Below the pieces are notes generated by a model, which searched no databases, was not told the DNA's origin, and saw only the letters and a program-made list of their open reading frames with translations. A stretch of DNA of 64,000 nucleotides from Candidatus Bathyarchaeum tardum. Lineage in GTDB: Archaea; Thermoproteota; Bathyarchaeia; Bathyarchaeales; Bathyarchaeaceae. Location: NCBI GenBank assembly GCA_024650005.2, contig CP122380.1, positions 576,001 through 640,000 on the forward strand. The letters are read 5' to 3'. A program made the translations under genes and the position numbers. Every line of letters begins with the position of its first letter. Positions within the stretch are counted from its first letter, which is position 1. Shown piece after piece: positions 1 through 64,000 of the stretch.

Positions 1-226
1 AAAAAAGCTGTAACTGATTTTTCCCAAACAGAAAATTAACAATCTACTTTATTGTTTTCAAAAGAATGATGTTTGGGATCTTCAATGCCTTTTGTTGATT
101 TTCAAATTGTTTCATCAGTTTATTATCCATTGCTTACATGTTCATAAATCTGAAACGTTTTAAAAAATCAAAAACTGCGAAACCAAAAAATTTTAAATAT
201 TCACAAAAGAATAACCATTTAGGGGG

Positions 227-685
227 ATGTTCTTGCTTGTAGAAAAAAATAAAGCGATTGTGAAACGATTTATTGAAGCATATAATAATCGAAACTTAGA
301 AATTTTTGAAGAATTAGTTGCACCAGATTTTATTGACCACACCCATCAACAACAAGGACGAGAAAAATTCAAGAAACTGTTTACAATGGCTTTTGACGGA
401 TTCCCAGATTGGTACGAAGAAATCGAAGACATGATTTGTGAAGGCGAAAAAGTATGGGTAAGAGTCAAAGCAACAGGAACCCACACTGGGGACTGGAATC
501 TTTTTGGGGTTTCATTACCTGCTACGGGCAACAAAATCACGATGCGGATGGTTTTCTTTTTCCGAATCGTCAACAACAAACTGGCAGAAACAGGAGAACT
601 TGATGACCAACTAGATTTCTTCAATAAATTAGGATTCATAAAATACACTGAAAAGGGAAAACAGCTATTCCCTGAAGATGCATAA
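227..685 (+). CDS. SnoaL-like ester cyclase (NTF2-like fold)
   Basis: NKAIVKRFIEAYN N-terminus; EGEKVWVR...GTHTG...PATG motifs typical of the family. Confidence 0.85.
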   Translation: MFLLVEKNKAIVKRFIEAYNNRNLEIFEELVAPDFIDHTHQQQGREKFKKLFTMAFDGFPDWYEEIEDMICEGEKVWVRVKATGTHTGDWNLFGVSLPATGNKITMRMVFFFRIVNNKLAETGELDDQLDFFNKLGFIKYTEKGKQLFPEDA

Positions 686-741
686 TGATTGATGGCTTCC
701 AAAAAATGGCACTAGACCATTTGGTGTGAAAATATTTTCAG

Positions 742-1608
742 TTAAACTAGGCTTTGAGTGAAATAAACAATTCCAAAGAACAGAGCCATCAATAGCACAA
801 ATACGATTCCAAGGAAAACTGTCATTGTTTTTGCGTATTTTCCAAATTTTAAAACCAAAACAGAGTTTAATATTGGAAAAATTGCTGCGATGCCTGCGAT
901 AATAAACAGTTCCGATTTGTGCCCCCAACGGTTAGGAACCATATTCAAATCAAAATGAACCGGAATAGTCTCTGGAAGGGTTGGGTAAATCCAAAGTAAA
1001 TATCCCAGAAAAACAAAAAATGCTCCAGCTACCGTTGCAACCTGCAAATACACAAACCTTTTTGACGAACTCACTGCCTGTACATCAGTAGCAGTCCCAA
1101 ATTGAGACCTTTTAGTGTTTAACTCGTTACAAAGTTCTTGTGGATCTTCGGGGGAAACAACTATTTTGTTGCCATCCGTGAGCTCAAGCAACACAAAATC
1201 TCCGCTTACCTTTGTTGAGTAAACCCAAACCTTTCCAAGGTCTTTAGCAGTATACAATCCCCAGTGCATTCCAGGCCAACTCGCTCCAAAAAGACGAAAC
1301 AAAAGAGCAGTCTGAGAAACTTTCACATCTTTAATTGCTGAATAAGGTATTTTTCGTTTCGAAAACCCAAAACTAACAGAAAAAATGTTTTGCTGAACCG
1401 TAAACTCCATTCTTTTGGCAAAAAACGCAAAGGATAACAAAACGCCATCAATAATTAACAGAATAGATATCAGGGCAATAAACAAAACTGAGATTTCTTG
1501 AAAACTAAAAAACAAAAGGGCCAAAATCGGAACATCAATTATCAATAACAAAATTATGACCCAAACAAAGCTGCTTTTTGTTTGGCTTGGTCTGAAAACT
1601 TTTTCCAA
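742..1608 (-). CDS. Membrane protein with bacterial PH domain and C-terminal DUF1648-like domain
   Basis: Two N-terminal TM helices; PH-like core (IPYSAIKDV, VVSPEDP); YPTLPETIPVHFD...PNRWG motif; C-terminal TMs. Confidence 0.75.
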   Translation of the reverse strand: MEKVFRPSQTKSSFVWVIILLLIIDVPILALLFFSFQEISVLFIALISILLIIDGVLLSFAFFAKRMEFTVQQNIFSVSFGFSKRKIPYSAIKDVKVSQTALLFRLFGASWPGMHWGLYTAKDLGKVWVYSTKVSGDFVLLELTDGNKIVVSPEDPQELCNELNTKRSQFGTATDVQAVSSSKRFVYLQVATVAGAFFVFLGYLLWIYPTLPETIPVHFDLNMVPNRWGHKSELFIIAGIAAIFPILNSVLVLKFGKYAKTMTVFLGIVFVLLMALFFGIVYFTQSLV

Positions 1609-1684
1609 CCGCGTGCCTCACTAACTATTCTTTGCTAGATAATAATAAACATACTAATAATTCAATAGAAGCACCTGAAGAAAA

Positions 1685-2725
1685 TCATCTAAAATATTCG
1701 TTGGGTGGACTCATTGTCATTTCCCCGAATGCTCCTTTTGTTGTAACTACTTTGAGGGTTATTTGCTGAGGCTTGTTCACATAGGTTGCAGACAAGCTTA
1801 TATTCCAAACACCATCGCCGTCATGTATTGTTGCGGATGAATCAATTGTTCCATTAACATAAACGTAAGCAACTTCCCCGTCCCCTGCACCTTCATAGCC
1901 GTCTTCATACACGTAAGCAACTATTTTACCTTCGTTGGAGTTCCAATTTATTGACTGTATCCAAAGCCCATATATGGACTTTGAAACTTCAGCAGATATT
2001 CCTTCAATAGTCACAACTTTAATCGGAATCGGTGTATACGTATCCATGAATGTTCCAGTCAAACTTACCGTGGTTTCTTGCTGGCTCTCTAAAATTATCG
2101 GATCGGGCAACGCTGAAACGTCACGAGCCCCATCAGCGTAAACCTCACTTAGAGTCACAGTTTCATCACCGGAGTTTCTCACAACAACTTTTATCTTTCC
2201 TGTTTTTTCATCCCAATCTACCTGATTCAAACCGATTTCATAGAAGATTTTACTTTTGTAAGCGTCAATTTCACCCGAGGTGGTAATTCTTACTGTTATC
2301 CGATTTGGTTTAGTTATGTATTTTTGAGATAAGATGATTTCTGTTGATTGATTTTGGGATAAGACTCGAGTAGCTATTACTGCTTCCGAGTCTAATGTTT
2401 CATTTGAATAAACTTCGATAAGAGTCACAGTATCGTTAATTGTATTTTCAACAATAACTTTGATTTGATGGTTGTTTTCATCCCAATTTATGCTTTTAAT
2501 TTCTGTTGGTAGCGGTGTTACTATGTCTGGCAATCTGTCTGGCGTTAAAAGTCGGTTCAAGAAAAAGGGAGTAAACATCACTAAAATAGTGAAAATAACT
2601 GCCAAAAACATTAATTCGACTCTAAAAGGTCGTTTTTTTTCTAAATGAATTTCCATATTCTTTAGAGCGTAGTAAATGTATAAGAGTTTTTTAGTAAGGT
2701 CATAGTTGGAGACCTGATTGTTCAA
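1685..2725 (-). CDS. Membrane-anchored surface protein with three tandem beta-rich repeats (true start probably downstream of 2725)
   Basis: One TM near the N-terminus; INWDENNHQIKVIVEN / VDWDEKTGKIKVVVRN / INWNSNEGKIVAYV repeats with VTL.EVY motifs. Confidence 0.6.
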   Translation of the reverse strand: MNNQVSNYDLTKKLLYIYYALKNMEIHLEKKRPFRVELMFLAVIFTILVMFTPFFLNRLLTPDRLPDIVTPLPTEIKSINWDENNHQIKVIVENTINDTVTLIEVYSNETLDSEAVIATRVLSQNQSTEIILSQKYITKPNRITVRITTSGEIDAYKSKIFYEIGLNQVDWDEKTGKIKVVVRNSGDETVTLSEVYADGARDVSALPDPIILESQQETTVSLTGTFMDTYTPIPIKVVTIEGISAEVSKSIYGLWIQSINWNSNEGKIVAYVYEDGYEGAGDGEVAYVYVNGTIDSSATIHDGDGVWNISLSATYVNKPQQITLKVVTTKGAFGEMTMSPPNEYFR

Positions 2726-2781
2726 TCGTTAAAATCAAAACAAATCTTGTAAAAGTTAGTTTCAGAGCTTACATAATTGTG

Positions 2782-2859
2782 TGGTGGACCGAGCGGGAAT
2801 TGAACCCGCGACCTCCTGAGTGCAAGTCAGGCATTCATACCAGACTGAACTATCGGCCC
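2782..2859 (-). tRNA. tRNA-Ala(TGC), CCA encoded
   Basis: Reverse complement GGGCCGA...CCTGA-CT-TGC-AC-TCAGG...GGTTCAATTCC...TCGGTCC-A-CCA; cloverleaf with the G3:U70 Ala determinant. Confidence 0.97.
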
Positions 2860-2969
2860 ATGTTGTTTGTTTCGTTCTTTTGTTAGAGAACATGGATTTA
2901 GCGTTTTCCTTGTCTAAAAGGTTTACCAAACCCGCCTTTGATTTCAACCCGACTGTTGTGAGCAAGAGG

Positions 2970-3043
2970 GGCCGAAACCGGGATTTGAACCCGGGCGCTA
3001 GCCTCCACAGGGCTATAGGCTACCAGACTACCTCATTTCGGCC
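2970..3043 (-). tRNA. tRNA-His(GTG) with genomically encoded G-1
   Basis: Reverse complement G-GCCGAAA...TAGCC-CT-GTG-GA-GGCTA...GGTTCAAATCC...TTTCGGC-C; G-1:C73 His identity. Confidence 0.96.
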
Positions 3044-3208
3044 ACATTGGAATGATTCCGACCACTTTTTTGTTCGCCTTGTTTATTTACGTTTCCTTAA
3101 AAAAATCTTAGTTTTAATGTTAGTTTAATCATGTTTTGAGTGGTCAGATATAAATTGCAGGTCGCTACAGATATTTTGACCAGCTCCAAATAAACAGTAA
3201 GAGGGATA

Positions 3209-3496
3209 TTGATGAAAATTTTACTTGACGAAATGTATTCAGGGCTTCGAGAATATTTTGAGGTTCTCGGCTGGAACGTAATAACAGTACAAGAAGCAGG
3301 ACTGCGGGGTGCAACAGACCGTAAGGTGGCAGAATATGCCGCAACAAATGATTTACTGTTAGTAACTCAGGACCAAAAACCTGCTGAACTAATGAACCTT
3401 AAAGGAGCAAAATACGTCCTTATCTCCAGCGCCATGATTGCAAAAATGGCGGACCAAAAAATCAAAGAAAAATATCCCAAAATTAATACCGAATAA
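3209..3496 (+). CDS. DUF5615 / Mut7-C-like PIN domain protein
   Basis: KILLDEM...GATD..VAEYA...LLVTQD PIN-like pattern. Confidence 0.8.
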   Translation: MMKILLDEMYSGLREYFEVLGWNVITVQEAGLRGATDRKVAEYAATNDLLLVTQDQKPAELMNLKGAKYVLISSAMIAKMADQKIKEKYPKINTE

Positions 3497-3538
3497 ACAG
3501 CAGCTAGGCTGGATTTAACCCTCGAGGGATGATTAATA

Positions 3539-4138
3539 TTGAATCACAAATCTGGGAATTCGGAAGGCTTTCTTAGTAATGAAGTAGTTTATTTTGTAAC
3601 TAGTAATGTTCACAAGTTTCTTGAAGCCCGAAAAGTTTTGTTTCAATACAACATATCAGCGACCAAACTAAAAGTAGAAGCAATTGAAATCCAAGATGAC
3701 CACCTTGAAAATATTGCAAAATACAGTGTTTTAGATGCAATTAAAAAATGTGGATCCCCTGTTTTTGTTGAAGACGCGGGTTTATTTATTGAATCTTTGA
3801 ACGGTTTTCCTGGACCTTACTCTAAATATGTTCTGCAAACAGTGGGCTTAAACGGAGTTCTCAAGTTGATGGATGGCATCAATAACCGTAATGCTTACTT
3901 TAAGTCTGTAATCTGCTATGGCGGTCCAAAAGAGGAACCAACCTGTTTTGTGGGAAAAGTAGAAGGCAAGATATCTTCAGAATTACATGGAGATTCAGGG
4001 TTTGGGTACGACCCGATTTTTGTTCCCTCTGAAGGTGATGGAAGAACTTTTGCAGAAATGTCTTTAACTGAAAAAAACAGTTATTCTCATCGTGCAAGAG
4101 CTCTAAAACAGTTCGCTGAGTGGTATTCTAGCCGTTAA
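3539..4138 (+). CDS. rdgB: XTP/dITP diphosphatase (Ham1/RdgB)
   Basis: TSNxHK, EDAGL, GFPGPYS, FGYDPIF, SHRARA motifs. Confidence 0.95.
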   Translation: MNHKSGNSEGFLSNEVVYFVTSNVHKFLEARKVLFQYNISATKLKVEAIEIQDDHLENIAKYSVLDAIKKCGSPVFVEDAGLFIESLNGFPGPYSKYVLQTVGLNGVLKLMDGINNRNAYFKSVICYGGPKEEPTCFVGKVEGKISSELHGDSGFGYDPIFVPSEGDGRTFAEMSLTEKNSYSHRARALKQFAEWYSSR

Positions 4139-4201
4139 CAAACGAATGTTTTAAATATCTGGGTTCCCTCCGACGTTAAGGAGCTTCCGAGGAATAAGAA
4201 C

Positions 4202-4642
4202 ATGCCAAAACAAGAAAAAGGAATATCCCATGAAACAAGACCAGTAAGTAAACGACCCCCTGCATGGTGCAGATACACATCAGAAGAAGTGGAAGCTATA
4301 ATAGTGAAGCTTTCCAAAGACGGTCATCCTCCAAGCCAAATCGGAATAATTCTGCGTGACCAACATGGAGTTCCTTTGTCTAAGCCAATAACAGAAAAAT
4401 CTGTTAGCCAAATCCTCAAAGAACGAAACATATACTCAACCTATCCTGAAGACCTAGAAAATCTTCTCCGCAAAGCAACACGCCTTCATGTTCACCAGGA
4501 CAAAAACAAATCAGACCTGCACAACAAACGTGCCCTCCAAATGGTGGAAGCAAAAATCTACAAACTATCTCGTTACTATAAACGAGAAGGTGTACTTCCA
4601 GCAGACTGGAAATATTCACCAAAAGCAATTTCTCTGTTCTAA
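4202..4642 (+). CDS. rps15: 30S ribosomal protein uS15 (archaeal S15/S13e)
   Basis: PSQIGIILRDQHG, PEDL, EAKIYKLSRYYK, LPADWKY. Confidence 0.97.
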   Translation: MPKQEKGISHETRPVSKRPPAWCRYTSEEVEAIIVKLSKDGHPPSQIGIILRDQHGVPLSKPITEKSVSQILKERNIYSTYPEDLENLLRKATRLHVHQDKNKSDLHNKRALQMVEAKIYKLSRYYKREGVLPADWKYSPKAISLF

Positions 4643-4854
4643 TCCGGGAATTTTTTCCCTTTTTCCGTCATATTTGTTTGGTTGCTTTTCTTTGTGTATT
4701 CAACCCCAAGTAGAGTGTTGAATATTTTTTACGAAACTGTTCATTAGAAAGTTTTATTATCTATTCTTGTATCTGAGCTTATACCCTTGTGTTGTCAAAA
4801 TCACAGAATTTAATGTTGACAATACATCAACTTAATCCTTTAACGTGAAAAACA

Positions 4855-6312
4855 ATGCCTGTTACCAACCAACAAATAGATGCCCTTTCAAAAGACGCCA
4901 ACGATGCAGCCAGCTTAATCTTAGAGCATATTGAAAAAGGTGATGTTATTCACGTTTCCACTCATGTAGACGCTGACGGCATATCTGCAGGAGGAATTAT
5001 AGGAAAAGCGTTGCTTCGGGCAGGGGCAAAATTTCGTTTACGGTTTGAACGATGGATGGACGAAAACGTTGCTGACCGAATCGCCAACGAAAACGCTGCT
5101 TTGACAATTTTTACGGACATGGGAAGCGGTTACCTTGACCTTTTAGGAGACCGCCTTGCTGGACGGGACGTTGTAATTCTTGATCATCACAAACCAGCAT
5201 TAGATCAATTACCCGACGGTTTTATTCAAGTTAACCCTCACATTCACGGGATAGACGGAACCCGTGAAATAAGCGGTTCAGGTGTGGCCTACTATGCTGC
5301 TAAAGCATTAAATGAAAAAAATGTAGATTTGGCAGCTATTGCTATTGTTGGTGCCCTAGGTGATTTACAAGACAAAAACAAAGACCGCAAATTAGGTGGC
5401 GCAAACACGCCCATAGTTAAAGACGCTGTAGCGTCAGGAGTTCTTACCGTAGAAACTGATTTGTTGTTTTTTGGACGGGAAACTCGCCCGATTCATCAGG
5501 CTCTTGCCCGAACAACTAATCCGTTTATTCCCGAAATCAGCAGCGAAGAAGACAAAAGCCTTGCATTTCTGGTAAATCTAGGAATCAAACCTAAACGCAA
5601 CGACAAATGGCGAGCGTTACGGGACCTTTCTTCGGAAGAAAAACAGACGCTACTTTCGGCAATTGCTGAGCACCTAGTTTCCAAAGGAATGAGCGGAGAC
5701 ATAGTATCCGACCTAGTAGGAGAAGTTTACACCTTAACTCACGAAGAGCCCTGGACGACGTTGCGGGATGCCCGCGAATTTTCGGTTCTGCTTAATGCTA
5801 CTGGAAGAATGGACAAAGCAGGACTAGGTGCAGCGATTTGCATGGGGGACCGCAAAAAATGTTTGGAAGAAGCAAATAAAGTGATACAGGATTATCGGGG
5901 CACTATTACTAAGTATCTTCGTTGGGTGACAGAAAAACCTGAACGCCTTGAAGAGCTAGAAAACATTTACGTAGTCAGAGGGGACGGATTTATCGATGAA
6001 AAAGTTCTCAGTCCCGTTTGCACTATATTGTCTACGACTCTTACTCAACTGGGAAAACCAATCATTGCTTACGCCAAAATTTCAGGTGAAGATCAAGTTA
6101 AAATTTCATCCCGTGGCTCAGAACCTTTGATACACAAAGGGTTGAACCTAGGAGACGTGATGCAAATTGCCTCTGAACAGTTTTCTGGTCGGGGGGGAGG
6201 ACACGACATCGCTGCAGGTGCTCAGGTGCCCATCAAAAATGTGGAAGACTTCATATTTTTGGTTAATGATTTAGTTAAACGACAACTGGAAGGAAAAAAA
6301 ATTGGAAGCTGA
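4855..6312 (+). CDS. DHH/DHHA1 phosphoesterase (RecJ/Cdc45-like nuclease)
   Basis: HVDADG, DMGSG, LDHH, GGGHDIAAG motifs; conserved position after rps15. Confidence 0.9.
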   Translation: MPVTNQQIDALSKDANDAASLILEHIEKGDVIHVSTHVDADGISAGGIIGKALLRAGAKFRLRFERWMDENVADRIANENAALTIFTDMGSGYLDLLGDRLAGRDVVILDHHKPALDQLPDGFIQVNPHIHGIDGTREISGSGVAYYAAKALNEKNVDLAAIAIVGALGDLQDKNKDRKLGGANTPIVKDAVASGVLTVETDLLFFGRETRPIHQALARTTNPFIPEISSEEDKSLAFLVNLGIKPKRNDKWRALRDLSSEEKQTLLSAIAEHLVSKGMSGDIVSDLVGEVYTLTHEEPWTTLRDAREFSVLLNATGRMDKAGLGAAICMGDRKKCLEEANKVIQDYRGTITKYLRWVTEKPERLEELENIYVVRGDGFIDEKVLSPVCTILSTTLTQLGKPIIAYAKISGEDQVKISSRGSEPLIHKGLNLGDVMQIASEQFSGRGGGHDIAAGAQVPIKNVEDFIFLVNDLVKRQLEGKKIGS

Positions 6313-6541
6313 AATCTGTTTATGTTATAAAAATGAACGCGAAGCCCAAGCAGTAGCTCAAGCAGTTTCTCCGGACAACATTGAAGTTCCCAAAGGGCTA
6401 TCTATTGAAACAACAAAAAAAGATTCACAAGTCTACACAAAAATTCAGTGCCAAACTAGACTGCAAACCCTCATAGCAACCATTGACGACCTTCTAGCAT
6501 GCATTTCAGTAGCAGAAAAAACCTTTAAAGTGGCAAAATAG
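6302..6541 (+). CDS. pcc1: KEOPS complex subunit Pcc1
   Basis: 79 aa; AVSPDN and TLIATIDDLL motifs; overlaps the DHH gene end. Confidence 0.85.
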   Translation: MEAEICLCYKNEREAQAVAQAVSPDNIEVPKGLSIETTKKDSQVYTKIQCQTRLQTLIATIDDLLACISVAEKTFKVAK

Positions 6542-6580
6542 TCCTTAGCATCCATCTTTTGTGGGTTAGAAGAATTGCTC

Positions 6581-7035
6581 AAGAAATCTTGATTGAAATT
6601 TAATTATGATTCGTTAGTGTCGTCAAGACGATAGGTGGTTAAGAACTCTTTTTTGAAGCAAAATTTTTTGAATTATTTATTCATCAAATATTGCTTCTGA
6701 ATGTTGTGTTAGTGTCTTTGTTGAATAGACAAATGTTGCAAAAAATTTAATTTTTATCAATTATTCATTAAAATTTAGTTGAAAAATTGTTTAGTACTTT
6801 TGTATGTTTTTATTTATCTATAAATCTTTTTTACAAAAATTTTATATCAAAGTTTTGGCACAAGAAGTTTGGGGGAAAAGACTGTGTTGCCCTGGGTAGT
6901 ATTGTTTGCACTTCGGAATCAAAGTTTTACTAAAGTTAATCGATGTCCTGTTAGACAGCATTAACGATTTTCCCTCCTTGAAGCGAGACAAATGTTTCGG
7001 GGGCGCCTCACTGCCCTACGCCCAAGTAAAGGGCA
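6581..7035 (+). repeat. Copy 1 of ~460 bp direct repeat (promoter plus structured 5' leader)
   Basis: Aligns by eye to 9088-9551; 6825-6928 is identical to 9335-9438 (104 bp). Confidence 0.95.
6833..6850 (+). promoter_or_regulatory. Putative BRE/TATA promoter (ACAAAAATTTTATATC)
   Basis: Purine-rich run followed by TTTATA, identical in both repeat copies, ~25 nt upstream of the conserved GGGGGAAAAG. Confidence 0.55.
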
Positions 7036-7093
7036 AAAAGAGATAGCACGGAGAACAAAGCCGTGCAGAAAAACAAAAGGAAGAAAAAATAAA

Positions 7094-7909
7094 ATGAAAA
7101 AAATTCGTTTAACAATAATTTCGCTATTAGTTCTTTGTCTATTTCTATGTTCAAGTCTACAATCGGTTTCAGCCATCATAGTGGGTTCAGCTGTATTTTG
7201 CCCAAATAACTACATTCCTCCACCAGAATGGTACGATACTGAATATGAAATTCAGCTCTCCACGGCATATTGTACTGCAATAAATACCATGCTGACCAGC
7301 AAATACGGAGGTTTATGCTACTTAAGAATCAATGCAACCAGAAATCAATATACTTCTACACTTGGGTACCTAAAATCTGCGTGTGATCAAATAGTAGTGT
7401 TTTCAAAAGGTCACCGAGGAATAGAATATGAACCACCTTTTTACCACATCACTCTTATCGACCACAGTGGAGTCAACGTAGTTGACGACGACCACATTTA
7501 TCCTAATACAGACTATTCAAAAAACACTGTGACATTCATATGGCATTGTCAAACATCAGACTATTACCCACCAATAAGTCCAGCGAAATATGGAATGCCC
7601 TACTGCTGGACCCACGATTACACAATGCAACCCTACGTTACATATGGAGATCATGTTTACTTAGGATGGGTAGGCCAATCTCCACAATTTGAAACCGCAG
7701 TCAATTACCAATACAAATTTGCTGAAGTTGCAGCATGGTTCTGGTACTACGCGTGCGACGGGGATAGTATAGAAGACGCACTGGACCATGTTGCTCAAAG
7801 AATCTTTGGGGCTGCAAATTTTGTTGCCAGCGAACTTGACGATTACACTGCCTATCACGGTCCATTAAAACCCTATGGAAATATGGCATTCTATTTGCCG
7901 GAGGAATGA
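7094..7909 (+). CDS. Secreted protein, putative caspase/gingipain-fold (clan CD-like) cysteine peptidase
   Basis: Signal peptide MKKIRL...VSA (ATG 7094 preferred over 6992); beta-strand-GH (VVFSKGH) and beta-strand-C (FIWHC) arranged like a His-Cys dyad. Confidence 0.5.
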   Translation: MKKIRLTIISLLVLCLFLCSSLQSVSAIIVGSAVFCPNNYIPPPEWYDTEYEIQLSTAYCTAINTMLTSKYGGLCYLRINATRNQYTSTLGYLKSACDQIVVFSKGHRGIEYEPPFYHITLIDHSGVNVVDDDHIYPNTDYSKNTVTFIWHCQTSDYYPPISPAKYGMPYCWTHDYTMQPYVTYGDHVYLGWVGQSPQFETAVNYQYKFAEVAAWFWYYACDGDSIEDALDHVAQRIFGAANFVASELDDYTAYHGPLKPYGNMAFYLPEE

Positions 7910-8979
7910 TGTACATGAAAAAACAAGTTACAAGTAATTACATGTCAGTGCTTGTTATTCTGTTTATTACTGTTCTTCTAGTTTTTCCTGTTACGTTAGC
8001 ATCTGAAGTAACTGCTCAGGCTCAAACTAAAGTATTTATAGACAATGTGCTTCCAGTGGATTTCTCACAATACAATGTAACCCTCAAAAATCACTCACAA
8101 TATGGAACAAGTGACATGATTAGGTACGCGTTAGAGTCAGATGAAAGCAATCTCCGCCTTTTTTTTGAATTTGAAAATAACGTTCTGCGTTATTGTAATA
8201 TAAACACAGAAAAAGGGCAAGTCATCAGTGATAAACAACACGATAACATGATTGATGCTGTAAAAAGTTTTCTTGAAAAGTATCAAACCTACACCAAAAT
8301 TGACTCAACTAACCTGATAGACATGCTAGATAAAATTGATCTGACACAAAATTCAACAATAACAAACGGAAACACTGAACTCACTGTATGTACATATAAC
8401 AACTTGGGAACTGAATTAACTTTATTCAAATGGGCTTACATTGTAAATGGTGCGGAGTATAATTCATTGCAAGTTGGTTTTCAAACAAAAACCATGGTCT
8501 TTGATGTTTTATTGGACACCCGTGCCCTTTATTCAGTTGGCGACACAACAGTAAATGTTTCCAGTGAACAGGCAATTGACCTTGCAGTAAAGCACAGTGC
8601 AGAATACTCATATGCTATGCCGGATGGTTCGCAAGTTTCGGGTTTTAACATAACAAAAGAGAAAACTACAACAGAACTCCTCACTACTGCATTAAACACT
8701 ACAGAACTTAGGCCTTATTGGATGGTTAGAATGTATTTGAACCAAACCTATCCGGGTAGCGTAATAGGATTAACCGTGTTCATCTGGGCCAACAATGGAG
8801 AAGTCTTTGACTGCAGCAACATAGCAGTAGGTGGAGCATACGACAGCTCAATAACACAAACATCAACACCATCCCCCGCGTCTTCCACAAATGATGCCAT
8901 TCCCATAATAATTACTGCTACAGCAACAATAATTGCAATAACAGCCCTTATAGTGGTCATCAAAAAAAGACGCAAATAA
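7906..8979 (+). CDS. Secreted, C-terminally membrane-anchored protein with PepSY/YcdB-like domain
   Basis: Signal peptide; VSSEQAIDLA...LRPYW...VFIWANNGEV; Ser/Thr linker, TM helix, KKRRK tail; ATGA-coupled to the upstream gene. Confidence 0.6.
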   Translation: MMYMKKQVTSNYMSVLVILFITVLLVFPVTLASEVTAQAQTKVFIDNVLPVDFSQYNVTLKNHSQYGTSDMIRYALESDESNLRLFFEFENNVLRYCNINTEKGQVISDKQHDNMIDAVKSFLEKYQTYTKIDSTNLIDMLDKIDLTQNSTITNGNTELTVCTYNNLGTELTLFKWAYIVNGAEYNSLQVGFQTKTMVFDVLLDTRALYSVGDTTVNVSSEQAIDLAVKHSAEYSYAMPDGSQVSGFNITKEKTTTELLTTALNTTELRPYWMVRMYLNQTYPGSVIGLTVFIWANNGEVFDCSNIAVGGAYDSSITQTSTPSPASSTNDAIPIIITATATIIAITALIVVIKKRRK

Positions 8980-9087
8980 TTTTTTGCAATTCCCATTTTT
9001 TCTTTTTTTTAAAAAAACTTTATTCTTGAATGTGAAGTGGAAAAAGATTTTTGAACATAACCCCTTAGGCATTTATTCAGTTTAATT

Positions 9088-9551
9088 AAGAACTCTTGAC
9101 TTGCTCAAATTATGATTCGTTTCTGTAGTCCCGGAAGGCGGGGGTTTATCAGTACTTATTTTTGGAACAAAATTTTTTGAATTATTTATTCATAAAATAT
9201 TGCTTCTGAATGTTGTGTTAGTGTCTTTATTGAATAGACAAATGTTGCAAAAATTTTAATTTTTATCACTTATTCATTAAACTTTAGTTGAAAAATTGTT
9301 TAGTACTTTTGTATGTTTTTATTTTTCTATAAATTCTTTTTTACAAAAATTTTATATCAAAGTTTTGGCACAAGAAGTTTGGGGGAAAAGACTGTGTTGC
9401 CCTGGGTAGTATTGTTTGCACTTCGGAATCAAAGTTTTCCTGCAAAATTAATTGATGTTTCTTGTCAGACGGTGTTAACTGATTTTTCCTCCTTGAAGCG
9501 AAACAAATGTTTCGGGGGTGTGTCACCGCCCTAAGCCCCAAGTGAAGGGCA
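9088..9551 (+). repeat. Copy 2 of ~460 bp direct repeat (promoter plus structured 5' leader)
   Basis: Aligns to 6581-7035 with an offset of ~2510 bp. Confidence 0.95.
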
Positions 9552-9579
9552 GATAAGAACAATGAAAAGGGGGTGAAAA

Positions 9580-10893
9580 GTGAAAATGAAATTTCAAATA
9601 CTTTCGTCTAAACGCAAAGTGGTTACAGGCTCATTTCTTGTTTCCTTACTTTTAGTAACATTTACCTTGATGCCTATAGTTTTTGCTGAACCTAATACAC
9701 AGGATATAACAGTAGACACGGCATACAGCATGATAGAGGGTGGGGCTTTCCCTGACCTTGCTATTTTAGATGTCCGAAACCAAAGCGAATATGACGTCAA
9801 CCACTTGTACGGCACTACTTTGATTCCACTTCATGAGCTTGAGACGAGAATTGGTGAACTTGCAGAGCAAATGAATAATGAAATATTAGTTTACTGTGGA
9901 TCAGGCGGAAGAAGTGAAATAGCATCAGGAATCCTTGACAATAATGGATTCACAAACGTCTTTAACATACTTGGTGGCATCACAGAATGGATAGACTCTG
10001 AATATCCAATATACACAACTTATCACAACGTTACGGTAGACACAATTGGTAGACACCGAATCCGTGTAGACATAGAACCTTGGATGTATGAGATTTGTGA
10101 GTCTTGCGGAAGTCAAGAATGGTCTGATGCCAGTGAACTAATTGATGTTCAAAGGACAACGCTGGAACAAGGAGAAGAGCATACCGTTACTTTAGTGACT
10201 TATGAAGTGAATGGTAAGATAATCGAATTCATCAAAACTGAAACAATACTCTGGGCTTATGAGAAAAATACCGGAAAGAGCAACACCACAGCTCAGTTCA
10301 ATACGACAGAAGTAATTATGAATAATGCAACAATGCAATACTACAGTCTTAACTACTTAGTTCAGCATAAGAACTATAATGTAACTTTATACACGAGCCT
10401 TACACCGTTAGATTCAGAAACATATAACAACTCCTTCACAGTGGTGAACTATGCACCAGTTGCACAACCTGATGTTTTCTCATTAGAGCTAGTAAATTTC
10501 AACTCACCATGTACATTATCGCAACTTTATAATTCATTAGGTGCGGTTGCAAAAGAAGTGGGTAACGTCTATCATGAGAGTCCCGATGAAACATTGCAGC
10601 AACTCAAAAACAGATATTACAAAATGGGTCAAGAAATTAAACACTTATCCCAAATTGTGAATAGAGAACTATCTGACTATAACAAGAACATACTCAACAA
10701 TGTGGTATTCTTAGTAGATGACTTCTGGAGTTGCCTAGCATGTACTGCCAGTTGGACAGCACTTTGCTATCTAGGATGTGTAGGGTTATGCGCCGCTTTT
10801 TGGGCTTTCTGTCCATATGTTGGTGCTTGTGCGGAATTGGGTTGTAATGCAGCTGTTTACATTTTGTGCGAAGAAACAGGATGGTGTCCTTGA
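9580..10893 (+). CDS. Secreted precursor: rhodanese domain plus C-terminal halocin-C8-like Cys-rich peptide
   Basis: Signal peptide; LDVR...YCGSGGRS...GGITEW rhodanese; last 58 aa contain 10 Cys (CxxC-x7-C-x3-C...GC-x7-C-x5-CP). Confidence 0.75.
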   Translation: MKMKFQILSSKRKVVTGSFLVSLLLVTFTLMPIVFAEPNTQDITVDTAYSMIEGGAFPDLAILDVRNQSEYDVNHLYGTTLIPLHELETRIGELAEQMNNEILVYCGSGGRSEIASGILDNNGFTNVFNILGGITEWIDSEYPIYTTYHNVTVDTIGRHRIRVDIEPWMYEICESCGSQEWSDASELIDVQRTTLEQGEEHTVTLVTYEVNGKIIEFIKTETILWAYEKNTGKSNTTAQFNTTEVIMNNATMQYYSLNYLVQHKNYNVTLYTSLTPLDSETYNNSFTVVNYAPVAQPDVFSLELVNFNSPCTLSQLYNSLGAVAKEVGNVYHESPDETLQQLKNRYYKMGQEIKHLSQIVNRELSDYNKNILNNVVFLVDDFWSCLACTASWTALCYLGCVGLCAAFWAFCPYVGACAELGCNAAVYILCEETGWCP

Positions 10894-10932
10894 GACTATT
10901 TAAATTCCAAAAAAAGGTAATGACATGGGGAA

Positions 10933-11361
10933 GTGAAACAGTTGAACGATTATACAAAACCTGGCTGGTGGAAGAGAAGCTGTAGGAGCTACTTGTTTCT
11001 CTTCGTTCTAATACCATTTGTAGTAATGTTGGTTATTTTTGGTGTGCTGGTATATCTAGGAGTGACTGAAATCACAAAACTGTTAATATACGCAGCAATT
11101 GCCAGTATTGCCATAGCAGCAGCCTATTACATTCGCACAATTCCTTCATCATCTCTGTGGAGAAAAATCTGGATATTCATAGGCGTGGGCGTTATCGGTT
11201 TTCCCCTTGCAGTGGCAATTAGTTTTCTCTCCAGCAGCATTCTTAGCCCAATCACCGGCGATTTGCCCGCATTCATCATGACCACCATATTAGCCATAAT
11301 TCTAGGGGGATATCTGGGAGACAAAATAGGCAAAATGAGAGACTACAGACCCTTTGGTTAA
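10933..11361 (+). CDS. Small 4-TM membrane protein (candidate immunity protein)
   Basis: Four hydrophobic segments; starts 40 bp after the Cys-rich precursor gene. Confidence 0.6.
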   Translation: MKQLNDYTKPGWWKRSCRSYLFLFVLIPFVVMLVIFGVLVYLGVTEITKLLIYAAIASIAIAAAYYIRTIPSSSLWRKIWIFIGVGVIGFPLAVAISFLSSSILSPITGDLPAFIMTTILAIILGGYLGDKIGKMRDYRPFG

Positions 11362-11441
11362 TCAAATGGTCTAAATTGCACTGTGCAAGACATGTTCGAA
11401 CTAATTGTGTAACTCTCACTTTTCTTTTTTTTTTTAAAAAA

Positions 11442-12080
11442 TTATTCTCTATCAGCTACGTATCGTCCGCGTTTTTCGATTTCTTTGATTTTTTTGATAA
11501 TTTGTTTTGTTTCTTCGTGTCCTACTGATTGGGCATATCCGTCCATTACTGCTTTGAAAGATTCTTTCGCATGCTTGTAGTGGCTACTTTGCAGGGTTCG
11601 CTTCATGAGATGAAGATCTACGCCTTTGGGTTCCAGCTCTGTTGAACGTTCACTTAATCCAAAATCGATGAAAACTACCTTTCCATAGGGAGTTAATATC
11701 ATGTTTGAGGTTGTGAGATCCCCGTGAATTATTCCATTTTTGTGAAGTCGACCAATCATTTTCCCGATAACTTTGCACAAGTTGAACCTTTCTTGTTTGG
11801 AGATGTTGTTTAATACTTCTTTGATTTGTTGTCCTTCTACAAACTCCATAACTATGTTTGCTTCTGCAATGTCGACCATAAAAATTGTTGGTGTAGGAAC
11901 TCCTGCTTCTTTGGCTTTGTGCATTATGTGGGGTTCATGTACAGTCCTTTGGGACCGAATCATTTTGTCTAATTCTGGAATCCGATACTGTTTTGGATGA
12001 CGCTTTTTCATGATAACCTGACGATTGTGCCAAGTTTCCTTGTATAAACTGGCTTCAGCGCCTTTTTTAATCAGCAGCAT
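11442..12080 (-). CDS. bud32: KEOPS kinase Bud32
   Basis: KGAEA, HGDLTTSN, IDFGL, RGRY; ATG at 12080 overlaps the kae1 end. Confidence 0.95.
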   Translation of the reverse strand: MLLIKKGAEASLYKETWHNRQVIMKKRHPKQYRIPELDKMIRSQRTVHEPHIMHKAKEAGVPTPTIFMVDIAEANIVMEFVEGQQIKEVLNNISKQERFNLCKVIGKMIGRLHKNGIIHGDLTTSNMILTPYGKVVFIDFGLSERSTELEPKGVDLHLMKRTLQSSHYKHAKESFKAVMDGYAQSVGHEETKQIIKKIKEIEKRGRYVADRE

Positions 12081-13125
12081 TTTTTTCCTCCACCCAAGGG
12101 GCAACAACTTCTTCTAGACGCCATTTTACGTTAACTAAACTTTTTTCCACAGGAGTAGAAATGCCACTACTGTATGCAAGAACACCCGCCCATGCAATCA
12201 TTGCTCCATTATCGGCAGCAAGTTTGATGGGGACCACACAAAACCGTGCACCATGCTCTTCTGCAACTACTTTTAGCATCTCTTGCAATCGCTTGTTAGC
12301 TGCTACTCCTCCAGTTAACAATACTTCAGGTTTTTCTGTATGCGCTAGTGCCCGTTCAGTTACTTCGGTTAACATGCCAAAAGCGACTTCTTGCAGGCTA
12401 AAACAAATGTCTTCTATAGAATACTTGTTTGTCTGAAACGCCTGAACAGCAGCAGTGTGAAGTCCACTAAACGAAAGGTCCATTCCCTTTACAGTGTAAG
12501 GAAGGGGAACAAAGTTTTTGCCGTTCTTTGCTAGTTTTTCAACTACTGCCCCAAAGGGTGCTCCGTGCCCTTGTTTGAGTCCAGCTGCCCTGGCAAAAAC
12601 GTCCAAACAGTTTCCGATTGCAATGTCTAGGGTTTCTCCAAAAATTCTGTATCGTTTTGCTTCAAAGGCCGAAACTATGGTGTTTCCTCCTGAAGCATAC
12701 AGGGTAACTGGGTCTGTTGCTCCTGTTGCCAGTTTGCCAATTTCAATGTGGCCTACACAATGGTTAACTCCAACCAAAGGAACATCAAGATATGACGCCA
12801 AAGCCCGCGCTGCAGTTGCGCCCGTTCGTAGACAAGGGCCTAATCCTGGTCCTTGGGCAAAGGCTACTAAACTAATTTCGTTAGGTTTTACTTGTGCTGT
12901 TTCAAAGGCTTGTTTAAGAACCATTTCGGAAACTTCAGCATGATGTCTAGCTGCTTCTCGAGGATGGATTCCTCCTTCTTCGGGCATGTATGCGTTGTTT
13001 GCGTTTGAGAGAACCTTGCCGTCAAAAGTTACTATTGCTGCACCGAAATCGTCTGCTGTGGATTCGATGCCCAAACAGTAAGAGTCTGTTGAAGCTTTTT
13101 GTGGCAAGAATTGTGTTCCTCCCAA
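12067..13125 (-). CDS. kae1: tRNA t6A synthase Kae1
   Basis: LGIESTA, GGIHPREAARHH, GPGLGPCL, HCVGHIE, DNGAMIA. Confidence 0.97.
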   Translation of the reverse strand: MGGTQFLPQKASTDSYCLGIESTADDFGAAIVTFDGKVLSNANNAYMPEEGGIHPREAARHHAEVSEMVLKQAFETAQVKPNEISLVAFAQGPGLGPCLRTGATAARALASYLDVPLVGVNHCVGHIEIGKLATGATDPVTLYASGGNTIVSAFEAKRYRIFGETLDIAIGNCLDVFARAAGLKQGHGAPFGAVVEKLAKNGKNFVPLPYTVKGMDLSFSGLHTAAVQAFQTNKYSIEDICFSLQEVAFGMLTEVTERALAHTEKPEVLLTGGVAANKRLQEMLKVVAEEHGARFCVVPIKLAADNGAMIAWAGVLAYSSGISTPVEKSLVNVKWRLEEVVAPWVEEKNAAD

Positions 13126-13317
13126 GTCTGTGTTAATATTTTGTAGTTTACCAAGAAAGCATATTTTGCTTGGGAATGTTAAAACGTTTCGTAATTTTGT
13201 TAGAAAGTTTGATTACATATTTTTTACTACTACTTGTCTAATTGAGGCAAAAAGCCTACACATTTTTATGGGTTGATGTGCCCTTATATTTACGAACGTT
13301 CAAAGGATCGAATTTAC

Positions 13318-13695
13318 ATGCCCAGACGCAACGAACTTGAATATAAAGCCTTAGAGGTCATTTCCAACAGTGGAACTGATGGTGTACTTCAATCTGAACT
13401 ATGGCGAGAACTTGATGCAACCAGCAGGGAAGGCAGCAGAATCGCCCTGAAACTTGAAACAAAAGGTTTGATCCTTCGAGACAAAGAACTCCATGAAGGA
13501 CGATGGACTTATCGTCTTTTCACTAAACGTAAACCTGCATCTCTTAATACAATAATTGATTCTCCGTGTTTGATGTGCCCAAACGATGCCCGATGTGGTG
13601 CTTGGGGTCCAATTTCTCCCCACGAATGCAAGATGCTCACTGCGTGGATTTTGGGTGTGGAACTGCCTGAACTGGAAACTTCTGGTGAAATCTAG
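13318..13695 (+). CDS. tfeB: Transcription factor E beta subunit (RPC34/RPC39-like; wHTH plus Fe-S Cys cluster)
   Basis: wHTH followed by PCLMCP..RC....ISP.EC..L..W, matching the RPC34 C-terminal 4-Cys pattern. Confidence 0.8.
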   Translation: MPRRNELEYKALEVISNSGTDGVLQSELWRELDATSREGSRIALKLETKGLILRDKELHEGRWTYRLFTKRKPASLNTIIDSPCLMCPNDARCGAWGPISPHECKMLTAWILGVELPELETSGEI

Positions 13696-13697
13696 GC

Positions 13698-14309
13698 TTG
13701 CCAGGAAGTGCATGGGTAAACGAACGAAAAAACGAATTCTATTACCGTAAAGCAAAAGCAGAAAACCTGCGTTCACGAGCCTATTTTAAACTTATTCAAG
13801 CAGTACAACGCTACAATTTCATAAAACCCGGACACGTAGTAGTCGATTTAGGTGCGGCCCCTGGGGGTTGGACCCAAGCAGCTCTGCGGTTAGTTGAAGA
13901 TTCAGGTTTTGTTTTAGCAGTTGACCTGAAAAAAATTGCCCCTTTTGATGCACCAAACGCCTTAGCAATTGTTGGCGACGTTACCCAACAAGAAATTATG
14001 CAAAAAATTTTGCAGTTGCTGCCCCATGCCCCTGATGTAGTTGTTTCAGATGTTGCACCCAACGTTTCAGGAACCTGGGAACTTGACCACGCTCGACAAA
14101 TTGATCTAGCAACTCAATCCCTAAACATTGCGGTTTCACTTCTTCGACCTGGCGGAAACTTTTTTGTTAAAGTCTTTCAAGGCAGCACAACAAACAATTT
14201 CATTAAAGACATAAAACGCCATTTCAGCTTCGTAAAACTAATAAAACCAAAAGCCAGCCGAAGCAAAAGTGCTGAACTATACGTCCTTGGAATGAAATTT
14301 AGAAAATAA
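13698..14309 (+). CDS. rlmE: 23S rRNA Um2552 methyltransferase (FtsJ/RlmE)
   Basis: RSRAYFKL, DLGAAPGGW, SDVAPN, KPKASR..SAE. Confidence 0.95.
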   Translation: MPGSAWVNERKNEFYYRKAKAENLRSRAYFKLIQAVQRYNFIKPGHVVVDLGAAPGGWTQAALRLVEDSGFVLAVDLKKIAPFDAPNALAIVGDVTQQEIMQKILQLLPHAPDVVVSDVAPNVSGTWELDHARQIDLATQSLNIAVSLLRPGGNFFVKVFQGSTTNNFIKDIKRHFSFVKLIKPKASRSKSAELYVLGMKFRK

Positions 14310-14316
14310 CCGAATT

Positions 14317-15492
14317 TTATTTCTTTGCTGTTTCTGTGATTATTTTTGTGGCGATTTCTAAACCGTTCCAGTCTTTGATTTTTGTTTGGAGTTGTTGTGA
14401 GTTTTCTTGATACTTGTTTGTTAACAGTTTTTGAACTGCACACAGCAAGGTCTGTTTGTTGAGGTCTTCTTGTGTTATCATTTCTGTGACGCCAAGTTCT
14501 ATTGTTTTTTCTGCGTTGTTAAATTGTTCAGTGTGGCTGGGTGTAGGAATAAGAATTGTTGGTTTTCCGTAACAAATTGACTGAGATAGGGTTCCGTGTC
14601 CACCTCTGGAAATGACGATGTCGCAGGCTTTGAGGTATTCAAAACGATTTGGAATCCATCCATAGACTATCAAGTTTCCGTTAACTGATGTTTCTGCTTT
14701 CACGTTTGGGTAGCCAAGGGACATAACTATATGGTAATCGTGGGGAAACTGGGTAAATATTTGTCGAAGCAAACCAGTAAAATATGCACGTTCTTTTGGT
14801 GGTCCACTGATGGGGGCAAAAATGATTGGTTTATCCTCAGGTAACCCAAGCTTTTTTCGAAGCTGCATTTTTTCTGGCAAATCTTCTGGGCTTACCGGAA
14901 GAATCGGACCAATGAACTTTATTTTTTTATGGTATGCCTTTGGAATGTGCAGATTTTTGTTTGAAATCGTATAAGGGGGAGGAAAATCTGGAACCATTAT
15001 ATGGTTTACTTCTGCCCATACTTTTCCTACCAAAGTTAACGTGGTGGCGTCTGCTATTCGTGCAAGTTTAAGGAATCTGTTTCGTCGCGGAATAAACACT
15101 TGAAACTGGTTTAAAATGCAAACTCGGGGAACATCCAAAAATTTTGCAGCAACTAAAGAAGATGCCCTAGAGTCTGAAACTACAATGTCGGGGTCGAAAG
15201 CTTGTATGTAATCGATTTCTGCGTCTATTTGTTTTGCGATCTTGTAAACTGTCAAAAACGGTCCGGGGTCAACTGTTGTTAACCTAAAATCGATACTTCC
15301 ATCAGGTTTAACTTGAACTCCAATATCGGGAGCCTCTATGACTTTGAATCCTTCTTTTTGAACGTATTTGAAGCCTTCATTATACGTTGAAAACAGCAGT
15401 TCAGCTCCTTGCTGTTGCAATTTCCTTGCTATGGGAATACAACGACCAACATGACCCAAACCCGCCCCAGATGGCGTAAAAAAAACACGCAT
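14317..15492 (-). CDS. GT-B glycosyltransferase (GT28/MurG-like)
   Basis: GLGHVGR, ISRGGHGT, PTPSHTEQ. Confidence 0.85.
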   Translation of the reverse strand: MRVFFTPSGAGLGHVGRCIPIARKLQQQGAELLFSTYNEGFKYVQKEGFKVIEAPDIGVQVKPDGSIDFRLTTVDPGPFLTVYKIAKQIDAEIDYIQAFDPDIVVSDSRASSLVAAKFLDVPRVCILNQFQVFIPRRNRFLKLARIADATTLTLVGKVWAEVNHIMVPDFPPPYTISNKNLHIPKAYHKKIKFIGPILPVSPEDLPEKMQLRKKLGLPEDKPIIFAPISGPPKERAYFTGLLRQIFTQFPHDYHIVMSLGYPNVKAETSVNGNLIVYGWIPNRFEYLKACDIVISRGGHGTLSQSICYGKPTILIPTPSHTEQFNNAEKTIELGVTEMITQEDLNKQTLLCAVQKLLTNKYQENSQQLQTKIKDWNGLEIATKIITETAKK

Positions 15493-15506
15493 GACTTTAG
15501 TTTCCT

Positions 15507-16124
15507 TCAGATTTCTTTTTGTTCCACATCGCCTTTGGGTGCACGTTCCTCAAAAATAATTGCTTCAAAACGATAAATTTTGGTGCCTTTTAACAACCAA
15601 GAATCAGGGGGCACCCCTGCTTTCATGGCAGTTTGGCACAAAAACTCTTCAACTTCCCAGTTCCACTCAACCGGAACCTGCGGCAACAATAAACCCTTAT
15701 GGTAACCCTGCTCAAGTATCAATCCGTCTCGTCCTACCTTGATTTTCGACGGATAATCAGTTGGTTTTTCAACTTTAACAAGCTCAGGGGGAGTTAATAC
15801 GCTGACTTCAAAAACTATATTGTCGAGTTCTTGAACATCAACTGGAGGAAAACGTGGGTCCTGTGTTGCTGCACTAACCGCTGCTTCGATTACTGCCTTA
15901 ACAAGGGGTGATGTCGGATACGGCAAACCAATGCAGCCTCTCAAACATTTTGTTTTCTTGGCGATACTATTCAAGGTAACAAAAACGCCACAGGGCTCCA
16001 TTAGTTTGGTTGAAACATTTGCAGGAACTTGTAGGATTCTTCCTGTTTCAAGGTAAGTTGTAACTGTTTGCCTTGCAAGGTTCACTAGAAACTTTCCTTC
16101 TTCTAGTGTCAACTGAAATTTCAC
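15507..16124 (-). CDS. AMMECR1 family protein (TIGR00296-like)
   Basis: GVFVTL, LRGCIG, DPRFPP, GLLLPQV. Confidence 0.93.
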
Positions 16125-16233
16125 GTTATGTTGCCTCTGACTACTTGCAAAATCAACCCTACATAAGTATAAGGTTTTTGAACAAAAAGGGTTTGAAAAA
16201 AGGAAAAATCGGATTGATCTAGTATGTTGTCAC

Positions 16234-16863
16234 TCAAAAGTTGACGGTTTCTTCTTGAACCCCATCTTTTGTAATAACCATCAAATCCACGCCGTCACCG
16301 CTCATGGAATCTCTGCGAACTGCAGATTTTATTGATTTCAGAGTTAATTCTTTTGCTTCTTCTAAGGACATTTTTGTTCTGTAGCCTTGTTCCAGAACAC
16401 CCGTTGCCATGGTGGCTCCAGTTCCTACTGCTGCATAATCGTCGGGCAAAAGGGAACCCAAAACATCAAGCACATATATTGCAGCTCCATCGCCATCCAT
16501 TCCCCCCACAATTGTTTGGATATATAACGGGTACATTCGTCTGTTGAACAAAACGTTTGCTGTGACTTTGGATGCTGCTTTTACGCTCATGGGGCGTTTT
16601 GTGTCTAACGTGAAGAGTGTTGCCTGGGCGGAGATTTCTCTTGCCAAAATTTGCATGTCCGAGACCAACCCTGCACATGCTACACCGACTTTTTCAGCGA
16701 TTTTAAAAACCTTCTTTCCAGTTTTGCTCATTACCATGGAGCCATAAGTAACTCGTTTTTCGGAAGCTAAAATTACTCCACCATCAAAAACTAGACCTAC
16801 TGTGGTAGCTCCGGGCATGTAATATCGTCCTTGGGCTTGGTCACTCAAACTTTCTTCCTCCAA
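16234..16863 (-). CDS. psmB: Proteasome beta subunit (probably the non-catalytic type)
   Basis: GATTVG, ASEKR, AGLVSD, AVGTG, RRDSMSGDG. Confidence 0.92.
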   Translation of the reverse strand: MEEESLSDQAQGRYYMPGATTVGLVFDGGVILASEKRVTYGSMVMSKTGKKVFKIAEKVGVACAGLVSDMQILAREISAQATLFTLDTKRPMSVKAASKVTANVLFNRRMYPLYIQTIVGGMDGDGAAIYVLDVLGSLLPDDYAAVGTGATMATGVLEQGYRTKMSLEEAKELTLKSIKSAVRRDSMSGDGVDLMVITKDGVQEETVNF

Positions 16864-16955
16864 GATTCAATGGAGTATTGACCTAAAAGAAGCTATTAAA
16901 CTTAATTGATTTTCCATTAAAACACTTTAGAGTTAAATTGTTACCCCTTGCCCTT

Positions 16956-17780
16956 CTAATTGTCCAAAGTTCCAAGCATACTTCCTGTGCGGTAACCCTC
17001 AAGGTCAACTGTAACAAACTTGAATCCTATTGCTTTCAATTCTTTAACGATTTTATCCAACACTTCATTTTTACTGAAAAGGTTGATTTCATTTTTTGGA
17101 ACTTCAATTCGGGCAAAGCTGTTATGGTCTCGAACTCGTAGCTGTGTTACGCCCGTGAGGTTTCGAATTATCTGCTCTGCTTGGGCGATTCTATCTAGTT
17201 TTTCAGCAGTAATTTGTTCATTAAAAGGTATTCTAGACGCCAAACACGCATTAGATGGCTTATTAAAAACAGATAACCCCAAACCTTTAGCTACTAACCG
17301 AATTTCTTGACGGGTGAACTTGTTGGCTGCCCATGGGCTGTAAACGTTTTTTGATTCTTGAACTGCCACAAAACCTGGTCTGTGTCCAGTTAACTCACTG
17401 AAGTTAGTTCCCTCAAAGATGGCTTTAAATCCTAGTTTTTTTGCAATTTCTTGCATTTGTTTTAGTAACTCTTTTTTACAAAAATAACAACGGTTTTCGG
17501 GATTCTTTCTAAAATTTTCATTTGACAACTCATACGTTTTCACTATGTGTTGTTTTATTCCGATTTGTTTTGCAGCATTTTCTGAATCTTCCAATTCTTT
17601 AGTTGTGTAAGTTGGGGATATTGCAGTTACAGCAACTGCTTTTGGTCCCAGAACCTCGTAACATAATGCCGCAAGGGTTGTGCTATCCACTCCGCCAGAA
17701 AAAGCTATTACTACACCGTTTTTTCCTTTGTTTGCAATAAAATGTTTAATTTCGTCAACTTTTTTGGTCAGATTTTCCAC
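16956..17780 (-). CDS. larE: ATP-dependent sacrificial sulfur transferase LarE
   Basis: AFSGGVDS, RCYFCK, CLASRIP, RVRDH, GYRTGSM. Confidence 0.93.
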   Translation of the reverse strand: MENLTKKVDEIKHFIANKGKNGVVIAFSGGVDSTTLAALCYEVLGPKAVAVTAISPTYTTKELEDSENAAKQIGIKQHIVKTYELSNENFRKNPENRCYFCKKELLKQMQEIAKKLGFKAIFEGTNFSELTGHRPGFVAVQESKNVYSPWAANKFTRQEIRLVAKGLGLSVFNKPSNACLASRIPFNEQITAEKLDRIAQAEQIIRNLTGVTQLRVRDHNSFARIEVPKNEINLFSKNEVLDKIVKELKAIGFKFVTVDLEGYRTGSMLGTLDN

Positions 17781-17786
17781 TGGAAA

Positions 17787-19040
17787 TCACCTTTTTTTAG
17801 TTAGAACTTTCTGGGCTCTTAACCTGATTAACTCTGCGATTTCTCTTGCAGGTTTTTTTGTTTTCTTTGATATTCGTTTAACATCTTCAAATTCAGGTTT
17901 AACCCTAAGAATTTCTCCGTTGGTGTCTTTGGCAACTTTAACTGTTACTTTTTCCGTTGTGCTATCCAGTGGCAATTCCAGTTGAACAAGTTCACGGTTA
18001 ATTACAAGTCTTTCACAAGAGCAAATTCTAACACCAAGAGTCCCAGTTTCATCCATAATTACCCGGGATAAATGTTCAACATCTGCTTTATCGGCTATCA
18101 CTTTTAGAATCTGATTAGGTCTGCTCTTTTTGGTTACCCCCGAAAGCACGGTTACATCTTTTGCCCCCTCTTGGGTCAATACTTCGATAGTATGTCCAAG
18201 AATTTCTCCAGTAACATCGTCAAGGTTTGTTTCCAAAACAGCAACTTCTTCTTTCAAAAGCCCATAATCCACATTATTCCCAATAGTAATACGCAAAACA
18301 TTTGGGACACCTTCAAAGGTTTTAGTTCCTGCACCATAACCAACTTTCACGGGCACTATTGCGGGATAAAAACGGCTGACCTCATCAACTAAATTAACCA
18401 GTATTGCTGCTCCTGTTGGTGTAGCAAGCTCCTTTTCGATTGGTCCCCCTTGAATTGCAAACTGTTTAGACTGAAAAATTGCAAGAGTTGCTGGAGCTGG
18501 ACTGGACATGGTGCCATGAGAAAATTTGAACAATCCACCCCCAACGGAAACTGGGGTTGAATAGATTTTAGCATCAAACAATCCAAGATCATCTAAAGCA
18601 ACTGCAGCACCTATGATCTCTGCTGCAGTGTCCACAAGTCCCACTTCATGCATGTGGGTATGGTCCATGCTTGTGTTGTGTATCTTTGCTTCTGCTCCAA
18701 CAAGTGTCCGTATCGTGTTTGAAGCAAACTGTTTTGCTTTTGTTGAAATGTCCAAATTTTGAGAGCAAGTTTCTACAATTTCTATTAGTTTGGAACCCTG
18801 CATATGCAAAACAGTTTTGGCGGTTACGTCAATTGTTGTTGCTTTAACGTCTTTACTCATTGTTCGTTTGAGGTTAATTGAAATTTTTTCATATCCGTAA
18901 TTTGGGTTTTCCAACGACTTTATGGCTGTAGTTACTTTGTTTTTGTTTGCTCCAAGGTCAAGTAGAGCTGCTAAAACCATATCTCCTGCGACGCCTGCCA
19001 TTTGACAGTCGATAACTGCGATTTTGTTTAGTTTTGGCAT
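17787..19040 (-). CDS. larC: Nickel insertion protein LarC
   Basis: DCQMAGVAGDM, HMHEVG, ELATPTGAA, LETNLDD, KPEFED; ATG at 19040. Confidence 0.93.
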   Translation of the reverse strand: MPKLNKIAVIDCQMAGVAGDMVLAALLDLGANKNKVTTAIKSLENPNYGYEKISINLKRTMSKDVKATTIDVTAKTVLHMQGSKLIEIVETCSQNLDISTKAKQFASNTIRTLVGAEAKIHNTSMDHTHMHEVGLVDTAAEIIGAAVALDDLGLFDAKIYSTPVSVGGGLFKFSHGTMSSPAPATLAIFQSKQFAIQGGPIEKELATPTGAAILVNLVDEVSRFYPAIVPVKVGYGAGTKTFEGVPNVLRITIGNNVDYGLLKEEVAVLETNLDDVTGEILGHTIEVLTQEGAKDVTVLSGVTKKSRPNQILKVIADKADVEHLSRVIMDETGTLGVRICSCERLVINRELVQLELPLDSTTEKVTVKVAKDTNGEILRVKPEFEDVKRISKKTKKPAREIAELIRLRAQKVLTKKR

Positions 19041-19121
19041 GGGATTCACACAATCAGTTATTTTAATGGGAGTTGTAATAGTGATATAATTGTTTATGTT
19101 CTTAAGGAGTCTGAATTCAAT

Positions 19122-19904
19122 ATGTACACGTTGCGGGAAATTCTTGAAAAAGTTGCACAAAACCAAGTTTCTGTTGCTGAAGCTGAAAAATTGCTAAGAA
19201 TATTGGCAATTGACGAAATTGAAAACGTAGCAAACATCGATAGCCACCGAGAGTTACGCAAAGGAGTACCCGAGGTTATATTGGCAGATGGAAAAGACAC
19301 CGAGCATTTAACCGAAATTGTAACTAAAATGCTAGAAACCCGTGGTCGTTCAATAATAAGTAGATGTAATCCGCAACAAATTGAAGCAATCAGGGCTGTA
19401 ATTCCAAGTGATGTATTATTGCAGGTTTTTGATGACGCTCGGATGATGGTAGTCCAAAAGAAAGACTTTGTTGTTTCAGCTACTGGTGGAAAAGTCGGAA
19501 TAATTACTGCTGGAACTTCTGATATTGCGGTTGCTGAGGAAGCCAAAATTATCTGTAAATCTATGGGCTGTGAAGTAATTTCTTCATACGATATCGGCGT
19601 AGCAGGAATTCATCGGTTAATCGCTCCTATGAAAAATATGATAATGGAAGATATTGATGTCCTTGTTGTCGTTGCAGGCAGGGAAGGTGCATTACCGTCA
19701 GTGGTTGCTGGAATTGTTGATGTCCCAGTTATTGCAGTTCCAACCTCAAACAGCTACGGTTTAGGAGAAAAAGGAGCAAGCACCCTTATGGCAATGCTTC
19801 AATCTTGCTCGTTAGGTTTGGCAGTTGTTAATATCGACAGCGGAGTCGCAGCAGGGGCAGTAGCTACCTTGATTGCTAATCGTGCAGCAAAATTTAGAAC
19901 GTGA
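19122..19904 (+). CDS. larB: Nickel-pincer cofactor carboxylase LarB
   Basis: RKGVPEV, TAGTSD, DIGVAGIHRL, AGREGALPSV, VNIDSG. Confidence 0.93.
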   Translation: MYTLREILEKVAQNQVSVAEAEKLLRILAIDEIENVANIDSHRELRKGVPEVILADGKDTEHLTEIVTKMLETRGRSIISRCNPQQIEAIRAVIPSDVLLQVFDDARMMVVQKKDFVVSATGGKVGIITAGTSDIAVAEEAKIICKSMGCEVISSYDIGVAGIHRLIAPMKNMIMEDIDVLVVVAGREGALPSVVAGIVDVPVIAVPTSNSYGLGEKGASTLMAMLQSCSLGLAVVNIDSGVAAGAVATLIANRAAKFRT

Positions 19905-19971
19905 ATAAATTCCTTAAGTTTATTATTGCCTTTAGACTATTTTTGATTTGATTATTGCTGGAGAACTGATT

Positions 19972-20934
19972 ATGGATAGAATTGGTTTAGTTACAAGCGG
20001 TGGTGACGCCCCTGGAATGAACGCTGCCATCCGAGCGGTTACTCGTGTTTCTTGCTCTAAACTCATGGAAGTATTAGGTTTTGAACGTGGATGGGATGGA
20101 ATAATTTCGAATAAATTCAGAGTATTAACTCCACGTAATGTGGGCGGCATCCTACACATTGGAGGAACCATTTTAAGAACTTCACGTAGTCCAGAGTTCA
20201 GAACCCCCGAAGGATTAAACAAAGCGGCAGAAAACCTTGCTGCTAATGGCGTTGAAGGTTTGATCGTTGTTGGTGGCGATGGCTCTATGAAGGGGGCATT
20301 AGCATTAAGTGAAGTCTCAGATATTGCAGTTATTGGCATTCCTGCAACAATAGATAATGACGTTTACGGAACTGAAGAAACCATAGGTTTTGATACAGCA
20401 GTAAACACGGCAATTAATGAAATCGACAAAATCAGAGATACTGCAAACGCTCATGAACGGATTTTTGTTGTGGAAGTCATGGGGCGTAACCGGGGTTTTC
20501 TTGCCTTGAACATCGGGTTGACTGTCGGGGCTGAAATAATTTTGGTTCCTGAAGTTGAATATGATGCAAAAACAGTTGCTGAAACTTTGAAATTAAACCG
20601 GGACATTGGCAAAAAATCGGGCATTATTGTTGCTGCAGAAGGAATTGGTGACACACGTAAACTGATAACTGAGCTAGAAACAATGGCTGGTGTGGATGTT
20701 AGGCTAAGTGTTATGGGTTATGCTCAGAGAGGAGGTAATCCATCAGCTAGGAGTCGTTTGTTAGCAAATTTGTTTGCTGATAAAGCGGTAGACCTTCTCA
20801 AGAATGGGGAACGAAACAAAATGGTTGCCCTGCAAAACGGAAGAGTAACTACCATCGGTTTACATGAAGTCACTTCAAACCAAAAACAGTTAGACCTATA
20901 TTTGATGCAGTTGGCTCAAACCTTAGCAATATAA
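19972..20934 (+). CDS. pfkA: ATP-dependent 6-phosphofructokinase (bacterial-type PfkA)
   Basis: TSGGDAPGMNA, GGDGS, PATIDND, EVMGR, QRGG. Confidence 0.93.
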   Translation: MDRIGLVTSGGDAPGMNAAIRAVTRVSCSKLMEVLGFERGWDGIISNKFRVLTPRNVGGILHIGGTILRTSRSPEFRTPEGLNKAAENLAANGVEGLIVVGGDGSMKGALALSEVSDIAVIGIPATIDNDVYGTEETIGFDTAVNTAINEIDKIRDTANAHERIFVVEVMGRNRGFLALNIGLTVGAEIILVPEVEYDAKTVAETLKLNRDIGKKSGIIVAAEGIGDTRKLITELETMAGVDVRLSVMGYAQRGGNPSARSRLLANLFADKAVDLLKNGERNKMVALQNGRVTTIGLHEVTSNQKQLDLYLMQLAQTLAI

Positions 20935-21017
20935 TTTGATTTCCTATCAATGAGTTTGTTCAACAAAGTTATTAAATTCTTGTAACAATGGAAAATACTG
21001 TCTAAAGGGTGAACTAA

Positions 21018-21500
21018 CTGAAAACACTTGTAGTTTATTTTTCGTTAACTGGAAACACAAAATTTGTTGCAGAAAAAATTGCAGAACAATTTGGTGCAGA
21101 TTTATGCGAAGTTACTGATAAAACTTTCAAAGTAGGAAAAATGCTTTTCATCAAGGGGGGAATGGCTGCTATGCGTGAAAAGCTTTCAGATATTGAAGCT
21201 GTAGAATCCATTGAAGATTATGATTTAGTTATTGTAGGTTCGCCTGTGTGGGCTGGAAAGATCGCACCTCCAATTCGAACCTTTTTGGTTAACAATAATT
21301 TTTCAGGCAAACAAGTTGCATTTTTTGTTAGCATAGGTGGAGATAAACCCGAAAAAACTTTTGAGAACCTCAAAAAAACAACGGAACTAGAAGCTGTAAT
21401 TGATGGGTTAGGTGTTACGCAACCCTTGCAAAATATGGCAGATGCAGAAGCTCAGATAACTGAATGGTGCAATAATCTGTTGAACAAAATCAACGCTTAG
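21018..21500 (+). CDS. Flavodoxin, apparently initiated at CTG
   Basis: Frame extends upstream of 21141 to (L/M)KTLVVYFSLTGNT, the FMN-binding loop; GSPVWAG motif; in-frame TAA immediately before CTG. Confidence 0.85.
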   Translation: MKTLVVYFSLTGNTKFVAEKIAEQFGADLCEVTDKTFKVGKMLFIKGGMAAMREKLSDIEAVESIEDYDLVIVGSPVWAGKIAPPIRTFLVNNNFSGKQVAFFVSIGGDKPEKTFENLKKTTELEAVIDGLGVTQPLQNMADAEAQITEWCNNLLNKINA

Positions 21501-21603
21501 CGGGTTATCGCTCGAAAAATATGTCACAAAAAAATTGAAGTAAACAAAGAAAAAAATTGAAAGTAGTTGAGTTAACGACTACTTGTTTTTGTCTGTGGTG
21601 TGT

Positions 21604-22371
21604 TTAGCTGTTTCCGTTGACTACAATTTCAAAGTTAAAGTTCTCTATTCCATTAACACTTTGGGACACGGTTAACATTAGTCGAACTCGCACAGATTGG
21701 TTTGGTTCAAGTGCTTGTCCATTATAATCCCATCTTAACGAGATGTAATTAGGTGCATTTGACGGGTTCCAACTGGTTGTATCTAGAGTTAATGTTAACG
21801 GAACGTTTCCTTCATTTTTCACGTACACTGTGTTTGTTATAGTTCCTCCTGGTACAATGTTTCCCCATGGCAACGATGATATAAGTGCAGTGCAACTGGA
21901 GTCGCCATACACGTTAAGCCCTGCAGTCTGAGTTTGAATTTGAACTGTTCCATAACTGTATATGTTACTTTTAGTGAAATATTGCGCACTAATTGTAGTT
22001 AAAAAGAACACATTCAAAATTGCACTTACTGCAATCGTTGAGATTAGTATCGTCCTTTTCTGTTTTTGTGTAACATGTACACTCACTTTGTGGGGAGCAT
22101 TTGATATTCCAGCTTTGGCTTTGTTTTTTACTTGGGCTGCCATAGTTTGCATTTTTGCAGATATTTTTGGTTTTAAATGTGTGCTTGATTGTTTGAATTT
22201 AGTTGTAGTGTTTGATAAAATGGCTGATAAGATGTGTTTTGTTTTTTGGGTAATTGCAAACTTTGGTTTGTTTTTATTAAAGACATTTTTTGGTTTTTTT
22301 GCATATAACGTCATTTTGCAACTAATAAATTTGAATGCTTTCACCAGTTTTTCTTTGACTTCTTTTTTCAA
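21604..22371 (-). CDS. Membrane-anchored protein with Lys-rich N-terminus and C-terminal Ig-like domain
   Basis: Single TM; WG...PG...VYVKNEGNVPLTL beta-sandwich. Confidence 0.6.
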   Translation of the reverse strand: MKKEVKEKLVKAFKFISCKMTLYAKKPKNVFNKNKPKFAITQKTKHILSAILSNTTTKFKQSSTHLKPKISAKMQTMAAQVKNKAKAGISNAPHKVSVHVTQKQKRTILISTIAVSAILNVFFLTTISAQYFTKSNIYSYGTVQIQTQTAGLNVYGDSSCTALISSLPWGNIVPGGTITNTVYVKNEGNVPLTLTLDTTSWNPSNAPNYISLRWDYNGQALEPNQSVRVRLMLTVSQSVNGIENFNFEIVVNGNS

Positions 22372-22548
22372 CTTTTAATATCCTCTGTTTTTGCTGATTT
22401 GCCCTTGTGTTTTTTTGTTGAAAATTAAGGGTTTTTGAAAAATCTAATTTTGTATTTTGCAAATTCTGTTTTGCATAAAAAAAATAGCACTTTTTTATAT
22501 TAATAAGTAATAAAAATTAAACTAATCGTATATTCAAGGAAAAAATTA

Positions 22549-23244
22549 TTATATTTTTATTACGGTTGTTCTAGAGTATTTGTCCAAAAATTTAATGAAA
22601 CGCTCGTCATGTAACCTATAACCGAGAATCAAATCAATAGGTAACAAAAAGCATTTGCCAAAATTTCTCACTGCGGCAGCGTCGTAAGTCATTTTTTTGC
22701 TGGTTAAACTTACTGTTTTAATCATAAACATGGATTTTCCTACTGTCTGTCCTGCAAAGCCTTCAAGAAGAGTTGAGTATATCCAGAGTACTCCTAAAAA
22801 CAAAAAGAAGTTTTGTTGATACGCAAATTGTCCACTGAACAAAACCAGCACTTCAGCAATTAACGTGGTTGCAACAGTTATAGTGAATGCCACTCCCATG
22901 TCAAAAAGAAATGCCATGGCTCTTCTCGAAAATTTTGCGATATGCTGGCTTGTTTGATGTTCCAGAAAATCAACATCCACTGAAAGGGCTTCAACATCTT
23001 TGAGTAAGCGTAAGGCGTTTTGACCAAGTCTATTTAGTTTGTAGTTTCCCTTGGGTGTTTGTTCTAAAAACTGTTTTAAATTTCTAAGATGAAAACTCAT
23101 TTTTCCAGTGTCAATTTCAAGAGCATTCATCAATTCTGAGAAAGACTGTTCTTTTTGTTCATCAAGTTGGATCAAAATGTCTCGTCGAATTTTATGGGAT
23201 AAGATAAGCAAAATTTTTGAAACATTTTCTTCATTTTGAACCAT
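22549..23244 (-). CDS. wHTH-RDD fusion membrane regulator
   Basis: LSHKIRRDIL...SFSELM...SFHL wHTH; RRAMAFLFD, GQTVGK, VRN RDD motifs. Confidence 0.8.
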   Translation of the reverse strand: MVQNEENVSKILLILSHKIRRDILIQLDEQKEQSFSELMNALEIDTGKMSFHLRNLKQFLEQTPKGNYKLNRLGQNALRLLKDVEALSVDVDFLEHQTSQHIAKFSRRAMAFLFDMGVAFTITVATTLIAEVLVLFSGQFAYQQNFFLFLGVLWIYSTLLEGFAGQTVGKSMFMIKTVSLTSKKMTYDAAAVRNFGKCFLLPIDLILGYRLHDERFIKFLDKYSRTTVIKI

Positions 23245-23834
23245 CTTTTATCCTCCTCAAAACTTGTCTTTTTGAGAAAAAACTTGTGTGACTGCCTTAT
23301 CCCTCTTGTTTAGTTGCACCAAACTTGATTTAATGTTTTTGTTTTTTTAGAACATTATCAATGACTTAACTAATTAACTTCTAAATAATTTAACTTGAAA
23401 AATTGTAAATTTGATTGTTTTATTGCGTTTTAATTTCATTTTGTAAGTTGGTTCTTTGTTGTTTTTAGGTATTCTTTGGTGTTTCATAAATGCTAAGTCA
23501 TGTTCAATGGTAGCGTTCATCTGACTGTTGTTATTGGGATTTCATTTAGATTGTAATTAAAGTTGATTAAAATGTTGTTACTAATTGCTTGAGAAATAAT
23601 TTGATTTTTTCAGTGATGTTTTCTTTAATTGCAATTGCTGAGTTTTGGTTTGCTTTTTAAATATCAAAATAAAAAGGTGGCCGTAATTGACAAACATTTC
23701 AATAACTTAATCAGAATCGAATGTCCTTGCTGTGATACCTTTACTCGACTAATCTTCTTCATGAGTGCCCAAATTTGTAAATAAAACGCTCAGAACATTC
23801 TTTTTGCAGATTTGTTCTAATCTCTTTTCGTCTT

Positions 23835-24227
23835 TTATTGTATTGTGACTTGTTTGGGTTTGGTATCGAATGCTGTTTTCAAACTACTTATATAATTGAT
23901 GAAATCTAAATCGTCAAAATTTTTGTACTCTAACATAATATCTTGGTTGACCACTTTCACTTTGGAATATAATTTTTCCATTATTTTTTGTTCCAGCAAA
24001 ACGGCTCCGAATTTGAACATGTCCCTAAGTAACGTTTGAAATTTTTGAACATCTTTTGCAAACTCATTTTTTGTAATGCCGTATCCATTTTCTGCAAAAT
24101 AATAAATGCTGTTCGCACCTTTTTCCCCTAACATTTCAACTAAAACTTCGTTAATTGATGCACATAGCATCTCATCAAACTTTGTTCTGTTTTCAATTGT
24201 TGCAATGTTTTTTTCCAACAAAATCAC
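23835..24227 (-). CDS. Hypothetical protein (DUF3227-like small archaeal domain)
   Basis: SINEVL..LG...IYY...F...L..MF..GA.LLE pattern. Confidence 0.55.
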   Translation of the reverse strand: MILLEKNIATIENRTKFDEMLCASINEVLVEMLGEKGANSIYYFAENGYGITKNEFAKDVQKFQTLLRDMFKFGAVLLEQKIMEKLYSKVKVVNQDIMLEYKNFDDLDFINYISSLKTAFDTKPKQVTIQ

Positions 24228-24234
24228 CCACTTT

Positions 24235-24609
24235 TTACAACATTTTGATTTTATGATACTGTAAACCCAGTTCTTTCAACCTGTTTTTTGTTTCAAACAA
24301 ATTGGAGAGCTTGTAATGCGTTTTGTGCGGAAGAGACATCCTTTCTTTTTTGAACAATCTTCGAAACAACATTTTTTTATGTAGATATGTGTAACTACAG
24401 CCACATTGGAACCCAACAATTCCTCTATCTTTTACAAACAGAGTATGTGCCCGCTGTGAGGGGCATTTCATCTTTTTTTTATGCAGTTCGAATGCTAAAA
24501 CTAGATCTTCTAATGCTAATGGTTGCAATGTTTCTGCTTTAAAAAAATACCATCTGCTGTATGCGCCTAGGCTGAGCCAAATGCTTGCGAGTAGTAGTTC
24601 CCAGAACAT
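24235..24609 (-). CDS. Hypothetical protein with N-terminal TM and Cys/His motif
   Basis: ORF with TM, H...C and CGC; 7 bp from the next gene. Confidence 0.55.
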   Translation of the reverse strand: MFWELLLASIWLSLGAYSRWYFFKAETLQPLALEDLVLAFELHKKKMKCPSQRAHTLFVKDRGIVGFQCGCSYTYLHKKMLFRRLFKKERMSLPHKTHYKLSNLFETKNRLKELGLQYHKIKML

Positions 24610-25573
24610 GTGTTTTTTCTTCCCAACTGTTTATATGTGCTACAAATCAACAATATGTCTTTTTTCAGACATATTTTAATATTTCGATAACCATCTGGAT
24701 ATATAAATATTTTGAAACAAAATTTTTAAGACAATCATGTTTTATTCAATAATATGGGATAAAAATACATTGTTAGGATCAACCCAATTACTAAAATCAA
24801 TCTGATTGCATGTTACTATGAAATAATTGTTCTAGACTATGAAATTTGTTATATTCATTTAAACGATTCATTTTACACCTGGAATTTTGAACCACCCCTG
24901 ATTTATTGAATTACTTGATGCTGATCAAAACATCTGATTTTTCAAAAACCAAATCGAAAAAAATAAATTATTAATTAAGTTAACAAAGTGATGCAGGCTG
25001 GACAAGATTTGATTGCAAAAAATAAAGAAATAGATTACCGCAGTTTACTTCTTCTGTGAATACGATTATTATCAGTTTTCTCGATTTTGGCAATTTCTAT
25101 AATTTTTGATTTCATTTGTATTCTTGCATCTGCATTTGGTCTTATGAATATTGTTTTAACCAACAAAGAAAAATCACATGGATCTTATTATAAGAAAAAA
25201 CAGTTTCTAGGGTATATTAACTCGCCAAAGCCATAACAAGTCCAAAAACTGCAAGAACCCTTCAAAAAGTACTTTTTTGAGCATAAAATCCCGTGATACC
25301 GTTCTGAAGTTTGGTTAAATGCTCAAAAGCTAATTTATCGCATCGCTTAGAAATGGTTCATTTTTTCATTTTTTATGAAACATAATTATTGAGCGAACCT
25401 TTGTGCTTGGATGAGTATCATGTCATGTCGGCGGAGATTATTGACGGTCGTTAAACTCATTTGAATGAACAAATGGTTTCAAAATTTTTCAGGTTGAAAT
25501 TTATAGAATAAAAAATGGAAAAAAGTATACTTTTTTCCTCTTTTACATCACGCTTTTTTGTTGGTTAAACATG

Positions 25574-25978
25574 TTAGGGATCTAAAAGGCCTTTTACGTA
25601 AGCACCAATGAACATTGCTAGAATTCCAAGTAAGATTGGATAATTGCCTGTACCAAGGCTTGCTACTGCTGAGCCAGGACATTGACCTGAGAGTCCCCAT
25701 CCAATTCCAAAGATAATTGCTCCAATTATAATTTTCCACGACAGAATCCTGCGTCTTGGTTTGAATACGCTTCCGAGAACTGGTTTCTTTTGATATTTTG
25801 CTAAAACGTTAATTGAAAAGGCTGCGACCAATGCTGCACCCCCTAAGACGAAAATGAGTCCAAAATCTTTGAATTGTAAGAAACTTAGCACAATTTCTTG
25901 TTTGGTCATTCCACTGTATGATAAACCGAAACCGAATAGAATGCCACCAATTAGTACGATTATGTTTCTTTTGTTCAT
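25574..25978 (-). CDS. YeeE/YedE sulfur-compound transporter subunit
   Basis: LFGFGL..SGM, FGIGWGLSGQCPG. Confidence 0.9.
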   Translation of the reverse strand: MNKRNIIVLIGGILFGFGLSYSGMTKQEIVLSFLQFKDFGLIFVLGGAALVAAFSINVLAKYQKKPVLGSVFKPRRRILSWKIIIGAIIFGIGWGLSGQCPGSAVASLGTGNYPILLGILAMFIGAYVKGLLDP

Positions 25979-26436
25979 GGTGAAACCCCCAACATCTGAA
26001 CGATGTTTGCTATAACTATAGCGACTCCCATAAAGACGATAACAGCGTAAAGAGATGTTTTAGAAAGTGATGCTAATCCGCTTATTCCATGTCCTGAGGT
26101 ACATCCACTAGAAAGTCTTGTTCCAAAGCCTACAAGCAATCCGCCTAGAATTAATCGCCACAATTGTACGGAGGTTATCCAAAATCCAGTTGGTGAAATA
26201 GTAAGAGTGTGAATAAATGCTCCAATTACTAAACCAGTAGCCAGAGTTAATCTCCAGCCTCTTTCTTTGATGTTTGTTTCTTTCTGGAAATGTTTTAGTT
26301 TAGAAAACCATGATAATGTTGTTGTAAAAAAGCTACTTTGTGTTGCATGAAGCCCGGTTATTAGATATATTAGTCCTACTCCTACTCCAATTATTATTCC
26401 GCCCACTAAATATTGTTCTATTCCAAGAGGAAACAT
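25975..26436 (-). CDS. YeeE/YedE sulfur-compound transporter subunit
   Basis: LVGFGTRLSSGCTSGHGISG. Confidence 0.9.
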   Translation of the reverse strand: MFPLGIEQYLVGGIIIGVGVGLIYLITGLHATQSSFFTTTLSWFSKLKHFQKETNIKERGWRLTLATGLVIGAFIHTLTISPTGFWITSVQLWRLILGGLLVGFGTRLSSGCTSGHGISGLASLSKTSLYAVIVFMGVAIVIANIVQMLGVSP

Positions 26437-26493
26437 GAATATTCCTGATGTTGCGTTTTTAATTTAAGCTTTTTCTAGTGGTTAATGTAGCAG

Positions 26494-27855
26494 TTATTTA
26501 GTTAATTTGAAACCAGCTTTGACCCATGCTTCAGTTCCACCTAAACAGTTATAGACGTTTTCAAATCCTGCTCTCAGCAATATGCTTGTTCCAAAACTGG
26601 ACCTGTTTCCTGTTTTACACAAAACAACTATTGTTTTGTCTCTCGGAACTTTATCTATCTGTTTTGGAATGTGCCCTAGGTAAATATGCATTGCACCTTG
26701 AATATGTCCTTCATTCCATTCGTTTTCTCGTCGAACATCTAAGATTGTAATTTCTTGCTTTGAATCAATCATCTTTTTGAGTTCATGAACTGTTATTAAC
26801 CCATTTTTGGGGATAGGTATCCCTTGTTTATACCAAGCTTCTATGCCCCCGCCTAAGTATCCTTCAATTTTATCAAAGCCTAGCCTCAAAAGGTTTTTAA
26901 CTGCAAATTCCAGCGCTTTTATGTTTTCGACAACTAACAAAATTGTTTTGTTGTAGTCTGCAATCCAGCCTACATTTGATAGTCTTTTAGGTGGCAAGCT
27001 GAAGGAGTCTTTTATATGTGCAGCTCCAAACGCATCTGGAGTTCTTGTGTCAATAATGTAAGCAGTTTCAACAGTTTTCATAAATTCTGACGGTGTTAAA
27101 GGATGTGGCATTGTTATTGTTCCTAAAATTGGAGGTCCATTAAGATTGTAAGCTTCCATTTGCTTGAAATATGGTGGAGTTTGGTGTCGTTCAGTTGTTT
27201 TTTGTTTGATAAAATTGTCTTTGCTAAGATTTAACATTGGGTTTGTTTTCTTTTCGATTCCAATTGTGCTTATTTCTCTTTGCCTTATTTTTCCACCACA
27301 GACTGACCCTGCACCATGGGAAGGGCACACTATTACTCCTTCGCCTAAAGGAAAAAGCTTGTTTGTTATGCTATTATACATTTTTTCAGACATTACAGGT
27401 GTCATTTTTTCTCCAAGAAAATCGGTTCTTCCAACATCTCCTACAAAAAGTGTATCTCCTGTAAACACCATTACCGGTTCTTCTCCACTTTCGTTGTCAT
27501 ATAATACGTAACTTGTGCTTTCTGGAGAATGACCTGGCGTGTGTAATGCTTTAATTTTTAGTGCCCCTATCTGAATTTGTTGGTTGTCTTCTATGGTTTT
27601 GCCGAATCCCCAAGGCAGACCTGTGCCATGAAATATTGTGGCTCCTGTGAGTTTTGCTAGTTCTAAAGAGCCAGTCACGTAGTCCTCATTTCTGTGAGTT
27701 TCAAAAATGTAGTTTATTTTTGCGCCCCATTTGTTGGCTATTTTTAGATATATCTCACAGTCTCTTCGGGGGTCTATTACTGCTGCTTCATTATTGTTTC
27801 CTATTATGTATGAGAGGTGTGATATGATCTCTGATTTTATTGTTTGAATTAACAT
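26494..27855 (-). CDS. MBL-fold hydrolase fused to two rhodanese domains
   Basis: ETHRNEDY, TPGHSPE, FTGDTLF, HGAGSVCG; C-terminal CKTGNRS. Confidence 0.9.
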   Translation of the reverse strand: MLIQTIKSEIISHLSYIIGNNNEAAVIDPRRDCEIYLKIANKWGAKINYIFETHRNEDYVTGSLELAKLTGATIFHGTGLPWGFGKTIEDNQQIQIGALKIKALHTPGHSPESTSYVLYDNESGEEPVMVFTGDTLFVGDVGRTDFLGEKMTPVMSEKMYNSITNKLFPLGEGVIVCPSHGAGSVCGGKIRQREISTIGIEKKTNPMLNLSKDNFIKQKTTERHQTPPYFKQMEAYNLNGPPILGTITMPHPLTPSEFMKTVETAYIIDTRTPDAFGAAHIKDSFSLPPKRLSNVGWIADYNKTILLVVENIKALEFAVKNLLRLGFDKIEGYLGGGIEAWYKQGIPIPKNGLITVHELKKMIDSKQEITILDVRRENEWNEGHIQGAMHIYLGHIPKQIDKVPRDKTIVVLCKTGNRSSFGTSILLRAGFENVYNCLGGTEAWVKAGFKLTK

Positions 27856-27927
27856 TGTGACAAAACCATTTTGTATTGAACTGAAGTTTTACTTAAGATT
27901 TTTCGGTTGCTTATTTATGTACATTTT

Positions 27928-29412
27928 TTATGGAACTGGAAGAATCCAAACTACAGCTAAAACAGTTAGCAATGCTGGAATAGCTGCTAAAATACCTGTT
28001 TTAATAAGTCTGCTTCTTGGAATAAGTCCTGTTGAATAAATTAGGGCTGTGGAGGGTACCCCTACAGGTGTTATGAATGCTATTGTTGCAGATAGGGCTA
28101 CCGCCATAACGAAAGGCACTGGTGACATTTCTAAAATATTTGCTGTTTCTATTGCAATCGGTATTAAAATGGCTGCTGTTGCACTGTTTGAAATAAAATT
28201 TGTTAAGAGAAGTGAAATTGTGCTTAAGACAATTATTATTACTATTGTTGGGGTTGAACCATGCATAGATGCTATGGCACTACTTATTCCACTAGCTGCA
28301 CCTGATATAATCATAGCTTCGCCAAGTAGAATTCCCCCTCCGACTAGAAATATTAGTTCCCATTGGATTGATTGTAAATCTTTAATGTCAAGTAGGTTAA
28401 AACCGAACATGATTAGTACTGCGATTACAGAAACTATTGCTACATTTGATACTGAAGTGGGCAATCCGAGCCAGACTTCAAACTGACTGCCCATGAACCA
28501 AAATATTATTGTTCCCAAAAAAATCAGAAGAACCCTTTTTTGTGTGTTGTTTAATTTTTCAATTTGTTTCTTTTGTTCAATTATTGCATCCAGTTTAAGG
28601 GTTACTTTTGGAGAGGGATACAACTTTTTTAGTAACAAAAATGCTAGAGCTAATACCAGTAAAGACACGGGTAAACCATAATATGCCCATTCAATGAACC
28701 CAAAGGAAAGTGTTTCACCTAGTAAAGCTCCTGCTATCATTGCAGGAGTGCTCCCTGTAAGCATTGCTGTACCCCCTATTGATGTGCTTATGGACACTCC
28801 TAAGAGCATCTTGCGTTTAAGGTTAACAAGTTCTTCAGGCATTGCTGTTAATATTGAAAGTATAACGGGTAAAATTACCGCTATGGCTACCGTGTTTGAC
28901 ATCCACATGCTTAAGAATGCAGTGCTGGCCATGACTAGCAAAATTAGTCTATCTATTTTTCCTTTGGAGTAAGTCAATAGATTGTATCCAATCCATTTGT
29001 CTAATCCATGTTTTTTGATTGATTGGCCTAAAACAAGACCTCCAATCATGAGAAATATAATTGAGTTGGAAAAAGGCGCAAATGCTTCTTTGGGGTTAAA
29101 TACGCCTAACAGAGTTAGCATTGCGGGTATCATCAGTCCAGTTATGGGTAAGGGAAATACTTCTAACATCCAACAGCCTGCTGCGAAAACAAATGTTGTC
29201 AAGGTTTTGCGCACGATTTCTGGTTGATTGAATGTTATCAAGTAAACTAGAACGGCAATAATTAATACAAAAAACAGGTTTTTCTTTGAGTATACTATTT
29301 TGTAAAGTTTCGTTGGCGCTTTATAAGCAATCCATTCTATTGGTTTGCAAAAGTAACAGTCTTTGTTCTCGTCCGATTTGTTGTTTTGGTTGTTTTTTTC
29401 GAGGTCTTTCAT
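27928..29412 (-). CDS. DASS/SLC13 Na+:anion (sulfate/dicarboxylate) symporter
   Basis: LSMWMSNT and TNFISNSAT motifs, PVGVP, many TMs. Confidence 0.9.
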   Translation of the reverse strand: MKDLEKNNQNNKSDENKDCYFCKPIEWIAYKAPTKLYKIVYSKKNLFFVLIIAVLVYLITFNQPEIVRKTLTTFVFAAGCWMLEVFPLPITGLMIPAMLTLLGVFNPKEAFAPFSNSIIFLMIGGLVLGQSIKKHGLDKWIGYNLLTYSKGKIDRLILLVMASTAFLSMWMSNTVAIAVILPVILSILTAMPEELVNLKRKMLLGVSISTSIGGTAMLTGSTPAMIAGALLGETLSFGFIEWAYYGLPVSLLVLALAFLLLKKLYPSPKVTLKLDAIIEQKKQIEKLNNTQKRVLLIFLGTIIFWFMGSQFEVWLGLPTSVSNVAIVSVIAVLIMFGFNLLDIKDLQSIQWELIFLVGGGILLGEAMIISGAASGISSAIASMHGSTPTIVIIIVLSTISLLLTNFISNSATAAILIPIAIETANILEMSPVPFVMAVALSATIAFITPVGVPSTALIYSTGLIPRSRLIKTGILAAIPALLTVLAVVWILPVP

Positions 29413-29736
29413 TCCTCAATCTCCGTGAGAAGTAGATTATATATCATAAACGATTGAATTTAATGTTTTAACTTTTTTCTATATGCTGTTTATGATGTGG
29501 TTGAATTATGAACATATACTTTAAACATTGAACGAAGTGAAAAATACACCATCAAATATGGCAAAACTGGTTTTAGTTTTTGTTTTTTATGTTTAGTGTT
29601 TGAATTAATGTTTAATAGGTGTCATTTTTTTAGATAGTATCTGCTGGGTGTAAAAAATTTTATGCGTTCTACTTCTAAAACAGTTTGTTTAAGTGTTGTT
29701 GTTATAATAATATGTGGTTGTACAGGGAAATAAGAA

Positions 29737-30708
29737 ATGCTGGAATTGTTGGACCTATTAGGCAATCTCGTAATTCTTTTTGTTGCTTTGGTTTTAATGT
29801 ATAAAGCTAGTGACGTAACTATTCATCATTCTGTTAAAGTTGCTGAAGTTACTGGTTTAGGAAAAACTACTGTTGGTTTTGTTCTTATTGCGTTATCAAC
29901 TTCGTTGCCTGAATTGTTTGTAGTTGTTTTTTCAGTGTTTGAACCCGCGAATATAGGTGTGTCTATTGGTAACATTTTAGGCTCTAATGTTACAAATATT
30001 TGTTTAACGTTAGGGGTTTGTTTTTTCTTGATAGCCTTGAAATATCCTGAACTAGAACATTTCATTCCCAGCATGGCGAAAAAAGAAATGGGAAACTTGT
30101 ACTTTGGGCTTTTTATTGCATCGATTATTCCTTTGTCTTTATTGTTTGTTGGTTCTGCAAGCTTTTTAATAGGCATTATCCTGTTGGGGGTATTCTTCTA
30201 CAATATGTATCAATTATCTAAAATAAAAAATGTGAAAGAAGAACCAGGACTTGTTGAAAAACAAAATCTTAGAAAATATGTTGTTTTAACAATTGTCGGT
30301 GCATTGGGCGTTGTAGTTAGCTCGTATTTTATTGTAGAAGCTTCTTCTTACATTGCAAGGGGGATTGGTATTCCAACAGTGATTATTGGTGCTACCATTG
30401 TTGCCTTAGGAACAAGTTTACCTGAACTGGTAACCGGTATCGACTCTGTAAGAAAAGGTCATGCTGAGTTAGTGTTAGGTAACGTAATTGGAAGTTGTTT
30501 TATGAACATTACTTTAATTTTAGGGCTAGCGTTAATTTTTGCGCCCTTTAGGGTTGAAATGGGAGCATTTTCTGATTTAATTGTGTTATCGTTAATTACT
30601 AACCTTATATTGTGGTATTTCCTATCAAACGAAAAAGTTGGAAAACAAGAAGGAACCGTTTTGCTCTTTTTGTATTCAGTGTTCCTTGTAACAAGTTTTC
30701 TTGCATAG
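29737..30708 (+). CDS. Na+/Ca2+ (CaCA) antiporter
   Basis: Two TSLPEL and GN..GS alpha repeats. Confidence 0.92.
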   Translation: MLELLDLLGNLVILFVALVLMYKASDVTIHHSVKVAEVTGLGKTTVGFVLIALSTSLPELFVVVFSVFEPANIGVSIGNILGSNVTNICLTLGVCFFLIALKYPELEHFIPSMAKKEMGNLYFGLFIASIIPLSLLFVGSASFLIGIILLGVFFYNMYQLSKIKNVKEEPGLVEKQNLRKYVVLTIVGALGVVVSSYFIVEASSYIARGIGIPTVIIGATIVALGTSLPELVTGIDSVRKGHAELVLGNVIGSCFMNITLILGLALIFAPFRVEMGAFSDLIVLSLITNLILWYFLSNEKVGKQEGTVLLFLYSVFLVTSFLA

Positions 30709-31075
30709 TTCCAAAGTTTAGATTTGATGTTGAATTCTAATCTTTAACCTAAGCAGTTTCTTTTTGTTCATTAGCGTTCAATTTTTGATGCTTCGATCAA
30801 AAAAGCTGTTAATTTAATTATTGGCCATTGTTTATCCTGTTTTAGTTATGTGATTATTTTTTCTTTATCTCTTGAAAACGATGAGTAATGATGTTTTTTA
30901 GTTATATTTACTAAAAATTTTGGGTTATTTTTTAATAGCTTTCGAAGACTGAATTTTTTATATTATTATCAAGAAAACCAGAAAATACAGCATCAATAAC
31001 ATTTTCTAAGCCCCTTCACGCCTGCGCATTTGTAATTTTAATGTTTAAATTATGCCCTGAACATAATTATTACAA

Positions 31076-32245
31076 GTGTTTTCTATGGTTAAGATTGTGA
31101 AAGATGTTTTTTCGAAAGGTTTCGTAGAAGTTAATGAAAACGATACGCTTTCTTCTTGTTTGTCACTTTTCAAAGAAGAGATGCCACCTGTTTTAGCGGT
31201 CTTAGACAGCAAAGGCAATTACAAAGGGGTGATTTCTCGCAGATGGATAACCCGGTCTAGTTTTGATTCTTCGGGAACCAAAGTTAAGACTTTGATGCGA
31301 TCAGCGCCTACTGTTACTTTACATGATTCTCTTAGCAAGGTCGCTAAGTTGATGATTGAAAGCGAGATTAGGCAACTTCCAGTCTATAGTGGCGATGATC
31401 TCTTGGGATTTGTTACCGATGAGGATGTTATCCATGGAACTGTAATGGAACAATGGGGTAAAACCCGTGTTGAAGAGATAATGACTAAACATCCGTTTGT
31501 CATTGAAGACGACGAATCAGTAGGAGCAATACTAAGCCTTTTTAAAAGAGAAGGAATCTCGCACGTGCCAATAGTCAGAGATGGAAAACTTGTTGGAATT
31601 GTTAGTGTTATAGATATTATTAGCAATGTTTTCCAACCAAAAAAGAGACAAATGGTTGGGGAAATAGTAGGCGAAAAAGTTCCTGTTCTTAATATGCCTG
31701 CGAAAGGAATAATGGTGAAGCCTGTGATCACTGTTTTGCCTGAAACCAACTTGCGCGAAGCTGAGGATCTAATGCACAAATTCGAGATTTCCTGTTTGGT
31801 GGTCGTTGGCAAAGGAAGACCCGTTGGCATATTGACTAAACGGGATTTTCTTGAACCTTTGGCTCAACTGGAAAAGCCGGTGCGAAGGCTTATGGTGCAG
31901 TTTTCAGTTAAAGATGTGGACATTGATGACATTCAACGCGGGTTTATTATGGGCGATTTTGAATCTTTTGCTAGTCGATATGGAGAAACATTAGAATCTG
32001 GTACGCTTTTCGTTTACATGAAGACTCATGGTACAAATTTCAAGGGCGATCCGTTAATTCATTGTCGGTTGCAATTTAGAACAAGAAAAGGCTCGTTTTT
32101 CAGCTCAAGTGAAGGTTGGGGTGTAGAGCAGACGTTCAGGTTAGCTTTGGATAGGCTTGAGGGTCAAATTGTTAAAAGCACAGAATTAGCACATGACCGT
32201 GAATTTGCAAAAGACTATTTTAAGAGACGATTTCCTTTGACGTAA
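31076..32245 (+). CDS. 4xCBS protein with C-terminal HPF/RaiA-like domain (candidate ribosome hibernation factor)
   Basis: Four CBS repeats; C-terminal beta-alpha-beta-beta-beta-alpha segment ending GWG...ALDRLEGQI. Confidence 0.7.
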   Translation: MFSMVKIVKDVFSKGFVEVNENDTLSSCLSLFKEEMPPVLAVLDSKGNYKGVISRRWITRSSFDSSGTKVKTLMRSAPTVTLHDSLSKVAKLMIESEIRQLPVYSGDDLLGFVTDEDVIHGTVMEQWGKTRVEEIMTKHPFVIEDDESVGAILSLFKREGISHVPIVRDGKLVGIVSVIDIISNVFQPKKRQMVGEIVGEKVPVLNMPAKGIMVKPVITVLPETNLREAEDLMHKFEISCLVVVGKGRPVGILTKRDFLEPLAQLEKPVRRLMVQFSVKDVDIDDIQRGFIMGDFESFASRYGETLESGTLFVYMKTHGTNFKGDPLIHCRLQFRTRKGSFFSSSEGWGVEQTFRLALDRLEGQIVKSTELAHDREFAKDYFKRRFPLT

Positions 32246-33287
32246 CAGGGTATTAGTCAGTCAAACTGACAAAAACGGATAATGTCTTGCCGCCATTATG
32301 TGGACCTGCCCCCGAATCTGTTCGTGGGGTTTGGATCTTTTCAGTATAACTGCAAATCGTAGCTTTTAGTTAACAATTTCATATTATCGCCTTTACATGA
32401 ACTGTGCTGTTTGTGGTGATGATCCAATTGTTAACGTTTAACTTATCAGAAGCGAAGATGCTGGCAGGCTGAACACATGAAATGGCTTAGTAGACCCAAT
32501 AATCAACCAGAACGTCTCAAGTTGGTCGAAAGTCTACCTGAAAAACCGGAAAATAAGAATTACATCAAATGCTTTATTATTAATATTTTAGCTCCTTACA
32601 AATGGAATTAGTTGCCTTTCAAGATACCAAGTTAGGATACTGAAAAATTAGCGAAGACGTTTGTTCAAATATGCAACGGTTAAATCCTGCTACAAAACTA
32701 AAGCAATTTGCAGAATATTACCTTGTCTAGAGCATGGAATTGTGTTGTATTAACAAAGGAGTGTTAAGAGCAGTTTACTATGTTAGATTCTTGATTTCTT
32801 TGATGTTTTTTATGCCTGTTCGGTTTATCTTTCTTTTACCTACACAACTTGTTCGCTGAATATCTTCCCTTTCAATTCAAAACATTTCTAAGTGTAAATT
32901 GCTAAAAATTCAGTATTTCCTATTGTGTAATACTTTCATAAACAATCTTGCTGAAACATTATATGCTCCTAAACAGGTAACCCCACAAAAGTCATTAAAT
33001 TATTATCCTACTTTGAAGAGTTATGCACAGTTGATTGAAAAGTCAACCCTTTTTATATGTCCTAAAAGGAGTTGGCGTATTCAAATCACGTAAGGCAAGC
33101 AAAAAATGATTGAAACCTTGGTTGCTTCGGTTGTTCTCTAAAAAACACTATTGGTCAGTTGAATATGGTAAAAAACTTTATAAAACATGTTAAATTAACC
33201 CCTATGAACAGTGACAAATAACATATTTATTTGTAATTCTGTATTTACAAGATAAAACTAAAAGAGTTACAACTTTTTCTTAGTTTT

Positions 33288-34472
33288 TTGATTTGGAAAT
33301 GGTTCGCTATGGAGTATTATTTAATCTTCCTGTTATGGATTGCAGCCGCATTCTTCTTTCCTAGGCTACTGAGAAGAATTCACATACCTTGGGTTACTGC
33401 GGTAATCCTCGCAGGAATAGTTATGGGACCATACGTGTTGGGGTTAATTAACCCAAATGTGTTAATGGAGTTCCTTGCAACTCTAGGACTTATTTTGCTC
33501 ATGTTTTCAGCTGGAGCTGACACAAAAATGTCAGTTCTAAAAAGTGCAGGAAAAGACGTGATATATTTTACTTTGTTAAACATGGGAATACCGATGATTG
33601 TGGGTTTCTCAGTAGGATTTTTTTTAGGGCTGGAACTATTGTCAGCAGCAGTTTTAAGCGCCTGTTTTGGTTCATCGTCTGTTGCAGTAATAATACCAAC
33701 TTTGAAAGAATTAAAAACCGATGCTAGAATCGGTTCTTTAATGACGTCTTCGATATTTCTTGCAGATGTTAGCAGCTTAATTTTTCTAGCCGTTCTTTTG
33801 AAACCACTTGTTGACATGTCTCCTGTTCCATTGGAAATTTTTCCTTTTGCACTGTTAGCTTTTTTGGTTATTACATTATATTTTATGCCGAAACTTCAAA
33901 ATCGTCTTATGTCTTGGTGTTCTGACTCTGATCAATTTTCAAGCCAAATCAGAACTGTTTTCATAACTGTAGCTATTGTAGCAATACTCGCAGAGTTCAT
34001 AGGCATACATGCAATGGTAGGCGGCTTTTTGGCGGGTTTGTCTCTCTCGAAAATGTTGGAAACACGAAAACATCTTCAAGAAAATCTTGTAACAATAAGT
34101 TATGGTTTTCTCATTCCTATTTTCTTGCTTTATGTAGGCATGACAACAAACATTACAACTCTGTTTAATCCGGGAGACGCAATTCTAACTCTTTTAATTA
34201 TTACTGCTTTAATCACAAGCAAAACAGTTAGCGGCTTTATAGGCGGTCACCTTTTAGGCTTTTCAAAAAGAACCAGCGTAGGAATGGGATTAATGACTAC
34301 TGCACAACTTTCAACAACCCTAGCTACGGCAACAGTTGCTACTCAATATGGAATTTTCTCTGATGACCTACTCACAGCTATAGTCGTATTATCAATAGTG
34401 ACAATAATAATCTCACCAATATTAACAAAGGCTATATTAAAACAAAAAACTAATGAAGATGTGTTAGCGTGA
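33288..34472 (+). CDS. Cation:proton antiporter (CPA2/Kef-type)
   Basis: AGIVMGP, GLILLMFSAG, GGFLAGL, IPIFL..VG. Confidence 0.88.
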   Translation: MIWKWFAMEYYLIFLLWIAAAFFFPRLLRRIHIPWVTAVILAGIVMGPYVLGLINPNVLMEFLATLGLILLMFSAGADTKMSVLKSAGKDVIYFTLLNMGIPMIVGFSVGFFLGLELLSAAVLSACFGSSSVAVIIPTLKELKTDARIGSLMTSSIFLADVSSLIFLAVLLKPLVDMSPVPLEIFPFALLAFLVITLYFMPKLQNRLMSWCSDSDQFSSQIRTVFITVAIVAILAEFIGIHAMVGGFLAGLSLSKMLETRKHLQENLVTISYGFLIPIFLLYVGMTTNITTLFNPGDAILTLLIITALITSKTVSGFIGGHLLGFSKRTSVGMGLMTTAQLSTTLATATVATQYGIFSDDLLTAIVVLSIVTIIISPILTKAILKQKTNEDVLA

Positions 34473-34631
34473 CATTTCCCCCTAGCAATTCAAGTTTTAC
34501 CCATTAATTATGATTTGCGCTCCATATGTAGATAGCTTTAGAAAATCGATAATAATTGGTTAAACTATTATGTATACACAGAAGTAAAACTGTGTACGTA
34601 TGATTCGCTGAAAAAAAGAGGCTATAATTAC

Positions 34632-37367
34632 TTGTCTGAAAAGGATAACATTTGGTATACACTAAAAGTAGATGATGTATTCAAAGCACTTAAGACAAGC
34701 GAAAAAGGATTGACCTCTGCGGAAGCTGAAAGAAGACTGAAGGAGTATGGATTAAATGAGTTGGAAAAAGAAAAAGGAATTACAAAGTTAGCCTTACTTT
34801 TTCATCAACTCAAGAATCCCCTGGTTGCTGTGCTCTTTGCTGCTGCATTACTTTCATTTCTTGTCGGAAAGATGATTGACACCTTTGTTGTTGCTGTTGT
34901 TATCGTTTTTAACACAACTATAGGCTTTTTCCAAGAATACAAAGCAGAAGTTGCTCTTCAAGCATTGAAGTCAATGGCAGCCCCTGAAGCAGAATTAATA
35001 CGGGATTGTCCTGAAAGAGGCACTTGTCTTGAAATGAGAGTCAAGGCAAATAAGATAGTACCTGGAGACATCATACTTTTAGCTGCAGGAGATAAAGTTC
35101 CTGCTGATGCTCGCATTTTTGAAGTTGCAAACCTTGAAATAGATGAATCAATGTTGACTGGCGAATCAACAACTGTGAGAAAAACAGTTGAAGCTCTAAA
35201 TCAAGATATGCCTGTGGCTGATCGAACAAATATGGCATTCTCTGGTACAATAGTCACAAAGGGAAGAGGAAAAGCAGTTATCACGGCTACGGGAATGAAA
35301 ACCGAAATTGGAAAAATAGCTAAACTGATAAAAGAAACCAAAAAAGCAGACACTCCGCTTCAAAAACGAATTGCTGATCTTAGCAAAAAACTTGGGCTCT
35401 TCGCCCTTTTATCTAGCGGTTTAGTCTTGGTAATTAGTCTGCTTCGTGGATTTGAATTCTATGAAGTGTTTCTTTTCGCTTTGGCGACTGCGGTTTCAGC
35501 AATCCCGGAAGGACTGCCTGCGGTAATGACTATTACATTGGCAGTTGGCGTGAACCGAATGGCGAAACGTAATGCCATCATTAGAAAACTGCAAGCAGTT
35601 GACACTCTAGGATCAGCAACGGCAATTTGCACTGACAAAACTGGTACACTTACAACCAATCAAATGACGGTAAAAAGACTATTCGTGAACAACAGGGATG
35701 TCAATGTTACTGGTGTTGGTTACGCTCCAGAGGGGAGTTTTGAGGTAGACGGTAATGCAATAGACGTGACTAAGAACGAAGAGCTGCGTTTGTTGCTTCA
35801 AATAGGTGCTCTATGTAACGATGCTCGACTTAGGCAACATGAAGTCAAAGATGGATACAGTTGGGAAATTTACGGCGATCCTACCGAAGGATCGTTAGTT
35901 GTTGCAGCAGAAAAAGCAAAACTCGAAAAACATGAGTTAGAAGAAAAGTTTTCACGCGTAGATGAGATTCCTTTTGACGCAAAAGAGAGATACATGGCTA
36001 CATTCCATAAAAATTCTGCAAAACTTTTGCAGGTCTACATGAAAGGTGCACCTGAAACCGTCTTGGAGTTTTGCTCAGAAATTCTAGAAGACGGACAGAC
36101 AAAGCCGCTCACACAAACAAAAAAAGAAGAGATTTTGAAAGTTAGCACTCATATGGCTAGCGAGGCAATGAGGGTTCTCGCTTTTGCTTACCAAAAAATA
36201 GATGAAGAAAAGCTAAATGATTTCAAAGAAAAAGTACGCCGTAAAAACGCATCCCTAGTTTTTGTTGGGTTTGCGGGAATGATTGATCCACCTAGACCCG
36301 AAGCAAAAACTGCTGTTCAGCTTTGTCAAAGAGCTGGAATAAAAGTAATCATGGCAACAGGTGACCACAAGCTAACCGCGAAGGCAATTGCAAAAGAAAT
36401 CGGGATTCTTATACCCAACTCAAAAGTCTTCACGGGACTTAATCTGGATAGCATGAATGACGATGAATTAGACAGTGTTATCGACGAAACATCCGTTTTT
36501 GCTCGGGTATCTCCAACTCACAAGTTCAGGGTTGTTGAATCTCTTAAACGCAAAGGACACGTAGTGGCTATGACCGGTGACGGCGTTAACGATGCACCTG
36601 CTTTGAAAGTGGCTGACATTGGCGTTTCAATGGGAATCACGGGGACTGATGTAACCAAAGAAACGGCTGACATGGTTTTGGCTGATGACAATTTTGCTAG
36701 CATTGTGAATGCAGTTGAAGAAGGCAGGGTAGTCTTTGAGAATGTGCGAAAAGTCGTAAAATTTTTGGTAGCTACCAACACAGGTGAAATCCTTACGATT
36801 TTAGCTGCTTTGATTCTTTTGCCTAATGCACCCCTTATTTTTACTCCCGTTCAGATATTGTGGATTAATCTTGTAACTGACGGGTTACTTGACGTAACGT
36901 TAGCAATGGAGCCAAAAGAAGAAGATGTCATGGATCAACATCCTAGAAAATCCACTGCTAAAATTATTAACCGTGAAATCTTAGTCAACACTGTCTATGT
37001 GGGCATATTCATGATGATTGGAACCCTATGGATTTTCGCTAACGAATGGAGTTACGGGAACATTATTAGAGCTCAGACAATGGGCTTTACCACAATGGCA
37101 ATGTTTCAAGTGTTTAGCTCACTGAACTGCAGGTCACGCAACAAATCAGTTTTCAGTTTAGGGTTCTTTACAAACAAATATCTATTTCTCGCTATCATTG
37201 CATCTGTTTCTTTGCAAGTGTTAGCGACTGTTTTGCCTCCGTTACAAGTCGCATTGGGTACCATTTCACTCTCGGTTTTGGACTGGCTGTTAATAGTACT
37301 CGTATCAAGTTCAGTTTTTGTTGCCGACGAAATAAGAAAATTCGTTAAGGGCAAAATGAAAAAGTAA
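34632..37367 (+). CDS. P-type cation-transporting ATPase (type IIA-like)
   Basis: TGES, PEGL, DKTGTLT, KGAPE, TGDGVND, WINLVTD. Confidence 0.95.
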   Translation: MSEKDNIWYTLKVDDVFKALKTSEKGLTSAEAERRLKEYGLNELEKEKGITKLALLFHQLKNPLVAVLFAAALLSFLVGKMIDTFVVAVVIVFNTTIGFFQEYKAEVALQALKSMAAPEAELIRDCPERGTCLEMRVKANKIVPGDIILLAAGDKVPADARIFEVANLEIDESMLTGESTTVRKTVEALNQDMPVADRTNMAFSGTIVTKGRGKAVITATGMKTEIGKIAKLIKETKKADTPLQKRIADLSKKLGLFALLSSGLVLVISLLRGFEFYEVFLFALATAVSAIPEGLPAVMTITLAVGVNRMAKRNAIIRKLQAVDTLGSATAICTDKTGTLTTNQMTVKRLFVNNRDVNVTGVGYAPEGSFEVDGNAIDVTKNEELRLLLQIGALCNDARLRQHEVKDGYSWEIYGDPTEGSLVVAAEKAKLEKHELEEKFSRVDEIPFDAKERYMATFHKNSAKLLQVYMKGAPETVLEFCSEILEDGQTKPLTQTKKEEILKVSTHMASEAMRVLAFAYQKIDEEKLNDFKEKVRRKNASLVFVGFAGMIDPPRPEAKTAVQLCQRAGIKVIMATGDHKLTAKAIAKEIGILIPNSKVFTGLNLDSMNDDELDSVIDETSVFARVSPTHKFRVVESLKRKGHVVAMTGDGVNDAPALKVADIGVSMGITGTDVTKETADMVLADDNFASIVNAVEEGRVVFENVRKVVKFLVATNTGEILTILAALILLPNAPLIFTPVQILWINLVTDGLLDVTLAMEPKEEDVMDQHPRKSTAKIINREILVNTVYVGIFMMIGTLWIFANEWSYGNIIRAQTMGFTTMAMFQVFSSLNCRSRNKSVFSLGFFTNKYLFLAIIASVSLQVLATVLPPLQVALGTISLSVLDWLLIVLVSSSVFVADEIRKFVKGKMKK

Positions 37368-37474
37368 CTATCGAACATTAAAATATAGAATTAGAGTCGT
37401 CGTGATACAATATAAGAGGATTAAATAATGAGAAAAACCATGCGTGTTTGCCCTAAAAAAGAGTGTGAAAAGTA

Positions 37475-39151
37475 ATGACTCAAAAGGAGATTTTTTCTAT
37501 TAGACAAAAAATTGCCTATTTCTCTATGGAGGTTGCGCTTTCAAATGGTATTCACACTTACAGCGGTGGTCTGGGCGTTTTAGCCGGTGACACAATCAGG
37601 TCGAGCGCAGACTTGAGGCTTCCATTCGTAGGAGTTAGCTTAATCAGCAAAAAAGGATATTTTAGACAGGAATTGGCAGCTAATGGAAGCCAAACAGAGC
37701 ATGAAGACCCATGGAATCTTTCAAACTTTATGCAGTTACTTCCAGTGAAGGTTAAAGTGCCAATTGAATCAAGAGATGTGCATGTTAGAGCATGGCTCTA
37801 CAATGTAGTTAGCCAAACTGGAGGAGTTGTTCCTGTTTACTTTTTAGATACAGATGTAGAAGAGAATACTGCAGAAGATAGAGAAATTACCTCTTTTTTG
37901 TATGGCGGAGACAATAAGTATCGGTTGAAGCAGGAGATTGTCTTGGGAATTGGCGGTGTGAGGATGCTCAAAGAATTGGGCATTGATGTTCGTAAATATC
38001 ACATGAATGAAGGGCATTCCAGTTTTCTTGCTTTTGAACTGTTGAAAAAATTTGAAAGGAACATTGAAAAAGTTAGAAATAGTTGCATATTCACGACCCA
38101 CACTCCTGTTGAGGCTGGTCACGACAAATTTTCTTATGATCTCGTTCAGGAAGTGCTCGGCGAAGATGCCCCTTTGGATTTACTGAAAAATTTGGGGGGA
38201 CATGACCGACTGAACATGACTCGCCTCGCCCTTAATCTGAGTGACTACATTAACGGAGTAGCTAAGAAACACCAAGAATCCTCAAGAGAAATGTTTCCAG
38301 GATACGAAATTCACGCTATCACCAATGGAATTCATTCATACACTTGGACTTGTGAGAGTTTTAGAAGATTGTATGATAAGTATCTTCCAGGTTGGGCAAA
38401 TGATCCTAATTTACTTGTAAGAGTAGATGTTATTCCAAGGGAAGAAGTTTGGCAAGCTCATAGAGAAGCAAAAAAGTTGCTGATCGATTACGTTAATACG
38501 TCGACGAACATAGGCATGGACTATGATACTTTAACCCTAGGGTTTGCACGACGAGCAACTGAATACAAAAGAGCAAATTTGCTGTTTTCTGATTTGGAAA
38601 AGTTGAAGAAGATAAGTAGAAAAGGGAAGATTCAGATCATTTTGGCGGGGAAAGCTCATCCCAGAGATTATTCGGGCAAGAAACTAATTGAACAGTTATT
38701 TAGTTATGCTAAACAACTAAAAGATGATATCAAAATTGTCTATTTGGAAAATTATGATTTAGACGTTGCATCCATGTTGGTTACTGGTGTTGATGTTTGG
38801 TTAAACACGCCTTTGCCGCCTCAAGAAGCATCAGGGACTAGTGGAATGAAGGCAGCCCATAACGGAGTGATAAACTTTAGTGTCTTGGACGGATGGTGGA
38901 TTGAAGGTTGGATAGAAGATATAACCGGTTGGGCTATAGGTCCGCATCCTGATGAGCAAGTATCGTTTGAGGAACGTAACATTAGAGAATTAGATGACCT
39001 ATACAGCAAACTGGAATACATTATCATGCCCCTATTCTACAATAAAAGGGATAAATGGATAAGAACTATGAAAAATTCCATTGGAAAAATTGCTTACTAT
39101 TTTAACAGTCACAGAATGATGCGAAGATATGTAACTGAAGCTTACCTTTAA
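37475..39151 (+). CDS. glgP: Alpha-glucan phosphorylase
   Basis: YSGGLGVLAGD, HMNEGH, FARRATEYKR, EASGTSGMK. Confidence 0.95.
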   Translation: MTQKEIFSIRQKIAYFSMEVALSNGIHTYSGGLGVLAGDTIRSSADLRLPFVGVSLISKKGYFRQELAANGSQTEHEDPWNLSNFMQLLPVKVKVPIESRDVHVRAWLYNVVSQTGGVVPVYFLDTDVEENTAEDREITSFLYGGDNKYRLKQEIVLGIGGVRMLKELGIDVRKYHMNEGHSSFLAFELLKKFERNIEKVRNSCIFTTHTPVEAGHDKFSYDLVQEVLGEDAPLDLLKNLGGHDRLNMTRLALNLSDYINGVAKKHQESSREMFPGYEIHAITNGIHSYTWTCESFRRLYDKYLPGWANDPNLLVRVDVIPREEVWQAHREAKKLLIDYVNTSTNIGMDYDTLTLGFARRATEYKRANLLFSDLEKLKKISRKGKIQIILAGKAHPRDYSGKKLIEQLFSYAKQLKDDIKIVYLENYDLDVASMLVTGVDVWLNTPLPPQEASGTSGMKAAHNGVINFSVLDGWWIEGWIEDITGWAIGPHPDEQVSFEERNIRELDDLYSKLEYIIMPLFYNKRDKWIRTMKNSIGKIAYYFNSHRMMRRYVTEAYL

Positions 39152-39425
39152 CTGCACCACGTTTTGTCGTTTGAACATGACTTCAAGAAGTGACAACCTA
39201 GAAGCTCAACAGTCATAGCTGTAAACATCGAAATTACATAAGATAAATTTACGCAAAAACATGAACTAGATTCGAACCCTTTTGTTTTTCTTACCTGCAA
39301 ACGTAGTGGACATTTTTTCTTCCGTTTTTCCTTTTTTTGTGAATCCTTGCTGTTCGGTTGGGTTCCCTAAACTGTAAAGTTGATTGTTATTTTCAGAAAA
39401 CGGATCTCGAGGATTTATAATGCCA

Positions 39426-40670
39426 TCATTTCTGCAAAAATGATTTGTAGATTTCTAATGTCTGTTCCGCGGCTTTTTTCCATGTAAAATACTCTAAAAC
39501 TCTTTTACGCCCCTTTTTGCCCCAACTTTTAGCCATCTGCGGATCCTTTAAAACCGCGTTTATTCCCCAAGCTATGTCAGATGCTTCCTCACCGTTAACA
39601 TGGACTCCATTTTGATCTGGACCTGACGGTATTACTTGTTCGCGAAAACCTACTACTCCTTTGGATCCTACCACAACAGGTTTCTCCATTGCCATGGCTT
39701 CTAGGCTGACGATGCCGAATGGTTCATAAACTGATGGAAAAATGCATACGTCTGCAGCAGCGTAATGCAGTATTCTCTCATCTTCTGGCACAAACTCAAA
39801 CCGGTAAATAATCTTGTCTTCTATTCCAAGTCTACTCGCTGTTTCAACGATGTCTTTTTGTTTCTCACCTTTACCTAGAATAACAAGTTTCGTTTTTGGA
39901 TATTCCTTTAAGACCATTGGCATTGCTTGAACTAAGTTATCAGCACTTTTCACCCATGTTAATCTCCCAACAAAAAGAAGCATTGTCCAATCTTTTTTAA
40001 TACCATATTTTTCCCGAATCTTTTGCACATCTTCAGATTGGTAATTCTGCAGATTGTATCGTTGGGGGTTTACTCCATTCCAGACCACACTTATTTTTGA
40101 TTGTGGCCAACCATGACGCGTTAAGTCTTCTCGCATTGAATGACTTACTGTAATCATTCCATCCATGTTCTGGGCTGCTGCCCTTTCAAGATGTGACACA
40201 ACCTTTGAACCCTGTCCACCGCTTCTTCCCCACTCGGTACTGTGCACATGAAATATTACAGGAATCTTTGTTTCGTTTTTAATCATTAATCCTGCGATGC
40301 TGCTTAACCAATCATGTACGCAGACAACATCAAAATTGTATTCCTCTTTTTTAATTAATTCATTAATGAATTTTGTTGCACTCAGAACATTATGTATGAA
40401 TATGTCGCTAAAAAAGCGGATGTTAGTTCCCCACTCTTTTAGGTCTTCAGCAACAAACATTGGAAAAACGTTGCCAGCATCCGCTATCAAGGGACGATGG
40501 ACTTCTACTCCTTTCAAAATTTCTCTGGTTTTCAAATCACCCGGGTTAAGGGTGAAAACTGACACATCGTGACCTAAATTGACAAACTCGCGTGTTATAT
40601 TGTCCGCATATGTGCCTAGTCCTCCCACAATTTTTGGGGGATACTCATAGACAAAAAAACCTATTCGCAA
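39426..40670 (-). CDS. GT4 glycosyltransferase (glycogen synthase-like)
   Basis: EYPPKIVGGLG, HDW, YEPFGIVSLEAMA; next to glgP. Confidence 0.88.
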   Translation of the reverse strand: MRIGFFVYEYPPKIVGGLGTYADNITREFVNLGHDVSVFTLNPGDLKTREILKGVEVHRPLIADAGNVFPMFVAEDLKEWGTNIRFFSDIFIHNVLSATKFINELIKKEEYNFDVVCVHDWLSSIAGLMIKNETKIPVIFHVHSTEWGRSGGQGSKVVSHLERAAAQNMDGMITVSHSMREDLTRHGWPQSKISVVWNGVNPQRYNLQNYQSEDVQKIREKYGIKKDWTMLLFVGRLTWVKSADNLVQAMPMVLKEYPKTKLVILGKGEKQKDIVETASRLGIEDKIIYRFEFVPEDERILHYAAADVCIFPSVYEPFGIVSLEAMAMEKPVVVGSKGVVGFREQVIPSGPDQNGVHVNGEEASDIAWGINAVLKDPQMAKSWGKKGRKRVLEYFTWKKAAEQTLEIYKSFLQK

Positions 40671-40883
40671 AACGCAGTTCTCCCTGACAAATATGATACT
40701 TTATTAGAGGTCCGCTTGATTTTTAAAGTTTATCAAAATTGTGTCAAAAGGCAACTTTCTGGACTTGTTTTGGTACGGAACTACTTTTTACATTTAGAAT
40801 TAATAATATCTAAAATGTAGCCACTTAATGACTGAAAACAAATATAAAATTGAAGTCACAATAGTTTTAATTGGGAAAAATTT

Positions 40884-41831
40884 TTGGTATTACGTTCTAA
40901 AGTTGCAATATTATCTGGATTAGTAATTGCTTCCGTGGCACTTTGGTTTGCAAATACTAAATGCCCCAATATTTATTTACAGAATGGTTTCTATAGTTTT
41001 CTCGCGTTAACTGTAATCTACTTCATCTTTAAAATATTTCTAGAATCCATGGTTTCTAACAAAATCAAAGACCCTAAAACAAGGTATTCGCTCAAAAAGA
41101 TTTTGTCAATATTTGACATTGCAACTTTTTTGATTGTAGTCATGGGAATATGGGTTGAAAATTTGCAGGATATCTTGATTGCCTATGGGTTAATTGGGGC
41201 AGCCGTAGCCTTTGCTTTGCAAGATCTTATCAAGAACCTGATGGGTGGCATAGTGATTTTCTTAAATGGAATTTACCGTGTTGGAGATCGGATAGAAATT
41301 AACCAAAAATATGGTGATGTAATTGATGTTAATCTTTTTTATACTACACTTTTGGAGATGAAGGATTGGGTACCAGCGGATCAAGCCACGGGTAGATTGA
41401 CAAGTGTTCCAAACGGTTATGTCTTAAATAATGTTATACATAATTACACCCGAGATTTTGGGTTCATATGGGATGAAATAGCAATCCCTATTACCTATGA
41501 TAGTGATTGGAACGAGGCAACAAACAAAATTTTAGAAATTGTTGAAAGAGAAACGAAAGTCAGTGCAGCACAAGCTGAAAAAGACATAGCTAAAACCGGT
41601 GAAAAATATTATTTGACCAAAAGGTCTGTTGATCCAACCGTATTTTTAACTCTGACAGATAATTGGATAAACTTTAACATTAGATATGTTACAGAGATAC
41701 GAGAACGCCGACTGCTTCACGACAAACTCAGTCGAATGATACTTGATGAAATTCAGAAGTCCAAGAACATAAAAATTGCTTCTACAACCTTAAATATTAC
41801 TGGATTTCCAGACGTAAACATAAAGCAGTAA
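40884..41831 (+). CDS. mscS: MscS mechanosensitive channel
   Basis: AFALQD, YRVGDRIEI, VPN..V...I.NY. Confidence 0.9.
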   Translation: MVLRSKVAILSGLVIASVALWFANTKCPNIYLQNGFYSFLALTVIYFIFKIFLESMVSNKIKDPKTRYSLKKILSIFDIATFLIVVMGIWVENLQDILIAYGLIGAAVAFALQDLIKNLMGGIVIFLNGIYRVGDRIEINQKYGDVIDVNLFYTTLLEMKDWVPADQATGRLTSVPNGYVLNNVIHNYTRDFGFIWDEIAIPITYDSDWNEATNKILEIVERETKVSAAQAEKDIAKTGEKYYLTKRSVDPTVFLTLTDNWINFNIRYVTEIRERRLLHDKLSRMILDEIQKSKNIKIASTTLNITGFPDVNIKQ

Positions 41832-42005
41832 TCTAGTTTTAACTACATTCTGCTAATAAAAAAATATTATATTTAGTTTTCTTTTGTTTTCTTATTGCCT
41901 CTTGTAGGGCATCTTAGTTCGTCACTGACTTTTTCTGCCCAAAAACGGGTTAATCTACACTAGTCTTTAATCTTTATATCCCTTAATTCCTTAACACTTA
42001 TCAAG

Positions 42006-42623
42006 GTGCTAACGTTGGCGACGGTTGAATTCGCTTTAGTGGCAATTTCATCAATTGTGGCAGTTATGAATCCACTTAGCACAACCGCGATATTTCTCAC
42101 TCTGACAAAGGGGCAAAGCCATGAAAAAAACCGTCAAATTGCTGCTAAAGCGGCGAAATTAGGTTTCATAATTCTTGCTTCTTTCGCTTTGACAGGTACA
42201 CTTATTTTTCAAATATTTAACATTGACTTGTTTTCATTTCAGATAGCAGGTGGCATTCTCCTTATTACTATTGCATTAAAAATGCTTTCAGAAAAAAACG
42301 GGTTTTCATCCGATAAGCGTGAAGATCCTTCAATTATTCCCCTGACTTTTCCTCTTACTGCTGGTCCAGGAACTATAACTACAGTTATTTTGATTTTTTC
42401 ACAAGCAAGTAGTTTTTTTGAGACCATATTTGTCTTCGTGGCAATAGCCGTTGGGGTCTTGTTATCCTATGGGGGAATGATTCACGCTCATAGGCTCCTT
42501 AAAATTTTTGGAACTGATGGAACTCACGTAGTTTCTGCTCTAATGTCAATTATTGTCCTAGCCATAGCCATACAATTTGTATTCGCAGGAATAGTTGCAG
42601 CTGTTTGTCAACTTACTTTTTAG
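42006..42623 (+). CDS. MarC family membrane protein
   Basis: VMNPL, FQIAGGILL, PLTFPLTAGPGTI. Confidence 0.92.
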   Translation: MLTLATVEFALVAISSIVAVMNPLSTTAIFLTLTKGQSHEKNRQIAAKAAKLGFIILASFALTGTLIFQIFNIDLFSFQIAGGILLITIALKMLSEKNGFSSDKREDPSIIPLTFPLTAGPGTITTVILIFSQASSFFETIFVFVAIAVGVLLSYGGMIHAHRLLKIFGTDGTHVVSALMSIIVLAIAIQFVFAGIVAAVCQLTF

Positions 42624-42961
42624 CAAACAGTTTTGGATGCTTCTTCAATTAATTGTTTCAGTTCAGTGGCGTTTATGTCTGTTTTACTTGTAATCTCCAT
42701 ATGTTTAACTTGACTCTTTTTTCCTCTGCCCTTAAGGTCGCCTGATATTAGTCGAGCTCCACACATGAAATCCAAATCTACATGGCCTGTAAACGGATTG
42801 ATCCACACAAAATCTTTTCCAGCTACTGCATAAACAATCCTTCCGTCCCTTACTTTTTCCTCAGCGTTGGCGGAAATTTTTTTTATTAATGTTCGCAATT
42901 CTTCGATAATATCTTTTTGCTGAGGGGAAATATTATTTAATATTTCATTAACAGTTACCAT
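42620..42961 (-). CDS. DUF1801 (YdhG-like) protein
   Basis: V.E.L....PQQKDIIEELR.LI; HV.L.F..GA; L.G.GK..VKH. Confidence 0.8.
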   Translation of the reverse strand: MVTVNEILNNISPQQKDIIEELRTLIKKISANAEEKVRDGRIVYAVAGKDFVWINPFTGHVDLDFMCGARLISGDLKGRGKKSQVKHMEITSKTDINATELKQLIEEASKTVC

Positions 42962-43642
42962 ACAAACACCTGTTTATTCTAGACTCTTGCTTTCTAAAAA
43001 TACTTGCTTTTTTGTTGTAAACGAATTTTGTTCCAGCCTTTGGTTTGTCTTGATCAGCTTTTGATATTCAACAAGGTTTTTGTGGCTGGCTTCTGCAAAA
43101 ACCCACAATCATCTGGACCAACTTACTTTCAGAGAGGGCTTAAATGTTGTTGTTGGGGGGTAGGGGGGTCAACAACAACAAATGACATACCCGTAGGCTG
43201 TCCATTGTGAAGATTTTTTGAAAGTCTTGCCAAAATATTACTGGCTCTTGATGAACCTGGACTAGGAATCCTGAAGTTCAAAGTCTCCAATCAATGATTT
43301 CTGGAATTAAGACATACAAGAGTTTGTTTGTTGATTACGCGAGTTGACGAGAAACCGAAGAGGCTTGTGGAGTTAGACCCCAAATATGCCAAGCTCATCA
43401 AACAAAAAACTAGGGTTTTAAGAGATGACAAGGTTATTCCAAATGGGATAGATTACAGCAAAGCAGTAAAATCATTGACAAAGGGGAGAAGAAAAAAGCA
43501 AAGGAAATTGTTATGCATATCCAACTAGGAGAAACACACCTTCTCACTTAATACGTGAGGGATTGAATGCAGCTACTTCATTCTAATACTCAAACTTATG
43601 ACAAATAACTTAACAGTATCCTAACTTATGATCGGTTAATGA

Positions 43643-44035
43643 TCAATCTGTGTTTTGTTCAATTATAATTGTGTAATTCTTTGCGTTTAATCCCCCTCTT
43701 ATTAGTAAATAAAATGTTCCCTTTTTGAAAAGGTGTAAAGCTCCATTCGGTTTATTATTGCCAAGGACAATGTCAAAAGTTTTATTTCCAATTTCCTTCA
43801 CCTGAAAGTAAAAATTGCTAAGTGAATTCACTTCATCATTAATAATTGGGTCATATTCCCATCTTATTCTCCATTCATCATAATCAATTTTGAATGATCT
43901 TGTTCCTCCATACCAACTGCTTCCAGTAAACCTATCTACTTCAACCCAATTTTTAGACGTTTCAAGATAAGACATAGACCAAAACAGGAAAAAAGAAAAC
44001 AGCAATGAAAAGATAACAATCGTTTTCTTTGCCAT
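43643..44035 (-). CDS. Hypothetical secreted/membrane-anchored protein
   Basis: N-terminal hydrophobic helix; beta-rich body (WRIRWEY). Confidence 0.6.
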   Translation of the reverse strand: MAKKTIVIFSLLFSFFLFWSMSYLETSKNWVEVDRFTGSSWYGGTRSFKIDYDEWRIRWEYDPIINDEVNSLSNFYFQVKEIGNKTFDIVLGNNKPNGALHLFKKGTFYLLIRGGLNAKNYTIIIEQNTD

Positions 44036-44333
44036 GAATCACACCAATAAAACCTCCAATATACTGAGGATAAGGATTTTTGTCAAGAAACATTGACCAA
44101 AATCAAGCTTCAGATAGTCAAGAAACTTTGACTATTTATTGTTCAACCTATTAAAATTTCAAATCACCTATGTTTTAGATTCACACCCAAACTTGAACAT
44201 TTGTCTTTATGGATTCTCACCATAATAGAGACATCTCCCATAAGATCACTTTTTTATTGTTCAGAGCCCAAAAGCTAATTTAACCAATCACCAGGTGACG
44301 GTTCAAAATCCCCTTTTTTTTGGTGATTAGGTT

Positions 44334-44546
44334 TTGGAGATCCAGTTTGTTGTTGACGCCCATAGCTGGAAAAGCAAGGCAGGTCAGGTTCCAGAGTACA
44401 AGGTTTCCTTGAAAAATTCTGATGGGCATACGTTGGTTTTGGTTGGCAGTTCCAGGGCGATTTGTGAAAAGTTCCCTAAAGATGAAGTTTTTACTGTAAA
44501 AATTGGTTCCACGCAGACCACTCTTGATGAGGTCCCTGAAGGATGA
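44334..44546 (+). CDS. Small hypothetical viral protein (beta-rich)
   Basis: 70 aa ORF with GGTGA SD-like site upstream. Confidence 0.55.
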   Translation: MEIQFVVDAHSWKSKAGQVPEYKVSLKNSDGHTLVLVGSSRAICEKFPKDEVFTVKIGSTQTTLDEVPEG

Positions 44547-44679
44547 AAGAAGCAGCAAGCATCTGCACAGGTAGCTTATTTCCCCCTGATAGGCGCAGTT
44601 TGGCATGTTTGTTGCTTCCATCACACATCAGGGGCCATTCAGAAAGATTGGCAATTAGCATCTAGCTGAGGTTTGTTTT

Positions 44680-45672
44680 TTGGTTTGTCAACAATCAAAG
44701 TCTGGTTTGTTGAAAAAGCAGTTAGTACGTACCGAACCGGTTAGTCTAACTGCACAAAGTTTGAGTGAAAACGGCAAACAGATTCTTGAGTTGTTAGGAT
44801 CCGGTCGTCCGCCAAGTGCAGTTGCTGAAGCAGTTGGAGTCAGCAGGCCTTCCTTGAGTTATTGGGTCAATAAGCTCAAACAGTTAGGTTTTCTTCGTTT
44901 ATGTCCTCAAAGTGTTGCTGGCAGCTGGAACTATTACGAGTTAACCCAGAAGGGTTCAAAGGTTCTCACAGGGAGTGAAGAGGATACTTCGGTTATTGTT
45001 TTAGAGGATTATCCCGTCAAGTTTGATGTAGTAAGTTGGGGGCGAGCTGACGATTGTGTGTCCTGGGAAAAGTTAGGTGAACCCCGTAACTGGGTAAAGT
45101 TAGGTTTTAAACTGGGAGAAGTTCGGGTAGTTAGAACCAGCAAAAGTGTAATTGTGCATCCCGGACGGTTACGGGGAGATAATAGTTGGAATCTGGTTTT
45201 TGTTGCCAGTCAAGAATGCAACAGGGTTGCCCGTTGGCTTGAACAAAAAACTGGTTTGATGGTTCGTCCAGGTGTTCCAATTAAGCGGCCGTGTTTTCAG
45301 GTTTATGATTGTTTGTCTGAGCAGTTAACGCGCAAGTTCAGTTTTAAGAATGAAGATGGAATGGGAGCCGATCGCAGTCCTCCTGCAAAGAAAGGTCACT
45401 GGGAGTTAGGACCCGAAGCTGCTAATGATTTTATCAAATCTTCCAGTCGACTAAAGCAGGTTACCCATCAGATGCACCATTTAGGAACTGATCTGGAAAA
45501 GCTTGATACTAATTTAGAAAAACTAGAAAACGGTTTGCTTCCAGCTTTACACGCATGGACCAAAGTTGGACAGAAACTGTTGAAAGTATTATCAAAGCTG
45601 GATCAAATTGAAGAACCAGAAAAACTGACTGCTTCAAAAGCCAAAGAAGACAACGGGGAATACATTTGGTAA
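44680..45672 (+). CDS. wHTH protein with uncharacterised C-terminal domain (regulator or replication-initiator candidate)
   Basis: VAEAVGVSRPSLSYWVNKL...YYELTQKG wHTH; DRSPP..GHWE motif; C-terminal coiled coil. Confidence 0.6.
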   Translation: MVCQQSKSGLLKKQLVRTEPVSLTAQSLSENGKQILELLGSGRPPSAVAEAVGVSRPSLSYWVNKLKQLGFLRLCPQSVAGSWNYYELTQKGSKVLTGSEEDTSVIVLEDYPVKFDVVSWGRADDCVSWEKLGEPRNWVKLGFKLGEVRVVRTSKSVIVHPGRLRGDNSWNLVFVASQECNRVARWLEQKTGLMVRPGVPIKRPCFQVYDCLSEQLTRKFSFKNEDGMGADRSPPAKKGHWELGPEAANDFIKSSSRLKQVTHQMHHLGTDLEKLDTNLEKLENGLLPALHAWTKVGQKLLKVLSKLDQIEEPEKLTASKAKEDNGEYIW

Positions 45673-45881
45673 CCAGTCATTGTCACAAAAATTCATTTAA
45701 TTCTGTGCAAGGCTCAAAATGGGCTTCTTTTTGGTCTATTTTTTGGACTTCTTTTTGTAAAATAAGCTTATTTTATGCCTGTTTTTCAAGGGGGTTTTTG
45801 GTTGGTTAAATGGTCTAAGTTGGCGGTTTCAACTTTGTCTGTTCGTGATGTTGCATGTTTACCATTAACTGAGGTTTTGCT

Positions 45882-46355
45882 ATGGAAAACGTAGAAAACA
45901 GTGTGCAAACAGGGGAAAAAACATCTAAAAAAAGGCGTTCTGTTGAAGAAAAAGTAGGACGTCACAAGTGGATTATTCGAACTTTGAAAAAAATCGAAAG
46001 GCGACAAAAGATTATAGATCGTCGAACTCGGATGCTTGCTGCTGGCCTTCGTAGTCTTTTCTCTCTGGGGGAAGATTACGTTTCTATGATTGTTTGCAAG
46101 GACGAGGTTGATGTTGCTATTTTGTATGCACTTCGGGAAGCTGAGGCTACAGGTCGGCAGACTGGAGAATTAGCAACTCAATTGGACATAGACCACAGGG
46201 ACATTTCACGCAGGATTGAACGCATGAATAAGAAGATGATCCAAGAAATCGGGGAGCCAGTGATTACTAAGAAAGGCCACAAGTGGAAGATTGCTCCTAG
46301 GCTTCGAAAAGAATTCACTGAAAGCATAATCAAAGAAGAAGCTGAAGACACCTGA
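45882..46355 (+). CDS. Coiled-coil plus wHTH DNA-binding protein
   Basis: DEVDVAILYAL...TGELATQL....DISRRI...KKGHKW. Confidence 0.6.
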   Translation: MENVENSVQTGEKTSKKRRSVEEKVGRHKWIIRTLKKIERRQKIIDRRTRMLAAGLRSLFSLGEDYVSMIVCKDEVDVAILYALREAEATGRQTGELATQLDIDHRDISRRIERMNKKMIQEIGEPVITKKGHKWKIAPRLRKEFTESIIKEEAEDT

Positions 46356-46822
46356 GAGAACCTAACAATGTAAACAATAATGTAGTAACTTTCAAAAGTT
46401 GTTTTGTAATTAGCCTAAATTCAAACATAAAAATTTGTTCATTATTTTGTTTAATGAAGATGGTCTCTGGAGCCCCTGACTGGAGTTCGACTATTTCCCG
46501 GGCTACTACTAATTCTAAAGTAAGCGACTTTTGTGTGTAGACTTTTAAAATTGTTTATCGAGTGTTTTAAGTGATTTTCAAACGCTTTTGAAAGATTGAA
46601 CACTAATTCTTTCGATTTTTAAACTAAACTATCATCCATGTACAAAACAAGATTTCTTTTGTTTGACATTTGTATTCACATCCGGTTGGGTACAAATGGG
46701 TGTTTTTCTTTGTTTATTTTTGGTGATAATAAATACCGTTGATTACTTTCATATGGAGAAGCATTATCTCTAGCATATTCTAAGTTACTGTTAGCCAGTT
46801 TAATTATTCCAAGGACCGACAA

Positions 46823-47356
46823 ATGTTCCCAAAATATAAAATTGTAAATGTTGTTACAACAGCAACGCTTGATCAAGAAATTGATTTTGAAGCAATCAGG
46901 AAATTGGATAATGTGTTTCACGATTCAGATGTTTATGGGGGTAGAGCAGCATATTTCAAAACAAATGAAATGCAGGGAAAAGTCTCAATTTTTTCTTCCG
47001 GAAAAATGATCAGCGTTGGAACAAAGACTCGGGAAGAATCATTTAGGGAACTTGAAGAAGCCAAGGATTTTTTAGTGAAAAGTGGGTTTATTACCGAAGT
47101 TTCTATTGAACCAAAAATTAGGAATTTGGTGATTAGTGTTGATTTTGGGAAAACAATTAATCTTGAAGATTTAGTGTATGTTTATCAAATAATATATGAA
47201 CCTGAACAATTTCCGGGTGGAATTTTACGACTTTCTGAACCTTTTAAAGCATCGGTATTAATTTTTTCTACGGGAAAAGTGATAATTACAGGTCTAAAAG
47301 CTATGAACCAAATTGAAAAAACGATAGCACACTTGAAAAAATGCTTAATTACTTAA
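46823..47356 (+). CDS. tbp: Divergent TATA-box binding protein paralog
   Basis: Two TBP repeats: IVNVV..., IFSSGKM..VG; IRNLV..., YEPEQFPG, LIFSTGKVIITG. Confidence 0.88.
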   Translation: MFPKYKIVNVVTTATLDQEIDFEAIRKLDNVFHDSDVYGGRAAYFKTNEMQGKVSIFSSGKMISVGTKTREESFRELEEAKDFLVKSGFITEVSIEPKIRNLVISVDFGKTINLEDLVYVYQIIYEPEQFPGGILRLSEPFKASVLIFSTGKVIITGLKAMNQIEKTIAHLKKCLIT

Positions 47357-47473
47357 ATAATAAACTTTTTCAGTAATTAATTTTTGTTCAAAAATGTATT
47401 TTTGATTATTATTTTACAATTATAATGCTATATGTTTTCTCTCTTGAAATCTCGAATCTATAGAACGTTAGTA

Positions 47474-47902
47474 TTATCGCTTCATAAGTATCTGATAGTC
47501 ATTATTTCTTAAATAATAACCAGCAGGGGTCATTCTTTTTTTTGATTTAATTGGAGTCTGGTATTTTTGAATGTTTGCTAAATGATACACTGAAAGATTT
47601 TGAGTTTTTCTTTCACGTCCTATTGGAGATTTTTTTGCATAATTAAAAAGTTCTTCTTGTGTTAAAAAAAGATTTTGGCCGTAGTTTTCATAAACTTCTT
47701 CTACAGTCATCCTTTCAATCTTCAGTATTTTTGCTTCTCCAATTATGGTTTTTTCTCCAGAAAGATAAAAAATCGCCCTCATTCCTTTGTTAAGCTTAAC
47801 CAATTTATTATCATATTTTACAAATATTTTTTTTCCTTTTATGAAAATTGATTCAGCATGTTTCAGTTTTATTGGGAAGACAAACCCGCTGATTTCGGAC
47901 AT
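47474..47902 (-). CDS. PUA/ASCH-like (DUF365-type) domain protein
   Basis: FPIK..HAESIF..GKKIFVK, IFYLSG..IIGEAKI, LFLTQEELFNY. Confidence 0.7.
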   Translation of the reverse strand: MSEISGFVFPIKLKHAESIFIKGKKIFVKYDNKLVKLNKGMRAIFYLSGEKTIIGEAKILKIERMTVEEVYENYGQNLFLTQEELFNYAKKSPIGRERKTQNLSVYHLANIQKYQTPIKSKKRMTPAGYYLRNNDYQILMKR

Positions 47903-47962
47903 TTAAACAACTGCTCCTTTCCTAATACATTTCATATTTTCTATTTATAAAGAATGTATAAC

Positions 47963-50900
47963 CTATAAATCAAAATAGTCATCTACAAGTTTTATTTCTT
48001 TTTTATTCAAACCATATATGTCAAAGATGAAGGCGTCAATTTTTTTATCAATTGATTTTATTCTTTCTTTTATTCTATTTATTTCATTGCATTCTGCTTC
48101 AGTTTTTCTGCTTAATTCTTTATTCAAATTCATTATTTGATCAACGTTTTTTGTTATTGCATCTACCTTCAATTTTGAAGCAGTCATTATGGGCAATGTC
48201 AGAAAATCGTTTGGATAGAATTGAATGTATTTCCCCCTTACATGGATAGAAGCAAATAATACTTGATAATAAAAGTTAATCAATTTTGAATTTAGAATCG
48301 CCATTAAATACTTAAGATCAATGTCGGATCCTCTTGGCAGTATTATTTTGATTGAATTATTGGTATAATATTGTTCATCATCATATGCAACTTCTGGACG
48401 TAGACCAAATAGAGCAGTTACAAGTTTTTCTTTGGCCTTGAATATTCGAGGATCTCTTAGAGAACCATATTCTCCTTTATCTTTATCGAAAATACTTGGA
48501 TCATAATTGACCCATAGTTTGTCCCATTTTATTGAGTACCTATCAATGCATTTTGCTGTGATTAATTTTTTACAATTCTTATTTTCCTTTTTGTTTAAAA
48601 TCATTTTATCTCTAATGTTTCCCGTATGAATTCCGTCTTTCATTTCACATAAACTAGTTAAAGGGATGGATTTTTGTTTAATCCGTTTTAGAAGATGCAT
48701 AACTCCTGGAATTAAATCAATTGAAAAAATATTCTTAGGTGAATCAGCGAAGGCAGATTGATTTATTTCATACACGTCACTAGTGTCTCTAATTTTTCCC
48801 TCTTTGATTTCTTTTTTAATTTTAATGATGTTGTTTTCTCTAACTTTTTTATTTGGTTCTTTTTGAAAGATGAAAATGTAGGGGTATGTTGCAGCATCTT
48901 TAAACACGTTCATATGTGAAACGTCTAGAATGGTGTTTATGATGCAATTTTGAAGGATCACTTTTCTAATACCCAAACCATATTTTGAAGCTGTAAACTT
49001 GTTGGAAATAATAAACCCTAATGAATTATGGTATTTAGCAAGTGATAATGACCTTTCAATAAAGAGAACGCCTAGATCAAAACGTTTGAAAGCACCTTTA
49101 AATAAACTCTTAAAAACATTCCATTCTATTTCAGGAATGTCTCTGGATTCTAAATAAGGAGGGTTACCAATAATTATATCAAAGCCTCCTTCATCGATAA
49201 TGTGGCCAAAATCAATTTTCCAATGAAATGGATTTGTACCTATATATTCTTTGAATTTTATTGGGATATCAGTTAATTTCTTTTTATCAAAATTTGAATC
49301 AATTTTTCTGTTGATATGTTCCAAAAATATAGGATTAACACTGGAATATATTGAAATTTTTATTTTTTCTAAAATTCCTTTGAGGTTTACAGCTTCCAAT
49401 CCATGTGTCATGCGATAGATCTTATAGAGGATCGAATATGCTTCGATATATGATTTCAATTGGAAAGTTGAAAGCAGATCACGAGCTTTCTGTAAATCTT
49501 TTCTTATATCGTTCTTACAAAATGTTATTAACCCTGCAAATAATGCATCAACTTCGTTTGTCAAAGGTCTCTGTAACGGGATTTGTTTTAATTCTTCATT
49601 AATCCAGCCTATGAGACTGTTTCCAATACGAATGTTATATTCAATATTTGGCAATGCATGCATTTCTGAACCTTCTTTGTATTCTGCCACCAACCAGAGC
49701 CAAAGTCTTAATTTTGTAATCTCACCAGCGCCATCAAGAATATCGACTCCATAAATGTTGTTTACTATTGTGTTAAGTTTAATACGATAGTAATCTGCTC
49801 CATTTCCCAATTTATTTAATAATCTAACTTTAACTTGAAATAAAACCTCAGAAGCTTTTATTAAGAAAGCTCCAGACCCACATGCAGGATCTAAGATCTT
49901 CATTCGGTCAAGGGCATCAAGAGCTTTTTTTATGTCGTTACTGTTTGCATTTTCTACTAATTCATTTACATCATTATACTTTGAATTAAATAGATCTAAT
50001 ATAAAGGGGTAAATTGTATTTTCTACAATATATTCAGTTATTTCCTCTGGAGTATAATAAACTCCCTTCTTTTTTCGTTCACTAGCTTCATTAATTGCTT
50101 TTTCTGCCTCTTTTTTAAAGCCACTTCTTTCCCATTCAACAACGCTTCTTTCATATACATGACCGAGTATTTCTGGAGTAAGAACATTTTCTTTATCTTC
50201 GATGGCTGTTTCAATGTCTTCTTCAATTATCCAGTGATATTGGTTCAAGAAATCAAAAACGTCTCCCCAATCCTTTTCGCTTAATAAAAATCTCAGATTC
50301 CCCTCTAAATGATCGGGCCTGAATAAACCTCCATTCAGATAAGGAATTTTGATCAAAAAATCATTTATCTGTAAAAATCTATTTTGAGCATCATTAAACA
50401 AGTAAAAGAGATTTTTAACATTTTCAAAGAAATTATCTGTATCTAATAAAATTCTAAATAAATTTTCTCCACTAATGCTTTTTCCGGTGTTTAGCGTAAT
50501 TATACCTTTATGGCAAAGAAAATATGTGAAAAAAATTCTATCAAATAATTTTTGACTTATAAGATATTTTTCAACTGGTTTGAAATCATTCTTTATACTT
50601 CTTGCAACAATATTTCTCTTTGATTTAAATTTTTCATAGAACCAGCCTGAAACATCCTTACGATGAAAAATATAATCGAATTTTGTATCAATTTTTTTTA
50701 ATTTATCTAACTTTGAAATGTTATCCTTTGTTCGGTCTGAATATAGAAAATATCTCCCCTCTCCAAAATTTCTGAAAAAAATAATTTTTGTATCATGTAC
50801 AATTGCACAATAAGCTAATCCTCTTTCAATGAGAAAATGATTTTTTACATCTTTTGTTTTTTCAATCTCTTTTACTTCGTAAATAACCAATAGTTTTCTT

Positions 50901-51028
50901 TCGTTAATCTTAAAGAAAATACCTTCATTAAATTCAGAATCTTGAAAATTCTCTATTTCTTCATAACCTTTCACCTTAAGAAAGTCACTAAGGGCTAATT
51001 TTCCTTGAAGTATCTCCTGTGGTTCCAA
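47963..51028 (-). CDS. Large N6-adenine DNA methyltransferase (Eco57I/TaqI-C type)
   Basis: YLNGGLF, GVYYTP, DPACGSGAF, GNPPY, YLMAILNSKL TaqI-like C-terminal domain. Confidence 0.92.
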   Translation of the reverse strand: MEPQEILQGKLALSDFLKVKGYEEIENFQDSEFNEGIFFKINERKLLVIYEVKEIEKTKDVKNHFLIERGLAYCAIVHDTKIIFFRNFGEGRYFLYSDRTKDNISKLDKLKKIDTKFDYIFHRKDVSGWFYEKFKSKRNIVARSIKNDFKPVEKYLISQKLFDRIFFTYFLCHKGIITLNTGKSISGENLFRILLDTDNFFENVKNLFYLFNDAQNRFLQINDFLIKIPYLNGGLFRPDHLEGNLRFLLSEKDWGDVFDFLNQYHWIIEEDIETAIEDKENVLTPEILGHVYERSVVEWERSGFKKEAEKAINEASERKKKGVYYTPEEITEYIVENTIYPFILDLFNSKYNDVNELVENANSNDIKKALDALDRMKILDPACGSGAFLIKASEVLFQVKVRLLNKLGNGADYYRIKLNTIVNNIYGVDILDGAGEITKLRLWLWLVAEYKEGSEMHALPNIEYNIRIGNSLIGWINEELKQIPLQRPLTNEVDALFAGLITFCKNDIRKDLQKARDLLSTFQLKSYIEAYSILYKIYRMTHGLEAVNLKGILEKIKISIYSSVNPIFLEHINRKIDSNFDKKKLTDIPIKFKEYIGTNPFHWKIDFGHIIDEGGFDIIIGNPPYLESRDIPEIEWNVFKSLFKGAFKRFDLGVLFIERSLSLAKYHNSLGFIISNKFTASKYGLGIRKVILQNCIINTILDVSHMNVFKDAATYPYIFIFQKEPNKKVRENNIIKIKKEIKEGKIRDTSDVYEINQSAFADSPKNIFSIDLIPGVMHLLKRIKQKSIPLTSLCEMKDGIHTGNIRDKMILNKKENKNCKKLITAKCIDRYSIKWDKLWVNYDPSIFDKDKGEYGSLRDPRIFKAKEKLVTALFGLRPEVAYDDEQYYTNNSIKIILPRGSDIDLKYLMAILNSKLINFYYQVLFASIHVRGKYIQFYPNDFLTLPIMTASKLKVDAITKNVDQIMNLNKELSRKTEAECNEINRIKERIKSIDKKIDAFIFDIYGLNKKEIKLVDDYFDL

Positions 51029-51031
51029 AAT

Positions 51032-54000
51032 CTATTCCTCCAAAAGTGCTATTGCAAACTTGCGAGTTGTTTCATTAATTAACTTCTCTTGAACATGCTT
51101 TTGGGTAAAGCTATTCTTTATTTTATTATTCAATTCTTTAATTAGTTTATCTGAGATTTCATCTTTTTTGATTCTTTTTTCCAACTCTTTGATGACTCGA
51201 GCTGTTGTACTGCCACAAGATTCTTTTGTTCTGTTCAATGTAAAAATTAATTCGTCAATATTCGAGTATAACTGAGACAGGTTTTTTAATTCGATTATAT
51301 CCAAAATATTATTGATTTTTCTATCTAATTGGCTATTATAAAAATTTAGACATAATTTTTTTCTTTTTTCAGTCTCTAGGTATTGATCGAATTCTTGGAG
51401 ATAATTGTTCAGATCTTTTTCAAAATTGATTGTTCGAGTAATTTTTTCCATTTTGGCCTTGTGTAAGTATTCCTCATTAAAAACATCATTAGAGTTGTAA
51501 TAAACAATTAGACCTTTTTTTCCTTTGATTGTCGTATAGTTGTTACCGAATGGCAAATTTTGGTTTTCAACATCTTCTCGAGTAATTCCAAATTTTTTGA
51601 TCGTTTTTTGTAGGAAAGCTAAAGTAGGTTTTGCATATTGTATTTCAACTTCAAGATTTTCAAATTTTCCTTTCGTAAAATCTGAACGAATACTCTTCAT
51701 TACCTCTTGGTATATTCGTGTATCTTTCAATCTTCTTTCTTTTAGAAGCGTTCTGATCTCATTTTCTCGATCAATCCAAACCCGATATTCTACGCCAACA
51801 AAATTGATTATGTCTTTAATTCGAAGGTCCATTCGATCTACTAATTCCAATTCTCTATCAATGTCTTCATCAGGTTTGAAATTGAATACATCAATTTTTT
51901 TTGGATTATCAAGTCGTGTTGCACGTCCAATTCTCTGAATGATTCTAACTGGATTATATGGGATATCAAAATTTATTACAACATCGGCACCACTAATGTT
52001 AAAGCCTTCTGACAATGCATCTGTCGAGCACAGTAGACTAAGTTTTGATCGCTTGTCATTGAATTTCTCGATTATCCTATTTTTATTTTCCACTTCAGAG
52101 CTAACATACTTTGCAACATCGTTGCTGATTCTACTTTTTAGGAATTTTTCAATAGCTTTTAGTGTGTCTTTGTATTGTGTAAATAACAAAATTTTCTTTG
52201 ATTGATTATTCTTGACTATCTTATAGAGTTCATCAAGTTTGTAATCATTCTCAAAACAAAGGTCGGATACCACAAACGGTTGTAGCTTTTCAATTTCATT
52301 ATTGATACGTTCAGTGTCACTTTTTAAATCATCTAAAATTTTTAACTGTTCTTGACCTTTTCCCTTCTTTATTTTTTCGATTACTTTCTCTAATTTTTCT
52401 CGAAAATCAAAAGTGAAATTTATTTCGACATCATCTTCATATTCTATATCTAAACAACAAACATCTCTGTTTTCAATAGCGTCTTGTATGCATTGATTTC
52501 TCTTAGCTAACCTTTTTAATGTTAGATAGTAAGCTGTTATGCTACTCTCAAAACGTTTGTACAATAACCACTTGAAAAAACCACCTAATCTTCTACCTTT
52601 CTCAGGATCAATCATCCTAAGGTGGGCAGCAGAAAGACTGCTTATGAAATCGACAATGTTATTTACGATTGGTCTGTAATTTGCATGTAAGGTATATTCT
52701 GTTTCAATCACTTCTGGATCGGGTATTGTTGTTAAATCAACACCAGAAAACTCTTTCAATTGTTGAATATAATCTTGATTAGTCTTAATCGTTTCTCGAG
52801 TAGATTTGATAAAAAGCTCCTTTTCGACTTCTTCTTGTCTTTTAGCTAACTCTTCTTTTTCATTGTTGGTTAATTCTTCAAACTCTTTTTTCATTGCTAA
52901 GTCGATTACTTTTTTCAAATCCCTTACCATTGCATCAAAAACCAAATTTTGTCCAGGCCTATGGAAAAGCTCAATTAAACTCAACAAATCATTTAAACTT
53001 GTATTAATTGGAGTTGCCGTCAAAAACATAATCTTTGAATCGCCATTTAGATCAATTAACCTCTTCAAATTCCTTGTTCTATAAGCATCATTATTTCTAA
53101 AATTGTGGGCTTCATCAACAATAATTAAACCATACTTGTTTTCCTTTTCAAGTTTTATCTTACCACTAGTAGCATAGTTTGTCACTCTTTTATCAAAAAA
53201 CTCCTTAGGGTCTTTTTGGAACTCCCCCATAGAAACTAAATCTACTTTACCCCAAAGCTTAAACTCTTTCAAGTATCGAGGCCACTGATCATCACCTTTA
53301 GCAAGATTTGCAGGTGCAATGATTAACACTCTATTTCCTTCACGCATAAAAATCTCTGCAACTTTAGTGGCAACATAAGATTTTCCAAGACCCACAGAAG
53401 AAGTCAAAAACACGCTTCGATATTTGTTCTCTTTAAACAATCTCAAACATCTATTTGTGTCAACAACTTGAAATCCAAACAAACCTGACTTTTTCCAATC
53501 CTCAAAAAGATAATCAGCGTTCAAAAACTTGATTAACGATTTAAAGAATTCCTTTGGTTCCATGTATTTGTATGCTTCATCAATTTCTGCTCCAAACTTT
53601 GATTCTTCAATTGCTTTTGTTAAGGCATCAGCAACTCTAAGTTTTTCAAACTCTTCAGTTCCATGTTCCCACAACTCATCAAACCATGATTCAAGATAAC
53701 TCATGCTTCGTTGATTTGTAGTCATCATATTCAGTTCTGTATTCCCCATTAACCCACTCGGAGTTAAGTTTGATGACCCAATCACACAAGCATAGTAACG
53801 GTCCATTGGGTTATCGGTTTCAACATCTCTAAGAAATAAGTAACCTTTTGAATGTAGCCTTTGTAGTTTCCCATTTTCTCCAAGGTATACTCTTGCTTTC
53901 AGAACTTTTGATTCTTTGATTAAAGTATGGAAAAGTTTAACGGCAGCGGTAGTTGTTTCATTTTTTTCAATTTCATCAAATTTTTTTGTGAAGGCTCTAA

Positions 54001-54256
54001 TGAGCTCTTTTTTTGTTTTTGGTGAAGTGTCTCCTCCCATTAGGATTTTAATTTCTTTTAGTTGTTTGAGTGAGTTTATTATTTGAGCTAGCCCTTCAAT
54101 GTAAAAATATCCAACTGCTGTTTTCAGTCCTTTTGAGCCTTCAGCCATATTGATAAGCACGTCTTTTAAAGTCACTTTTTTTCCTGAGTGGACTCGTCTG
54201 TTGTCAATTATTGAGCCTTTATCCATTAGCTCTTTAAAGCTGAAGTCTTCGGACAT
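51032..54256 (-). CDS. PLD-family nuclease fused to SF2 (SNF2-like) helicase
   Basis: LHSKGY and IGSSNLT..G...N.ELN PLD motifs; VGLGKS, DEAHN, LTATP, SEGFN, QRIGR. Confidence 0.9.
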   Translation of the reverse strand: MSEDFSFKELMDKGSIIDNRRVHSGKKVTLKDVLINMAEGSKGLKTAVGYFYIEGLAQIINSLKQLKEIKILMGGDTSPKTKKELIRAFTKKFDEIEKNETTTAAVKLFHTLIKESKVLKARVYLGENGKLQRLHSKGYLFLRDVETDNPMDRYYACVIGSSNLTPSGLMGNTELNMMTTNQRSMSYLESWFDELWEHGTEEFEKLRVADALTKAIEESKFGAEIDEAYKYMEPKEFFKSLIKFLNADYLFEDWKKSGLFGFQVVDTNRCLRLFKENKYRSVFLTSSVGLGKSYVATKVAEIFMREGNRVLIIAPANLAKGDDQWPRYLKEFKLWGKVDLVSMGEFQKDPKEFFDKRVTNYATSGKIKLEKENKYGLIIVDEAHNFRNNDAYRTRNLKRLIDLNGDSKIMFLTATPINTSLNDLLSLIELFHRPGQNLVFDAMVRDLKKVIDLAMKKEFEELTNNEKEELAKRQEEVEKELFIKSTRETIKTNQDYIQQLKEFSGVDLTTIPDPEVIETEYTLHANYRPIVNNIVDFISSLSAAHLRMIDPEKGRRLGGFFKWLLYKRFESSITAYYLTLKRLAKRNQCIQDAIENRDVCCLDIEYEDDVEINFTFDFREKLEKVIEKIKKGKGQEQLKILDDLKSDTERINNEIEKLQPFVVSDLCFENDYKLDELYKIVKNNQSKKILLFTQYKDTLKAIEKFLKSRISNDVAKYVSSEVENKNRIIEKFNDKRSKLSLLCSTDALSEGFNISGADVVINFDIPYNPVRIIQRIGRATRLDNPKKIDVFNFKPDEDIDRELELVDRMDLRIKDIINFVGVEYRVWIDRENEIRTLLKERRLKDTRIYQEVMKSIRSDFTKGKFENLEVEIQYAKPTLAFLQKTIKKFGITREDVENQNLPFGNNYTTIKGKKGLIVYYNSNDVFNEEYLHKAKMEKITRTINFEKDLNNYLQEFDQYLETEKRKKLCLNFYNSQLDRKINNILDIIELKNLSQLYSNIDELIFTLNRTKESCGSTTARVIKELEKRIKKDEISDKLIKELNNKIKNSFTQKHVQEKLINETTRKFAIALLEE

Positions 54257-54421
54257 AGCTCACATTTATGTTTGATCATAAAATAAATCATTCGATGATA
54301 AAATTATGCTAGAGTACATCTAAAGAATAATTTCTAAACAAAAAATTCTATTTTCTAAAATCCTAATAAAATTTAGAAAAGGACTGTTGAACTTTTTTGG
54401 TATTCAGGGTGTCCTCAAAAG

Positions 54422-55627
54422 TTATCCTCGTGTGTTTTGGTTTTTATTTTCTAGCGGCAGCCCCATTGTGATTAGTATTTTTCTGAATTCTGGAGTAGGT
54501 ATCACGTCGGAACGGTCTTTTGCGATTTGTGCGAGGACGGGTAGCAGGGTTTCTATGTCTGGTTTTTCGGGTATTCCCCAGTTCATTCGACTGTCTGCTT
54601 TTACAGGATCCAACCCTGCTTGTGTTAGGACGGGTACAAAAATTTCTTTTTCTACAGTTCGTTTGATGAATCTTTGTAGGGCTAATACTTTTCTTTCTGC
54701 AATTTCAAGAGCTGCTCGTGCTGATGCTTCGGTGAATCCTGGTGTTGTGAATAGTTTAGGTAAGGGTGTTTGTCCGCCTAGGTAAACTTGGTTTAGTATG
54801 TGATCTATGTATGCTTCGTATCTTGCTCGGGGGTCAACTGATACTGTTTTGATGTCTGCTTCAGGCTTGTTATAAACGAATCTTGCGCCAGCTTTAGGTT
54901 TGTTTTTGATCATTTTTTGGTATTCTGCAAGTTTTTTGTCGCTTGCTCCTGCGAAAACCCATAGTTCATCAGGCCCTGCGTACTTCTCGAAAACTTCAGG
55001 CATCATTTTTTCTATTCGTGCTTTCATTTCTAGAAAGCTGATTCTTGTTTCTCCGCCTTCTAGTTTGAGTTCAGATAACAGGACTTGTAAAACTCCAGTT
55101 CCGAAGGCTGAGAAGTTTACTGGATTCCATCGGAAATGAATTATTTTTTCGGGTTTAAACTTCTTTTTCACTTCGCCATATGAGTAGTTGTATCCCGTAA
55201 CTTCTCCAAAGAAATCACGTTCAACCGCTTTGGATTCGTCAAAACCTGTTAGGGGTAGGACTTTTAGTATTTGCAGGTTTTCAGGGGTTGTTTTTAGCCA
55301 GAAACTGTTGCCTGCAGCCACTATTTCTCTTGCTCCGATTTGGAGTAAACTATCAAGGTTCACAGTTTCGCAGAATTTGTCGATTGCTTGTTTTGCTTCT
55401 GTTGCTTTTTCGTATTGTTCGTTTACTGTGGTGTAAAATCCCATTCCTACTGCTTGGTCTGCTAGGAAATCTACAAAGGCTTTGCAGCTGGGGTCTCTTG
55501 TGTATGCGGTTAATATGTTGTTGAATGTTACTGGTTTTGGTTCGCCGTATATTGTTCTGTGAGCTGGTAATAATGAGTTTGAGTTTCTGGATACGCCTTC
55601 ACGTATGCGCTGAATAAGTCCACTCAA
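54422..55627 (-). CDS. Viral portal protein
   Basis: Y..DP....VD.LA..AVG.GF, GNSFW, FKPEKIIHFR.....FG motifs; 401 aa. Confidence 0.85.
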   Translation of the reverse strand: MSGLIQRIREGVSRNSNSLLPAHRTIYGEPKPVTFNNILTAYTRDPSCKAFVDFLADQAVGMGFYTTVNEQYEKATEAKQAIDKFCETVNLDSLLQIGAREIVAAGNSFWLKTTPENLQILKVLPLTGFDESKAVERDFFGEVTGYNYSYGEVKKKFKPEKIIHFRWNPVNFSAFGTGVLQVLLSELKLEGGETRISFLEMKARIEKMMPEVFEKYAGPDELWVFAGASDKKLAEYQKMIKNKPKAGARFVYNKPEADIKTVSVDPRARYEAYIDHILNQVYLGGQTPLPKLFTTPGFTEASARAALEIAERKVLALQRFIKRTVEKEIFVPVLTQAGLDPVKADSRMNWGIPEKPDIETLLPVLAQIAKDRSDVIPTPEFRKILITMGLPLENKNQNTRG

Positions 55628-55854
55628 AAGGTAGCCCTCATTGCTGTTTCATTTATGGGTTTGCTTTCTATTTGTGTGAGGTTTTCAACCCATTCTATGT
55701 CTTTTTTTGCTGATTCAATTTTCTTTTCTGCGTTTTTGCGGGAACGGTTTACTGTTGGGGGATCTCTGTTGAGTGCTCGTGCAATTGCATAGTCTGAGTT
55801 GCCTTTTGCTCGTAATTTTAGAATTTTTCGTTCAAAGTCTGTCAATAAGCCCAT
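55624..55854 (-). CDS. Small HTH protein (Tfx/sigma70-region-4-like)
   Basis: LTDFERKILKLRAKG.S...IARAL.....V.R....A.KKI; 4 bp overlap with the portal start. Confidence 0.75.
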   Translation of the reverse strand: MGLLTDFERKILKLRAKGNSDYAIARALNRDPPTVNRSRKNAEKKIESAKKDIEWVENLTQIESKPINETAMRATF

Positions 55855-55966
55855 TTTCTACAACAGGGTATGATATGAGCTTATTTTTCTTAAATAAGCT
55901 ATTATCACGTTTAGGATAATAACAGCTTTTTGTTTTAACGCTTATTTTTGTTTTGGATTTGATTTC

Positions 55967-57253
55967 ATGCCCCGTCATGAAGATTTTGAAAAAATTTATC
56001 AAAGTTTTATTGAGCAATATGGACCTGAAGAGGGTGAAACGAAATATTTTGCTTGGCTAAACGAACGCAGCTATGACGACTCAAAGCCTATGCCTAAAAA
56101 AGAAAGCTTCTCGTGGGTTGGTGATATTCAAGCAAATCCAGCTGAGAAGAACTTGATTCGGGGTAAAGCTCTTCATCCTGTAAAGACTTTGCATCCTGAT
56201 GAGTGGCCGCAAGTTCGAGTTTATCTTGATGAAGAACTGGAAAAGTCTGCTGATACTCTAACAGGCGGAATTCTGCTTTTGGACCATGGTGTTGTTGTAG
56301 ATGGAAAGGTTTTGCAATCTGCCTATGAGGATGGCGCCATTGAATATGTTGCGCAAGTGGACGATCCACGGATTCTTGACTACATTGAAACTGGAGACAT
56401 CAAGCATTGCAGTGTTGAGTTTAATTGGAAGTCTCTTGAAAACGTCGAGGGTGGTGTCGCACCAAAGGGAATCGAATTTACCGGTCTTTCTCTGTTGAAA
56501 AATTTGGCTCCTGGAGATCCTATGACGACTGTTGAGGTTTGGGAAGGAATCATTCAAACTCTGAAAGAAGCTAAACTGAAAGAGAACAACAAACCAGAGA
56601 CTCCAACTTTAGAGGGCAGGATTACTTTTCTTGAAACTTCTCTGTCTTTGAAGGAACAACAGTTAACGAAGGAACAAATTACTGCGAAAATTGACGAGCT
56701 CAATCAGTCTAAACAGGTTTTAGATACTGAGTTGCAGCAGATTGCGGATAAAGAGCAGCCGAAACGTAATGAGATTTGGCAAAAGATTGACTTGCTTAAT
56801 GCAGAGCTCAGGGCTTATGAAGAGGCTTTGAGAACCTTATTGGCTAGTGAAATTGTTTCTCCTTCGGGAGATTCGACTGAAGAAAAGCCTACTGGTGAAG
56901 GGTTGCCGAATAGTCAAGAGTCCCAGGAACCTAAAACGCCTAAAGAACGGTTCATGAATCATTTTAGCATTAGTGAAGAATCGTTCCAGAAATTCTTTGA
57001 CCTTCTAGGAGAGGAAATGTTCAAGTTACTGCCTGAACCGGGAACCAAACGTCAAGAACAAACAGCAGAATCAAAGAAGGTCATAGGGGAAGCAATCATT
57101 TCTCCGAGTCCAGGACAAGAAGAGCCTTCTGACTTGATTAATAAGAAAGAAATTTTGTCTTTAATCCCCGGTATTCAAGTCACTAGATCATGGAGTTGGG
57201 GTCCTCAAAGGCTCGTGAATGAAATAATGCACAAGTTAGGGGAGGTGCAATAG
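55967..57253 (+). CDS. Prohead protease / scaffolding protein
   Basis: LLLDH, HCSVEF, FTGLSL..PGDP protease motifs, then coiled-coil and acidic scaffold; first gene of the head operon. Confidence 0.75.
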   Translation: MPRHEDFEKIYQSFIEQYGPEEGETKYFAWLNERSYDDSKPMPKKESFSWVGDIQANPAEKNLIRGKALHPVKTLHPDEWPQVRVYLDEELEKSADTLTGGILLLDHGVVVDGKVLQSAYEDGAIEYVAQVDDPRILDYIETGDIKHCSVEFNWKSLENVEGGVAPKGIEFTGLSLLKNLAPGDPMTTVEVWEGIIQTLKEAKLKENNKPETPTLEGRITFLETSLSLKEQQLTKEQITAKIDELNQSKQVLDTELQQIADKEQPKRNEIWQKIDLLNAELRAYEEALRTLLASEIVSPSGDSTEEKPTGEGLPNSQESQEPKTPKERFMNHFSISEESFQKFFDLLGEEMFKLLPEPGTKRQEQTAESKKVIGEAIISPSPGQEEPSDLINKKEILSLIPGIQVTRSWSWGPQRLVNEIMHKLGEVQ

Positions 57254-57256
57254 CCT

Positions 57257-57487
57257 ATGGAAAAATCTAAGATTCGAAGTATTTTGGTTCCTTTCTGTCC
57301 GCCTTTGTCTCCAGTTCAAGTTAACGAGATTGTTTCTGCGATTGATGCTGTAGTAAATGCGACTATTGCTGAAATAACTGCAAAGATTCAAGCTGAAGCC
57401 GAAGAACCAAAAGAAGAACCTGAACCGCCTGAGATTCCTAAAGCTGATTCTAAATCAGAAAAGAAGCCTACTCAGAAAAAATCATAG
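57257..57487 (+). CDS. Small hypothetical viral protein
   Basis: 76 aa ORF tightly packed in the head operon; GGAGGTG SD. Confidence 0.6.
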   Translation: MEKSKIRSILVPFCPPLSPVQVNEIVSAIDAVVNATIAEITAKIQAEAEEPKEEPEPPEIPKADSKSEKKPTQKKS

Positions 57488-57554
57488 TCACTTTTGACCG
57501 GGAGTAAGGAGGACGAACTCTCTGAAACCGAATGTAAAAAATGGAGAGATGTAG

Positions 57555-57974
57555 ATGACTGATCTTTGGCCTGATGCAGAATTAGGCGAAATGATATCCG
57601 ACGGGGAAGTCCTCAGTTTTGAAGCTGAAGCCCCAATAACCAAAGGGTCACCTGTTTACATTACAGCAGACATGAAAGTTTCGCCCAGTCCAGGAGGAGA
57701 TAATGCAATTGGTGTTGCATTGAATTCACCTGTTGCTGGAGAGGAATGTTCGGTCTGCAAACGCGGAGTAGTAAAAGTAACTGCCAGTGGTGCTATTGCT
57801 AGGGGCTCTGCTGTTTGTTCAGCTGCTGGAGGAAAAGTGGCTCAACTTGTTGATCAAGCAGTAGACGAAGGCGGAAGTGCAACATACACAATCTATTACA
57901 ATCGCAAACTAGGCTCAGCACTGCAAGCACCAACAACTGACGAAGACGAGTTTCTCATCCACGTGGAGAAGTGA
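57555..57974 (+). CDS. Capsid decoration/cement protein (DUF2190-like)
   Basis: FEAEAPITKG.PV, AIGVAL, GVVKVTASGAIARG; directly upstream of the MCP. Confidence 0.75.
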   Translation: MTDLWPDAELGEMISDGEVLSFEAEAPITKGSPVYITADMKVSPSPGGDNAIGVALNSPVAGEECSVCKRGVVKVTASGAIARGSAVCSAAGGKVAQLVDQAVDEGGSATYTIYYNRKLGSALQAPTTDEDEFLIHVEK

Positions 57975-58918
57975 TCGATGTGCCAATAGAGTATCCAATT
58001 CCTAAACTTTTCGAAGCCATCCAGAAAGACAATGACATTAAACAAGACCTTCCGGGTATTTTTGAACGTTCAAAAAGTAACCCCATGATTAATGCTGTAA
58101 TGCGAGAAGCAATTCTTAGTGACGTTTCCGGTGCCCTTGGAAAACTACATGACAGTGTTGTTGAAGCCGCTAAACCTGCCTTGATTGGAAGAGAACTGAT
58201 TTGGGTGATGCCCACAAGCGAGAGTATGGTCAGGTTCCCTAAAGCCAAGGTAGGTAAAGCCAAGAGAACTGCTGAACTTGCCCAAACATGGATTTATGGG
58301 GAAAAATACTCGACTATTGACGTGAAAACTAACATTGAAATCAGAGCTGGTGCTGAATATTCAAAGAAGTTCTTTGAAGATGCCACTTGGCCTGTTATGG
58401 AACGTCAAGCTGCTGAAGTTGGGCGTTCAATTGCAGAACTTGAGACTGAACGGATTCTAGCCCTTTATGAAAGTATTCCTGCTTCTGATCTTGCAGGAGG
58501 CGCAGTACTAAATGGTAGCGGCACCCTTGATTGGGCGGGTGTAGTTAGTTTCTGGAATCAGCTAAAAAAGGAAAACCTCAGTGCAAAAGTGCTAGCGATT
58601 AATCCTAACCAAGCTGCTGATCTTTGGCAAGACGAGAAATTTATTCATAGTTTCTATTTTGGAGACAAAGTGGATGTTGCTCGTGGTATCCTAGGTCAGA
58701 GTTACTTGGGAATGAAAGTTGCTGTTAGTACCAAGGTAGCTGATGGAACAGTTTTTGCGATTGATACTGACGTAGCAGGAGTCATGCCGTTGCGCAGAGA
58801 CGTAATGACTGAGCCCTTCGAGAATCCTCGTGATGACCGTTACGGTATTGTTGGTAGTGAACGTTTAGGTCTTGGAGTCCTTAAAACCGAGGCAGTAGCA
58901 AGAGGAACCGGATGGTAA
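57971..58918 (+). CDS. HK97-fold major capsid protein
   Basis: 315 aa; E-loop (AE.A), YSKKFFEDA.W...ERQ, INP, LGMKV.VS, ERLG.GVL..EAV pattern. Confidence 0.85.
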   Translation: MIDVPIEYPIPKLFEAIQKDNDIKQDLPGIFERSKSNPMINAVMREAILSDVSGALGKLHDSVVEAAKPALIGRELIWVMPTSESMVRFPKAKVGKAKRTAELAQTWIYGEKYSTIDVKTNIEIRAGAEYSKKFFEDATWPVMERQAAEVGRSIAELETERILALYESIPASDLAGGAVLNGSGTLDWAGVVSFWNQLKKENLSAKVLAINPNQAADLWQDEKFIHSFYFGDKVDVARGILGQSYLGMKVAVSTKVADGTVFAIDTDVAGVMPLRRDVMTEPFENPRDDRYGIVGSERLGLGVLKTEAVARGTGW

Positions 58919-58983
58919 ACATCCTACTGTTGTTCAATGCTCCATTTTCTCTCTTTTTTCTTGTTTTTCGGATGTGAACAGAA

Positions 58984-59235
58984 ATGGTTGCCAAAATAGG
59001 ATTTGTACAAGGCAAGTGTGGCGCTTGTGGGAAGACTCTTTGTAGACATCGTCCTGCAGATTTAGCGGTTTGTGATTGTTACGAATATTGCCCTGTTTGT
59101 GGAACTAAAATGATTCCTTATTGGCCTGATTTAGCCCCTGGACAGTATAGGGCAGGTGACATTGACGTTTTGTATCAATGCCCAAATTGTGGTCATAAGA
59201 GTAGACAAAAACCAGTGGAAGTCAAATTGTCATGA
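58984..59235 (+). CDS. Zn-finger protein
   Basis: CGAC, CDC, CPVC, CPNC. Confidence 0.7.
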   Translation: MVAKIGFVQGKCGACGKTLCRHRPADLAVCDCYEYCPVCGTKMIPYWPDLAPGQYRAGDIDVLYQCPNCGHKSRQKPVEVKLS

Positions 59236-59474
59236 AAGATCGAGAGCGTGAAATTCTCCGCAAAATTATCTTGGAATTCCTTACTAAAAAACGCGTACAT
59301 TATTCAGAATTAGAAAAGAAAGTGTGTGCTACATTTCACTCATTTGCTACAACCAGCACTTTCAGATCGCAGTATCAGTATTTACTCACTAACAATTACA
59401 TTGAGCGAATAGCCCGAGGAATTTATCAAATAAGCCCCAAAGGCAAGAAACTCCTAGAGCTATTAACAGCCTAA
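59232..59474 (+). CDS. Small wHTH protein
   Basis: YSELEK...YLL...YIER..RGIYQISPKG. Confidence 0.7.
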   Translation: MKDREREILRKIILEFLTKKRVHYSELEKKVCATFHSFATTSTFRSQYQYLLTNNYIERIARGIYQISPKGKKLLELLTA

Positions 59475-59507
59475 CACATTGAAAAGATGGTCCTCTAGGA
59501 AATTACG

Positions 59508-60641
59508 TTAGAGATCACTGATAGAATTTGCTTTGATGAATTTTTCCAAAGTAGTGTATTTATGTCCTAAAGGTGCAACTTTTTTATTTATCAAAGGAAT
59601 CGGATCTTCAAGCTTATACAATGAATTAGGTTTAAGATGAATCACCTGTTTTCCGGCCTTGAATGTGTCAAGGTCTTCTTTTGATATTTTTTTAATATCC
59701 TCTTTTGATTTTAAAGGTTGAGTTATTGTTTCGATTTCTGCAAAGTACATAACTGATGATTTAGGTCTCCCAATGTATAGCGCGAAATATTTCGGGGCTC
59801 TGTTTTTTCCGAGTTTAATGAAACCCCATGCATTATATTTTTCAAGGAATTCGATTCCTTCAACTCGACTGGTACATAGGAGTACAACAGCAGATTCTTT
59901 GTTTGATAGCATGTTCCTAGAAATTGTACTTACTTTTGACACCTGTCCAACTTGTTCTTTCTCAAAACTTACTGGCGCGTCAGCCTGATCCTCAAACAAT
60001 TTAACTGTTTGTTTGCCAAGTTGGGCGGAAACAATCCTAATTCTATTTTCTAATCCGGGTCCAGTAAATTCAATTAATACTTTCTGAAATTCTTCTGCTA
60101 GTTCATTTTGTTTGCGTTTCAAATTACTGATGACTTTCTTAGTAGTAACAAATCGATTTGCAGTTTTTTCGATCTCACCTGTTAATATCGATTCTCTAGA
60201 AAGAATTCTTAACTCATTTTCTCCTGAAGGTAGTTCCTGAAGGTTAATTTCTATTACAAGGCATTCTGTTTCATTCTTTCCTGCTTTTGTGTCAAACACT
60301 TTTATTCTCTTCCCATTTGTAAGAACAACCCATTTAACGTCCTCGACTTTTCCGTAACTAATAATTTGAGAACAGAAATCATCGATTAGACTTTCATCAA
60401 AAGCTTTAGCTTCAACAAAAACTACAGGTTTATCTTCTAACATTAATGCATAATCTACGTAAGCTGTTCGTGTCCCTATTCTGACAGGATATTCTAATCT
60501 AATTTCATTGCTACGCAAATCCCATCCGAGAGATTCTAATAGAGGCTCAATAACCCGTTTCTTAGTGTTTGCTTCACTTCCGGTTAAATCAGTTTTTGAA
60601 AAATCAGTGATATAATGCAATAAATTCTGAAAGGAAGTCAT
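59508..60641 (-). CDS. HsdR-N-like PD-(D/E)xK nuclease with C-terminal PUA-like domain (defence cargo)
   Basis: EANTK..VIEPLLESLGW, VDYAL, VEAK, QI.SY, VLTNG; antisense to the morphogenesis operon. Confidence 0.8.
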   Translation of the reverse strand: MTSFQNLLHYITDFSKTDLTGSEANTKKRVIEPLLESLGWDLRSNEIRLEYPVRIGTRTAYVDYALMLEDKPVVFVEAKAFDESLIDDFCSQIISYGKVEDVKWVVLTNGKRIKVFDTKAGKNETECLVIEINLQELPSGENELRILSRESILTGEIEKTANRFVTTKKVISNLKRKQNELAEEFQKVLIEFTGPGLENRIRIVSAQLGKQTVKLFEDQADAPVSFEKEQVGQVSKVSTISRNMLSNKESAVVLLCTSRVEGIEFLEKYNAWGFIKLGKNRAPKYFALYIGRPKSSVMYFAEIETITQPLKSKEDIKKISKEDLDTFKAGKQVIHLKPNSLYKLEDPIPLINKKVAPLGHKYTTLEKFIKANSISDL

Positions 60642-60848
60642 TTTTAGTCATGCAGGAATTGTCATAATTAAGATAAAAGACTTTTTCAAGTAGCAGATTA
60701 AACAAGTCTTCTAGCTAGTTTGTCTAACCTGATAGAAATTTTGATCAATAATAAAGTGCTTTTTTACCAATTAATTTCTAACAGGTTCTTTTTTAAGGGT
60801 TTTTTTTCCCAAAATAGCTTAAATTTTGCTTATTTCACGATTTAAAGT

Positions 60849-61061
60849 ATGGAAAGCGCTTTAATTGTTGCTTTAGTATCGGCTGTCTTGGCTATTGTTT
60901 CTGTGTGTTTTGGAACGAAATATCGGAAATTGTTAGCTAAAGCTAGGCTCTTCACTAATCTTCTTAATAAAATCATTTCTGCTGTTGAAGATGACAACAT
61001 CTCAGGAGAGGAATTACAGCAGCTCATTACAACATCAAAAGAGTTGATGGAATCCAACTAG
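60849..61061 (+). CDS. Small membrane protein (holin-like candidate)
   Basis: N-terminal TM; AVEDDNISGEE acidic motif. Confidence 0.5.
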   Translation: MESALIVALVSAVLAIVSVCFGTKYRKLLAKARLFTNLLNKIISAVEDDNISGEELQQLITTSKELMESN

Positions 61062-61075
61062 TAGGTGAGTGATGC

Positions 61076-61438
61076 TTGGCTTCTGTGACTGCTGACCGTG
61101 TAAGAGATCGGGTTAACTTGTCTGCTTCGGATATTCCTGATGCTAAGGTTTTAGAGTTTATTGCAGATGCTGAAGTCGAGGTAGAACTAGAAACTGACTT
61201 GGAAATTGATTACTCAAACTGTACTCCTGGACAAGCAGCTTGCATTACGGACCTTGCAGCACTTTATTGTCTTGCTTACATCACTGGGGGTTCGGCTTCT
61301 GGTACTAGTTTTAGTATTGGAGATTTGAGTGTCAAAGAAGTTTCTGGAGGTAATGAAGGACATTCTCCTGCTTTCTTGCATCAACGTGTTTTGAAACTGC
61401 TTGACAAATTGAAGGGCAGTTCTTTGAAGGTGTCCTAA
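61076..61438 (+). CDS. Head-tail connector/adaptor protein
   Basis: 120 aa helical protein (VT.D.VR..., FI.DA..EV, SFSIGDLSV) positioned after the MCP. Confidence 0.65.
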   Translation: MASVTADRVRDRVNLSASDIPDAKVLEFIADAEVEVELETDLEIDYSNCTPGQAACITDLAALYCLAYITGGSASGTSFSIGDLSVKEVSGGNEGHSPAFLHQRVLKLLDKLKGSSLKVS

Positions 61439-62848
61439 ATGACTGTGCTTCAAGATTATGCTGATTTCATCCTTGAGTATGCACCTTATTTTTACTATAC
61501 TCCTGGCATTGGCGTGGATCCTGTGTGGGGAAAAGGACCAGCTGCTGCAGGTCATTCGATTGATTTTTTGGTTTTGTGTCATGCTGATTCACAGTTTGCT
61601 AGTATGCAGTCGACCATTTACGACAAGATTGTAGAGTTAGCGGATTTTCTTGTTTCGATTCAATGTACTAACAACACAAAGAAGGCCTACGGGGGTTTTC
61701 AAAGCAAAGAGGGAAGCGACTATTACTATTCGATTGATGCTCACCGTTCAATTCCTGCTCTTTTGAAGGCCTACGATTTGACGGGAAACGTGGATTACTA
61801 CAACGCTGCAGTGCTGGCTGGAGATTATCTTTACACTATGCAGCATCCGCCAATTCCAACTGTTCATGACCAGTACTATGGAGGTTTTGCTCAGTTCGTT
61901 AACATCGACGACCAATGGGGCGCGAATATGTGGGTTGTTGATCTGTACGGAATAATGGGTTTGAAAGAAATCTACACCCGGACAGGTGACGCCAAATATC
62001 AAACAATTTTGGATGAAGCTTTAGCCTTTTATCGTCAAGGAATAATCGACTTGTGGCTTTATTATACACCTCTTCCTAGTGGAAATGGGGCGTGGCATCG
62101 AGCTCCCGGAACACCGCCTGAAAATCTGATTTTTGATGACGATTTCAGTTATGCCCTTCATAGTTTGTACCAGTATGAGGGCTGGAGTGAAACAGTTGAA
62201 AAGGTGTTTCGACACTGCAGTGAGATTGAACCAACGATAGATCACCCTGCTTATCAGCCTGCAGTTGGTTGGCCGGGTTACTTGGATGTAATTAACCGAA
62301 AGCCCGATTGTGATTACTACGATGCTGTGACGTCGGGAATCTTGGCTTTAGTGTTACGCAAAAACCATGATGGCATCATGTATGAGTATGCCAAGAAAAT
62401 CATTGAACGGCATCCAGATTCTTTCATGTATTGGGGTCCACAATTTTCGGATTATTCACCTGTGGAAGACAAGAAAGCTACTGTAACGGTTTCTTGGCTG
62501 GGGATGTATCTTGTTGAGTATTCACCTATTTCAAACAAGTTCACGCAGATTCTTAATGCTCATGGGGAAACTGTAACTTTCTATTCGGTGATTTCTGGAG
62601 AAACCGAGTCCTTTGCTGAAGGTATCGAAATTAAGGCGATTGTTAGGCCTACAGAGTCAAAAGAAATTTTCTTGGAAGCAGGTTACACAGTAGACGATTA
62701 CAAGACTTTCTATGTTTTTTCTCCTGTTAGGCATCATGACAAGTTGGTCCACAAATCAATTCCTTACACTGCTATTGGGGTTCAGGATTTCAATTTTCAA
62801 AAGGACACATTGTATTTGAAAGTGCTGTGCAGGAGGTTGCTCGAGTAA
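61439..62848 (+). CDS. (alpha/alpha)-barrel glycosidase-like domain fused to head-closure-like domain
   Basis: YGGF and ALLKAYDLTGN..Y..AA..AGDYL helical repeats; C-terminal ~105 aa beta domain (GETVTF, IKAIV, DKL, YLKV.CRR). Confidence 0.6.
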   Translation: MTVLQDYADFILEYAPYFYYTPGIGVDPVWGKGPAAAGHSIDFLVLCHADSQFASMQSTIYDKIVELADFLVSIQCTNNTKKAYGGFQSKEGSDYYYSIDAHRSIPALLKAYDLTGNVDYYNAAVLAGDYLYTMQHPPIPTVHDQYYGGFAQFVNIDDQWGANMWVVDLYGIMGLKEIYTRTGDAKYQTILDEALAFYRQGIIDLWLYYTPLPSGNGAWHRAPGTPPENLIFDDDFSYALHSLYQYEGWSETVEKVFRHCSEIEPTIDHPAYQPAVGWPGYLDVINRKPDCDYYDAVTSGILALVLRKNHDGIMYEYAKKIIERHPDSFMYWGPQFSDYSPVEDKKATVTVSWLGMYLVEYSPISNKFTQILNAHGETVTFYSVISGETESFAEGIEIKAIVRPTESKEIFLEAGYTVDDYKTFYVFSPVRHHDKLVHKSIPYTAIGVQDFNFQKDTLYLKVLCRRLLE

Positions 62849-63828
62849 TGGCAACTGTAGAGGATTCCGTGTTAACGGTTATTCGTCTCCTGGACAATAA
62901 CATGAAGCTTGCAAAAGCAGACGGCAATATTGGTTCTGTTTACGTGAGTGAAGAATGGTACAACCGAACGGTTATGAAAAATCATGATGCTCAGGTGACA
63001 GTTGGCCTTGCAAACAGCACACATCGAAAGCTTGGCTTTTCTGCTACTTTACGTTTGGATGTGGGTTTGCTTCGTGTGATTTTGTGGGTTATCAACAAAT
63101 CAGGTTCTGAAGAATCGCCTAGGGCTATTCGGGATAAGATGCGAAAGGAAATAAAGCGGATTATTGCCGAGAAACGAACTAAGCCCAACATTACGGAATA
63201 TTCGTTCTGGAACCTTGGTACTACTAGCAAAACTCACAAAGCCTATGAAGTAGCTGCTGATGCTGAATTAGCCCCAGATAATGAGAACTGGGATGAAATT
63301 GAAGGCGAAGGCTATAACAAAATTTGGGTTAGTGACGACGATAGACACTCCATTTCTGCAGATGAGAATTTGGATTATGGCCTGATCCTTTTTAGGTTCA
63401 AAGTAGGTGCTGAATCAAACGTCCTTACAAATCTGGAGTTTGCCTTTGAGGGTTACGGAACTGCTCCTGGGGGAAATGGCGCCACTATCAAAGTTTGGAA
63501 TTTCAGTTCTTCTTCTTGGGAAAATGCTCAATCAGGAACTGCTGGCACTGATGAAACGCTTACAATTGCGTTGTCTTCTGGCTTTTCGGATTTGATTGAT
63601 TCTAACGGTTACGTGTATTTGCTTGCTCGAACAACGAATCCGAGCAATGGCTCTACTGATGCGGTGCTTCATTGTGATTTTGTGAAATGCGCTGCCACAG
63701 TTCAGGGCATTCATTACGTTGATGTTGTTTCTTTTGGGGATTCGGACGACGTTGAAGTAAATCCCGTTATTTGGAGGACAGATTTTGTTCTCAAAACTTG
63801 GTTGTTTGAAAATATTCCTGTTACTTGA
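62848..63828 (+). CDS. Tail completion-like protein with inserted beta-sandwich domain
   Basis: TAATG coupling at 62846-62850; directly before the tail tube gene; insert with FEGYG...IKVWN....W, YVYLLA. Confidence 0.55.
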   Translation: MATVEDSVLTVIRLLDNNMKLAKADGNIGSVYVSEEWYNRTVMKNHDAQVTVGLANSTHRKLGFSATLRLDVGLLRVILWVINKSGSEESPRAIRDKMRKEIKRIIAEKRTKPNITEYSFWNLGTTSKTHKAYEVAADAELAPDNENWDEIEGEGYNKIWVSDDDRHSISADENLDYGLILFRFKVGAESNVLTNLEFAFEGYGTAPGGNGATIKVWNFSSSSWENAQSGTAGTDETLTIALSSGFSDLIDSNGYVYLLARTTNPSNGSTDAVLHCDFVKCAATVQGIHYVDVVSFGDSDDVEVNPVIWRTDFVLKTWLFENIPVT

Positions 63829-63846
63829 AAAATGGAGAAATGAAAA

Positions 63847-64000
63847 ATGAGTGAACCATACGGATCGTATGAAGCTGGAGTAGCATACATCGGTGAGTCA
63901 GTATATGGAGAAACTCCTGCATCGCCTGCAATGGTTTCGATTTTGACTGCTGAAAACGTGGAACCTACTGTAAATCCTAGTTTGCTTAAGATTCGGGGCA
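63847..64000 (+). CDS. Tail tube protein, N-terminal fragment (cut by the window end)
   Basis: Translated by hand: MSEPYGSYEAGVAYIGESVYGETPASPAM...; E..YG.TP motif typical of siphovirus-like tube proteins. Confidence 0.7.
   Translation, partial: MSEPYGSYEAGVAYIGESVYGETPASPAMVSILTAENVEPTVNPSLLKIRG

Follow-up and report, generated by a model that had tools for sequence, protein, structure and literature searches.

The window, that is the whole 64,000-nt stretch of the Candidatus Bathyarchaeum tardum genome analysed here, includes on its forward strand two genes preceded by long and similar upstream regions. The first codes for a 271-aa exported protein; neither this protein nor its relatives fall into a Pfam or NCBIfam family, and a profile of four of its homologues matched nothing in PDB. 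The second codes for an exported rhodanese-domain protein. The upstream regions share direct repeats at 6642-6843/9151-9352, 6822-6931/9332-9441 and 6966-7023/9481-9538, with identities of 92%, 98% and 88%, respectively; the two repeat copies of the original prediction are thus real. They belong to a 410-nt block, repeated four times in the Bathyarchaeum tardum genome, two of these being the window copies. Each of the four copies combines a putative promoter with a leader of about 205-225 nt:

6664..6832, + strand: AT-rich block ahead of the copy 1 promoter, common to all four genomic promoter-leader copies
6833..6847, + strand: BRE/TATA-like element ACAAAAA-TTTTATAT, copy 1, invariant across the four genomic copies
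6871..6967, + strand: predicted leader of copy 1, 5' part, lineage-specific, including the GTGTTGCC/GGTAGTAT and GTTAAT/ATTAAC hairpins of the original prediction
7077..7096, + strand: purine-rich, Shine-Dalgarno-like AAGGAAG and ATG (7094) of the 271-aa exported protein
9343..9357, + strand: BRE/TATA-like element ACAAAAA-TTTTATAT, copy 2, read from the sequence and from the alignment of the copies
9381..9482, + strand: predicted leader of copy 2, 5' part, lineage-specific and unsupported (z -0.02)
9567..9588, + strand: Shine-Dalgarno region AAAAGGGGGTGAAAAG and start (GTG 9580 or ATG 9586) of the exported rhodanese-domain protein

The promoter-leader repeat

In a four-way alignment, the similarity to the most distant genomic copy begins at TTTTTGAATTATTTATTCAT. 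Judging from its sequence, ACAAAAA-TTTTATAT presumably acts as the promoter; a G-run is found 24 nt after the TATA-like box, at 6871 in copy 1 and at 9381 in copy 2, and with start codons at 7094 and 9586 the predicted leaders measure about 223 and 205 nt. A similar TATA box, followed by a G-run at 24-33 nt from the start of the box, is present upstream of 19 of 75 homologous motifs, as counted by a crude rule.

The original prediction considered the whole leader as a conserved structured RNA; this holds for its 3' 68 nt and finds no support in the 5' part, where two of the four proposed hairpins are located (z 0 to -0.6). The 5' 105-110 nt, compared with shuffles, give z values of -0.45, -0.02, -0.61 and -0.05 in the four genomic copies, the predicted fold is unlike in each of them, and no DNA match outside the organism's own genome was found among 40 relatives. 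The GTGTTGCC/GGTAGTAT stem is uninformative, since it is identical in both window copies, and it is partly broken or shifted in the two distant genomic copies. The outer GTTAAT/ATTAAC helix shows one A.C mismatch and one wobble in copy 2, where the inner TGTC/GACA pairing cannot form because TGTC is directly followed by AGAC. The idea of the whole leader as a single structured RNA was dropped, given full-leader minimum-energy z values of only -1.79 and -0.56 and an RNAalifold analysis of the four genomic copies, which returned one compensatory pair and a long-range fold unlike the hairpins first proposed. Of 21 listed runs, the two of RNA (metatranscriptomes) hold small shares only; their contigs, aligned at 90% likeness, cover 7186-7695, 7576-7695 and a 35-nt piece, 7069-7103. 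They come from relatives of 90-95% similarity and represent parts of the ORF, not the leader. The 410-nt repeat is a promoter-plus-leader unit, duplicated or homogenised in this genome, and it is not the conserved element.

A conserved module of three hairpins

The conserved structured part corresponds to the 3' 68 nt, i.e. the last third of the leader of about 220 nt, and is organized as follows:

6968..6979, + strand: anti-Shine-Dalgarno-like pyrimidine tract TTTTCCCTCCTT, whose last four bases are the first four of the 68-nt module
6976-7043, + strand: conserved 68-nt motif, copy 1 (covariance-model matches, covariation, fold z -1.97)
6984-6989/6994-6999, + strand: helix H1, copy 1
7000-7005/7012-7017, + strand: helix H2, copy 1
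7020-7023/7031-7034, + strand: helix H3, copy 1
7035-7043, + strand: purine tail, copy 1, part of the 68-nt motif
7046..7066, + strand: hairpin H4, GCACGG/CCGTGC, an optional element of the spacer that copies 1, 3 and 4 and several relatives share but copy 2 lacks
9491-9559, + strand: conserved motif, copy 2 (covariance-model matches, fold z -2.23)
9499-9504/9509-9514, + strand: helix H1, copy 2
9515-9520/9527-9532, + strand: helix H2, copy 2
9535-9538/9547-9550, + strand: helix H3, copy 2

The module opens with a 5' AAGCC and continues with the adjacent hairpins H1 (6-7 bp), H2 (5-6 bp, AGGYG/CRCCU) and H3 (4-5 bp, GCCCU/AGGGC), ending in a single-stranded purine tail, CAGAAAGAGA, which is invariant in the family and diverged in copy 2 (CAGATAAGAA); a purine-rich spacer holding the gene's own Shine-Dalgarno sequence lies on its 3' side. 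A variant subfamily in family f6 (the f6 subfamily) carries GGAAGCG/UGCUU as H2. In the alignment, sequence conservation of loops, junctions and tail exceeds what pairing needs, which fits recognition by a partner.

H1 coincides with one of the hairpins first described, CGAGAC/GTTTCG in one copy and CGAAAC/GTTTCG in the other, which proved to be part of the cross-species motif. Conversely, the proposed GCCCT/AGGGC helix (7013-7017, 7030-7034) pairs in 86.3% of cases across 75 homologues against 84.7% in shuffled columns, and it breaks where H3 covaries; the comparative structure has H2 and H3 instead.

The original prediction had staked its claim on covariation among homologs, and this was found. 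Over the 17 pairs of the three helices in 75 sequences, 91.6% of the cells are paired, compared with 79.6% after shuffling, and 173 cells are changed on both sides, compared with 43.4 (sd 8.5), a value that none of 500 shuffles reached; these shuffle statistics overstate independence, since the input sequences are related, and the four columns altered together in f6 amount to a single event in the covariation counts. Slid controls gave at most 58 double-changed cells against the 173 observed, and compensatory change affects 14 of the 17 helix pairs. A structure-blind MAFFT alignment of 24 sequences gave the same picture, with 90.1% of paired cells against 82.4% and 43 double changes against 14.3, again reached by none of 500 shuffles. 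When corrected mutual information was calculated for all column pairs, the top seven were helix pairs, and nothing in the module gave a signal of a pseudoknot or of covariation between loops. G.U cells outnumber A.C cells in the helices (110 versus 47), indicating an RNA on the sense strand. Moreover, the three-hairpin fold is the minimum-energy structure in five of six independent sequences, with z from -2.0 to -4.6 in all six. Compensatory pairs exceed both shuffled and slid controls, as is typical of conserved structured RNAs in general; in either alignment, none of the 500 shuffles attained the observed covariation score or percentage of paired cells. Thus, on the sense strand, compensatory changes have preserved the H1-H3 structure throughout one order of Bathyarchaeia and in three sampled genomes of the phylum to which Atabeyarchaeia belong.

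As anticipated, Rfam contains no match to the motif: Rfam 15 at the gathering score found only two tRNAs in the whole window; a search of 6600-7150 with E up to 10 gave five chance-level matches, all of them upstream in the AT-rich part and none touching 6976-7043, and five loci with canonical copies gave no match with E up to 1. No paper describing this element was found in a full-text literature search. The 68-base three-hairpin element is uncatalogued, and it is probably a regulatory part of the mRNA. Of the two forms first envisaged for it, an undescribed archaeal cis-regulatory RNA or a small RNA, the former survives as an undescribed structured RNA of mRNA leaders. A free-standing sRNA is unlikely, because the motif is always in sense, with a start codon following after a few tens of nt, and can also be intercistronic; it is always co-oriented with an ORF, and no terminator-like T run was found between motif and start codon.

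Other candidate features of the module were rejected. Kissing of the UCAC loop of H2 with the GUGA loop of H3 gave no mutual-information pair, and sequences with GAAAC as H2 loop keep the H3 loop. A seven-codon ORF from a GUG in H2 has the wrong spacing and a stop that is not conserved, and the GUG is absent in the copies of this genome. Finally, the 10-mer complementary to the tail occurs nine times in the genome, three of these being the motif itself; the other six share no common context that would point to a complementary trans RNA.

Distribution and downstream genes

By covariance model, the motif is found in 13 of 25 genomes of the genus and in 35 of 151 sampled genomes of the order, which belong to five of 12 families, with up to seven copies per genome. 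In a sample of 151 genomes from the phylum of two Atabeyarchaeia-labelled records (Asgard) it is present in three, including these two records, which bear three and one copies. An exact-pattern scan of 185,579 species genomes returned 50 loci, 43 of which are labelled as Bathyarchae*, three as 'Thermoproteota archaeon' (one isolate), two as 'uncultured archaeon' and two as Atabeyarchaeia. The motif was also found on two contigs of a viral collection. The Bathyarchaeum tardum genome contains six copies, each heading a small operon of exported proteins; besides the two in the window, they are located near 775.2, 766.4, 714.3 and 1327.9 kb of the genome. Intercistronic copies exist as well, several within one cluster and up to four on one strand of a 6-kb cluster.

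The position of the motif is rather constant: it is always co-oriented with an ORF whose start lies within about 110 nt, and in most copies 16-60 nt separate its end from the start codon. Its distance from the predicted 5' end is more variable, being about 105-110 nt in the four blocks of this genome and about 17 nt in some lineages; elsewhere the motif lies behind an upstream ORF. An N-terminal hydrophobic segment, defined as a hydrophobic 15-mer within the first 70 residues, is present in 60 of 67 downstream ORFs, compared with 455 of the 1773 ORFs (26%) of this genome. The placement of the motif before genes for exported proteins is highly non-random. Pfam families above cut-off were assigned to 14 of 64 scanned downstream proteins, leaving 50 without any, and are mutually unrelated; their types are extracytoplasmic, comprising SBP_bac_5 (seven proteins), NosD/beta-helix, Big_14, PPC and the N-terminus of Peptidase_M73 (two proteins), and a further type is a rhodanese domain behind a signal peptide. 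The f6 variant precedes ABC-type solute-binding proteins (SBP_bac_5 in seven proteins).

Possible roles of the module

In predicted folds, one part of the tract TTTTCCCTCCTT pairs with the 5' G-run and another with the Shine-Dalgarno region, so that the motif is enclosed by a helix; this helix is present in the minimum-energy folds of both window copies, with tract-Shine-Dalgarno duplex energies of -7.7 and -13.4 kcal/mol. Across the family, 18 of 56 sequences reach -8 kcal/mol and 11 of 56 have z below -1.64 (mean z -0.45), and the helix was rejected as a family-wide feature, being weak or absent in most homologues. The window copies resemble Shine-Dalgarno-sequestering switches and RNA thermometers (ROSE, fourU) in having an anti-Shine-Dalgarno-like CU tract that can pair with the Shine-Dalgarno region; unlike these systems, however, the real Shine-Dalgarno sequence is outside the module, most homologues form the closing helix weakly or not at all and f6 loses the Shine-Dalgarno look-alike. 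The latter is H2 itself, which resembles a Shine-Dalgarno/anti-Shine-Dalgarno duplex (GGAGGYG with UCACCRCCU; the 16S 3' end reads UCACCUCCU, given for the 16S rRNA of this genome as GGATCACCTCCTAAG). Since the likeness is lost in f6 and the central pair covaries away, it was treated as incidental. The conserved module overlaps neither the real Shine-Dalgarno sequence nor the start codon, and predicted accessibility of the ribosome-binding site is 0.55 with the native and 0.57 with a shuffled motif (native higher in 27 of 58; p = 0.31); thus, no effect on translation follows from folding alone, and the idea of an insulator was rejected too, as the motif does not raise this predicted accessibility.

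The explanation that we prefer, and to which we give an even chance, is that the module is a cis-acting docking site on mRNA for a trans-acting factor, most likely a protein. The module lies in the predicted leader or intercistronic spacer of mRNAs for a few exported and membrane proteins; by docking there, the factor would adjust either how translation is initiated or how long the cistron downstream persists, the outcome being the co-regulation of a small regulon of surface or secreted proteins. In the copies of this genome the folded module may in addition close the Shine-Dalgarno-sequestering helix, possibly as a local read-out that is not general in the family. Protein-binding cis-regulatory leaders are well known, e.g. 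the ribosomal-protein leaders of bacteria and archaea. With these the motif shares its short length, its conserved structure and its place in the 5' leader, in sense and near the start codon; it likewise has conserved loops and junctions, covarying helices and several copies per genome that head one functional class of genes. Unlike these, its genes code for exported proteins, mostly without an assigned function, no autoregulating partner is encoded downstream, and the fold matches no Rfam family.

Alternatively, the hairpins could be a passive module for mRNA stabilisation or processing, which blocks exonucleolytic decay or marks an endonucleolytic cut separating cistrons, so that a high output of surface proteins is secured without any regulator. 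We consider this unlikely, although several observations agree with it: the hairpins fold stably on their own (z down to -4.6), the motif is found between cistrons too and up to four times on one strand of the 6-kb cluster, and in some lineages only about 17 nt lie before the motif. Long structured leaders that lengthen mRNA half-life are a known theme for bacterial S-layer and ompA mRNAs, where they are gene-specific and act via a hairpin at the very 5' end. As in E. coli ompA and bacterial S-layer leaders, a long leader with stable hairpins precedes genes for exported or surface proteins; according to PMC10477458, Bathyarchaeum tardum also possesses an S-layer and an outer sheath, and hence must export abundant proteins. 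The motif is, however, a discrete 68-nt module common to unrelated genes and to two phyla, and it is also intercistronic. Moreover, about 105 nt separate it from the predicted 5' end in this genome, so that only a processed transcript could be capped by it, and generic hairpins do not need conserved loops, junctions and tail, which here are near-invariant across the order and the Atabeyarchaeia copies.

The same conservation at unpaired positions, in sequence and in structure, together with the location in leaders and the f6 variant ahead of the solute-binding proteins, would suit a riboswitch, with an aptamer whose ligand, a small molecule or second messenger, reports envelope or nutrient status and which controls surface and binding proteins. 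Bacterial second-messenger riboswitches likewise head diverse genes for surface proteins, and the c-di-GMP-I/GEMM and c-di-AMP/ydaO classes resemble the motif as conserved leader RNAs whose genes are united by cell-surface location, not by pathway. In contrast to these classes, the motif has no Rfam match even at permissive E-values and consists of three simple tandem hairpins, with neither a multi-helix junction nor a signal of pseudoknot or loop-loop covariation, and with no evident ligand. As to an expression platform, no terminator-like U tract was found from motif to start codon and the Shine-Dalgarno sequence is not overlapped, while a helix closing over the Shine-Dalgarno region is predicted for the window copies and for 18 of 56 family members at -8 kcal/mol or better. 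In addition, the exported location is the common trait of the downstream genes, which share no pathway. A riboswitch is thus improbable.

The near-exclusive link to proteins with a signal peptide or an N-terminal membrane segment, in two archaeal phyla and on the two contigs of the viral collection, could also be read as an RNA address label directing mRNAs or translating ribosomes to the membrane or to the secretion machinery. Only six genes of this genome bear the motif, however, against 455 ORFs with N-terminal hydrophobic segments, so it marks a small subset and not export as such; likewise, 12 of 25 genomes of the genus show no motif, so that it cannot be a general export signal, and such a label appears very improbable. 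A bolder version, on which we place just as slight a probability, regards the module as a signal at RNA level that addresses or licenses mRNAs for a special route of export and that would be passed on, along with its cargo genes, among Bathyarchaeia, Atabeyarchaeia and their viruses; a dedicated factor would couple the translation of a few mRNAs to the membrane or to S-layer and sheath assembly.

Finally, a feature that is not RNA at all, either at the DNA level (inverted repeats bound by a transcription factor, a mobile repeat) or coding (a leader peptide, an N-terminal extension), is hardly credible: several copies per genome, the fourfold 410-nt block, the occurrence on viral-collection contigs and in a second phylum and, in copies 1 and 4, a frame that opens at an ATG within the H1 loop and continues into the gene would favour it, but half-sites vary with pairing kept, compensatory changes with the above G.U to A.C ratio indicate a sense-strand RNA, orientation and distance from the start codon are fixed, flanks read by eye show no terminal repeats or target duplications around the 68-nt module, and the frame of the ATG, which is not conserved and is specific to the copies of this genome, stops early in copies 2 and 3. 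Whichever frame is read across the core, stops interrupt it in 24-62 of the 62 anchored sequences, which show no conserved start and no open frame for a leader peptide or upstream ORF; as first proposed, indels break any shared frame between the two copies in their pairwise alignment. The motif is also unlike integron attC sites or MITE-like elements, with their single long imperfect palindrome or terminal inverted repeats: it consists of three separate short hairpins of conserved primary sequence, which are always in sense and mostly 16-60 nt away from the next start codon.

Implications for Bathyarchaeia

To our knowledge, archaea have few known families of conserved cis-regulatory RNAs, and none described for Bathyarchaeia was found in the literature searched, even if these are one of the most abundant lineages in sediments. 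As a docking site, the motif would define a small post-transcriptional regulon of exported proteins, mostly uncharacterised, and would offer a handle on the RNA-binding factor or the signal that controls cell-surface proteins; its function is experimentally reachable, since Bathyarchaeum tardum can be grown in enrichment culture. Its presence before signal-peptide genes in the Asgard records provides a means of tracing gene flow between two archaeal phyla that occur together, and the covariance model can be used to point out true start codons, as well as genes for exported proteins, in MAGs of Bathyarchaeia.

Structure and covariation of the motif

The conserved part of the leaders is a 68-nt module, located in the window at 6976-7043 (copy 1) and 9491-9559 (copy 2). 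Its consensus starts with AAGCC and a first helix, H1 (6-7 bp, loop UGACU or UAAAU), directly followed by H2 (AGGYG/CRCCU, loop UGUCAC); after an A comes H3 (GCCCU/AGGGC, loop AAKUGA) and then CAGAAAGAGA. The module is a conserved RNA structure of the sense strand, and its loops, junctions and single-stranded tail are conserved in sequence.

In the main alignment, in which 75 sequences were fitted to the model structure and compared with 500 shuffles, 91.6% of 1240 cells are paired versus 79.6% after shuffling. Both sides have changed in 173 cells versus 43.4 (sd 8.5), a count reached by 0 of 500 shuffles, and since the sequences are related these statistics overstate independence. The changes are dispersed over many lineages and all three helices, with compensatory change in 14 of the 17 pairs; when the partners were slid by 1-3 columns as a control, at most 58 double changes were counted. 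Because this alignment was fitted to the structure, the count was repeated on a structure-blind MAFFT alignment of 24 sequences, where 90.1% of cells are paired versus 82.4% and double changes number 43 versus 14.3, again reached by 0 of 500 shuffles. Covariation among homologues, proposed as a check in the original prediction, is thus found in both the structure-fitted and the structure-blind alignment. In an unsupervised mutual-information scan of the motif columns, the top seven places are taken by seven helix pairs; other high-scoring pairs are the signature of one clade, and no extra tertiary pair was detected. The three-hairpin fold is predicted in five of six independent sequences, the sixth retaining H1 only (z from -1.97 to -4.60 across the six). 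G.U cells (110) exceed A.C cells (47), which fits an RNA read from the sense strand, and no reading frame is open through the element; an element acting at the DNA or coding level is the alternative on which these two observations bear.

The original prediction, an undescribed cis-regulatory RNA or small RNA with four leader hairpins, holds in part: its repeat copies and its CGAGACA/TGTTTCG hairpin, which is H1 and a helix of the whole family, are retained, and the other three hairpins are not. In the GCCCT/AGGGC helix the 3' strands of H2 and H3 would pair with each other; family-wide, 86.3% of its cells pair versus 84.7% in shuffled columns, and 15 sequences lack the pairing where H3 covaries. 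It could conceivably be a minor alternative conformer, but the conserved helix is a different one. The two remaining hairpins belong to the initial 105-110 nt of the leader, a part whose folding is not better than that of shuffled sequences (z -0.45, -0.02, -0.61 and -0.05 in the four copies) and which is predicted to fold differently in each; the stem described as invariant is identical in both window copies and altered in the other two genomic copies. No homologue of this 5' part was detected outside the B. tardum genome in a DNA search of 40 relatives. Other lineages have the motif either some 17 nt after a GGGGAAA start or immediately after an upstream ORF, indicating that the long 5' part is a local addition.

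Repeat blocks and predicted promoters in B. tardum

The B. tardum genome consists of one contig of 2,152,572 bases, from an organism described in PMC10477458 as having a circular chromosome and cells that bear an S-layer and an outer sheath. It contains four promoter-leader blocks, with 100, 92, 87 and 85% identity to the query, and exported-protein genes lie downstream of all four. The two copies in the window differ by several short indels in pairwise alignment; in each copy an AT-rich block is followed by a BRE/TATA-like box, a G-run, about 205-225 nt of non-coding sequence and the start codon.

Features of the two repeat copies in the window (forward strand)
6642-6843 and 9151-9352: direct repeat, 92% identical
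6822-6931 and 9332-9441: direct repeat, 98% identical
6966-7023 and 9481-9538: direct repeat, 88% identical
6833-6847 and 9343-9357: BRE/TATA-like box ACAAAAA-TTTTATAT, from sequence reading
6871 and 9381: G-run, 24 nt past the box
7094 (ATG, copy 1); 9580 (GTG) or 9586 (ATG, copy 2): start codon of a signal-peptide protein

Transcription would be expected to start at the G-run, 24 nt after an archaeal box of this type. The AT-rich block upstream of the box (about 170 nt; 6664-6832 and 9173-9342, and in the genome at about 774.9 kb on the plus and 766.8 kb on the minus strand) is about as conserved among the four copies as the transcribed part. It contains a repeated TTTAGT box (TTTAGTTGAAAAATTGTTTAGTAC), and L011, a locus in a related genome, has a similar TTTAGTTGAA...TTTAGTA upstream of its own promoter; both may be candidate transcription-factor sites. 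Three of the four blocks are directly preceded by a further conserved stretch, AATTATGATTCGTT with a short GC hairpin after it (6606-6640 and 9110-9150, with an equivalent in locus L003). This stretch lies between the block and the gene before it, and may be a terminator or a small RNA. A family of 43-nt T-rich repeats behind genes (8974-9016, 11399-11441 and 48560-48602; 72-74% identical) looks like shared oligo-T terminator regions.

An ATG in the H1 loop opens a frame that continues into the 271-aa gene and yields a spurious 305-aa ORF (6992-7909); the same occurs in the copy at 766 kb and is absent from the other two, and gene callers may mis-set starts at such copies.

Downstream genes and distribution of the motif

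In every case the motif has the same orientation as the next ORF. It sits shortly before the ribosome-binding site of genes for exported proteins, ending in most copies 16-60 nt before the start codon; the spacer is purine-rich, with a GGAG-type Shine-Dalgarno (SD) sequence. A downstream ORF was assigned by a set rule for 67 of 75 matches, and 60 of these 67 have, in their first 70 residues, a hydrophobic 15-mer with a mean Kyte-Doolittle value of at least 2.0, versus 455 of 1773 non-overlapping B. tardum ORFs of 120 aa or more (Fisher's p 6e-27, uncorrected for the relatedness of the sequences). Among the eight matches left out, several have short or miscalled hydrophobic ORFs in their flanks, and a few matches clearly precede non-exported proteins, e.g. 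at loci L042, L078 and L080. Only six genes bear the motif in B. tardum, which means that just a small subset of the exported proteins is marked by it.

A Pfam family was found above cut-off in 14 of 64 downstream proteins: SBP_bac_5 (seven, all in a variant subfamily of family f6 of the order), the Peptidase_M73 N-terminal region (two), and NosD/beta-helix, Big_14, PPC, DUF6487 and rhodanese. A single gene cluster can contain several motifs in succession, and in one case a partial copy overlaps with the end of the ORF before it.

Several motifs are followed by exported proteins of one aromatic-rich family (window 7094-7906; L010:533-1492; L013:522-1496; L015:464-1504), with invariant residues including F..W.C and a C-terminal G-N...P, and with no relative in Pfam, NCBIfam or PDB. 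In several species of the genus, a TGTATATACA-type palindrome recurs ahead of the promoters that serve motif-bearing genes (some 50 nt before the TATA boxes at L015, L018, L016, L027, L035 and L010); it could be an operator to which a shared regulator binds. In other families of the order, the motif comes directly after a small conserved ORF (MKKAIIVVKLVPESSSVSDSQIVKEILAEAKIP...; L063:1331-1555, with equivalents in L084, L095, L078 and L072) and a non-coding stretch, likewise conserved, that contains a short hairpin; a small membrane-protein gene then follows the motif. Downstream of the motif at L100:1506-1577 the signal-peptide frame is reached only after nine A directly past the ATG, either an assembly error or a slippery homopolymer.

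When the 421-nt block was used as DNA query against 40 relatives, only its last 45-60 nt matched, in two genomes of the genus, with the same short hairpins in different letters and again right before a signal-peptide gene. A first covariance model (about 110 nt) gave 27 matches in 15 of 25 genus genomes, including two further copies in B. tardum. A second model, R2 (68 positions, built from 24 sequences, with a different third-helix register), matched 13 of the 25 genus genomes and 35 of 151 sampled genomes of the order (f1 15/35, f2 1/3, f6 9/25, f8 1/1, f9 8/35), with no match in its seven other families in the same sample. In the class, 13 of 151 sampled genomes matched, all matches with E below 1e-4 being in the same order. 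An exact-pattern scan of 185,579 species, one genome each, returned 50 loci, by label 43 Bathyarchae*, three 'Thermoproteota archaeon' (all one isolate), two 'uncultured archaeon' and two Atabeyarchaeia chromosomes. R2 finds three copies in one and one copy in the other of these two Atabeyarchaeia (Asgard) genomes, matches 3 of 151 sampled genomes of their phylum, and the motif is also present on two contigs of a viral collection (L164, L165); the loci labelled Atabeyarchaeia are L143/L159, L160, L161 and L162. Signal-peptide ORFs also follow the four Atabeyarchaeia copies and the two of the viral collection. This distribution suggests that motif-plus-gene units were transferred between co-occurring archaeal phyla, perhaps by mobile elements.

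Possible role of the motif

The sense-strand structure, the position before the ribosome-binding site and the conserved loops, junctions and tail point to a putative docking site for a trans-acting factor, which would set translation or stability of the downstream cistron. The ribosome-binding site has a predicted unpaired probability of 0.55 with the native motif versus 0.57 with shuffled ones (native higher in 27 of 58; p = 0.31), so that folding alone does not explain an effect. In minimum-energy folds of the window copies the SD region is bound by a CU tract (6968-6979; 9483-9494), and the motif would form the loop of the sequestering helix; the duplex energies are -7.7, -13.4 and -11.1 kcal/mol in copies 1, 2 and 4. 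In the fold of copy 1 the CU tract also pairs with the 5'-terminal G-run, which would make a three-part switch. Family-wide, only 18 of 56 sequences have an SD-closing helix that reaches -8 kcal/mol, and z is below -1.64 in 11 of 56; thus, this helix is at most a lineage-specific read-out.

Besides being a docking site, the module could act as a passive stabiliser or processing site of the transcript, as a riboswitch or as an mRNA address label.

No match to the motif was found in Rfam 15, whether for the whole window at gathering score, for the motif at E up to 10 or, with E up to 1, for five loci that carry canonical copies; likewise, a search of article full texts found no description of such an element in Bathyarchaeia or other archaea. 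The family occurs in a single order of Bathyarchaeia and also in Atabeyarchaeia, and its existence and structure are well supported; the feature is, on this evidence, a real and new family of 68-nt RNAs in predicted leaders of what would be a small regulon of exported proteins.

Follow-up and report, generated by a model that had tools for sequence, protein, structure and literature searches.

Tailed viruses usually carry co-oriented terS-terL-portal-protease-MCP genes. In phage P2 (Peduoviridae; Q-P / O-N-M-L), as in the element described here, the portal gene and the scaffold/capsid operon instead point away from each other on either side of a short shared control region, and the first rightward gene encodes the scaffold in P2 and a scaffold-like protein here; P2 gpO also has a protease domain. 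The P2 control region spans 174 bp in the annotated record, with one activator site serving both promoters, compared with 112 bp here. Packaging genes are placed differently, since the leftward unit of P2 holds TerL together with the portal, and terS comes after the capsid gene, whereas here TerL sits at the far rightward end. Membership of the P2-like viruses was rejected on this difference in TerL position and on the lack of P2-family Pfam or PHROG matches for any protein of the element—only the divergent portal is shared, and the resemblance is one of layout, not of membership. A late TerL is found in phage T7 (Autographiviridae), whose terminase genes 18 and 19 close the late region, behind those for capsid, tail and fibres and far from gene 8; T7 is otherwise unlike the element, with its single-strand gene orientation, lytic life cycle, short tail, no integrase and no sequence relationship.

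Nearer to the host, Bathyarchaeia tailed viruses and proviruses have been reported from metagenomes (Duan et al. 2024, PMC10848311), including 38 head-tailed proviruses (PMC11705971), and metagenomes and host genomes are the only sources given in the sections of these two papers drawn on here. Within those sections, the published viruses share with our element the host class, an HK97-type capsid protein, portal, TerL and tail tube; some likewise have an integrase, and several also carry defence cargo (R-M, DISARM parts, pAgo). In the part of the 'Fuxivirus' description used here, the portal (gene 28) adjoins TerL (gene 27), whereas in our element the two lie 14.6 kb apart with the portal on the other strand. 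Of 50,697 deposited phage records, the one that best matched the portal was the Nitrososphaera provirus Pro-Nvie1 (FR725450; 23.7% identity, E 2e-9)—likewise an integrated archaeal tailed virus, although with canonical co-oriented TerL, portal, protease/capsid and tail genes. The Rhodobacter capsulatus GTA has a portal of similar fold; the element differs from it in its integrase and att sites, in carrying cargo of its own and in being patchily distributed.

We examined a portal region in a 64,000-nucleotide stretch of DNA (hereafter the window) and consider it very probable that it supplies the core head genes of a temperate Caudoviricetes virus, complete and with its own integrase, that spans ~34.2 kb, is integrated just upstream of valS in an archaeal chromosome and is arranged in two divergent units. 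Its gene order is unusual but precedented, and the provirus is otherwise ordinary. An earlier suggestion of an unusual virus lineage holds weakly, in that the group has a conserved order of its own that differs from that of Pro-Nvie1; the divergent portal and the late TerL nevertheless have textbook precedents in P2 and T7, respectively.

The divergent head-gene core

The head genes and the gap between them are as follows:

54422-55627, minus strand: portal, 401 aa (AlphaFold model with Foldseek; family-wide Pfam matches)
55624-55854, minus strand: HTH regulator, 76 aa (HTH_38 / LuxR-GerE / Tfx-like), opening the leftward unit
55855-55966: divergent control region, 112 bp, between the HTH gene and the 428-aa gene
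55967-57253, plus strand: putative capsid maturation protease with scaffold-like tail, 428 aa (invariant residues, model comparison)
57257-57487, plus strand: ORF, 76 aa, no family match (Pfam, PHROG, NCBIfam)
57555-57974, plus strand: cement/decoration or scaffold protein, 139 aa (PF09956 1.7e-9; phrog_673 'head scaffolding protein' 4e-17)
57971-58918, plus strand: major capsid protein of 315 aa (matches to four PHROG major-head families, 8.6e-8 for the best)

The portal and HTH genes, which overlap by 4 bases, point away from the plus-strand protease-scaffold/cement/capsid operon (55967-58918), and the ORF coordinates bear out what a sequence-only reading had described—HTH and portal on one strand, protease and capsid on the other, with a shared 112-bp gap. 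All listed structural ORFs are open, again as that reading had it. The HTH protein matches PF13936 (9e-8) and PF00196 (6e-6) in Pfam, and TIGR00721 tfx at 3e-6, which is below that family's cut-off. Within the gap lie an imperfect palindrome with 16-nt arms (55871-55886 and 55892-55907) and two copies of GCTTATTTTT; the gap probably carries two promoters, together with an operator on which the HTH protein would act, and the leftward and rightward units are probably operons.

Taken by itself, the portal protein of the window is marginal in family searches (PF04860, E=0.0031, below the Pfam cut-off; phrog_9232, E=2e-4). Among 90 aligned members of its family, however, Portal_Mu was matched by 21, Phage_portal by 17 and SPP1_portal by two. 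Searched with Foldseek, the AlphaFold model (pLDDT 91.1) had 129 matches at E<=0.001; those listed were all portal or neck/connector proteins, headed by the RcGTA neck 6toa (7e-10), the HFTV1 portal 8qsy, lambda 8xot and G20c 6ibg (TM 0.61). The model and the family-wide matches confirm a Caudoviricetes portal.

For the 428-aa protein there was no Pfam, PHROG or NCBIfam match, and a Foldseek search with the model of residues 1-230 returned nothing at E<=0.001. Two residues, H107 and S149, are invariant across 41 sequences, and the medium-confidence model (pLDDT 72) of residues 1-230 aligned to the T4 gp21 protease with a borderline VIA-align Z of 8.3 over 119 residues, followed by VZV protease (Z 6.8). 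We regard it, with moderate confidence, as a putative protease of assemblin / HK97 type. The capsid assignment draws on a profile of seven sequences matching solved major capsid proteins (6wkk, 1.5e-14; 9jwb, 5.6e-6; 9eg4, 9e-4), which confirms a major capsid protein, of predicted HK97 fold, as in Caudoviricetes.

TerL, integrase and the borders of the element

None of the 22 ORFs scanned (42006-63828) matched a terminase or integrase family, in agreement with the earlier report that neither lies in 43-64 kb. The same report had allowed that the missing genes may lie beyond 64000, which proved correct. The right part of the element and its flank are listed below, where every entry after the tail tube lies beyond the window and positions are window-equivalent (L001 coordinate + 64000):

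63847-64677, plus strand, crossing the window end at 64000: tail tube, 276 aa (PF18906 1.9e-16; phrog_290 2.8e-19)
64679-65128: 149-aa ORF
65410-65733, minus strand: 107-aa ORF
65770-66138: gp10-like tail completion protein (PF04883 5e-5; phrog_5 1e-16)
66135-66752: 205-aa ORF
66815-69232: tail protein, 805 aa
69217-70226: small ORFs of 125, 80 and 137 aa, none recognised as the small terminase
70198-71652: TerL with ATPase and nuclease domains (PF03237 3.5e-11; phrog_2 5.6e-36, residues 43-470)
71649-73070: ABC-type ATPase, after TerL
73496-77244: six ORFs without assignment
77234-78394: tyrosine integrase (PF00589 2.8e-22; phrog_216 8e-24; XerA-like match 2.9e-23)
78425-78437: attR, 13-bp core, 48 bp upstream of host valS
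78485-80938: host valS, right of attR

TerL begins 6.2 kb past the window end and 14.6 kb from the portal start, with only the ABC ATPase gene behind it in the rightward unit, and its two halves match solved ATPase (T4 gp17) and TerL nuclease chains, as expected of a large terminase. The tube and the gp10-like tail completion protein show that tail genes are present too. Two opposite-strand ORFs break up the tail block. Family searches of the element's proteins recognised no replication, small terminase, tape measure, sheath or lysis gene. The apparent capsid cluster without a terminase arose because the window edge cuts the element before TerL, and this false lead is now removed. Both TerL and the integrase were located shortly beyond the window end, the very finding that the sequence-only reading had named as decisive against it, and the element is therefore an ordinary provirus.

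Its left border is attL (44270-44282), whose 13-bp core AAAAGCTAATTTA is repeated exactly and directly in attR, giving an extent of ~34.2 kb (window 44283-78437). The sister genome G016, whose ValRS is 92% identical, has an uninterrupted site with a single 13-bp copy—one continuous stretch aligns to 44208-44282 and then runs on into 78422-80000. Both states were also found among contigs from sister samples (the sequencing runs were examined as contigs, so that depths are not copy numbers). A contig of run X1 holds the integrated form, matching from the host flank at 43176 through attL to 61000 with 0 differences, and one of run X2 (802 letters) holds the empty site, matching 43785-44282 with 0 differences and continuing for 30 letters into the sequence right of attR. 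The X2 contig could stem from a near-identical sister strain instead of from excision, and no attP junction was observed.

With an integrase, terminal direct repeats and an uninterrupted site elsewhere, the element is a temperate integrated provirus. The 13-bp repeats, the empty site in G016 and the X2 junction together therefore describe a provirus of 34.2 kb that has recently been mobile, in an archaeon of Bathyarchaeia type.

Relatives and alternative explanations

Portal and capsid genes were on opposite strands at all five genome loci where both were seen (six loci examined), and the portal was divergent in 18 of 23 IMG/VR viral contigs; the divergent layout is typical of the lineage. At four of the six genome loci, TerL comes after the tail genes and is itself followed by the ABC ATPase. 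In L028 the head genes lead directly to TerL, while other genes separate portal and protease in G018, G001 and G013, the last of which showed no tail genes or TerL within the 36 kb examined. In archaeal tailed viruses, to judge from this lineage, head-gene order is plastic. The capsid gene is patchily distributed, being present in 14 of the 41 genomes searched (G000 counted); of 24 congeners, 9 have it, and two genomes gave more than one match. The host genome itself harbours broken relics of related elements, and a second complete related virus was not found in it.

A defective (cryptic) provirus—recently integrated, with ORFs and att sites kept and the ability to replicate or form infectious particles lost—seems unlikely to us, though it draws on several of these observations. 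Decay is the usual fate here, because the genome holds several decayed relatives; the extra genes between portal and protease in G018, G001 and G013, and the lack of tail genes and TerL in the stretch examined in G013, fit such a history, as does the failure to recognise replication, lysis, tape-measure or small-terminase genes. Unnamed genes are, however, normal in archaeal viruses, and against decay stand at least 12 conserved structural and packaging ORFs, all full length when compared with relatives, the exact att repeats, and presence/absence variation on flanks with 0 differences.

The two remaining explanations had both been raised from the window and neither is supported. A satellite (P4 / PICI-like) relying on a helper virus for packaging or tail components was suggested by the lack of a terminase inside the window, and shorter relatives are known, namely G013 and L028. 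It is nevertheless very improbable: portal, capsid, tube, tail-completion, tail and TerL genes are all present in the element itself, and the genome offers no second complete relative as a helper. A domesticated GTA-like particle maintained by the host would occupy a fixed, vertically inherited locus with no integrase or att sites, and could account for the Rhodobacter GTA neck as the best portal match listed (tied with true-virus portals) and for the absence of a recognised replicase. The element instead has an integrase and att repeats, and its site is empty in its closest relative (G016) and in X2; the capsid gene occurs in those 9 of 24 congeners only, twice in more than one copy by the search; integrases diverge between relatives (36% identity for that of G011); cargo is exchanged between them; and relics have decayed. 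We hold domestication to be exceedingly improbable.

What remains is a well-delimited, apparently intact Bathyarchaeia tailed provirus, which probably still forms particles and whose morphogenesis genes form two divergent units around the common 112-bp control region. The short leftward unit runs from the HTH regulator through the portal into a swappable defence cassette, and the long rightward one through protease-scaffold, cement, capsid, tube, tail, TerL and ABC ATPase, with the integrase placed at the element's right end.

Exchangeable cargo and mobility

The other genes of the element within the window comprise a left arm, the cargo cassette and a virion module:

44280-44624, minus strand: 114-aa ORF, left arm
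44680-45672, plus strand: winged-HTH protein, 330 aa, left arm (HTH matches weak)
45882-46355, plus strand: 157-aa ORF, left arm (G011 homologue at the equivalent position, 71% identity)
46356-54421: swappable cargo cassette (Pfam and PADLOC matches)
46823-47356, plus strand: TBP paralogue, cassette
47474-47902, minus strand: DUF365, cassette
47963-51028, minus strand: type IIG-like methyltransferase, cassette
51032-54256, minus strand: PLD + SNF2 helicase, cassette
58984-59474, plus strand: zinc-ribbon protein (83 aa) and Mrr_N-like protein (80 aa), kept in relatives
59508-60641, minus strand: HSDR_N-type endonuclease, 377 aa (PF13588 2.7e-13; phrog_4225 endonuclease 4e-17)
61076-63828, plus strand: three virion-module ORFs of 120, 469 and 333 aa, conserved in relatives

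A joint reading, which we offer tentatively as possible though rather doubtful, is that of a live temperate virus gained or lost between the X1 and X2 sister samples, present in the former in integrated form and in the latter as an empty site on identical flanks. The portal would have parted from the packaging genes and come under separate control together with the HTH gene; the 3' end of this HTH-portal unit may serve as a docking place for exchangeable defence cassettes (here the TBP paralogue with the R-M/helicase pair), and portal orientation would have flipped at least twice within the group. Were the live virus reading true, it could make a usable virus-host pair available in a cultivated lineage of Bathyarchaeia; the exact att sites, the empty site and the presence of both DNA forms in sister samples ease the design of induction experiments.

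The 469-aa virion-module protein has no Pfam match, and ESM Atlas matches to GH88-type clusters (TM 0.59-0.64) give a lead only towards alpha/alpha-toroid glycoside hydrolases. The cargo cassette adjoins the portal 3' end, and its GC content is 0.29-0.33 vs 0.38-0.43 for the head genes. A contig of run X3 links 46349 to 54462 through 4041 different letters that replace the cassette, and in G011 the same slot is occupied by SIR2-like, N6_N4 methylase and PLD genes, marking the convergent gap at the portal 3' end as a hot spot for defence cargo. The position of the HSDR_N-type endonuclease is a second variable slot, with different genes there in G011 and G018.

Head genes, putative control region and downstream terminase

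The window lies in a genome of one 2.15-Mb contig (G000:C1:576001-640000). Our ORF listing agrees with the sequence-only reading that HTH and portal genes occupy the minus strand and head genes the plus strand, with a 112-bp gap between them. A Pfam and PHROGs scan of the 22 ORFs from 42006 to 63828 likewise bore out the claim that this part of the window holds neither terminase nor integrase. When the next 36 kb past the window was read and 22 further ORFs were scanned (Pfam, PHROGs), both genes were found—the large terminase (TerL) at 70198-71652 and a tyrosine integrase at 77234-78394—so the missing genes lie past 64000, as that reading had allowed, and their presence is the outcome it had named as telling against its interpretation.

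Features of the head-gene block and of the downstream sequence (window-equivalent coordinates)
54422-55627, minus: portal ORF, 401 aa
55624-55854, minus: HTH ORF, 76 aa, four-base overlap with the portal ORF
55855-55966: divergent gap, 112 bp
55967-57253, plus: putative protease-scaffold ORF, 428 aa
57257-57487, plus: ORF, 76 aa
57555-57974, plus: cement/scaffold ORF, 139 aa
57971-58918, plus: capsid ORF, 315 aa
63847-64677, plus: tail tube protein (PF18906, 1.9e-16)
65770-66138, plus: gp10-like tail completion protein
66815-69232, plus: 805-aa tail protein
between the 805-aa tail gene and TerL, plus: three small ORFs
70198-71652, plus: TerL (PF03237, 3.5e-11; phrog_2, 5.6e-36)
71649-73070 (7649-9070 of the downstream locus L001), plus: ABC-type ATPase
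between the ABC-type ATPase and the integrase: six small ORFs
77234-78394: tyrosine integrase (PF00589, 2.8e-22)
from 78485: host valS, right of the integrase

TerL has both ATPase and nuclease domains, since its residues 50-205 match solved T4 gp17 ATPase chains and residues 305-467 match solved TerL nuclease domains. Small terminase, replication, lysis and tape-measure genes were not found with Pfam, PHROGs and NCBIfam. A soluble ABC-type ATPase follows TerL in every relative where TerL was seen and is more alike between genomes than TerL is (54-74% versus 43-50% identity within the genus; 46% versus 37% in the relative G026); among solved structures it best matches proteins of the ABC-F type and the ATPase subunits of transporters. 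Amid the virion operon, a 469-aa protein (61439-62848) was tried as a tail sheath and rejected: the ESM Atlas placed it, as a lead only, with clusters resembling alpha/alpha-toroid glycoside hydrolases or lyases (TM 0.59-0.64 to GH88/GH127-type clusters). A glycan-degrading enzyme carried by the virion is a possible role.

In the 112-bp gap, two 16-nt arms (55871-55886 and 55892-55907, 88% complementary) form an imperfect palindrome. Just two copies of GCTTATTTTT occur in the whole window, both inside the gap; with about 0.8 copies expected per window and two reached in 19 of 100 shuffles, this number is not significant by itself. AT-rich stretches stand some 25-35 bp from both start codons flanking the gap, the spacing at which a leaderless archaeal transcript would have its TATA box; in our reading these are candidate TATA boxes. 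We infer that the gap would be a control region.

In the Pfam and PHROGs scan, the 76-aa minus-strand protein gave a clear HTH match, the 139-aa protein matched cement/scaffold families and the 315-aa protein matched major-head families; a seven-sequence capsid profile also matched solved capsid proteins (6wkk, 1.5e-14). The 401-aa protein was a marginal portal match (PF04860, E=0.0031, below cut-off; phrog_9232, 2e-4). A profile of six portal homologues retrieved 691 cluster representatives at E<=0.001, and 89 near-full-length homologues were aligned with the window protein. Among these 90 sequences, Portal_Mu was matched in 21, Phage_portal in 17 and SPP1_portal in 2, and the window protein alone had no portal-family match at E<=0.001. 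PDB profile searches gave nothing meaningful with the six-sequence alignment and only sub-threshold portal rows (E 0.07-0.1) with the 90 sequences. The AlphaFold model of the protein (pLDDT 91.1, pTM 0.86) had 129 Foldseek matches in the PDB at E<=0.001, and those among the matches listed were all portals or neck complexes, including RcGTA, HFTV1, lambda and G20c (TM 0.61).

The 428-aa protein is a probable protease-scaffold fusion. His107 and Ser149 do not vary among the 41 sequences compared. It had no Pfam or PHROGs match, a PDB profile search with a seven-sequence alignment gave nothing meaningful, and a protease family is on record for none of its 161 homologues. The model of residues 1-230 reached pLDDT 72; Foldseek returned no match at E<=0.001, and herpesvirus and T4 proteases make up much of the weak list above that value. 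Against all representative chains, T4 gp21 ranked first (Z 8.3, rmsd 3.4, 119 residues), in a comparison where unrelated models often reach a best Z of 7-8, and VZV protease came second at Z 6.8.

Element borders and coexisting integrated and empty forms

A 13-bp exact direct repeat, AAAAGCTAATTTA, stands in G000 at 44270-44282 (attL) and 78425-78437 (attR). Of five genomes searched, the related genome G016 showed the most similar ValRS (92% identity), and the capsid gene is absent from it; a single continuous stretch there aligns to window 44208-44282 and carries on into 78422-80000, the two alignments sharing 16 bases, within which the repeat falls. From the repeat and this alignment the element is placed at 44283-78437 (about 34.16 kb, counting a single core copy) and includes the AT-rich cassette at 46.4-54.4 kb. 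The 13-mer core was spotted only after comparison with G016, and exact repeats of >=14 nt between the two flanks were chance-level matches only. Three other genomes (G003, G020 and G024) were set aside as site references, sharing ValRS and none of the left-flank genes. A tRNA target was also rejected, as none lies near either border and the only two tRNAs stand at 2782-3042.

About 23 kb of G000 directly left of attL (21113-44207) is missing in G016, where the stretches matching 21015-21112 and 44208-44282 stand about 130 bp apart. This block, partly AT-rich (GC 0.30-0.36 at 22-34 kb), carries transporters, a P-type ATPase, glycogen-related genes and MarC, with a provirus relic at its end; perhaps it is an older island that shares the site.

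Sequencing runs were compared as contigs, among them X1 (from which the assembly may derive), X2 of that study and X3 of another. A 26.8-kb contig of X1 runs from the host flank at 43176 through attL to the end of the compared stretch with 0 differences. In X2, an 802-letter contig covers 43785-44282 with 0 differences and its next 30 letters are those right of attR, giving an uninterrupted site; the element is also present in this run, because an 8.5-kb contig is identical to 46114-54622. Integrated and empty forms coexist as DNA. Behind the empty-site contig could be either excision or a near-identical strain that the virus never infected. Contig depths, which are not copy numbers and serve here solely to show this coexistence, were 212.8 for the host flank and 198.5 for the element in X1, and about 3850-4040 and 72.8 in X2. 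A CRISPR array at 43.0-44.1 kb was considered and rejected, the depth spikes there being explained by dispersed repeats and the provirus relic.

X2 also holds contigs 90-99% alike to 44333-46349 (left arm) and 54462-58212 (portal-capsid block), with a summed depth roughly 10-50x that of the exact-match cassette contig; they suggest that the sister sample contains a related virus variant lacking this cassette.

Gene order and variable slots among relatives

Of the 41 genomes searched, 14 carry the capsid gene: G000 itself, 9 of its 24 congeners and 4 of 16 genomes in the order's other families. We compared the loci of six relatives (G011, G018, G001, G013, G026 and G038, the contig of the last being too short to judge layout). 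The portal gene lies on the strand opposite to the capsid gene in all five loci where the portal was seen (G011, G018, G001, G013 and G026), and TerL follows the tail genes, then the ABC ATPase, in four of the six; in G013, tail genes and TerL were both absent in 36 kb and the ATPase is split. A portal search found 23 IMG/VR loci, 18 of them with the divergent layout; in L039 and L040 the portal follows the capsid gene on the same strand, and in L046, L048 and L049 tail genes come next, on the strand of the portal, a capsid match being absent within the available stretch. The divergent layout is not peculiar to the G000 copy. A portal tree of 26 rows, built without the partial portals of L043-L045, implies that orientation changed at least twice. 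TBP and eRF1 genes nearby mark the host as an archaeon, and portal homologues bear Bathyarchaeota/Bathyarchaeia labels in public records.

Shorter relatives were also seen: G013 (L018/L019) has portal, protease, cement and capsid genes, and in the 9.7-kb contig L028 head genes are followed directly by two small ORFs, TerL and the ATPase. Deletion could have produced them, or they may be capsid-only elements.

The 157-aa ORF and the portal gene face each other, 3' end to 3' end, across an 8.1-kb block with a GC of 0.29-0.33 (versus 0.38-0.43 in the head genes), which encodes a TBP paralogue, DUF365, a type IIG-like methyltransferase and a PLD + SNF2 helicase. An X3 contig joins 46349 to 54462 by 4041 different letters, and in G011 the same slot holds SIR2-like, N6_N4 methylase and PLD genes. 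A contig end lies <=2.5 kb from the portal 3' end in 13 of the 23 IMG/VR loci, a position consistent with contigs breaking off, during assembly or trimming, where the sequence is variable, though a physical genome end could conceivably place them there too. A second variable slot separates the Mrr_N-like gene from the 120-aa ORF. The TBP paralogue (46823-47356, a Pfam match) sits inside the provirus defence cassette, within the att borders.

Precedents, competing readings and host relics

Each oddity of the layout has a precedent. In P2, a 174-bp gap with a shared activator site in the annotated record separates portal (Q) and TerL (P) from the divergently transcribed genes for scaffold (O), capsid (N) and terS (M); in T7, the terminase genes come after the tail and fibre genes. 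What is distinctive of this lineage is a divergent portal without TerL combined with TerL at the distal end. Among deposited virus records, the portal comes nearest to that of the Nitrososphaera provirus Pro-Nvie1 (23.7% identity), which has a canonical, co-oriented order, unlike the divergent portal here. The portions of PMC10848311 and PMC11705971 drawn on describe tailed viruses and proviruses of Bathyarchaeia from metagenomes, one with adjacent portal and TerL genes and several with defence cargo.

The sequence-only reading had offered an unusual virus lineage, a satellite or a domesticated GTA-like particle. A satellite is rejected, given the element's own TerL, portal, capsid and tail tube genes, and so is domestication, given decayed relics and a capsid gene in only 9 of 24 congeners. 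The unusual lineage stands in a weak sense: the gene order is non-canonical and typical of the lineage, but each oddity has a precedent. The element is an apparently intact tailed provirus, recently mobile, with a non-canonical but lineage-typical gene order.

The relics in G000, broken pieces of related elements, comprise half a TerL with an ABC ATPase at about 930 kb; capsid, Zn-ribbon and Mrr_N pieces at about 1,329 kb; a portal piece adjoining a copy of the 137-aa gene at about 1,897 kb; and, just outside attL at window 43131-43510, a frameshifted, 80% identical copy of 69936-70324, the stretch upstream of and into TerL. The pattern is one of repeated infection and decay, not domestication.

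More copies of 69936-70324 lie near genome positions 1,548,000 and 1,896,700. A 36-nt hairpin with stems TGTTGTTGTTG and CAACAACAACA and a G-rich loop occurs at window 43145-43180 and again inside the 137-aa ORF just upstream of TerL (about 69950-69990). It recurs at about 17 places in the genome with 90-100% identity, eight of them at 811-840 kb and one beside the capsid relic; our guess is a packaging or regulatory site.
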